A model generated the notes under the pieces. The model made no database searches. It was given only the letters and a program-made list of their open reading frames with translations, and had not been told where the DNA came from. A program made the position numbers and the translations under genes. A DNA stretch of 36,139 bases from Candidatus Woesearchaeota archaeon (lineage in GTDB: Archaea; Nanobdellota; Nanobdellia; Woesearchaeales; B72-G16). The stretch's first letter is position 1. Each line of letters begins with the position of its first letter. Positions 1 through 36,139 of the stretch are shown one piece after another. The stretch spans positions 1 through 36,139 of the forward strand of contig QMQO01000011.1 of the NCBI GenBank assembly GCA_003650545.1, written 5' to 3'.

Positions 1-53
1 AAAAAGAATAGTGAGCCAAAATCACATAAGCACTTCTTAATAAGATTTTTCAT
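1..53 (-). CDS. Possible 5' end of a gene running off the left edge (MKNLIKKCLCDFGSLFF...)
   Basis: ATG (cat at 51-53) about 25 bp downstream of the RuBisCO stop, open to the window edge; too short to assign. Confidence 0.3.
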   Translation of the reverse strand, partial: MKNLIKKCLCDFGSLFF

Positions 54-77
54 GATGTTATGATGCTATATTAAAAA

Positions 78-1367
78 TCAACCCCTTCCCCATTTTTTTA
101 TTGCTTTATACAACTCAGGATACTTCTTCTTATAGACATCATATCCTTCTTTAGCATAATACGCTTCAACTGCTTGTCTTACAGCTTTTGCTCCTGCAAG
201 AGTTCCATCAGGATGCCCTGTTACACCTCCACCCATCTGAATAACTATGTTCTTACTCATTGTCCTTATAAGCTTTGGCACCATCCCTGGATGAAGACCA
301 CCACTAGCAACTGCCATCACAGGCTTTATGTTATACCACCTCTGTTCAAGAACATGCAATTTCGGATTTGCAAATATCTTCTTATACTCTATATCCTTTA
401 ATAAAGCCAGCTCTTCTTCCTTGCTACCATGCATTTTTCCAATTGCAGCTGTGCCAATATGTAACTGGTCTACTCCAATTAACCTGGCAGCATCAGCAAG
501 AACAGCCATGCTGATACCATGCTTCTCGTTTCTGGTTAAAGCAGCATGCCCAGCTCTATGAGCATGTATAAACTGCTTATCATTTCTCTCCCTCATAGTC
601 TGTAAACCCGCCCAACCTGCTGTTAGAATATCAATCATAATATATTCACCACCATTCATCTTAACATGAGCAGCTCTGCGGACCATTTCAATGGTCTCTG
701 CAGTTATGTTAGGCATGTAAATCTTTTTCTCACCAGTTTCTTTCTCAGCCCTATCACGCATCTTCAATGTCAGCTCTATTCTTTTCTTAAACTTATTAAA
801 TGACATGCTTGATAAATTTTCATCATCTTTCACTATGTCAAGTCCACCAACCCAGGCATTATATGCAATTTTTGCATGCTGTTTTTCATCCAAGCCTACT
901 TTCGGTTTCACAATTGTACCAAGCAATGGTCGTCTGTAGACCTTTGTAAGTTTTCTTATACCTTCTATCCCAAACCTTGGTCCTTTAAATTTATCTATTA
1001 TCACCTTTGGATAGCTGACATCTTCCAAACGTAAATTTTTCACAGATTTCATGCCAAACACATTACCACCAATACTAGAAAAAATTTGAGGCATGTTACC
1101 TGCTTCAAATAATTCATGCGGGTAAGCAATCTTAATGATGTTTTTCTTAGAATCCATATAAAAAATCGTTGGTCTCAACTTTTTAGCAATTTTAGGATTC
1201 ATTGTTTTGATTGTTGTCCATGTTCCTATGCTACTTTCTGCTGCAACATAAACAGCAGCTTTCCAGAACTGAACTCTATATGGTTCCATATAATATTCAA
1301 CAACAACATCATTCCTTGAAGGCTTATAATTCTTATCGATATAAGCGCGATTTGCATAAGCGGACAT
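78..1367 (-). CDS. rbcL: Ribulose-1,5-bisphosphate carboxylase, archaeal form III type
   Basis: 429 aa with AESSIGTWT, GGNVFG, KPKVG, carbamylation motif GLDIVKDDENL, HAHRAGH, DQLHIGT, loop-6 GKM, ASGGLHPG and GGG..GHPDG. GAGGTGA Shine-Dalgarno upstream. Confidence 0.95.
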   Translation of the reverse strand: MSAYANRAYIDKNYKPSRNDVVVEYYMEPYRVQFWKAAVYVAAESSIGTWTTIKTMNPKIAKKLRPTIFYMDSKKNIIKIAYPHELFEAGNMPQIFSSIGGNVFGMKSVKNLRLEDVSYPKVIIDKFKGPRFGIEGIRKLTKVYRRPLLGTIVKPKVGLDEKQHAKIAYNAWVGGLDIVKDDENLSSMSFNKFKKRIELTLKMRDRAEKETGEKKIYMPNITAETIEMVRRAAHVKMNGGEYIMIDILTAGWAGLQTMRERNDKQFIHAHRAGHAALTRNEKHGISMAVLADAARLIGVDQLHIGTAAIGKMHGSKEEELALLKDIEYKKIFANPKLHVLEQRWYNIKPVMAVASGGLHPGMVPKLIRTMSKNIVIQMGGGVTGHPDGTLAGAKAVRQAVEAYYAKEGYDVYKKKYPELYKAIKKWGRG

Positions 1368-1405
1368 TTCATCACCTCTTTACTACAAAAAAATATCTTT
1401 TTCTT

Positions 1406-1413
1406 TATATAAA
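1406..1413 (-). promoter_or_regulatory. Putative TATA box of rbcL
   Basis: TTTATATA on the minus strand preceded by an A-rich BRE-like stretch, about 40 bp upstream of the ATG. Confidence 0.5.
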
Positions 1414-1497
1414 TTTTGGATTCTGTACGGGTAAATCGCAATAAGATTTTGATAAATTTTGTTTATTGTTTATTTAGAATTATTAGAATAAAGTTCA

Positions 1498-1523
1498 GCA
1501 ACCCGCTCTTCGGAGCGGGTTGC
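1498..1523. repeat. Perfect 11-bp GC-rich hairpin with TTCG loop
   Basis: GCAACCCGCTC-TTCG-GAGCGGGTTGC within an otherwise very AT-rich intergenic region. Confidence 0.8.
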
Positions 1524-1553
1524 ATCATCTATCACATCTTTTTCCCAAGCAAA

Positions 1554-2246
1554 TTATTTATTACCAAAATAAAAATACTTCTCTATCGATACATCTTCTG
1601 AGCTAATGTCACCCACCTTAGGGTGAGGCATTTTTTTCTCTTTTGACTTTTGCTCTTTGGATTCTTTAGACTCATCAGGTTTTAATTCTTTTGATTCTTT
1701 TTCTGCAACTGTTTTTTCTTTTGGAACATTGTATTCAGCTTCTGGAGAATTTGTAGACTCAACTTTAATTACCTTACTCTTTAAAGCTGCAACATCATCG
1801 TTAAGCACATCAACCTTATCTTTTAGCGTTTTTATCTCCATCACAAGCTCATTGATAACTGCTTGTAGTTTTGTTTGTAATGTCTTAGCAAACTCATCTG
1901 GATCAAAACTTGTAGTAGCTTTTTCTTCTCTTCCTTCTTTGGCTAGTGTTTTAGCTGACTCAACATCGCCTAACTCTTCAACCTCTGCCATTATCGGTTC
2001 TTTTGCTGGTTCTGTAATATCTTCATTAGTTTGTTTTTTATTCTGTTTTATGGAATCGTCTTGCCAGTACTCTTGAATCTTTTCTTTATCAGCCTCAAGC
2101 ATCGCTGTCACCTCAGAAAGAGATTTGTCGCCTTTTTCAAGAATATCACGAGCCATCCTTGTTGCTGTCTCCAGATCATCAGCATGGCCTGTTTGAAGCA
2201 ATGATTTAGCCAAAGCATTTATCTTTTGAATCTGTTCAAAATCCAT
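1554..2246 (-). CDS. Hypothetical protein with coiled coil, charged linkers and an aromatic C-terminal motif
   Basis: 230-aa ORF, GGTG RBS, heptad segment LQAVINELVMEIKTLKDKVDVLNDDVAALK, ends HPKVGDISSEDVSIEKYFYFGNK. Confidence 0.8.
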   Translation of the reverse strand: MDFEQIQKINALAKSLLQTGHADDLETATRMARDILEKGDKSLSEVTAMLEADKEKIQEYWQDDSIKQNKKQTNEDITEPAKEPIMAEVEELGDVESAKTLAKEGREEKATTSFDPDEFAKTLQTKLQAVINELVMEIKTLKDKVDVLNDDVAALKSKVIKVESTNSPEAEYNVPKEKTVAEKESKELKPDESKESKEQKSKEKKMPHPKVGDISSEDVSIEKYFYFGNK

Positions 2247-2603
2247 TTTGTCACCGATTTTAAAGATTTGATATCAGAATAATATTGTTGTTTAAAAAGT
2301 TTTCTTATCTGGAGTGGATAGGACAGAGGATAAGTTGTTAAATGTTAGCGCTATCAGTTCACTGACTTGACTTCTAAAGATCTTCCTACTCTGTCATTCT
2401 CTGTAGTGATACTTGAAAAGAACAACAAGTATAATAAAAGAGTGAATTAAAATAGAAACAACAAAAACAACAGAAACATTTTTATATTCTAAAAATCATC
2501 TAGTAGTTTATAAAGTATAAGATTTTTGGACACCAAAATAATTAAAAGATTAAAATCAAGGTTGCATATTTGCCATATTAATCAAAAAAGGGGCGATAGT
2601 TAG

Positions 2604-3386
2604 ATGAAGAAATTAATATCAGTTATAATTTTTCTGTTATTTTTTCCTATGGTTATATCCTTATACAATTTCAATGACGCCAGATACCCAAAATTGTCTA
2701 CAACTACGTACTTTGAAAAGGTGAGTCTTTGTGGCACTAATTTCACATGCGGAATAGACGAAACAAAGATAGAAAACCCACTAATGCCAGGACAAAACTA
2801 TCAATACGATGTCTGTCCTGAAATTTATGCATGTGATGGCATATCGTGCGGCAATAAGCAAGTCTGCCTCCAGGACGATCCTGGCTGTTGTCCTATTAAT
2901 CAGTGGGTACCTGCTGGTGAAGATAACGTTGGTCCTCAGGTTCCAGCAAACTCTCCCATTAAGGTAGGGTATGATAAAAAAAATGACTCATGGTCTGAAT
3001 GCTGCGGCGATGACGATGACGAAGTTCTTGTTGAAAATGGTCCAGGCCCAACAAAATGCTGCAAAGACCACTACAAAGACATTCCAGAATGTGCAGGCAA
3101 AGATCGTTGCGCTGGCAAATTCCTTTGTATTGACATAAACGGAGATTGTGTGGTTGATGCAATTGATCCAGTCACATGCGCAACATCTTATAAGGAGATC
3201 TGTGGAGATGGTATTGACAATGATGGCGATGATGAAATTGACGAAGGTTGCGAAGCAAGCATCAAAGGGATGGTTTGGATTGACAGTGAAGACATAATCA
3301 CAACAAGACGCTTAATCACAAGAGAAGGTCCTGAAGGAAAGCTGAAACGTATAACAGCTATTATAGATGTGTTCAGACAATCGTAG
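2604..3386 (+). CDS. Secreted cysteine-rich protein with a MopE-like putative metal-binding motif
   Basis: Signal peptide MKKLISVIIFLLFFPMVIS, many Cys, EICGDGIDNDGDDEIDEGC motif. Confidence 0.75.
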   Translation: MKKLISVIIFLLFFPMVISLYNFNDARYPKLSTTTYFEKVSLCGTNFTCGIDETKIENPLMPGQNYQYDVCPEIYACDGISCGNKQVCLQDDPGCCPINQWVPAGEDNVGPQVPANSPIKVGYDKKNDSWSECCGDDDDEVLVENGPGPTKCCKDHYKDIPECAGKDRCAGKFLCIDINGDCVVDAIDPVTCATSYKEICGDGIDNDGDDEIDEGCEASIKGMVWIDSEDIITTRRLITREGPEGKLKRITAIIDVFRQS

Positions 3387-3474
3387 CAAAATAACCAAAG
3401 TTAAAGCCTTTATACACACCAACTATAACATAATCATAAAATCATATTTAAGATATAAATGACTAGACGCATAA

Positions 3475-3984
3475 TCATATTAGGTAAATAAAATCTTTTT
3501 CTTCTTCTTGTTTTTTGAATCTGTTAAACCTGCTTATCAAAGCATGCTCTAGGTGCTCGATCTTCCTTGGCTCAATCTTTTTCAATAGAGAAATTGCGAT
3601 TTTTGCCTTATCCTTAGCAACTCTCTTCAGCTCTGCAATCGCTTTTGTAACATCCTTAAAATTTTGCGCTGCTGTTAAACTGATAATTTTATCAAACATC
3701 TTATCTGGAAAAGGCAAATCCTCTGCATAAGCACATAAGAATGTCTTTGTATCATCGCCAGCATATTTCATTCTAGCAAGTTTAATCAGACCTTCGCTTG
3801 GATCAACACCATACACCCTACAGTTGAAGTCAGAGCTAATGCCTGTACCACAGCCAACATCTAACAAGACATCTGTTTCTTTAACATTTAGATATGCTTT
3901 AACTATTTCAAGCTTTTTCTTCTGTTCTTGCTCATACAATTCATCATAACTTGGTGCGATTGTATTGTAGAAGTTCATTTTCAA
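3475..3984 (-). CDS. Class I SAM-dependent methyltransferase (Methyltransf_11/UbiE-like fold)
   Basis: LLDVGCGTG motif I, YGVDPS motif II, AEDLPFPDKMFDKIIS; ATGA overlap with the protease stop. Confidence 0.9.
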   Translation of the reverse strand: MKMNFYNTIAPSYDELYEQEQKKKLEIVKAYLNVKETDVLLDVGCGTGISSDFNCRVYGVDPSEGLIKLARMKYAGDDTKTFLCAYAEDLPFPDKMFDKIISLTAAQNFKDVTKAIAELKRVAKDKAKIAISLLKKIEPRKIEHLEHALISRFNRFKKQEEEKDFIYLI

Positions 3985-6900
3985 CTTACCACTTTAAATT
4001 CCCAACACCTTTGGCCTAAATCGTATTCAATTAGTTCTCCAGTGCTGTACATTAATTCCACACAAACCCTATATCTGCCAGGTTCATTTATCCTTACATT
4101 TTCCTGGTTAAATATTTGGTCTAATTTAACTAAGCTATTTTCTGGTACAGTTATATCCCTATTGGAAATGACATTTAGGTAGTTTGTCCATTGTGCACCT
4201 TGTTGTTTTTGAATTTTTATGTTTATCTTTCCTGAAAACCTATTTGTTCCAAGATTTTCTATTTTTGATTGTGGTCTATGAGCATAAAAACCAGAATGTT
4301 GGTTATCGTGCTGGAATATTGGCCAGTCTAAAGTTTCAGATTTTCCAAGTTCCCACGCATACACATAACCATCGCTTGCAGTAGCAATGATATCCAGCTT
4401 ATTGTTATAATCTATGTCAGCGAAATTTACTGATTTTACACCAGGCCAACCCATGCCTCTATAATAAGGCATGGTGTATTTTGGAAATCCTTCCATCACC
4501 ATTCCGTTATCGTCTAATAAGAAAATAGAATTTCCTCCACAGAACAATCCACAATATCCATGATCACCGAGTGTCCCAAACAATATTTCTGACTTACCAT
4601 CATTATCAACATCAGCTGCAGCTAATGTTGAGGTAGAATATTGCCACCAAATACCCGCAGAATCTCTCACAGGATTGAACACGTCTGTTTTATAGGGCCA
4701 TCCATCTACCACGGTTCCATCATGATTAAGGACATAAACAAGCGGAGGACTGTTTTTACGCCAGTAAGAAGGAATCCACATTGGGGATAATGTTAGTACA
4801 ACTTCTTTATAAGGGTCATCATCAACATTTGCTATTAATATATTAGTAACTTCATTATAATTAATGATATTAGCTGGTGGCCAGCCTTCCATTAAGCTGC
4901 CATCATGGTGATAAGCTATCACTTCGTCTGACTTAGGAGCAAATATTATTTCTAAGTCGCCATCATTATCCAAATCTCCAATGACTGGCTGAGAAACTCC
5001 AAAGAAAGGACCCCATGAAGAAATAGATGTTTCATTTGACCACAATAATTGTGCTTTATTGTTAAGAACTAAAATTCCTTTTTTTCCATTATTATTAGAG
5101 TAAGTTGCAATAATCTCATTTAATCCGTCATAGTTGATGTCACCAATTGCAATTCCATAAATAATTGCATGTTCTATATCTTCTGGACCTTCAAAAAGAT
5201 AAGGCCAACCCTGCATAACTGTCCCATCACTATGAACCACAGTAACTAATGGTTTGTAGAAATAACCCATCACTATTTCCTGCCCAGGATAATCAGGATC
5301 AATGTCTCCAATGGATAAAATATTCAAAGAACAACCGCCTTCAGGAGGTTTATATTTATCAGATTTATAAGAAAGTCCTGGTAATGAATTTCCTGCGACA
5401 TCAAAACCATAAATCCCCCAACTACGTCCTAATGTCAAGATTTCATTTTTCCCGTCATTGTTGATATCGGATATTGCTGAAGGAATTTTGTAATTTGATA
5501 TTGTAAGACTTTTTGGCCAACCTTCTCTTATTGTCCCATCAGCGTGCATTAAAGAGAGTCTCCTACCTATTTTGTCACCTATCTGGACCAAATAATCAAG
5601 TATTATCTCTTTGCCTTGATAATCTTCATCAATATCTGCAATTGTAGCTTTCACATATGTTGCTGTTATTTTACTCTCTATTTTTTTAGGCCAACCTGGC
5701 TTAAGTGTTGAATCAATAGTTACAGTTATTTGTTCTGTACTAATCTTATCATCCTGATGAAACACCTTAAGTCTAATATCATATTCACCACTTTCAAGAT
5801 TCTGTGTATTCCATGTAGCAAACAAACCCTCTGATAAACCTGTCAGTGAAATTCCATCGGATGACCAAGACTCTAAACCACTTCTAGAAAATTCTATAAC
5901 ATAGCTATTATAATCTCTTCTAATATAACCTTCTATTTCCACATTTTTATAAGGACCAAAAATCGAGCCTTCTCTTGGACTTGTTATTTTAATGTTATCT
6001 ATCTCAATCATAGCTTTATCTTCTATGACTTTTCCAGTAGTTGTGGTAAGTGTAAGCTTGATTGTATGATAACCATCTGAAAACTGTGTTGTATCAAAAC
6101 TATCTATCAAAATATTATTTGATGGAAAAACATTTGAATCTTTTATTAATACCCAATCAGACGGATTTCTTCCTTCACCTATTTCAATGTTATATTTTTG
6201 AAAATTTTTGCTAGATAAAGTTCCTTTTATTTGAACTGTTTCACTTATTCTTGAAACAGGGATGTCTATAAATGCAAACAAAGAAGGATCTTCAATCTCA
6301 AATACAGACTCGACATCAATAAGACCATGCCCTTGTTTTATTGATAAATCTCCAATGTAATTTGCAGATCTCATCAGAGCATTTTTTATATCATTTGGAC
6401 TCCAGTCAGGATGCACGTCTTTAACTAAAGCTGCAACACCTGCAACATGCGGAGCTGCCATTGATGTTCCTGAAATTGCCATATGCTTGCTATCAACGCA
6501 CCGATGTACATCTGGTCTAGCAGGGTCAAAATAATTATCATCAATCCCAAATGCAGTATCCCATTGTGCAGCACAAATCTCAACCCCTGGTGCAACAACA
6601 TCGGGTTTTATCAAACTTAAGCCATCAATGTCCCAAACAGGGCCTGTTGAACTGAAGCAAGGTATTTGGTCTATTTGCGTGTCAGTATCTATGCAAGAGC
6701 TATAACTCAAAGTCTCAAAATTACTCTTATAAGTTGCTCCGACAGTTATTGCTTTTCTTGCTGTCCCGGGACTACATATTGTTTCTATATCCGGGCCTGA
6801 GTTTCCAGCTGCAACTACTACAACCACACCTGCATCAACTGCGTTATCAACAGCAGTGCTTTCAGGATCATCTGGGCCACATTCGTCACTAGGAAATCCC

Positions 6901-8639
6901 TTGCAATAAGATCCTAAACTCATACTTATGATGTCAACATGATCAGAAAAATCTCCATCTTGATTAGGGTCAACTGCTCTCTCAATCGCTGCAATTATTG
7001 CGTTCATATTGCCAGTTCCATAGGCATTTAATGTTTTATAAGCATATATCTTTGCTTGAGGTGCAACTCCTTTCAACGTACCTTGGCCAGCAGCTATTGC
7101 TGCACAATGAGTGCCATGTCCGTTATCATCCATAGGATCTGAGTCTCCATTCACAAAATCGTAACCGTCTACAACTTTACAACCAGCCCCCATACAACCA
7201 CCAAGATCAGGATGATGATAATCCACACCAGTATCAATTACTGCAATCGTAATGTCTTTTCCTGTATAACCAAGACTCCAGCTATAATCAGCATTAATGT
7301 GCGGAACAGAACCCATTAAAGTTGCCTTAACCTCTAAATTTGGATAAACATCTTTTACCTCTCTTAACTTTTTGATTTCCTTAGCCTCCTCTCTAGTTAT
7401 GTCAAGAGCTAAACCATTAAACACCTTTTCATATTCTCCAAAAACCACAAGGGTGTTTCCTTGTTCCGAAAGATCTGCAACAGCACTACCAGTCACTAAG
7501 GTTTCTACTTTAGCCTTCTTTAATTTTTTTCTTATTTTATCCTTTATCTTTTGCCTATCTGACATTATTTGTTTTTTTTGTTTAGCAAGTTTTTTTGGAA
7601 CATCCTCACTTGAAGTTGCAAATATCTTGTAAACATATTTAATAGGGTTATAATCACTCATCGCTTCTATCTTTTGCTCATTCTTTTCAGCCAGTTTTTT
7701 TAATGAGACTTCTTTTTTAAGTAACGGTTCTCTTTTAAGTTCTACAATATAACCTTTTGGAGGCTGGACCTCGGGCAATGTTTCACCCAAAATGGCTACA
7801 GCTTCTTGTCCAGTTTCTTCACCATAATACATTTCAGGTGCAATGATTGACTCTTTTTGAAAGTTTGGCGTTACAGTCAACTCTGACCAGTTCCCTAAAT
7901 TTAACTTGCCTGGCTTCTCATAGAAAGTACCGTTAACATTATCTTCAGTATTTTTGTCTGGAGGATCGGTTAGTTTAATCTGTTCGTCTATAGAATACCT
8001 GTCCTTTAATGTTGCTATGAATACTCTTAATCCAGCCCCAAAGCATCCATCCAATAGTTCAACATCACTAATTAGCTCAGGAGAACAAAGTTGGTAACAT
8101 CCATACTTCTGTGCAAACTCAACGTAACAACTATCACGAGTATAACTATCTTTTATAAAGGTACAACCCCAAACGTAATTCAAAACATTCTCACAAATAT
8201 CTGCTACATAAGGAGCTGCTAATGTCTCCCTTTTATAACAAGCATCTTTCTCAGATTCTGGAACCACAGATTCACAAGTCCTATGAACATAGTTATAATA
8301 AGTGCAATCCTGTGGACAGATAGAATAATCCTCGTCTAGATCACACCTCTCATTCCCACACCAAGCACAATACTTCTCAGCACAATTTTTATAACTCAAA
8401 TCTGTTATTAGCCAGCCAGCATCCTGACATTGCTTTACTGTTTTAATGCTGCATTCATTAGTATCGTTGCTTGCAACTGTTGCTGGATCAAACTTAGTAC
8501 AACAAATATGACAATCAGGGCATGATTTAATACAATCCTTCTCAGCACCAGTACAAGGAGGCATCTCTTTAAATTCAACACAACCTGTAACTAGTATAGC
8601 AATTACAACAACAATCGCAATTAAATATTTTATTCGCAT
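3981..8639 (-). CDS. Lipoprotein S8 (subtilisin-family) serine protease with I9-like propeptide, Ig-like domains and FG-GAP/VCBS-type repeats
   Basis: Lipobox LVTG-C; catalytic motifs AVIDTGVD, HGTHCA, AAGNSG, SGTSMAAPHVAG; propeptide EYEKVFNGLAL; repeated GWP... and [A/G]D[I/L/V]DxDGxxEI units; Cys-rich N-terminus. Confidence 0.93.
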   Translation of the reverse strand: MRIKYLIAIVVVIAILVTGCVEFKEMPPCTGAEKDCIKSCPDCHICCTKFDPATVASNDTNECSIKTVKQCQDAGWLITDLSYKNCAEKYCAWCGNERCDLDEDYSICPQDCTYYNYVHRTCESVVPESEKDACYKRETLAAPYVADICENVLNYVWGCTFIKDSYTRDSCYVEFAQKYGCYQLCSPELISDVELLDGCFGAGLRVFIATLKDRYSIDEQIKLTDPPDKNTEDNVNGTFYEKPGKLNLGNWSELTVTPNFQKESIIAPEMYYGEETGQEAVAILGETLPEVQPPKGYIVELKREPLLKKEVSLKKLAEKNEQKIEAMSDYNPIKYVYKIFATSSEDVPKKLAKQKKQIMSDRQKIKDKIRKKLKKAKVETLVTGSAVADLSEQGNTLVVFGEYEKVFNGLALDITREEAKEIKKLREVKDVYPNLEVKATLMGSVPHINADYSWSLGYTGKDITIAVIDTGVDYHHPDLGGCMGAGCKVVDGYDFVNGDSDPMDDNGHGTHCAAIAAGQGTLKGVAPQAKIYAYKTLNAYGTGNMNAIIAAIERAVDPNQDGDFSDHVDIISMSLGSYCKGFPSDECGPDDPESTAVDNAVDAGVVVVVAAGNSGPDIETICSPGTARKAITVGATYKSNFETLSYSSCIDTDTQIDQIPCFSSTGPVWDIDGLSLIKPDVVAPGVEICAAQWDTAFGIDDNYFDPARPDVHRCVDSKHMAISGTSMAAPHVAGVAALVKDVHPDWSPNDIKNALMRSANYIGDLSIKQGHGLIDVESVFEIEDPSLFAFIDIPVSRISETVQIKGTLSSKNFQKYNIEIGEGRNPSDWVLIKDSNVFPSNNILIDSFDTTQFSDGYHTIKLTLTTTTGKVIEDKAMIEIDNIKITSPREGSIFGPYKNVEIEGYIRRDYNSYVIEFSRSGLESWSSDGISLTGLSEGLFATWNTQNLESGEYDIRLKVFHQDDKISTEQITVTIDSTLKPGWPKKIESKITATYVKATIADIDEDYQGKEIILDYLVQIGDKIGRRLSLMHADGTIREGWPKSLTISNYKIPSAISDINNDGKNEILTLGRSWGIYGFDVAGNSLPGLSYKSDKYKPPEGGCSLNILSIGDIDPDYPGQEIVMGYFYKPLVTVVHSDGTVMQGWPYLFEGPEDIEHAIIYGIAIGDINYDGLNEIIATYSNNNGKKGILVLNNKAQLLWSNETSISSWGPFFGVSQPVIGDLDNDGDLEIIFAPKSDEVIAYHHDGSLMEGWPPANIINYNEVTNILIANVDDDPYKEVVLTLSPMWIPSYWRKNSPPLVYVLNHDGTVVDGWPYKTDVFNPVRDSAGIWWQYSTSTLAAADVDNDGKSEILFGTLGDHGYCGLFCGGNSIFLLDDNGMVMEGFPKYTMPYYRGMGWPGVKSVNFADIDYNNKLDIIATASDGYVYAWELGKSETLDWPIFQHDNQHSGFYAHRPQSKIENLGTNRFSGKINIKIQKQQGAQWTNYLNVISNRDITVPENSLVKLDQIFNQENVRINEPGRYRVCVELMYSTGELIEYDLGQRCWEFKVVS

Positions 8640-10531
8640 TTTCTGAAATAATAGCCCTCAAAATTTTCCTTACATAAAAACGTTCCTGCAACAGGATCTG
8701 TTTTCTCTATTCGAATATATAAATAATCCTGATACTCGTTAACAGTATATGTATGGTCAGTCCAACCATCAACCGTTTTAACATTAAGCCCAGCTGCAAG
8801 ATCGCTTAACTGCAACAAGCTACCATCAGGCAACACTCTTGAAATACCATAATAAAGATAATTGTCATCATAGCCAGAAATAGATTGCGCTTCTTCAGGA
8901 TTAACATAGTTACAAAAATAATATGTACAAAGCAGACACACCCCTCCAATACAACTATAGCTTTGACCTTGTGGATCAGAGCCACACTCTACATCTGTTT
9001 GGCAGTTCTCTCCATGCATATCTTTGCAAGGAACTTTATCTGCACAATCTTGATCAGCGCAGTCTATAGCACCATCACAGTCGTCGTCTATATAATTATC
9101 ACAAATCTCTGCTACACCAGGATTAACAGCAGCAGTATTATCATCACAATCTGTATTATCATCTATATAACCAGCAGGTGCATCGCACGCCCTATTGCTT
9201 GCATCCGGATTACCATAATTATCTCCATCAGCATCTTCGTATGCTAGCGTTACACAGTCTACATTACAACTTGTTACACTGTCGTCACAATCGTTTCCTA
9301 AAGCACAGCCAAGACCATACCCATCACCATCACTATCCTGGCAGATTACAGCACAAGCAGCATCACCAGTGCAATCTGGATCGTCACAATCAACATCACC
9401 GTCGCAATCTTCGTCTATGTTGCCAATGCAAATCTCTGTTGGTGCAGCTACCCAATGACAGCCATCACACCTTTGCCCATCATATGGAATTCTACATTCT
9501 GTGCCAGAACACTCACAGGCAATACAAAAGCTACTACAATCGCTATCACCACAATCTGTTGATTCATCACAATCATTATCCTTACCATCGTCACAAACTT
9601 CTGCAACAGGCACCACAGCACCCTCACACTTACTCCATTTCCCTCCTGAACAAGTCTGGGTTCCCTTGCTACATTCGCCAATATCACTTCCACAGCTGCG
9701 CGTCTCTCCTTCATTCTCACAGCTTCCGAAATGGGTGAAGTCTTCTTCATCATTCACATAAGAAAATAACCCATAATAACTACCCTTCATCCCTTCACTC
9801 ACCCACTTATTAAAATAAAACCTTTCAAAAAAGTTAGGACCATATCCAGAGAAACTATAAGTTCCATTGGCTTTCATATCATCTATAAAACCTTCTCTAA
9901 CAGAATCTGCTACCTTTACGTTCAAATTCTTATTTATAACAAAACCCTCATGATCGACATAAAACTCACCACCTAGATGATTGCTGAATGTCCTGTCGGT
10001 AATACCGTTCATCACAAACATAGGATCCTTTATCCCAAATATCGACATGTATGTTGTAATATTGACATGCCTTGGCTCGTATTTGATATCAGAACTATCT
10101 AAACTGTAGTTAACCTCAACATCTATCTTTACAGACATAGAATTATTCAGATCTACATAAAGCTTGTTCTTCAATATCTCAAAATTTACTTCGACACCAA
10201 GAGGAATTCTAAATTCACTCAGTTTGGTTTCATAGTTGCCGATGCATTTAGAAATATTAGACTTTGCAAAATACAACATTTGAGATTCATTTTTAAACTG
10301 CGTATAAGCAATTGTATTAAAACTCTTAAAAGCACACATCCTAGTAACAGTAGCTGTATAATCTTTCATGTTAGCTATCAGATTATTCAAGCTAGCAACC
10401 TTGGTTTTTAGTACAGGAACTTCTGTTGCATATGGTTGGCTTGCCTGCATAGCTAAAAAGGCTATTATCAATAATGCAACTATAAAGATTGCTACAAGAC
10501 TAAAAAACACTGCTTTCTTGCTCAATGCCAT
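8630..10531 (-). CDS. Class III signal-peptide (pilin-like) protein with C-terminal Cys/Asp-rich MopE-like repeats; putative adhesin
   Basis: N-terminus SKKA-VFFSLVAIFIVALLII; repeats EVCDDGKDNDCD, EICIGNIDEDCDG, DSDGDGYG, DADGDNYG, DCDDNTAAVNPGVAEICDNYIDDDCDG; overlaps both neighbours. Confidence 0.85.
   Translation of the reverse strand: MALSKKAVFFSLVAIFIVALLIIAFLAMQASQPYATEVPVLKTKVASLNNLIANMKDYTATVTRMCAFKSFNTIAYTQFKNESQMLYFAKSNISKCIGNYETKLSEFRIPLGVEVNFEILKNKLYVDLNNSMSVKIDVEVNYSLDSSDIKYEPRHVNITTYMSIFGIKDPMFVMNGITDRTFSNHLGGEFYVDHEGFVINKNLNVKVADSVREGFIDDMKANGTYSFSGYGPNFFERFYFNKWVSEGMKGSYYGLFSYVNDEEDFTHFGSCENEGETRSCGSDIGECSKGTQTCSGGKWSKCEGAVVPVAEVCDDGKDNDCDESTDCGDSDCSSFCIACECSGTECRIPYDGQRCDGCHWVAAPTEICIGNIDEDCDGDVDCDDPDCTGDAACAVICQDSDGDGYGLGCALGNDCDDSVTSCNVDCVTLAYEDADGDNYGNPDASNRACDAPAGYIDDNTDCDDNTAAVNPGVAEICDNYIDDDCDGAIDCADQDCADKVPCKDMHGENCQTDVECGSDPQGQSYSCIGGVCLLCTYYFCNYVNPEEAQSISGYDDNYLYYGISRVLPDGSLLQLSDLAAGLNVKTVDGWTDHTYTVNEYQDYLYIRIEKTDPVAGTFLCKENFEGYYFRKCE
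9321..9477. repeat. Copy A of a 157-bp direct repeat (copy B at 13019-13175)
   Basis: Manual ungapped alignment shows 11 mismatches in 157 bp. Confidence 0.9.
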
Positions 10532-11040
10532 ACCTTTACCTCCACCTTATATGGTCCCCAAATTCTGTCCCCCTTTACACCAAACACATGCAACTCTGTG
10601 TTTGTTGCAGTGGTTGCTTTTACCAATGTTAGTTCAGGGTTAACAGGTGGTGGCTGGCTATAGATAATTGTATCATTTATCTCAATCTGTATTCCATAGT
10701 TCTTTGGAAGGCCTACTTTTGCTAGGCTCTTTGAAATGTTCCCCGCTAGCGTTAACTCACCTGCTTCATATAACTCACCCATAATCTCTATGGCAGTCAT
10801 CGCTCCCAATCGTGCATAATCATAATCAGCATAATCTATTATACCTTGAATCTTCGATACGTCTGCAATTTTGTTATAAGGAGTTCTAGTATAAAGATCC
10901 AACAAATCCTGTGAAAAAAACTGTGTTTGCTGTGTAGGCGCTCTACCAACAAACGCAGACAATATCACAATAAAGCCTGCTACTATTATCACTAATGCAA
11001 TTATAGCATCCATCGTAAAAAAATAGCCTTTTTTTTTCAT
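10522..11040 (-). CDS. Class III signal-peptide (pilin-like) protein
   Basis: MKKKG-YFFTMDAIIALVIIVAGFIVIL: basic leader, G at -1, hydrophobic helix. Confidence 0.85.
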   Translation of the reverse strand: MKKKGYFFTMDAIIALVIIVAGFIVILSAFVGRAPTQQTQFFSQDLLDLYTRTPYNKIADVSKIQGIIDYADYDYARLGAMTAIEIMGELYEAGELTLAGNISKSLAKVGLPKNYGIQIEINDTIIYSQPPPVNPELTLVKATTATNTELHVFGVKGDRIWGPYKVEVKVWH

Positions 11041-11052
11041 GTTAGTATATCA

Positions 11053-11571
11053 TCATGTTGTTGCTAGCTTTTCACAGCCAGCATTAAGTTCATCTCTTCT
11101 TTCCAGAGGAATATCGTTTATGTTTTTTATTACCTTAGAACAGCAAGGCACTGCCCCACCATCTTCAGCACTAACAGTTACTCCTGGTCCGCCATAGCAG
11201 AACACACGAGTTCCTGCTTTTAGCTCTGAAAGACTACCATTACTCTCTCTAAAATAAATCACAAAATCGTTTCTTAAGCCGAGTTCTCTTTTAACTAGCT
11301 CATAATCTTTCTCTATCAGTGCAGACAACTTCTTCTGATCGATCTGATTATTCACTATGAATGTGTATGGATCTTCTACTTCTGTAGCTTCAGTTGCTAC
11401 AAACCTATCTGCCAAACCAGAACTTTCTGTATCTAGGCTTTGTACCTTCTCACGGGTTCCACCTGTCCCTCTGCCAAATATCACTACCAAAGTAATTGTT
11501 ATAACCACGCCAAATACAATAAATGCTGTTAGAAGATCAAAGCTAAACTGCTGTGCTTTTTTATATTTCAC
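11053..11571 (-). CDS. Class III signal-peptide (pilin-like) protein
   Basis: GTG start with AGGTG RBS; KKA-QQFSFDLLTAFIVFGVVI. Confidence 0.85.
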   Translation of the reverse strand: MKYKKAQQFSFDLLTAFIVFGVVITITLVVIFGRGTGGTREKVQSLDTESSGLADRFVATEATEVEDPYTFIVNNQIDQKKLSALIEKDYELVKRELGLRNDFVIYFRESNGSLSELKAGTRVFCYGGPGVTVSAEDGGAVPCCSKVIKNINDIPLERRDELNAGCEKLATT

Positions 11572-11697
11572 TTTGCACCTCTTTCGTCCAAGAAAAGAAT
11601 CTATAGTTTATAAAGGTTTTGAAAAAGGAAAATGGATAAAGATAGACAAAAATCTAAAAAAATATTTTATTATTATTTTTTTCTCGTCTGAAGAAGA

Positions 11698-12132
11698 TCA
11701 AGGATTTATTTTCACAATATTTTTTACTTTCTTTATGATATTTTCACCTAGTTTCAAATCACCATTAATCAAACCAGAAATAATTTTAACCTCATCATAG
11801 ATTTCATCGTCATATTGGAGAACAAGTTCTGCCACTTCATCATTTATTATATCAAGCTTCACACTGTATTTTTTTCCATTAAGATTTGCAGGCAACATAA
11901 ATGTCCTAACATATCCATCTTCTGCACCAGCCGCAACATCCAACTCTTGTTTAATATACTCTCCAAGGTCTCTTAGAGCAAGTCTATCCCTTTCTTGTGA
12001 AAATTCAACAAACCTAATAGTAAATATCCCTATAATAGCTACAAAAATGAGCATCATCACACCAATCAACATAAGAAATTCTAAAGATGATTGGGATTTT
12101 TTTAACAGTTCCATCTTTTTTACAGGCAACAT
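11698..12132 (-). CDS. Class III signal-peptide (pilin-like) protein; start may be 12114
   Basis: KKS-QSSLEFLMLIGVMMLIFVAII with E at +5; DGYVRTFMLPANLNG. Confidence 0.85.
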   Translation of the reverse strand: MLPVKKMELLKKSQSSLEFLMLIGVMMLIFVAIIGIFTIRFVEFSQERDRLALRDLGEYIKQELDVAAGAEDGYVRTFMLPANLNGKKYSVKLDIINDEVAELVLQYDDEIYDEVKIISGLINGDLKLGENIIKKVKNIVKINP

Positions 12133-12271
12133 TTTATTCGTAAATAATTTAGTATATAATAATTTAGTATAATTATATAGTTTTTGGTTTTCTGTTTAGA
12201 CTATGTTAGTCAATCCGCCAGCTCTTCTGAAAGGAAAGATTAATAAATATTTATTCTTAACCTATAATTAT

Positions 12272-12391
12272 GATTGCATGAAACCTCGCGGTTTTATATT
12301 CCCCGCAGGAAATATAAAACGTTGAGGTGATAAAACATGCAATATGTAGGTTTAGACGTACATAAAAAATTCACCGCGAGGTTTCATAGAT
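12272..12391 (+). mobile_element. Miniature, internally deleted IS110/IS1111-like element
   Basis: Perfect 15-bp inverted repeats ATGAAACCTCGCGGT (12278-12292) and ACCGCGAGGTTTCAT (12373-12387); RBS GAGGTGA plus MQYVGLDVHKK, matching the IS110 DEDD transposase N-terminus; GAT on both flanks (12272-12274, 12389-12391). Confidence 0.75.
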
Positions 12392-12948
12392 GGCAGAAGT
12401 TAAAATTTTTTGAAGGATATACAAGTGCAGATAAACCTGGCAAAAAAGAAACTACCTGCCCTACAATAACTTTGGTTAGAGACAAAAACTTTTTAATTGT
12501 TGTTGACCCTGGTGTTTTAGAAAGCCAAAATATTTTAGTTGATACATTAAAGAGAGAAGGCCTATCATTAGAAGATATAAATATAGTTTTCATAACACAT
12601 TCGCATATAGATCACTACAGAAATACAGGAATGTTTCCTAACGCAAAAGTAATTGAATATTATGGAGTGTGGGATAAAAACGAGGTGGAAGATAGGCAAA
12701 ATCAGCTTACTGAAGATATTAAAATTATAGAAACACCTGGACACAACTATACTAGTCTTACCCTCTTGGTCAAAACAGATATAGGGATCATAGCAATATG
12801 TGGAGATGTCTTTTGGAAAGAAAATTATCCTGAAATAGATAAGTATGCTGATGATCCTGAAAAATTAAAAAAAACCAGAAAAAATCTCTTAGAAATTTCA
12901 GATTATATAATTCCAAGTCATGCAGGTATGTTTAAAGTTAAAAAATAA
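12337..12948 (+). CDS. Small MBL-fold metallo-hydrolase with a chimeric IS-derived N-terminus (possibly a pseudogene)
   Basis: IVVDPG, THSHIDH, TPGH, CGD, IIPSH motifs. The probable native start (ATG 12390, MAEVKI) is out of frame with the body. Confidence 0.75.
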   Translation: MQYVGLDVHKKFTARFHRWQKLKFFEGYTSADKPGKKETTCPTITLVRDKNFLIVVDPGVLESQNILVDTLKREGLSLEDINIVFITHSHIDHYRNTGMFPNAKVIEYYGVWDKNEVEDRQNQLTEDIKIIETPGHNYTSLTLLVKTDIGIIAICGDVFWKENYPEIDKYADDPEKLKKTRKNLLEISDYIIPSHAGMFKVKK

Positions 12949-13014
12949 CCCTTTAATAGTCCTTTCAGCTTGTCGGCTGGAATTCTTTAGGCTTCTTACG
13001 AAACCTCGCTATTT

Positions 13015-13258
13015 TCAACCATCACCATCACTATCCTGGCAGATTACAGTACAAGCAACATCACCAGTGCAATCTGGATCGTCACAATCAACATCACCGT
13101 TGCAATCTTCATCTATGTAACCAGTGCAAATCTCTGCTTGTGCAACTACCCAATGACAGCCATCACACCCTTGCCACAGTTCTGACTTTGTGTTAAACCT
13201 TTCATCTACAGAACCAGAGCCATTTGCAATCATTGTCTACGTTATTGCAGCTCTCTGC
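13015..13258 (-). pseudogene. Frameshifted fragment of a Cys-rich MopE-like repeat gene
   Basis: Reads AESCNNVDNDC/NGSGSVDE/GLTQSQNCGKGV across two single-base frameshifts, then joins a copy of 9321-9477; no signal peptide; truncated at about 13018. Confidence 0.75.
13019..13175. repeat. Copy B of the 157-bp direct repeat
   Basis: 146/157 identical to 9321-9477 by manual alignment. Confidence 0.9.
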
Positions 13259-16200
13259 TTTTGCTTTATTGCATTAGAAACCAAAATTATGTCACCAACA
13301 TCACAAACCTCGCCATTCTTATTGAAATCAAGATCATCATTGTTACACTTTACTAAAACATTAACATCGAACTTGTCAACATTAGTATCGCCATTCAAAT
13401 CGTATGTTTCAACAGCTCTAAGAACTTTTGCAATATCTCCTGAGTCACATAAGATATCATTCTTATTAAAATTAACATCGCGATTGTTACAGCTTGTCAT
13501 TGCTTTGATATCATAATCAGTAAATTTACCATCTCCATCTACATCTGCTTTAAGTCTTGTAATTGAAGTTAAATCTCCTATATCACAAACTTGGCCGTTC
13601 TTATTTAAGTCTAAATCTTTTACATTACACTTGGATACTATGTTGACATCCAACTGATTTATTTTGCCATCTTTATTCAGATCATATATTTCTATCTCAC
13701 TATTCAGCTTGGTGATATCACCGATATCACACAACTCTTTATTCTGGTTAATATCTGTGTTATGAACATTACAGTTACTCATAGCTTTTATATCGTACTT
13801 TGTTAATTTACCATCTCCGTCTACATCTGCTTTTATTTTAGTAACAGATTTTTCAACACAAATAGACCTCTTAAAGATAAGCCAACCTTGTTTAACAACC
13901 TCACACCTATCCAGAGGACACTCCTTTGCAGAATATTCACCACATGAAGCTTCAACACAAGCACCATTCTTACAAGTATAACCACTGGGACATTTAACAT
14001 AAGGAGAAACAATTACACTACCCTCGCATACTCCTTCTACAACACCTTCGCCTGTGTCTGAGCAACCTTCAAATTTGTTTTCAGAGATCTGTGTAATGCA
14101 ACAATCTGCACGTTCAATAATTTTCTTACAGCTCTCGTCTCGACATCCTCTAGTTATTCCTTTTACATAAATGTTTTTTCCATTATCCGTGTCAATGCAG
14201 ACATTCTTGTCCATGCAAACATTTTTCTTAAAAATCCAACCTTTCTTAGCTACTTGACATCTTTCTAATGGGCAATCCTCTACAGAATACTCTTTGCAAG
14301 GTGTTACCACCATTGCTGTTGATATTTTCGGTCTTTCTAATGTTCCAGTCACATAAACTCTATTATAACCCTCAATTTTACTCAACATACCTCTTGCTAT
14401 AACTCTTGCAGCAACCCTTAACATTTGTTCGTCATTTGAGAGCACAAATAAATCGTATTTACCTTTATCTTTGTCTACCTGTGAAAGTTCTATTATCGCT
14501 GTCTTAAACATTGCTTTAGGAATCTGGTTACATTTGAAATGGTTCCTTACTAGTATATTTGTATCGCAATTACCGAATATAATTAAGTTGATATCGTTGT
14601 AACTATCACCAACCTCTGTGTCAAACTTAGAAAAACTTACAGTAGACCCTTTAGGCATCAAAGATGTAGAAACATCAGTCATTGCAATAGTGTGACTGGC
14701 TGGCGCATTCACACCAACAACAAGCCGAGAATTCATCTCTCTGCCAATGACAAATGGTTCTGGAAAATCATTTAACAAATACTCCTTTGGCTTGCAATCT
14801 TCAGGACAATTGCATCTATTTTCTCCTTTTCCGCATACGCCATCCCCACACTTAATACAAACAATGCAAGGAGTTATTGGAGTTACACATGTTTCTCCGA
14901 CTGGTCTTGAGCAATTCATCTGTTTTAGGCCAGGACAACATTCCTTCTGGAAAAGTTTCATAGGTATTATTTGTGTTTCTTCTTTCTCAGCATCTAATTC
15001 TTCTTCTGCCTTTAATGTTGCGTAAACCTCTTCGCCTTCTATTGCGCAAGGTATACAACATTTTTCAGATTCTCCACCAGGACAATCATAAGGCCCTATA
15101 CTCATGTAGCCTTCGTTGCATCTCTTTTTCCAATAAGTACAGTAACCTCTTTTTAACGCAACACAATTAGGCTCAACTGAAACTGGTTTATTTCCCACCA
15201 GACATAGTTTTACAGAATCTCTCTCAGCCACATCTGTATTTAGAACTATAAAATCTACCTTAATTATTAAACCCAAGCCAGTATCAACTGCACTTTTTTC
15301 TCTTAACCAGAAATTCTTACCATTCACACTTAAACCAACTTTACCACCAGTAGTAACCACACTAACACTGACATCAAATTTTCGTCCATCAACAACGAAA
15401 GTCTTCATTTGACCTTCTTTTACATCACTCCTAATATCACAGTAAGCATCTGGAATACCAAGCACATTATTCCTCCCTAAGTAAACATCATGACTTATGC
15501 CGGCTAGCACAAGTGTAGCCTTTCCTAAAGTGCCAGTACCTATCAAAGGTTTATACATTATCTCTATAATTTCTCCTGTATTCACCACCTTGAATTCAAG
15601 TGTTCTGCTGTCTGTATCTATATCTCTATATTCAATGATGTAAACATCACCAGAGACAGCTCCCTTAGGAGCCCTTAACATGAAATATTCATCTTGTTCT
15701 ATATCATAAATAATTTTTTCTTCCCTAACACAAGCACCATTCTTACATTTACAGTTGTAAATCACTTCTTTAATAGTGTTATTTTCGCAAAAATATTCAG
15801 TCACTGCTCCACAAAAAGTTTCGCAGACCTCTCCTGGTATACAAAGTCCTGTACAATGTACACAACTGTCTGTTTTCTGCTCTCTATCAGATATAACAGT
15901 CCCCCTCACATAATAATTCAAACCACCGTCACTATCATTACATTCCATAGGCAGAGGTAAAGGTTTGCATTTTTCCCGCTTTAACAACTCTCCTGTTTTA
16001 TTATAATACCATCCTTCGGCTTTTGTGCCTACATATTTACATACAGGTGTGCCTTTTCTTGGATTATAGCACAGAAGACCACCGCCAATCATCCCTGGCA
16101 TGCTAAACCCTTTTAAACCTCTACAGCAACCATATCCATACTTTTGAGAAACTTCTTTACTTGTGTATTCGCCTTCTTTTGCACATCTACAGTCCTGCGG

Positions 16201-16641
16201 ACAGTTATGAGCGCTTTCTGTCAGAGCATCGCAAACACCATTACCACATTTAGATGTGCAGATTCCCATTGTACCAATCAGATTTGGATCCTTTGGAGGG
16301 ATCATAGTCAACCCAGAGCAACAAGGAGGAGCTTCTGGCACTAGAGGAACAGTGCCACCTTCTCTAATGCATTCTTGAGGCAAAATGACACCTCCTTCTT
16401 TTATCCACGCCTCTATCACCTTACATGGTTTTTTATATCTCTGGTATAGATTTTCTTCTGAATAATATCGAGAGATTAAATCATTTAACTTGTTTATATC
16501 TCCATTTTCAAGATAATCAAGTGCTTGCTTTTTCATCGTTTTTTCATCGATGCAATAATAAGCAGAAACCAGATTGACTAATGCAAGAAGTGTTACTAGA
16601 ACTACTAAAAACACTACGATTCTTCCAAACCTCTTTTTCAT
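13237..16641 (-). CDS. Large secreted Cys-rich surface protein with an S-layer-like segment and four C-terminal dockerin/EF-hand-like modules
   Basis: Signal peptide; CxxEG...CCxGL, CGxGVC...NCPxDC and CxDxDxGxNxYVxG repeats; LNDFPEPFV...LVVGVNAPASHTIA segment; DVDGDGK/DLNKDGK/DLNGDTN loops; own TATA (TTTATATA, 16664-16671) about 23 bp upstream. Confidence 0.85.
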   Translation of the reverse strand: MKKRFGRIVVFLVVLVTLLALVNLVSAYYCIDEKTMKKQALDYLENGDINKLNDLISRYYSEENLYQRYKKPCKVIEAWIKEGGVILPQECIREGGTVPLVPEAPPCCSGLTMIPPKDPNLIGTMGICTSKCGNGVCDALTESAHNCPQDCRCAKEGEYTSKEVSQKYGYGCCRGLKGFSMPGMIGGGLLCYNPRKGTPVCKYVGTKAEGWYYNKTGELLKREKCKPLPLPMECNDSDGGLNYYVRGTVISDREQKTDSCVHCTGLCIPGEVCETFCGAVTEYFCENNTIKEVIYNCKCKNGACVREEKIIYDIEQDEYFMLRAPKGAVSGDVYIIEYRDIDTDSRTLEFKVVNTGEIIEIMYKPLIGTGTLGKATLVLAGISHDVYLGRNNVLGIPDAYCDIRSDVKEGQMKTFVVDGRKFDVSVSVVTTGGKVGLSVNGKNFWLREKSAVDTGLGLIIKVDFIVLNTDVAERDSVKLCLVGNKPVSVEPNCVALKRGYCTYWKKRCNEGYMSIGPYDCPGGESEKCCIPCAIEGEEVYATLKAEEELDAEKEETQIIPMKLFQKECCPGLKQMNCSRPVGETCVTPITPCIVCIKCGDGVCGKGENRCNCPEDCKPKEYLLNDFPEPFVIGREMNSRLVVGVNAPASHTIAMTDVSTSLMPKGSTVSFSKFDTEVGDSYNDINLIIFGNCDTNILVRNHFKCNQIPKAMFKTAIIELSQVDKDKGKYDLFVLSNDEQMLRVAARVIARGMLSKIEGYNRVYVTGTLERPKISTAMVVTPCKEYSVEDCPLERCQVAKKGWIFKKNVCMDKNVCIDTDNGKNIYVKGITRGCRDESCKKIIERADCCITQISENKFEGCSDTGEGVVEGVCEGSVIVSPYVKCPSGYTCKNGACVEASCGEYSAKECPLDRCEVVKQGWLIFKRSICVEKSVTKIKADVDGDGKLTKYDIKAMSNCNVHNTDINQNKELCDIGDITKLNSEIEIYDLNKDGKINQLDVNIVSKCNVKDLDLNKNGQVCDIGDLTSITRLKADVDGDGKFTDYDIKAMTSCNNRDVNFNKNDILCDSGDIAKVLRAVETYDLNGDTNVDKFDVNVLVKCNNDDLDFNKNGEVCDVGDIILVSNAIKQKQRAAIT

Positions 16642-16837
16642 TAAATGAGAAATGTTTTTTTTATATATAAATATTACCTAAAATCTAAATGAAAAATTTA
16701 AATGTAACACATTTTACACTCGCAAAAATAATTATCTAATACAGATGTCAATGTTCTTAAACTAAACTTGGAATTTACTTGAACATAAGCTATCTTTCTG
16801 AAAGCTACTTAAAACTAATTAAAAGAATTTATTGTAT

Positions 16838-17431
16838 TTATCCACAACAGAAGCCATAAGAATTACAACAACTAGATTTAAAACCCGGCATCACATTTTC
16901 CATAACATCACAATAACTTCCTTCGGCTGTGCTACATTGCTCATAACTATAACCAACACCCGGCATGTCTGTCAATAAAACAAAATCTCTATCGCCACTC
17001 TTTGTTACCAAAACCTGTAATTTTTTGCTACCTGCTAAAAAATCACTTGAAATCAATTCGTCCATTGGTACATTCTTAAGTAAAAAAACTCTCTCGCTCA
17101 GGTCATTGAAAGTAAAGACTATCTCAGAATTTATACAGGTTTTAACATCACCAAGACTACCATTGTTATTGTAGCAAAAAACAGAAATATCCATCAAGTT
17201 ATCTGGAAGATCAGCATCTATCGTAATCCTAGAATCTTCACCTTGAAAATAAACCAAGTTGGCATTCTCTTGTATGGCTCTACCAACGATATTTATTCTC
17301 TCTTGACTTATTTGCTTTTGTGAACGCTGGCTAACAGAGATAAACAAACCAAACGCAGATACAATGATTAGCATTGCAAAACCAACTGTTAGCAGATAAT
17401 CCATTGCAGCCTGTGCTTTTCTATGTTTCAT
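16838..17431 (-). CDS. Class III signal-peptide (pilin-like) protein with Cys-rich tail
   Basis: MKHRKA-QAAMDYLLTVGFAMLIIV; VYFQGEDSRITI; ends CCNSYGFCCG. Confidence 0.85.
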   Translation of the reverse strand: MKHRKAQAAMDYLLTVGFAMLIIVSAFGLFISVSQRSQKQISQERINIVGRAIQENANLVYFQGEDSRITIDADLPDNLMDISVFCYNNNGSLGDVKTCINSEIVFTFNDLSERVFLLKNVPMDELISSDFLAGSKKLQVLVTKSGDRDFVLLTDMPGVGYSYEQCSTAEGSYCDVMENVMPGFKSSCCNSYGFCCG

Positions 17432-17432
17432 T

Positions 17433-17885
17433 TTAACTAGAATGTGTTCTTAGATTTCCAACAATTCTGTGGCTTGAACCTGTGAGCGTAATCTTATAAT
17501 CTATGATAAGATCACCATCTAAAACATCACCCTTTTTTATGGTGTCATCGCATGTTACAATTAAACTTCCTGTTTCACTATTTGGGATTACAAGCGCTTC
17601 TGATATTCCTGTGCAATCAAACTCAGCACCATCAACACTAACATTTACTATCTCTATCTCATAGCCCAAACCATTGTAGAACAACAAGGTCAGTTGTGTT
17701 TCCCCATCTGAAGATACAAGACTGGTTCCTTCACATCTGAAATCACTACTAACCTCGCAACGCTCAGGAACAAAACCACTAAAGTCTACAAATGCTAGTA
17801 TAACGCCAATAATAGCTGTAATAACAAGTATTGCCCAACCATATGTAAGCAAGAATTCCATTGCTGCTTGTGCTTTCTTCTTCAA
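17433..17885 (-). CDS. Type IV pilin-like protein (class III signal peptide)
   Basis: Probable TTG start at 17885 after an AAGGTGA RBS; KKKA-QAAMEFLLTYGWAILV. Confidence 0.88.
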   Translation of the reverse strand: MKKKAQAAMEFLLTYGWAILVITAIIGVILAFVDFSGFVPERCEVSSDFRCEGTSLVSSDGETQLTLLFYNGLGYEIEIVNVSVDGAEFDCTGISEALVIPNSETGSLIVTCDDTIKKGDVLDGDLIIDYKITLTGSSHRIVGNLRTHSS

Positions 17886-17994
17886 AATATCACCTTCATA
17901 TTCACACTTAATCACAATTAGAACTAGTTTTATAAACATTTATTATCATTTAAAAGTAGAAAAGGAAAAATAAAACTTTGTAATTTATGGAACT

Positions 17995-18471
17995 CTAAGG
18001 AACTCTAAAGCGGGCAGTTCCTGTATCTCTTATATCAGTTTCTCCAAAGCCAGGGATTCTATATACTATTGTCAGTGATCCTAATACTGAGTCTCCTGAT
18101 TTAAGCTCTATTCCGCCGCTACAACTTCCAGACATGCTTGATCCCTCACCTGCTCTGAGAAGCCCTCCATCATAAAACAGATCGCATTCTATTCCTGCAA
18201 ATTCTGTGTCTGTGCTTGCAACAAACTTTCCACTCTGTGGTATAATACTTGTACTATATATATTCTTAAACAAGACAGTCACACCATTTACATCATCATA
18301 GCTAATATCAACGCAATCAACTTTGCCCCTAACATCACACACGTTTGGCGTAGAAATCCTCGGCATTATGTACAACAAGAAGACACTAATGATAGCCAGC
18401 ACAACTAGGATCGCCCAGCCATACGTAAGCAAGAACTCCATTGCAGTTTGAGCTTTTTTGCTCTTTCTCAT
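17995..18471 (-). CDS. Type IV pilin-like protein (class III signal peptide)
   Basis: GGAGGT RBS; KKA-QTAMEFLLTYGWAILVVL; paralogue of the adjacent pilin. Confidence 0.88.
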   Translation of the reverse strand: MRKSKKAQTAMEFLLTYGWAILVVLAIISVFLLYIMPRISTPNVCDVRGKVDCVDISYDDVNGVTVLFKNIYSTSIIPQSGKFVASTDTEFAGIECDLFYDGGLLRAGEGSSMSGSCSGGIELKSGDSVLGSLTIVYRIPGFGETDIRDTGTARFRVP

Positions 18472-18620
18472 AATTATCTACCTCCTTTTTTGACTATGAT
18501 TTAATGATGATATTACCATTAAATATTTAAATGTTTCTAAATTAGGTTAAGTAACAGCGACTATCATGTAATAGCCTGCTCATCGTTACCATTATAGCTT
18601 TTGGCTGTATTTTGTTGGAT

Positions 18621-18735
18621 ATAAGTATTATTAAGTATTACTAGTTATGTTAAGTATTATTAGTTATTAGTTTTTATGTTAAATTGGTTATGTTAATTTA
18701 AATTAGTTATGTTAATTGTTAAGTATTATTAGTTA
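18621..18735. repeat. Degenerate AT-rich tandem repeat tract
   Basis: Recurrent TAAGTATTA and (A/G)GTTATGTTAA units. Confidence 0.6.
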
Positions 18736-18801
18736 GGTGTTTTTGTTTTATATCAAATCTTTATGCCAAACCTAGACCATATCAATCTAGAATCTAGATA
18801 T

Positions 18802-21201
18802 CTAGATAAAACTAAATATCTTTGCAAAAAACTCTCTTAACCACTCTAAGATTCCTTTCTTGGATTTTTTCTTTACAATCTGCCTGGTTTGAGGAACCTT
18901 AGTAGGTCTTACCTTCTCAATAGCTGTTGAACTGGCTAAATATTTATTATCGTCGAACTCATAACTCAACAAAGCAACACCATAACCTTCCCCTTCATAG
19001 CTAAATATTTTTTTCTCTGCAAAGTTGATTGCAAATGAATATCTTTTGTCACCATCAATAAGCTCTACATTAGTAGCATTTCCTTGATTAAATACTTCGA
19101 TTGTTGTGTTGCCAGCTTCAATGGTCTTTGCGATCATTATGACAGGACCAGTGAGTTTTCCTTTAATAACATCTACATTCATTCTTCCAATCATGCCTGT
19201 ATGCTCTCTCAACAAAGTATCTAAATAACTAAAAACATTCTGTTTAAGTTCAAGCCTCCCTGATTTTTTAGGTCTCATAAGCACCTTAAATCTCTGTCTA
19301 GATCCTTTTGCAAGATTGTCTATCCTGTAGTCCTTTTCGCTATTAACCAGATCAAAGTCAGGTTGTAGTAAATCAATTACGATGTTATTAACAACACAAT
19401 CTCCTGTATTAGTTACTGTATACTCTACCTCTGTTAAGCTACCTTCTACAAATGGTCTAGTCACTCTCCGACTCACACTAAGCCTGGGATTTATCCCTTT
19501 CAAATTGAAAGAGCCCAGCTTTGTTATATTATAAAAATGATCGTCTGCAAAAAATGTTATTTGTGTGCTAATAGCATAATTCTTTATAGAAGCACTCATA
19601 GGTGCGTTCAATTTATATATATATACTGTCTTCTTCTGATTGCCATCGATGTGTGTCCTTGTTGATGTCTTCCCCTCGACCAGTTCAAATGCAGAGTCAT
19701 AGCTATCCATTATGTTAAGATCAGTGAACCTTCTATCTAGCATATTCTCTATCATTGTTCTTATTGTGATAGTTTTTCCTGGACTCAAAACACGAGGTTC
19801 AAAACTTCGAGAGATCTTAAATGCCTCATCTATTGGTATGACAGATACAGAGCTTGTCTTTGAAAACTGCAAGGTTTCTCCAGTTATAGTCTGATAGCTT
19901 CCTTCCATCTTTAAACTATAACTAGTCTTCTTGCTTACTTTAGGTGCCTTGAACTCGATATTAAGAGGGATCCTAGAACCTCCTTCAGAAATAACATCAA
20001 GCATAACAGGTTCAGCATCAAACAAACCAGAAGTAAAATTTACATTTATGTTATAGTATCTTGCAGCCTTATCTGGATTCTCAAGTATAGCCTTAACACT
20101 GCCCTTAAGACCACTACCCAAAACCTTATTTGAAAACTCAATAATGGGTTTTAACTTTTTGCTTTTAACAGTAAACACCTTCTTAACCTTATTGACAAAA
20201 TCTTCACCTTTAGAAGAATATTCAACCTCTAGTAGAATCTCATATCTGCCTAAGTAATTTCCTCGCAACTCTAGCTCAAAGTCTTTTTCATCATACTCGT
20301 CTAACAAAAAGCTTGTTGAGTACTGAGTTGGGTATCTAGCGTCTATTCTTCTAAATCCAGCACTATCCAACACAGACACTAATTTTGGAAGTGTAAGTTT
20401 CACACTCTTAACATCAACATCGCTATCAAGATTATTTATAATTTTCAAAAATAACTTAGACTTCTCCGTTATACCAACGCTTGCAGGAGACAAACTCATA
20501 TCAATCTTTAGCAAAGCTTCTGTCCTATACCAATTAGTGATAGTCAAGCTTCTCTCTGTGCTAGCATAAACATACCTTGTTTCAGCTTTCACCTTCGCAT
20601 CCAGCTCAGAGTCAACCCTGAAAGTGTATGTGAATGACATAGCCCTTCTTCCACCGATAGTTTTCTTCCACATCAATTTTCTGCCATATAAATAAGCACC
20701 ATTCGTGACTTCTACGATACTAATCCCCTCAGGCAAGATCTCTTCATATGTAACATCTGATGCAGCCTCTTCGCCTCTATTCTCTATAACAACTGTCGCT
20801 TTAACCTCATCCCCCACAAAGAGTTTTTTCTTATCTAACGTTCTTTCAACCTTAATCTTCGGCGCATAAGAGTAAACTACAAGCTTAAGCGCAGGGTAGC
20901 CTTTATTAGTTATAGGGTCTATTTTCAGGTCCTCTGGCGCATAAGATACATTAGTAAAGCAAAATCTGTACTGTCCATCAGGAGAGTCCTCACAGCTTCC
21001 GATATCAACAACAAAAGACTGTTCATCAAACAACACTATTTTTGTGTCATACTGATCTGTTGATATAGTATAGATATTATCGTCAATTTCAATTGTATCG
21101 TCTTTGTAAACCTTCCTGTCAAAAATTTTTTCATCTGCACAAGCAGCACAAACAAAAACCAACAATACATACAGAAACATTAACACATTTACTGTTTTCA
21201 T
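18802..21201 (-). CDS. Secreted multi-Ig-like (DUF11/BatD-like) protein
   Basis: Start at 21201 gives an ATGA overlap with the upstream stop and a signal peptide; repeated motifs such as VGDEVKATVVIENRGEEAASDVTYEEILP and VEYTVTNTGD; amphipathic C-terminus ILEWLREFFAKIF. Confidence 0.8.
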   Translation of the reverse strand: MKTVNVLMFLYVLLVFVCAACADEKIFDRKVYKDDTIEIDDNIYTISTDQYDTKIVLFDEQSFVVDIGSCEDSPDGQYRFCFTNVSYAPEDLKIDPITNKGYPALKLVVYSYAPKIKVERTLDKKKLFVGDEVKATVVIENRGEEAASDVTYEEILPEGISIVEVTNGAYLYGRKLMWKKTIGGRRAMSFTYTFRVDSELDAKVKAETRYVYASTERSLTITNWYRTEALLKIDMSLSPASVGITEKSKLFLKIINNLDSDVDVKSVKLTLPKLVSVLDSAGFRRIDARYPTQYSTSFLLDEYDEKDFELELRGNYLGRYEILLEVEYSSKGEDFVNKVKKVFTVKSKKLKPIIEFSNKVLGSGLKGSVKAILENPDKAARYYNINVNFTSGLFDAEPVMLDVISEGGSRIPLNIEFKAPKVSKKTSYSLKMEGSYQTITGETLQFSKTSSVSVIPIDEAFKISRSFEPRVLSPGKTITIRTMIENMLDRRFTDLNIMDSYDSAFELVEGKTSTRTHIDGNQKKTVYIYKLNAPMSASIKNYAISTQITFFADDHFYNITKLGSFNLKGINPRLSVSRRVTRPFVEGSLTEVEYTVTNTGDCVVNNIVIDLLQPDFDLVNSEKDYRIDNLAKGSRQRFKVLMRPKKSGRLELKQNVFSYLDTLLREHTGMIGRMNVDVIKGKLTGPVIMIAKTIEAGNTTIEVFNQGNATNVELIDGDKRYSFAINFAEKKIFSYEGEGYGVALLSYEFDDNKYLASSTAIEKVRPTKVPQTRQIVKKKSKKGILEWLREFFAKIFSFI

Positions 21202-22517
21202 CCGAATTGCAACCCTCCAAAGAACAATCCAAATACCCACATAGCGATTTGATACACAACCAAACCAACAACAACGTTTAATGGGATGTATTTGACTCCT
21301 GAGCGAATATTCCCTGAGCGAATAATGGACACGATCATTGTTGCAAAAAATGTGATTATGACGATACTTAGCCTAGAGAAATTAACAAAATCAGGCAACT
21401 GGATTGCGGGCTCTGTTGATACCTGAATAAAACTAGTTGTTGTCATTGTGGTACCAAGAGTCTTTGTGAACCCAGTGATCAATCTTAATAGCTGATAAGC
21501 CATTGCAAATAAGAATGGTGCAACCAACATCACAATAAATGAAACGAAAAACACATAATTCATTGAGGTTGTTCTTATTTCTTCTCTTAAATTAGAAGTA
21601 TCACGCAGATTCTCCACAACACCATCTATGATGTCTGACATTCTGCCTCCTCCCCTAATACCTTCTGTTATCAACACAAAAGATCTTCTTAATGTGGGGG
21701 ATTTATACTTCTCAGTAAACTCTGTTAAAGCTTTTTCGACACTGGCACCTGTTGCCACCTTTTTTGAAGCAATTCTGATTTCAGCGGCAAGTACATCAAA
21801 CTCTGGTCTGACTGCTTTCCACAATGCTTGGTCAAAAGACATCCCTGCTCTCAAGTTTTCACCAACAAATTGCAGAAAATCTGGCAGAACCTTTTCTATC
21901 TTTTTTGTTCTGTTGTAGATCTTCACATCATACCCATAATAGATAAGCAGCATAAAGAATAATGCGATAACAAGTTGCACAAAAACCCAAGAAACAAACG
22001 TAAACACCAGGAGTCTTAAGACTTCCAAACCAGAAACTCTATAATCAGGATTAATTGCTCCGACATCTATTTTGTAACGATCCCACTCAACATCCTCAAA
22101 AGAAACTTCAAATGATTTCGTGCCTTTTGCGGGAATATCTACTCTAATTCTATCCTTGTATGTGCCTGCCAGTATTTCAGTGTTACCTCTTCCTCTATTA
22201 TACACATTCACAGTTATTAGTGCGTTTTCAACTGTAAAACCACGTTTATTCTCGAGCACACCAGTAACAACTAATTCTTTTGTCGCAAACAAAGTTGCGT
22301 CAACACTATCGTCAACCACAACTAGTGTATGTGTAGTTAATGCTGGATAAACTGCAAGAACATATATCAGCAAGGTAAGCACAAAGCTAACATAGAAAAG
22401 CACACCAAATGTTTTATATGGAATCTCAGCCTTCCCTGCTTTGAGAAAATATTTCCTCATCCCTGGGCGTAAAAATGTCGGTGTAAATGCCTTTCCTAGT
22501 TGTTCTGTTAATCCCAT
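21198..22517 (-). CDS. Type II/IV secretion F-family platform protein (TadC/FlaJ-like) with an inserted extracellular domain
   Basis: IEKVLPDFLQFVGENLRAGMSFDQAL...EFDVLAAEI...GASVEKAL T2SSF signature; multiple TM helices. Confidence 0.9.
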   Translation of the reverse strand: MGLTEQLGKAFTPTFLRPGMRKYFLKAGKAEIPYKTFGVLFYVSFVLTLLIYVLAVYPALTTHTLVVVDDSVDATLFATKELVVTGVLENKRGFTVENALITVNVYNRGRGNTEILAGTYKDRIRVDIPAKGTKSFEVSFEDVEWDRYKIDVGAINPDYRVSGLEVLRLLVFTFVSWVFVQLVIALFFMLLIYYGYDVKIYNRTKKIEKVLPDFLQFVGENLRAGMSFDQALWKAVRPEFDVLAAEIRIASKKVATGASVEKALTEFTEKYKSPTLRRSFVLITEGIRGGGRMSDIIDGVVENLRDTSNLREEIRTTSMNYVFFVSFIVMLVAPFLFAMAYQLLRLITGFTKTLGTTMTTTSFIQVSTEPAIQLPDFVNFSRLSIVIITFFATMIVSIIRSGNIRSGVKYIPLNVVVGLVVYQIAMWVFGLFFGGLQFG

Positions 22518-23338
22518 CAGATGTTCACCGTTGGTTTTATCTGCCTAAATAGTGATATAAACATGAATTGTATGAAAGCTAGCATCGTCAAAATAAGTGC
22601 TAGCATACTCCAGTTCACTCTGATACCTGGCAAGAAACTTAGTATTGCCGAAAGCATGGTCAATCCTAAAGAAGGTATAACAACTGCAAGTATAAGATAA
22701 AACATTGCCAAAGAGTTTAGCTTTTTACCATACGCTCTAATCTGCCTCATCTGTTCTGTAGTTATCTGTTCAAGTATAGTCCTTAAAGCTTTTGTTGTAT
22801 CTGTACCTGTTCTAAGTGCATTTATAATCTGCCACAGTATTTTTTTAAAACCTTCTGAAGGTGTATTTCTTGCTGCTTTTTCCAGAGCTTCTTCTAAAGG
22901 AGTTCCGAGATTTACATCATCTACTATTTCCTTAAAAAATTGACCTGCAACACCATAGCTTTTACTCGCATCTTCTATAGCATTAAAAAAGGGCACACCA
23001 GATTGCATCTTAACAAGTAAATACTGACCTGCAAACAACACTTCCCTATCAACAGCGCGTTTTCTTTTAAGTATATAAACACGTGGTGTTTGCATTATAA
23101 AAAAGAAGCCAAAAGCATAAACAATGATAAATATGAGTATCGCAAATAAGATATTTTTCTCGAACTTTAATAAAAAAAGCACACCAAGAAAAGTAAAAAC
23201 AAGAGCACCATAGAGCGGCACCAAGAGATTTTTCTTTGCAAAATACTCTGGTGTCTGTTTGACGTGTGCAATCTTTAGATCGCGTTCTATTTTAGGAAAT
23301 ACCCTTAAATAAGCCTTGATCAGCCCGATGATAACCAC
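22517..23338 (-). CDS. Type II/IV secretion F-family platform protein (TadB-like)
   Basis: VDREVLFAGQYLLVKMQSGVPFFNAI...GTPLEEALEKA...PSEGFKKILWQIINALRTG; four TM segments. Confidence 0.9.
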   Translation of the reverse strand: MVIIGLIKAYLRVFPKIERDLKIAHVKQTPEYFAKKNLLVPLYGALVFTFLGVLFLLKFEKNILFAILIFIIVYAFGFFFIMQTPRVYILKRKRAVDREVLFAGQYLLVKMQSGVPFFNAIEDASKSYGVAGQFFKEIVDDVNLGTPLEEALEKAARNTPSEGFKKILWQIINALRTGTDTTKALRTILEQITTEQMRQIRAYGKKLNSLAMFYLILAVVIPSLGLTMLSAILSFLPGIRVNWSMLALILTMLAFIQFMFISLFRQIKPTVNI

Positions 23339-23470
23339 CTATTTGTATAAACTTTTTCATGAATTTTTTCATTGTCAAGGAAAAATTTTTTTTTACTTTT
23401 TTTCTAATGAATGAGCTATTTTTGACACATATACGCCATGAGTAAACGCAGCTTTTTTTTGTAATAAAAA

Positions 23471-24934
23471 TTACAATCTTCCAGTATAATATTTAGCAAA
23501 TATCATTCCTACTTCATGAACATCAGTTATATTACGTTTAACAAGCCATTGCAGAATCCTTATTTTCTCATTTAAATCTGATTTCATCTCTTGCCTGGTC
23601 ATTCCTGTGTAAAGGTTCAATGTTTCAAACGCTGTTATCGATTCCCTAAGTTTCTTTATCCTATCAGTTCTGGGATCAAGCTGCATCAACACACGCGGAT
23701 CACCTCCGGGAGTAATCTCTGCAAATTGCAAAGTTCGTCTCAAGTTAGTTCTTCTATTTCTATTTTGCACAAGGATCAATGATAGTGCTGGCAGAACTGC
23801 TTTGGGAACATTTATCGGTGGTGTTGTTAAACGCGTTATGGTTTCTTCAGCGTTATTGGCGTGAATTGTGCCATAAACGCTATGACCTGTGTGCATTGCC
23901 TCAAACAGAACCTCTGCTTCTTTCTGCCTTCTAATTTCTCCTACAATAATCCTATCAGGTCTCATTCTAAGCGAGTTGACAACTAGATCTAGCATGCTAA
24001 CCCCACCTTTTCCTTCCGGATTCGGCAGTCTTGTTGCCATTGGCACCCAATGCAATGATTTTGGCAAGGTCAACTCGCGTGTATCTTCTATAGATATAAC
24101 CCTTTGATTTGGTGGGATAAAATTAGCAGCAACATTTAACATAGAAGTTTTACCACTCCCAGTACCGCCGGCTACCAGAACACTTAGCTCGTGTTGAATT
24201 GCCAACCATAAGAATGCTGCAGCATCATAATCTATTGTTTTTAGTCTTAGGAAATCTGTAATCGTCCATGGCTTTACTGCAAATTTTCTTATTGTGATTG
24301 TATTACCTCGATCTGAGATGGGCATAAGAGTAGCGTTAACCCTGTCTCCTGTCAACAAATGGGCATCTAGCAATGGATTCAAAGTTGTAATCTCTTTACC
24401 AACATCCCTTGCAATCATTGTTGCATAATGTCTTGTTTTTTCTTCATTCGGCATGTAGATATTTGTTTTCAGCCATCCAAACTTTTTATGATAAACATAC
24501 ACAGGTTCTTTAGATGAATTTACAACCACCTCTTCTAGATTAGGGTCCTTTAACAATAGCTCAACATCACCCAGACCAATATTTTGTCTTATTATATATT
24601 CTATCAACAAATTCGAAGTGCGTTCATCAACGGTTGGAAAATACTTCTTGATTAATCGGGTTATTTCTTTTTTAAACTTTGATTTTATAGTTTCTATACC
24701 AGTTATGTCAACTATCTCTGCTTTTGGCAAAGTTATCTTAGAAACAAACTCTTCTCTGATTTTCTCCAATATCAGAGCGGTTGTCTTGCTCACATTCAAC
24801 ACAGAACTCGTATAAGTTGGAACAAAATCATCAGGATGTTGATAAATCTTAACATCGATTACAGTATCACCAACCCGTATCTCGTAGGCATCAAGTTGTT
24901 TTACTTTTGTATCATTTGTTTCTTCTTTTACCAT
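23471..24934 (-). CDS. Type IV pilus assembly ATPase (TadA/CpaF/VirB11 family)
   Basis: Walker A GGTGSGKTS, Asp box SIEDTREL, LRMRPDRIIVGE (Walker B), His box HTGH...GTIHAN; probable start 24934 after an AGGTG RBS. Confidence 0.95.
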   Translation of the reverse strand: MVKEETNDTKVKQLDAYEIRVGDTVIDVKIYQHPDDFVPTYTSSVLNVSKTTALILEKIREEFVSKITLPKAEIVDITGIETIKSKFKKEITRLIKKYFPTVDERTSNLLIEYIIRQNIGLGDVELLLKDPNLEEVVVNSSKEPVYVYHKKFGWLKTNIYMPNEEKTRHYATMIARDVGKEITTLNPLLDAHLLTGDRVNATLMPISDRGNTITIRKFAVKPWTITDFLRLKTIDYDAAAFLWLAIQHELSVLVAGGTGSGKTSMLNVAANFIPPNQRVISIEDTRELTLPKSLHWVPMATRLPNPEGKGGVSMLDLVVNSLRMRPDRIIVGEIRRQKEAEVLFEAMHTGHSVYGTIHANNAEETITRLTTPPINVPKAVLPALSLILVQNRNRRTNLRRTLQFAEITPGGDPRVLMQLDPRTDRIKKLRESITAFETLNLYTGMTRQEMKSDLNEKIRILQWLVKRNITDVHEVGMIFAKYYTGRL

Positions 24935-24942
24935 TTTAACAC

Positions 24943-27900
24943 CTATTTCAGGCCAAGCTTTTTCCAATACTGCTCTCTGGCTTCTGCTCTTTTTTTAGCT
25001 TTAAGACTCAGTTTTTTTCCACTTACAACAGACTGCTTTGCTCTTACACCCAGGCGACCATATCTCTCTAGAAGTTCTTCACGTTCCCTTATTCTAGAAG
25101 CCGCTCCTTCGGGTGTAATTATTTTTGTCTCTCTAACCGGAGCTGGTTTAACATCAACTTTTTTAAATAGACTGATATGTTTTGGCCTTGAGTACTTGGT
25201 ACGCATCTCTTCGCGTTCTTCTATTCTAGCCATTTTTCTATTGGAAGTCTCCATAGTCTCCACTTTTACAACTTTCTCTTCTGGTGTCTCTGACGATTCT
25301 TCCATTGTTACCTCTGTAGGTGTCTTCTTAGACACACCAGAGAATAATCCCTTTTTTACAGATGCCTCAGCTTCAAGCTCCTTTTTCTTTTGCTTTATAA
25401 TCTCTCTTAGCTGTTTAACACGCTTTAACTCTTCCAGCAACAAAGCACGTTCAATTTTTCTTGCCTTAACTTTTTTCTTTTGCTCTTCTTTTTTCTTAAG
25501 TTCCTCTGGTTTAATAATCTCTTCTACTTCTTTGACTTCAGCAGCAATTTCCTTAATTTTTCTCTTTGGTGTGATTTTTGCTTTGATTCTTTTTGGTTCC
25601 ACTTTAGCCTTTTGAACTTTGAATTTTTCTTCTATACTAGGAATCTCTGCTTCTTCTTTCTCAAGCCGTGCTATTGACTCTGAACCTGTCTTGTATTTCT
25701 CTAAAATAAGCGCACGTTCAAGCGACCTTGCAGATAGAAATTCGGGCTTAGGTTCAGCCAGTTCAGTCTTACGTTTCTCAAGCTTTTCAATCTGTGCAAG
25801 CCGTGCTGCCCTTTCCTTCTTGCGCTTAAGTATCATCTCGCGTTCCATTTTCTTAACTATGGACGGTTCAAGTTTCACTTTTTTCTTTGGTACACCCTTG
25901 CTATACAAAAGGTATTTCTTATTAACAAAGTCAAGTAATGGCTTATCCTCGGTTGTATCGCGCAGCTTTGTCTTCATATAGTTTATCTCTTGAAGAATCT
26001 TTGTGACCTTCTTATCATCATCCTTGTATTTGTCTAGCTGCAGTGCTTTATTATAAAGCTCAATTTTATCATGCAAAGCAAGAATTTCTTCCCTTATTTT
26101 AGGTCTCATGCTAACAAATCCAACAGGCAATTTATTAAAAACATCAACAATCTTCGTATAAATTGACTCGATGTCTTCAAAATCATTTTGTTCTATATTT
26201 TTATGTATTTGCACCATCAGCCTAAGCATCTCATCATATTTACGATTTACATCAGGACCAATCTTTGTTAATAATTCCATATCAGAAGCAGATAATATTC
26301 TCTTATAAAACTCAGATAGCTTAACATGCACATCTACTTTCATATCAAGAAATCCCTTTGGAATATCATTATATAAAACTAAAGCTTCAGAATAATATTC
26401 GTGCGCAAGATCAATCTGTTTCCTTCTAAGACAACGGTCTATTCTCCTCATCATAGTTAAAATTTCTTTCAGTATATTATGTGCTCGTTCTGTCTCAACC
26501 TTGTATCTTAAAGATTGTAAATTATTACTAGTTTTAATCAGACGGGATTCAACCTCTGTCTTTTTTTTCAAAAAACCTTCAGGAAGTTCTTTAAATTCTT
26601 GTTTAGCTTTCTCAATAAGCCTATTTGCCACATCGAATTTCTTGTGCGCTATCTGTCTGTCCGCATCATTCAATAAAGATTCTATTTGTAAGAGTCTATG
26701 GCTCGATTCATCTATTGCATATTTAATTTTTAGGTTGATAAGAGACTCGTGCAACCTTAGGATTTTTTCTTCCAAAGCAATTCTTTCTTTTATAAATCCT
26801 GCTGGCAAAGATATAAAAATCTCCTTAATCTGGCTGAAGAGTGTATCCGCTGTTTTGACATCGCGCTTATTTATTGCTGCTTGTGCCTTGACAAGAAGAT
26901 TTTCTATCTCTCTTGACTTAGCTTTCATAATCTTAGAATAGCGTTTAATTCTAAGATTAATCAATGAATCGTGTAATTGAAAAAGTTTTTTCTCCATTGT
27001 TGATCTCTGTTTCAGAAAACCAGTTGGCAGTTTTCCAAACAAAACTTTTGCATCTTCTAACAGTTTCTTACTTTGCTTGAAATCGTCATGTTTTATCGAA
27101 GCCTTTACCTGCTTAAGAATATTATCAATCTCAGCTGATTTAACACTCATCTCATACGATAAGGCTTTATCAACACCAAGGAATAGATCCTTATTCACTT
27201 TTATCATATCGTAAAGGTATTCGCGTTTTTTCTCGATGAATTTATCAGGCAACTTCTGAAACTCTTGTTTCATTTTAGAATAAAGATTTTTTGCGGTTTT
27301 GAAACGTTTTTTTGCAATTGCAGCCTCTGCTTGCTGGAATAGTTTTGTAAAGTTGTCTAAAATCTTAGTCTCCTCTGAAGGCCTCTGAGGTGCTTTAAGT
27401 TTTTTTGCTATCTTTACTATCTCTTCGCTTGGCCCTTCTTTTATAACTTTACGCTCAACTCCTTTTTTGATTGATTTGATTGCTGGCTTAATCACAGGTT
27501 TAATCGTTGCTGTTGGTTTTGCTTTCATTATTTTTGGTCTTTTGATTTCTTTCCCAAGTTTAACTTCTTTCCCAAGTTCTTGCTCAACCTCTTCTGCAGC
27601 TAATTCGTGCTCAACAGCCCTTTCTGCTGAAATCTCTGCCCTTGGCTCTTTTATTTCATAAACCTTTGCAACCTTTCCTTTCTTTATAACTTCTTTTACC
27701 TCTACTTTTTCTTTTTTTAGCTCTGGCGCTGCCCTACCCTCTAGCCTGATCTCTTCAGGCACTATTTTTTTCACTTCTACATATTTAAGTATTGGCTTTG
27801 TAAAACTATAAACAATCTTAAGCATACCCTCTTCTTCAAGAAAAGTTGCCCATGCTTCTATTGTATTAGCACTTATGCCAAGTTCTTTTGAAGCATCTTG

Positions 27901-27975
27901 AATAGAAATCTCCTTTCTTTTCTTAACAAGAGCCATTAATCTATCTACATCTGTTGATATTATTTCATTCGTCAT
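24943..27975 (-). CDS. Large cytoplasmic protein: N-terminal winged-helix-like domain, six ~74-aa helical repeats, K/E-rich tail
   Basis: TDVDRLMALVKKRKEISIQDASKELGIS...IEAWATFLEEEG; six [F/Y]xx[L/I]PxGF-type motifs spaced 74, 74, 74, 74 and 78 aa. Confidence 0.85.
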   Translation of the reverse strand: MTNEIISTDVDRLMALVKKRKEISIQDASKELGISANTIEAWATFLEEEGMLKIVYSFTKPILKYVEVKKIVPEEIRLEGRAAPELKKEKVEVKEVIKKGKVAKVYEIKEPRAEISAERAVEHELAAEEVEQELGKEVKLGKEIKRPKIMKAKPTATIKPVIKPAIKSIKKGVERKVIKEGPSEEIVKIAKKLKAPQRPSEETKILDNFTKLFQQAEAAIAKKRFKTAKNLYSKMKQEFQKLPDKFIEKKREYLYDMIKVNKDLFLGVDKALSYEMSVKSAEIDNILKQVKASIKHDDFKQSKKLLEDAKVLFGKLPTGFLKQRSTMEKKLFQLHDSLINLRIKRYSKIMKAKSREIENLLVKAQAAINKRDVKTADTLFSQIKEIFISLPAGFIKERIALEEKILRLHESLINLKIKYAIDESSHRLLQIESLLNDADRQIAHKKFDVANRLIEKAKQEFKELPEGFLKKKTEVESRLIKTSNNLQSLRYKVETERAHNILKEILTMMRRIDRCLRRKQIDLAHEYYSEALVLYNDIPKGFLDMKVDVHVKLSEFYKRILSASDMELLTKIGPDVNRKYDEMLRLMVQIHKNIEQNDFEDIESIYTKIVDVFNKLPVGFVSMRPKIREEILALHDKIELYNKALQLDKYKDDDKKVTKILQEINYMKTKLRDTTEDKPLLDFVNKKYLLYSKGVPKKKVKLEPSIVKKMEREMILKRKKERAARLAQIEKLEKRKTELAEPKPEFLSARSLERALILEKYKTGSESIARLEKEEAEIPSIEEKFKVQKAKVEPKRIKAKITPKRKIKEIAAEVKEVEEIIKPEELKKKEEQKKKVKARKIERALLLEELKRVKQLREIIKQKKKELEAEASVKKGLFSGVSKKTPTEVTMEESSETPEEKVVKVETMETSNRKMARIEEREEMRTKYSRPKHISLFKKVDVKPAPVRETKIITPEGAASRIREREELLERYGRLGVRAKQSVVSGKKLSLKAKKRAEAREQYWKKLGLK

Positions 27976-28187
27976 ACTAAATATGCAAATTAGTATATAC
28001 TATTTATTTATTAGTATTAACTCCCCAGTCGGGACAAAAAGAAATAATAATAACCAAACTATACTTAAGAATATAAAACTTTATAAATCAATAACTACTG
28101 TTTGATAACATCAATATAACACAGCTTAATAGCTTAATAAATAATAACCTAATAAAAAGAATCAAGCCTGATCAAGGGGGGAGCCGA

Positions 28188-29882
28188 ATGAGTCAAACAA
28201 AAAAAACATTAGCATTTTTTGTTGTGATATTGTTTTTATGTTTAGCATGTTCTGTATCAGCAGCTATAACTACAAACAGTTCTGTCAGTAAAACTGTCAG
28301 TGCTGGCACAAATATAACAGACATACTAAAAATAACAAACACAGGTAATAGTACAATTAACATCACATTCTCTGGAAAAACATTATCAAATGGTATAGCT
28401 ACATTAAATATAGACATAGACAACATAACTAATCTAGAAAACGGTTCAACCGTGAACATACCATTTAACATAACAGTTCCTGTATCTCAGACAATAGGCA
28501 CTTACACTGGGAATCTTACACTTAATTATGATTCTAACACAAAAGACATTCCTTTTACAATAACCGTAACTTCGGCGCCAGAATTTACAATTAGTTCAAC
28601 AAACATTACATTAATAGGAGACTATGGTAGAAACTCAACTGCTTCATTCACACTCTCTAAAGTCAGCTCTAATGTATATGGTTTAAACATAAATTATGAT
28701 GCTGCAGACTTTAGAGATGATGACAATGAAGAAATTAAACTATACTTCTCTCCATCATCAAATATAAATATAACAAACACAACCACAATTGATCTTGTTG
28801 CTGTTACACCGCTAAAGATGGACTATGGCGTATATTCCGGCCTAGTAAATATCAGCAATGAAGATACATTAGAATCAATCAATGTTACAGTGATATTAGA
28901 TTCTATACTTGTCATTAAAAAAATTAAAGTTACTTCCGAAGGAAGAGACAACGAAGTGATACCTGGTGAAGAGATCAATGTCGAAGTAACTGTTGAGAAC
29001 AAATATGATGAAGACGCAGACAATGATCTTGAACTGGACCTAGACGATGTTGAGATCACAGTCACTATAATGGATGGGAACTCACCACTAGAGGACGATG
29101 ATGATGATGAGCTTGAAGATACATCTTCAACATTTTCGCTACGTGCAGGCAAAGATACAACTAGAACACTTACTTTCCAGATGCCATGGAGCAAACTAAG
29201 TGACGATGATAAATACACAATAAAGGTAGAAGTAGAAGGGGATAACAATGATGACAGTACGCAAGAGTTTTACGATAAAGATGAAAGTGAATATATTACC
29301 GTAGATTTACCTGCCCACGCACTCCATGTTGAGGGTGGCGGCAAGCTATTCCCGACTGTAGTTAGTTGTGATAGACAAACAACACTTACCTTTGAAATTC
29401 AGAATGTTGGAAGAAATGAGGAAGATGTTCGTGTAACAGCTTGGTCCCCAGAGCTCGGTCTAAATTTTGTTGATTCGTTTGAACTGGACAATGACCTAAC
29501 AAGCAGACGTAGCAGAAAAACAGTCTCAATCCCGATAGACGCAAGCAATGTAGCTCTTGGTGATTATCAGATTAACTCAAAAATCAGATATGATAATAAT
29601 AAGAAAGTTATTAGTAACGCATTCAAGCTAACTGTTGAAGAATGTAAGACAGACAAAAAAGATTCAGATAGTGATACTGACACTGAAAATGGAGACAACA
29701 ACATGTCAACAGAAGAAACAACATGGGATACTGAAAGCGAGAGCACAGACACCACTGAAACAGGACTCTCACAAACATCATTCACAAACAGCATCTGGTT
29801 TATTCTAGTGATGGTTATCGGAATAGTGATTGTGTTTGGTCTAATCGTGTTCCTTATAATGTACATGATAATGGCTAAATAA
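28188..29882 (+). CDS. Membrane-anchored S-layer-like/Ig-domain glycoprotein
   Basis: Signal peptide, dense N-x-S/T sequons in the N-terminal half, acidic Ig-like domains, S/T/D/E linker, C-terminal TM helix. Confidence 0.8.
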   Translation: MSQTKKTLAFFVVILFLCLACSVSAAITTNSSVSKTVSAGTNITDILKITNTGNSTINITFSGKTLSNGIATLNIDIDNITNLENGSTVNIPFNITVPVSQTIGTYTGNLTLNYDSNTKDIPFTITVTSAPEFTISSTNITLIGDYGRNSTASFTLSKVSSNVYGLNINYDAADFRDDDNEEIKLYFSPSSNINITNTTTIDLVAVTPLKMDYGVYSGLVNISNEDTLESINVTVILDSILVIKKIKVTSEGRDNEVIPGEEINVEVTVENKYDEDADNDLELDLDDVEITVTIMDGNSPLEDDDDDELEDTSSTFSLRAGKDTTRTLTFQMPWSKLSDDDKYTIKVEVEGDNNDDSTQEFYDKDESEYITVDLPAHALHVEGGGKLFPTVVSCDRQTTLTFEIQNVGRNEEDVRVTAWSPELGLNFVDSFELDNDLTSRRSRKTVSIPIDASNVALGDYQINSKIRYDNNKKVISNAFKLTVEECKTDKKDSDSDTDTENGDNNMSTEETTWDTESESTDTTETGLSQTSFTNSIWFILVMVIGIVIVFGLIVFLIMYMIMAK

Positions 29883-30370
29883 TTTTGGCTAATTTAGCTA
29901 AAGTAATGCGAAGAAACAATCATAGATAACATTAGATATAAGTAAATAACACATTAAATAACGCAGATAAAGCTCAATAGATAAGCATTAAATAGCTTAA
30001 TTAATTATAAGTTAAATTAATTTTAAATTAATTATAGCTATTAATTTTAGCTGAGCTGTGAATTTAGCTATTAATTAAAATCGTAATCTTTTGTTATAAT
30101 TAAATCTTCTTATAATATAAAATCTTTTTATAATAATAAGAAACATCACAAGAAACATCACAAGCAAGAAACATCGGAAGCACCATAGCTGGTTTTCTAT
30201 TTTTCTCTCTAATAATTTGTAAAAAACTGAAATTTTATTGGAATTTTCAGTGTTTTCTGGAAAAACAAAACCATTTGTTTTATATAAAACGCACACTCAT
30301 CATATAACATGGGACAATAACATGGGACAAATAGCAAGACTAAACAACATAAAAAGTAGAAGGTGTCAAA

Positions 30371-31300
30371 ATGAAAATAAAATTTTGGGGCGTTCGGGGC
30401 TCTATACCAACACCTGGAACAGATACTGTAAAATACGGTGGAAACACTACTTGTCTCGAAGTTCTTTCTTCAAAAGGTGACGAATACATACTCGACGCAG
30501 GTACAGGTATTAGGGTTCTAGGTCTTGATATGCTTTGTAGGGATAAATACAAAAAAAAGCCAATAGAAGCAAAGATTCTAATAAGTCATGTACACTGGGA
30601 CCATATCCAAGGCTGGCCATTTTTTGTTCCAGCATATATGCCTAACAACAGATTTCAGATTTATGGTGGTGCCAGGAGCAAAGTCAAGCTAGAAGAAACA
30701 CTTGTTGGCCAAAAAGAAAACCAGACACTCAAAGCCACAATCGAAAATGCAACAATGAATAAAGTAACAAACCACGCATTTGAGATGCAACAATCAAGGT
30801 ATGTTTTTCCAGTAAGATTAGAACAAATGGCATCAAATATCCTATTCAATGATCTAAAAAATGGTCATTTCATCCAGAACAACTTAGATATCAGCTTCAG
30901 ACAATTTACAGACATGCATCCTGATGGAATTGTCTCTTACAAACTTAGTGAAAACAGAACAACATTTGTCTATGCAACTGATGTAGAACATAATAAGCAA
31001 GACGAAGAATTCATCGAGTGGATCAGAGATGCTGATGTGCTATACTTTGATGGACAATACTTACCTGAAGAATATAAAAATGGCAAACAGGGTTGGGGGC
31101 ATAGTACTTATGAAAAAGCAGTTGACTTCTGCCTAGCTGCTAATGTAAAATATGTTGTTCTTGGCCACCATGAACCAACACACAACGATATTATGCTTGA
31201 TAAGAAACTAGACCTTGCTAACAGATACCTGATAAGCAAAAAAGGAGCAAGCAAGCTACACATAGCACTGGCAAGAGAAGGACAAGAATTATATATCTAA
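30371..31300 (+). CDS. MBL-fold metallo-hydrolase (PhnP/phosphodiesterase-like, bacterial-type)
   Basis: FWGVRGSIPTPG...YGGNTTCLEV, LDAGTG, SHVHWDHIQG, YATDVE, GWGHS, GHHEP; AAGGTG RBS. Confidence 0.9.
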   Translation: MKIKFWGVRGSIPTPGTDTVKYGGNTTCLEVLSSKGDEYILDAGTGIRVLGLDMLCRDKYKKKPIEAKILISHVHWDHIQGWPFFVPAYMPNNRFQIYGGARSKVKLEETLVGQKENQTLKATIENATMNKVTNHAFEMQQSRYVFPVRLEQMASNILFNDLKNGHFIQNNLDISFRQFTDMHPDGIVSYKLSENRTTFVYATDVEHNKQDEEFIEWIRDADVLYFDGQYLPEEYKNGKQGWGHSTYEKAVDFCLAANVKYVVLGHHEPTHNDIMLDKKLDLANRYLISKKGASKLHIALAREGQELYI

Positions 31301-31353
31301 TACAATCTAACATTCCAATCATAGTCCCACAATTCCAGCTGGGCCAACTGGTG

Positions 31354-31402
31354 ACCAAGCTCTTAAGGCTCCTCACACAAGTGAAGAGGGCTTGAGCTTG
31401 GT
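31354..31402 (+). terminator. Long stem-loop followed by T-tracts downstream of the MBL gene
   Basis: ACCAAGCTC/GAGCTTGGT 9-bp outer stem, inner TCAC-ACAA-GTGA, then TCTTGTTTTT. Confidence 0.45.
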
Positions 31403-31648
31403 TCTTGTTTTTAACTTATTTTTAATTTTGCTTTTTTGATAAGACTACAAACTACAATATTGCGACTTAGGGTCTTAGTGTCTCGCAAAGCTTGAAGCAA
31501 ACCAATAAGCCAACCTAAGCCAACCAATAGAAAGAAAGCCTGTCCTGTTAAAAAATATCAAATCATCATAAATCATCTTAAAACCATTTCCACCTTTCTA
31601 TAACACCTACATCTTCATCTTTCTCCATCTTATTTATCTTATTTATAA

Positions 31649-32215
31649 TCAGAATATTTTCTCCAGCATCTTTATTTTTTCTTTTGTTAGAAGCAGCTTT
31701 GCATTAGCCTTTTCAATCAAATAAAGAAGATAATTCTCATCTATCAGAAATTTTCTGTTTTCTGCAATAGGAACGTCCATTCTCTCAGTACCGATTATTT
31801 CTATTGTAACACGTTTATTAGCCGCGATTACGCCTGAACGTTTGAGGCCGAGCTTGCGAACATCATTAAGCAAATTGAATGCAGATTGCAATGTTCTACA
31901 TCTAATATGTAAAATCAAAGGTTCTTGTCTAAGCCAAACTGTTTTCTCTGGTAAATTTATTTCATATAATTTTTTTAAAAATAAAGACTTATTAACAGGA
32001 TCATGACTACTAAACAACCACTTTGCTTTGTCTTTTTCTTTTGCTTCCTCTCGTTCTATCAAAACGATTCTTCCAGAGCAACTGCTTGTACTATAATAAT
32101 CCTGCTGAGAATTAATCAGACTGACCAAATTTAAAATTCCAGAATCTATACTCCCCTTTTTAGATTTATCCTTCTTTGCAAGAAACACTCTTTTTTCTTC
32201 ATCAAAAATATCCAT
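31649..32215 (-). CDS. taw3: tRNA wybutosine-synthesis methyltransferase Taw3/TYW3
   Basis: DKSKKGSID, YYSTSSCSGRI, WLFSSH, QEPLILHIRCR, GLKRSG; probable start MDIF at 32215 after GGAG. Confidence 0.92.
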   Translation of the reverse strand: MDIFDEEKRVFLAKKDKSKKGSIDSGILNLVSLINSQQDYYSTSSCSGRIVLIEREEAKEKDKAKWLFSSHDPVNKSLFLKKLYEINLPEKTVWLRQEPLILHIRCRTLQSAFNLLNDVRKLGLKRSGVIAANKRVTIEIIGTERMDVPIAENRKFLIDENYLLYLIEKANAKLLLTKEKIKMLEKIF

Positions 32216-32432
32216 ACTATCTCCGCCATAATTTTTGGTTTTTGAGACAAACGACTTTATTTTAAAAATAGCAGCTCCTTTTTTCAACTAAAAATCTAAT
32301 TAAATATAAATATATCTAAAAACAACAAAATCTTTTCCAGACATAAAATCAGACATAAATCAATGACACATTAAACTGACATATAAAACTGAACATAAAA
32401 CTAATCCCAGATCTCTTTGGATTCATAAAATC

Positions 32433-33242
32433 CTACTTAAACTTTCTCCCTTCCACAAAATCAGCCATTCTATCTACAAATTCTTCTGCAGCTTTCCTAT
32501 ACCGATCATACTCTCTTCCAGATATATCGTGTACTTCACGATATACAATCATTTTACTAATCTTGTAGAATTCACGTACAACATCAACATATTTTTTACC
32601 AAGTAATTTTTTCCTAACTAGTTTTTCGTTCAACAGATCAGCTACATGTTCTGGACTTGGAGGTATCTCTCCTATTCTCATCAGTGTTGCGTGTGCAGCG
32701 TCTACAACAGCCCAATATAAATCAAGAACAGCTTGCATCACATGCCATCTTGCGTTTTTTATTGTATTTGGTGCACGAGCATAGTATGTCCAGATGCTTT
32801 CCTCACTTGGTCGAATCCTTCCCCTTCTTAGTAGAATCTGCAAAGGAACAAAGAAGCTGGTATCGTATAAAGCAACACCATCCCTTAAAATATTTATAGC
32901 TATAGGATCACCATTTCGAACAAAGTCCCAAAAATGCGTCATCTTCAGTGTTGTGATGTGTAGCTTCAAACTAACCTGAGCAACAATCTCCTCAAGTATT
33001 ATTCTATAGCTTTCAACCACTTCTGGTGTGAGCTCTAGCATAGTATCATCAACAACAACAAGTACATCTATATCACCTTCTGGATGTTTATGCCTACTGA
33101 CAGACCCAAACAACACAACTGATTTTATAAATTCTTTAAACTCTAAGAGAACCTTTTTAGCAAAATCAGAAGCAATGTCATAATCCGATTTCTTATAAAG
33201 CTCTATATTTGGCTGCTTTTTCTGCTGCACTTTAAACTTCAT
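32433..33242 (-). CDS. Minimal nucleotidyltransferase (MNT) fused to a HEPN-like helical domain
   Basis: VVLFGSVSR...GDIDVLVVVDD Pol-beta motif; C-terminal DLYWAVVDAAHATLMRIGEIPPSPEHV helical domain. Confidence 0.85.
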   Translation of the reverse strand: MKFKVQQKKQPNIELYKKSDYDIASDFAKKVLLEFKEFIKSVVLFGSVSRHKHPEGDIDVLVVVDDTMLELTPEVVESYRIILEEIVAQVSLKLHITTLKMTHFWDFVRNGDPIAINILRDGVALYDTSFFVPLQILLRRGRIRPSEESIWTYYARAPNTIKNARWHVMQAVLDLYWAVVDAAHATLMRIGEIPPSPEHVADLLNEKLVRKKLLGKKYVDVVREFYKISKMIVYREVHDISGREYDRYRKAAEEFVDRMADFVEGRKFK

Positions 33243-33449
33243 TCTCCACCCGAAAAAGAAAAGAAGATATTGTGTTTATTAAGTTTTGTGAGCGTTAAGG
33301 AGTAGAGACAAAATAATTTCTAGGTTAGATTACTTATTTAAAATTACTTTTTTGAATTTAGAATTTTAAAAGTATTTTAGAATAATCTTATCATCAGAAT
33401 TTTTTATATTTAATTTATAATCCACCCAAACAAACAAAATTAACGTTAT

Positions 33450-33484
33450 GACAAAAATGTCCCACTTTGCGAAACATTTATATA
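33450..33484 (+). promoter_or_regulatory. GACA-N4-TGTC palindrome followed by BRE/TATA
   Basis: GACA (33450-33453) AAAA TGTC (33458-33461); GAAACA then TTTATATA (33477-33484), about 24 bp before ATG 33508. Confidence 0.5.
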
Positions 33485-33507
33485 GGCATACAGCATCTAT
33501 TTTTTAT

Positions 33508-34176
33508 ATGAATGAGACAAAAAAATCAAAGGAAAAACAAGAGTTGGAGATCGTTATTGAACAGAAAATAAAGCCTCTTGTAGACAGCGCATTCCACAGA
33601 TTCACAGGTGTCAGCATAAATGAGCTAAATACAGACATATCTGCTAAACTCACAAGAAGTCCATTATTAGATTTCAAGATAGATACGAAAATTCCATTCA
33701 AGTTGGCAAAACGTATGTTCAAACAGGAATACCTAAAGAGGCTATTAGAGCGCAACTATGGCAACATTTCAGAAGTGGCCAAACTTGCAAAAGTTGATAG
33801 GAGGTCTGTTCACAGGCTTGTAAAAGAGATAGATGTTGGAAAGATTAGAAAAGAAATGCTTAAGCCCAGCTATGTCAAACAGATGCATGTCAGTAGTATA
33901 ATAGAGCACACACTAAATGATTATAAAGAAAAAAAAATAATTCATCCCGACAAACTAGAAGAGTTCTACAAAAATGTAAACATCATCTCCAGGGATATAG
34001 TAAAAGACCTCCCTGAAGATCCTCTCACACTAAAGGAAGCTGAAGAAGAATTTGAGCATGCTTACTTAAAGAAAGCTCTTGAAGAGAATAGCATGGATAC
34101 AGTATTAGCTGCAAAAAAGATTAAAATAAGATATGAGACGCTACACAGAAAAGCAAAAAAGCTAAGGTTAATCTAA
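33508..34176 (+). CDS. Protein with two Fis/NtrC-type (HTH_8) helix-turn-helix domains
   Basis: FKQEYLKRLLERNYGNISEVAKLAKVDRRSVHRLVK and LKEAEEEFEHAYLKKALEEN...AAKKIKIRYETLHRKAKKL; start placed at 33508 from TATA spacing. Confidence 0.85.
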   Translation: MNETKKSKEKQELEIVIEQKIKPLVDSAFHRFTGVSINELNTDISAKLTRSPLLDFKIDTKIPFKLAKRMFKQEYLKRLLERNYGNISEVAKLAKVDRRSVHRLVKEIDVGKIRKEMLKPSYVKQMHVSSIIEHTLNDYKEKKIIHPDKLEEFYKNVNIISRDIVKDLPEDPLTLKEAEEEFEHAYLKKALEENSMDTVLAAKKIKIRYETLHRKAKKLRLI

Positions 34177-34443
34177 ACCCTCTAGTGCTTCATAGAACAT
34201 ATCTAATGTAGACTTTTGTACTTTTTTGTTTTCCCTGTCTTCTGCTTTTTTAGGTTCAATAAACATTGGTCTAACCCCCTCTAAATCAGTAAAAACTTCC
34301 TGTTGATCACCAAGATTATTCACTTTTTGTTTTGTTTTTCGATAGGACAAATATCTATGCTCCAACCTGTAAATTAATTTTAAAGTCTCAAAAGCCGCTT
34401 CATTCTTCATAGATTTTGGTCTCAAATAATCGTACATTAGCAT
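34168..34443 (-). CDS. Hypothetical protein
   Basis: 91-aa ORF filling an otherwise empty gap; no recognisable motif. Confidence 0.4.
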   Translation of the reverse strand: MLMYDYLRPKSMKNEAAFETLKLIYRLEHRYLSYRKTKQKVNNLGDQQEVFTDLEGVRPMFIEPKKAEDRENKKVQKSTLDMFYEALEGLD

Positions 34444-34753
34444 GATTTCAACCTGTAGATCGGGTGTATGTGTTAAACTATTTATTCTTTTTTATACTTG
34501 AGAATCATAAGATCATCTGAATTTGTTAATGAATCCTTAAATCCTAGTTAACTAATTTTCCAAATAATTAACAATAGATCCAGACAGTATCCTTTATTGA
34601 GCCTCATAACTGATGCGGATACGAATTAGAAATGCATTACGAAGCAGTGACTAAGTCCGCGATCATGTAACCAAGTAAGTTGAGCCAGAATAAGCCTAGA
34701 TTTTATGAGTAAAAAATAGAAAAATTTTAATATTCAAAAAAAGCTCTGATGTT

Positions 34754-35782
34754 ATGGGCGCAACTATACAACCTTACACACCTGACCAAGATCTTGTTCT
34801 GTATGGTAGAAATCTTGTTGAGATGGCTTACGAAGGCGAACTGCGTCAGAACGGCAACAAAGTTATTGCACACTTTCAAGAAATCAACGAGAAACTTGAA
34901 AAGATACTAAAAGACTCTGAATTTGCAGGTGTGAATCTCAAAGAAATCGGACTTTTTGTTGGTTGGACGCACGATCTTGACGAGGACCATAAAAATCTCA
35001 AGTTAAAAATTCTCGTTTATAATCCTGAGCAGGGTCAATTAAGGAAACTTCCTGAAGGCGCAGTCTTTCTGAACGATCTTCTTCTAGCTGCAGGTGATAA
35101 AGGCAGAGCAATTTGTTATTGTCTTGATAAAATAACATTTAAGCCGCTTCCTGGAAGGCACTATTCAACATACATGGACAACATTTTTACCTTTGAAAAT
35201 GGTAAAAGCCTTAAAAGGAAACTTGACGTCCTTGTTGCAGTTGTAAAAACAGTTAACAGATTTGTCAACACAAACCCTAATGAAAGAGTTTTCATAGACG
35301 ACACTGTAGATGAATATATAAAACTAAAAAATAGTTCTGAAGCAGAGTTAAAACAGTTCTATAAAGATAAAAAAGTATACCAATTCTTTGAGGGCAGATG
35401 TGATTTTAATTATGATCTTAACTTTTTAATCTCCGCTATTAACAAAAGATTTCTGATAAAGATGGAGAGCAATGCATTTGACAATGCAACGCATTACTTT
35501 CCTGATGCAGAACATAAGCTAATTATTAATAGAGGTATGACTGAAAACGGTAAATTTGACATGAACAAGATGTCGAATACAATCACATTTGACTATCACT
35601 TAATGAGAGAGTTTATAAAACAAGGTTTTCTTAATTCAGTTATAATACTAGAAAGAACGATGTTTCCAAATCATACAAGAAAAGAGATCATTGAGTTTTT
35701 TATGCGAACAGGTTCAAATAGAGGAGCACAACACATAGAAGGTTATACAAGTATTCTGCAAGAGTTACATAACGAAATTTGA
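34754..35782 (+). CDS. Divergent HD-domain protein (SpoT/Mesh1 hydrolase-like N-terminus)
   Basis: RQNGNKVIAH and GWTHDLDED resemble the RxxGxPYxxH and LHDxxED motifs; VKTVNRFVN aligns with VKxADRxxN. Confidence 0.6.
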   Translation: MGATIQPYTPDQDLVLYGRNLVEMAYEGELRQNGNKVIAHFQEINEKLEKILKDSEFAGVNLKEIGLFVGWTHDLDEDHKNLKLKILVYNPEQGQLRKLPEGAVFLNDLLLAAGDKGRAICYCLDKITFKPLPGRHYSTYMDNIFTFENGKSLKRKLDVLVAVVKTVNRFVNTNPNERVFIDDTVDEYIKLKNSSEAELKQFYKDKKVYQFFEGRCDFNYDLNFLISAINKRFLIKMESNAFDNATHYFPDAEHKLIINRGMTENGKFDMNKMSNTITFDYHLMREFIKQGFLNSVIILERTMFPNHTRKEIIEFFMRTGSNRGAQHIEGYTSILQELHNEI

Positions 35783-36020
35783 ATCCAATGAAGGATACAT
35801 CTGCCTATCTAATCTATAATTTCAGCATAAACAGGTCTACAAACTTTTTTTTGTCTAGACAGATCTTTAGTCTCAAAACTCTTTTTGTTGTTACAGTTCT
35901 ATCAACCTTTTTACTTTTTACTAAGCAAACTTTTTACTATTTCGCCCCACCCTGAGGAAATAATATATTTAAACAGGAGTCTCTACTACTACTATTAGAT
36001 AACAAATATTGAGTGGTAAA

Positions 36021-36139
36021 ATGAACCTCCTTGGGCTAAAGCCCAAGGTATCGATTAAGCAAAAGAGCCGAGCTTCTTTTGCTGTGGTAAATCCCAATGA
36101 CCTTGGGAATGTGAAACGTAATGCTGAATTGTTTCGGCT
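36021..36139 (+). mobile_element. Hairpin-rich element resembling an IS200/IS605-family end or associated structured RNA, truncated by the window edge
   Basis: TGAAC-CT-CCTTGGGC-TAAA-GCCCAAGG-TATC followed by three more stems. Confidence 0.45.

Follow-up and report, generated by a model that had tools for sequence, protein, structure and literature searches.

An MBL-fold gene of a Woesearchaeota archaeon begins, in the open reading frame that can be drawn for it, like a transposase. This locus raises two linked questions: what the short sequence at the front of the gene is, and what has become of the gene behind it. Both were addressed on a 36,139-bp stretch of DNA, here called the window, for which a first-pass annotation had proposed a miniature IS110/IS1111-like element inserted exactly at a start codon. 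Our analysis suggests, with good confidence, that the sequence (hereafter the stub) is an internally deleted copy of an insertion sequence of the IS1111 group, within the IS110 family of RNA-guided DEDD recombinases.

The stub and its perfect subterminal repeats

The stub spans 118 bp, from G12272 to G12389, give or take 2 bp for the register of its junctions. It is framed by a perfect 15-bp inverted repeat, in which ATGAAACCTCGCGGT faces its exact reverse complement across 80 nt (Table 1). This is the sole perfect inverted repeat of at least 15 bp with a loop of at most 150 nt in the window, and such a repeat turned up in only 1 of 100 simulations of this stretch under a first-order Markov model; the repeat is beyond chance. 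Further matches to it within the window carry three mismatches each and are at chance level. One of them, a 12/15 match at 12998–13012, was dismissed as chance, given one extra match against 0.34 expected once the two true arms and one self-overlap had been set aside.

Between the arms, the inner part of the left repeat is paired with the first Shine–Dalgarno (SD) bases in the outer stem of a predicted hairpin. RNA folding gave z = −3.3 for the left end in the window and z = −4.5 for the whole stub, with 0 of 200 shuffles as good in either case. The ORF from ATG 12337, 3′ of the hairpin, opens with MQYVGLDVHKKF. SD-like 4-mers are found 5′ of 10 of the 24 long ORFs, compared with a background of 11%, which indicates that the host uses SD-led starts. 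Another SD-like motif, GAGGT, lies inside the right arm (12378–12382), 7 nt 5′ of the native ATG of the MBL gene. Perfect repeats around a hairpin, a ribosome-binding site and a transposase-like start thus read as they had been described at first pass.

The stub retains about 98 bp of a left end, including 11 transposase codons, and about 17 bp of a right end, consisting of the repeat and 2 nt. A tblastn search with the transposase of the complete relative L017, described below, detected no transposase sequence beyond residues 1–11 in the window (E below 0.1), and repeat-match and tblastn searches revealed no second stub copy or parent within these 36 kb. Because it has neither a transposase nor room for a guide RNA, the stub is not autonomous.

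BRE/TATA-like matches are common in AT-rich intergenic DNA, and one of them lies upstream of the stub. An archaeal TATA box sits about 26 nt upstream of the transcription start. The stretch at 12234–12249 is a putative MBL promoter, and an mRNA transcribed from it at the empty site would be leaderless or near-leaderless. The frame from the upstream ATG at 12270 encodes M-I-A and then stops.

Table 1. Features of the stub, the adjoining MBL gene and the upstream region (window coordinates).
Feature	Position	Strand	Sequence, relation or basis
BRE/TATA-like AT-rich stretch (putative promoter)	12234..12249	+	GAAAGA TTAATAAATA; ~25 nt 5′ of ATG 12270; direct reading
Upstream ATG	12270..12272	+	Left copy of the ATG common to both junctions, or left flank
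Left terminal extension, outside the repeat	12272..12277	+	GATTGC; opens the 9-nt block GATTGCATG; alignment
Left subterminal inverted repeat (sTIR-L)	12278..12292	+	ATGAAACCTCGCGGT; inverted-repeat search
Left-end hairpin (predicted)	12283..12328	+	Outer stem ACCTCG / TGAGGT; inner stem 10–12 bp
Shine–Dalgarno sequence of the former transposase gene	12324..12331	+	GAGGTGAT; 5 nt 5′ of ATG 12337
First 11 codons of a DEDD (IS110-family) transposase	12337..12369	+	MQYVGLDVHKK; identical residues in L017 and L022
203-aa ORF, read as a chimera	12337..12948	+	MBL body in frame with the transposase-remnant ATG
Probable deletion joint	12364..12372	+	AAAAAATTC; A-run of the K-K codons meets sequence just 5′ of the right repeat
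Right subterminal inverted repeat (sTIR-R)	12373..12387	+	ACCGCGAGGTTTCAT; end TTTCAYAG common to L017
Right terminal extension	12388..12389	+	AG, up to AGAT by junction register; direct reading and L017 alignment
Native MBL start	12390..12413	+	ATG GCA GAA GTT AAA ATT TTT TGA, MAEVKIF-stop; homologue alignment and frames
T6 run at the frameshift	12406..12411	+	4 nt (TTTT) between the I codon and the E codon

Relatives with the same transposase start

Relatives of the stub were sought in one genome per species from 185,579 species, which were scanned with degenerate codons for M-x-YVGLDVHKK. The scan returned 24 loci, 21 bacterial (mostly Acidobacteriota) and three archaeal. The bacterial loci begin MYYV (16), MHYV (4) or MTYV (1), followed by GLDVHKK; none has GATTGCATG in the 90 nt upstream, and they were set aside as other lineages. 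A Methanoplasma locus (L005) beginning MRYVGLDVHKK was also rejected, its left end being unrelated and its 90 upstream nucleotides lacking GATTGCATG. The MQYVGLDVHKK start itself is confined to two of the 24 loci, L017 from a Euryarchaeota MAG and L022 from a Nanobdellota MAG (DPANN).

The window, L017 and L022 share the 9-nt block GATTGCATG without variation, and in each a repeat arm containing CCTC follows it. A 13-nt sequence, TTATGATTGCATG, is common to the window and L022, its counterpart in L017 being CTAGATTGCATG; outside GATTGCATG and the coding start, the alignment of the three left ends contains many differences. Comparison of the 11 codons of the window with those of each relative shows 5 differences in 33 nt. 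All of these are synonymous, which argues that the 11 codons were once selected as coding sequence.

L017 is a complete element of 1,245 bp, composed of an 88-bp left end, a gene for a 338-aa transposase and a 140-nt downstream non-coding region. Its transposase contains PF01548 (E 9e-28, residues 4–146 aligned to positions 1–152 of the family) and PF02371 (E 1.5e-24), and scores 269.6 bits against NF033542, 'IS110 family RNA-guided transposase', for which the cut-off is 140. Among PDB entries it matches the ISCro4 and IS621 recombinases (E 1e-15). The subterminal repeat of L017 is about 12 bp long with one bulge, and ATATAAAAAAAC lies directly 5′ of its right arm. Aligned right ends, TTTCACAG in L017 and TTTCATAG in the window, have the end TTTCAYAG in common, and the tail ...GGAGGCTTTCACAG of L017 aligns with ...GCGAGGTTTCATAG of the window. 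At the L017 junctions, only AG or GA is common to both sides. The contig carrying L022 ends 76 nt past the match and cuts the transposase gene; the 36 residues that are left match PF01548 below the cut-off (E 4e-4).

Other searches around this family gave little. A search with the region of residues 1–60 of the L017 protein recovered only six close relatives at 82–100% identity, none of them informative on DPANN. The contigs that carry relatives of the L017 transposase are 1.2–1.5 kb long. Against plasmids, tblastn with the L017 transposase yielded best matches of about 40% identity, haloarchaeal and rhizobial, with no named close relative among them, and blastn with the stub yielded no match. 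Neither the first 20 nor the first 30 residues of the window ORF matched a Pfam family at E up to 10. So short a peptide is not scored by Pfam, so this null result is not evidence against the family and the assignment of the window copy rests on its relatives. Rfam returned two sub-threshold matches only for 11900–12900 (19.7 bits against a gathering threshold of 100, and 17.9 against 35) and no family for L017, L022 or L005. A tRNA scan of the same three loci found none, and tRNA-like strings to the left of the L017 element were discarded because they are not intact genes. The 140-nt region of L017 contains CTAGATTG and AGGAGC side by side, identical to the element's own left and right junctions. 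Its minimum-free-energy fold is no better than that of shuffles (z −0.6), and we make no claim for it as a structured or bridge RNA.

A parent with ends identical to those of the stub was found neither among the 24 scanned loci nor in the window, L017 and L022 being relatives. The sequence comparisons nonetheless support derivation of the stub from an IS110-family, IS1111-group insertion sequence. The IS110/IS1111-like origin put forward in the first-pass annotation is borne out by a full transposase with homologous left and right ends in L017 and by a homologous left end in L022.

The left end of L022 has the same hairpin architecture with another inner-stem sequence (fold z −4.3). In IS10 and IS50, translation of the transposase is inhibited by fold-back of transcripts. 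Similarly, in a transcript entering from outside, the stub end is predicted to pair with the transposase ribosome-binding site and AUG, through ACCTCG with TGAGGT and ATTGCATG with CATGCAAT; in contrast to IS10/IS50, this is a predicted pairing only. Conservation in L022 and L017 is no proof of an RNA role, because recombination and coding place constraints of their own on the paired sequences.

Comparison with the IS1111 group

In the portions of the literature drawn on here, IS1111-group elements are described with subterminal repeats of usually 11–13 bp, or 7–17 bp in another survey (PMC11187229; PMC11208160), and, outside the repeats, with a left extension of 7 or 6 bp and a right extension of 3 bp (PMC11187229). 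The same portions describe a short left end and a longer non-coding region 3′ of the transposase gene that encodes the seek or bridge RNA (PMC11187229; PMC11208160). The 15-bp perfect repeat of the window lies within the range of 7–17 bp, and its left extension of 6 bp, or 7 bp with T12271, within that of 6–7 bp. The right extension is 1–4 bp depending on the junction register; one register only gives the canonical 3 bp, which would set the end of the stub at 12390. L017, with 140 nt downstream and 88 nt on the left, also has the non-coding arrangement of the group, whereas the stub is without the downstream region. Members of the group are also site-specific, insert in a single orientation and duplicate no target sequence apart from a shared core; the insertion sites at hand are the one in the window and those of the two relatives, which are unrelated sites.

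The stub resembles IS1111-group members such as ISEc11, ISKpn4, ISPa11 and IS4321/IS5075 in its perfect subterminal repeat, its short asymmetric extensions, its short left end with a ribosome-binding site and its YVG-x-D-V-H/S-K transposase start. It departs from them in that the window copy has lost both the transposase and the RNA-encoding region. The lineage also differs from the listed members in being archaeal, with a transposase about 40% identical to the nearest annotated plasmid-borne (haloarchaeal) IS110-family genes, and in having no Rfam family match; a guide RNA in this lineage is putative.

The insertion site and the native MBL start

The ORF at 12337–12948 carries a Lactamase_B domain (PF00753, E 2e-16) and matches no NCBIfam equivalog at cut-off. 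It belongs to a short, 186-aa MBL form of Woesearchaeota and CPR bacteria and has both the H-x-H-x-D-H motif and the downstream metal ligands. A collection of 5.8 billion proteins contained 970 matches; the best 120 of these are 182–213 aa long, mostly 184–188, and cover at most 89% of the window ORF. One homologue (P0001) is 87% identical to the window protein.

The N-termini of 18 aligned homologues define where the native gene begins. Seventeen of the 18 start MA[EKT]VK[IV] and one starts MAAEVKI; MAEVKI is the start in 12, the rest being MAEVKV, MAKVKV, MATVKI or the single MAAEVKI. A native MQYVGLDVHKK start in MBL homologues, named at first pass as a point that would speak against insertion, occurs in 0 of 18, as does any N-terminal extension, and the first ~22 residues of the window ORF match none of them. 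The earlier placement of the insertion at a start codon holds, because the MA... start of the homologues lies immediately 3′ of the stub. On the basis of these protein N-termini, we infer insertion 0–3 nt away from the native start codon, with the stub oriented like the gene.

The exact register of the junction is ambiguous. GAT is present on both flanks (12272–12274 and 12389–12391), as the first-pass annotation had noted, but ATG is as well (12270–12272 and 12390–12392) and fits equally, so that a GAT core is one of three possible registers. The corresponding empty sites would read ...AATTATGGCAG... with ATG shared, ...AATTATGATGGCAG... with GAT shared and ...AATTATATGGCAG... with no overlap. 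The ATG-shared site matches the way in which the homologues begin (MA...) and conforms to the rule of 7 + 3 bp extensions.

Removal of the element had also been said to restore ATG GCA GAA GTT AAA. The letters are indeed restored, but the frame then runs through ATT TTT into TGA, a seven-codon dead end in a different frame from the MBL body. Where homologues place two codons, L/F followed by V/I, between this I and a conserved EGY, the window is 2 nt shorter. Without the stub, the body frame has TGA immediately upstream and then no ATG, GTG or TTG before the conserved EGY. If the gene is still used, the frameshift would therefore have come after the insertion, since the body frame would have had no start codon without the stub.

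The chimeric reading frame

Judged from sequence, the 203-aa ORF is a transposase–MBL chimera and not a longer native isoform. It is made up of 11 transposase residues, 7 residues through sTIR-R, 7 frameshifted native residues (WQKLKFF) and the MBL body. The chimeric frame is open over the 53 nt between the two ATGs and over all 203 codons. Every invariant column of a 19-sequence alignment, including the metal-binding H-x-H-x-D-H, is present in the window protein. AlphaFold2 predicted an MBL fold for the chimera with a mean pLDDT of 80.6, in which residues 22–25 (LKFF) take the place of the first strand and residues 1–17 are disordered, with pLDDT below 50.

These features bear on whether the decayed element has been put to use. 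The insertion would have moved the leaderless promoter context away from the MBL start codon, and a later loss of 2 nt from the T-run could have put the MBL body behind the SD-led ATG, giving an active, N-terminally extended enzyme. Such an exaptation is compatible with the stub being an internally deleted insertion sequence and concerns only its consequence. The open frame, the lack of any other start codon for the body, the retained invariant residues, the intact predicted fold and the use of SD-led starts by the host all speak for it. Against it, a frame match with an open 17-codon bridge has a chance of about 0.1 by our own estimate, and in 13 of 14 outgroup comparisons the divergence of the window protein slightly exceeds that of its nearest homologue. 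The window protein also carries a unique G-to-S change, adjoining a metal-binding His, in a column that is invariant in 18/18 homologues. In addition, predicted base pairing within the leader involves both the SD and the AUG, with the left repeat and left terminus as partners, and no second chimeric copy occurs among the best 120 of the 970 homologues. We consider exaptation by this route a serious possibility that falls somewhat short of probable, and we remain similarly tentative, leaning slightly to the negative, as to whether the chimera is made and active.

Origin of the stub

The features of the locus can be ordered into a single proposed history. A parent insertion sequence would have inserted 0–3 nt from the MBL start codon, in the same orientation, and so parted this codon from its putative promoter. 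Roughly 1.1 kb would then have been lost, comprising almost the entire transposase gene together with the non-coding region downstream of it. This loss was probably a deletion between two A-runs, because L017 has ATATAAAAAAAC before its right repeat and the joint in the window lies in the K-K A-run; the comparison draws on one distant relative. The native MBL frame is now broken seven codons in, and the body shares its frame with the SD-led start of the transposase remnant, ATG 12337. Most simply, the stub is a scar that decayed in place, because a single copy was seen in the 36-kb window.

Alternatively, the stub could be an active MITE, that is, a 118-bp multi-copy unit moved in trans by a full-length relative that supplies the recombinase and the bridge or seek RNA, the window copy then marking a true transposition event in which the mini form entered its target. 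The stub has both ends and its perfect 15-bp repeats intact, is short, has no transposase and has ends that match IS relatives, as MITEs do. There are precedents in the parts of the literature cited here: an engineered ISEc11 mini-IS, with an 84-bp left end and a 71-bp right end, is mobile with transposase and seekRNA in trans (PMC11187229); a 22-bp IS621 donor suffices when the RNA comes in trans (PMC11208160); and MITE-like derivatives of the IS110 family are on record as MITEPpu9 of ISPpu9 (PMC12288879) and the ISNme5_IS110-like MITEs (PMC11602168). Since mini-IS and minimal donors move and IS110-family MITEs are known, trans-mobilisation could in principle occur, and to propose it is nothing new. 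Like MITEPpu9 and the ISNme5_IS110-like MITEs, the stub is a small unit with IS110-family ends and no transposase, and like the ISEc11 mini-IS and the IS621 donor it consists of ends that need enzyme and RNA in trans. The published MITEs, however, are multi-copy, and MITEPpu9 carries an sRNA gene where the stub, known from one copy, has a transposase start; the ISEc11 and IS621 constructs have been shown to move. The window holds one copy in 36 kb and no other IS-related sequence, mini copies number 0 of the 24 scanned loci, and the right end of the stub is about 17 bp long (the left about 98 bp), compared with the 71 bp tested. An active MITE is therefore unlikely in our assessment. The earlier proposal of a non-autonomous mobile derivative that defines minimal donor ends went too far, as it rests on the single window copy with no parent there.

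An assembly or sequencing artefact, either collapse of a full-length insertion sequence by the assembler or a homopolymer error in T6 with the native MBL frame actually intact, was weighed as well. Copies of insertion sequences often break or confuse assemblies, of which the contig end at L022 and the 1.2–1.5 kb contigs are examples, and the frameshift sits in an A4T6 run. The joint, however, shares only an A-run of 8–9 nt, too short for a graph assembler to jump, and the length difference from the homologues is 2 nt and not 1. Moreover, none of the 59 A/T runs of at least 6 in eleven long ORFs of the window (23.2 kb in all, with ORFs of up to 1,552 aa) is accompanied by a frameshift, which makes a sequencing error at T6 unlikely; we regard an artefact of either kind as very remote. 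Still less credible, to the point of being barely conceivable, is that the MBL gene has a native leader here, with the hairpins as an attenuator or riboswitch-like 5′ UTR and a chance resemblance to a transposase start. The strong RNA fold of the whole stub would suit such a leader, as would sub-threshold matches in Rfam, but it would leave unexplained the homologous left end, the identical 11 residues and the similar right end of an IS110-family transposase locus, L017, and the MBL homologues have no such extension. Decay in place of an inserted IS1111-group element is the reading that we prefer. On this reading the stub is an ordinary kind of mobile-element scar, and the chimeric start is its one unusual feature.

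Implications for the family and its archaeal hosts

Together with its relatives, the locus documents a lineage of IS1111 type among uncultured archaea, DPANN included, whose conserved ends are GATTGCATG...TTTCAYAG, and adds archaeal members to a family with current use in programmable recombination. MITEs of the IS110 family and minimal donors have already been described, and to these the stub adds an archaeal member. It does not define minimal donor ends, because those are set experimentally and any mobility of the stub is hypothetical.

A bolder interpretation sees in the stub a mini-IS1111 of DPANN archaea that is still moved in trans, is directed by its guide to the AT-rich start-codon context of leaderless genes and acts as a mobile translation-initiation cassette. 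It builds on the outward-facing SD and ATG, together with the second SD-like GAGGT before the native ATG. Each insertion would then turn a leaderless gene into an SD-led one or into an N-terminal fusion, and the frameshift in the T-run would be an adaptive step that locked the MBL gene onto the start provided by the stub. We consider this interpretation highly improbable.

For annotation, the native start of the MBL gene is dead. Should the chimera be active, the locus would show in compact form how translation signals left by a decayed mobile element can rescue a gene.

Predicted base pairing at the left end of the stub

An inverted-repeat search of the stub, a 118-bp internally deleted IS1111-type element, showed that its left terminus, ATTGCATG (window 12273–12280), is exactly complementary to CATGCAAT (12336–12343), which spans the transposase start codon. 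The same pairing is present in the Nanobdellota relative cut by a contig end (L022) and, with one G–U pair, in the complete 1,245-bp euryarchaeal relative (L017). In transcripts entering from outside, this pairing and the ACCTCG/TGAGGT stem would together mask the SD as well as the AUG.

A string with 12 of 15 positions identical to the left repeat, ACGAAACCTCGCTAT, lies at window 12998–13012. The match is probably due to chance, given an expectation of 0.34 matches of this kind per window.

Guide-like strings and decay among relatives

The 140-nt region 3′ of the L017 transposase contains CTAGATTG and AGGAGC in adjacent positions (reverse-complement coordinates 1313–1326). These are identical to the left (CTA|GATTG) and right (AGGA|GC) junctions of the L017 element, respectively, and such adjacent, junction-identical strings are the pattern that would be expected for the guide segments of a seek/bridge RNA. 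However, the predicted fold of this 140-nt region was not better than those of shuffled sequences. A second ATGATTGCAT, matching the left terminus of the element, occurs at reverse-complement coordinates 1571–1580, ~135 bp past the right end and within an apparent minus-strand zinc-ribbon ORF.

Stops or frameshifts shorten the MYYV/MHYV-type transposase ORF in 8 of the 21 bacterial loci (L001, L004, L011, L014, L016, L019, L023 and L024), leaving 24–252 aa compared to about 340 when whole. Decayed copies are therefore common in this bacterial lineage too.

Genomic setting and the MBL gene

A long minus-strand cluster occupies window 3981–12132 and 13237–27975. Its predicted products suggest a surface apparatus akin to a type IV pilus, with giant secreted proteins, a combination common in DPANN genomes. 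A short way downstream of the MBL-fold hydrolase gene beside the stub, 157 bp (13019–13175) are 93% identical to 9321–9477, part of a gene (8630–10531) encoding a 633-aa Cys-rich MopE-motif protein. This stretch appears to stem from a recent partial duplication or to be a pseudogene fragment, which would place the MBL gene in a rearranged spot inside the minus-strand cluster.

Minus-strand features around the MBL gene
Feature	Window position	Strand	Basis or remark
Small proteins, hydrophobic N-termini, no Pfam family	10522–12132, 16838–18471	minus	ORF calls, Pfam
1,552-aa subtilase with FG-GAP repeats	in cluster	minus	
1,134-aa dockerin-repeat protein	in cluster	minus	
DUF11/CARDB protein	in cluster	minus	
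Two T2SSF-type membrane proteins	in cluster	minus	
T2SSE-type ATPase	in cluster	minus	
Truncated 72-aa ORF	13015–13233	minus	arises from the 157-bp MopE-motif-gene-like stretch

The right repeat of the stub contains GAGGT (12378–12382), positioned 7 nt upstream of the native ATG of the MBL gene at 12390. Insertion alone would therefore supply an SD-like motif to a gene that formerly looked leaderless.
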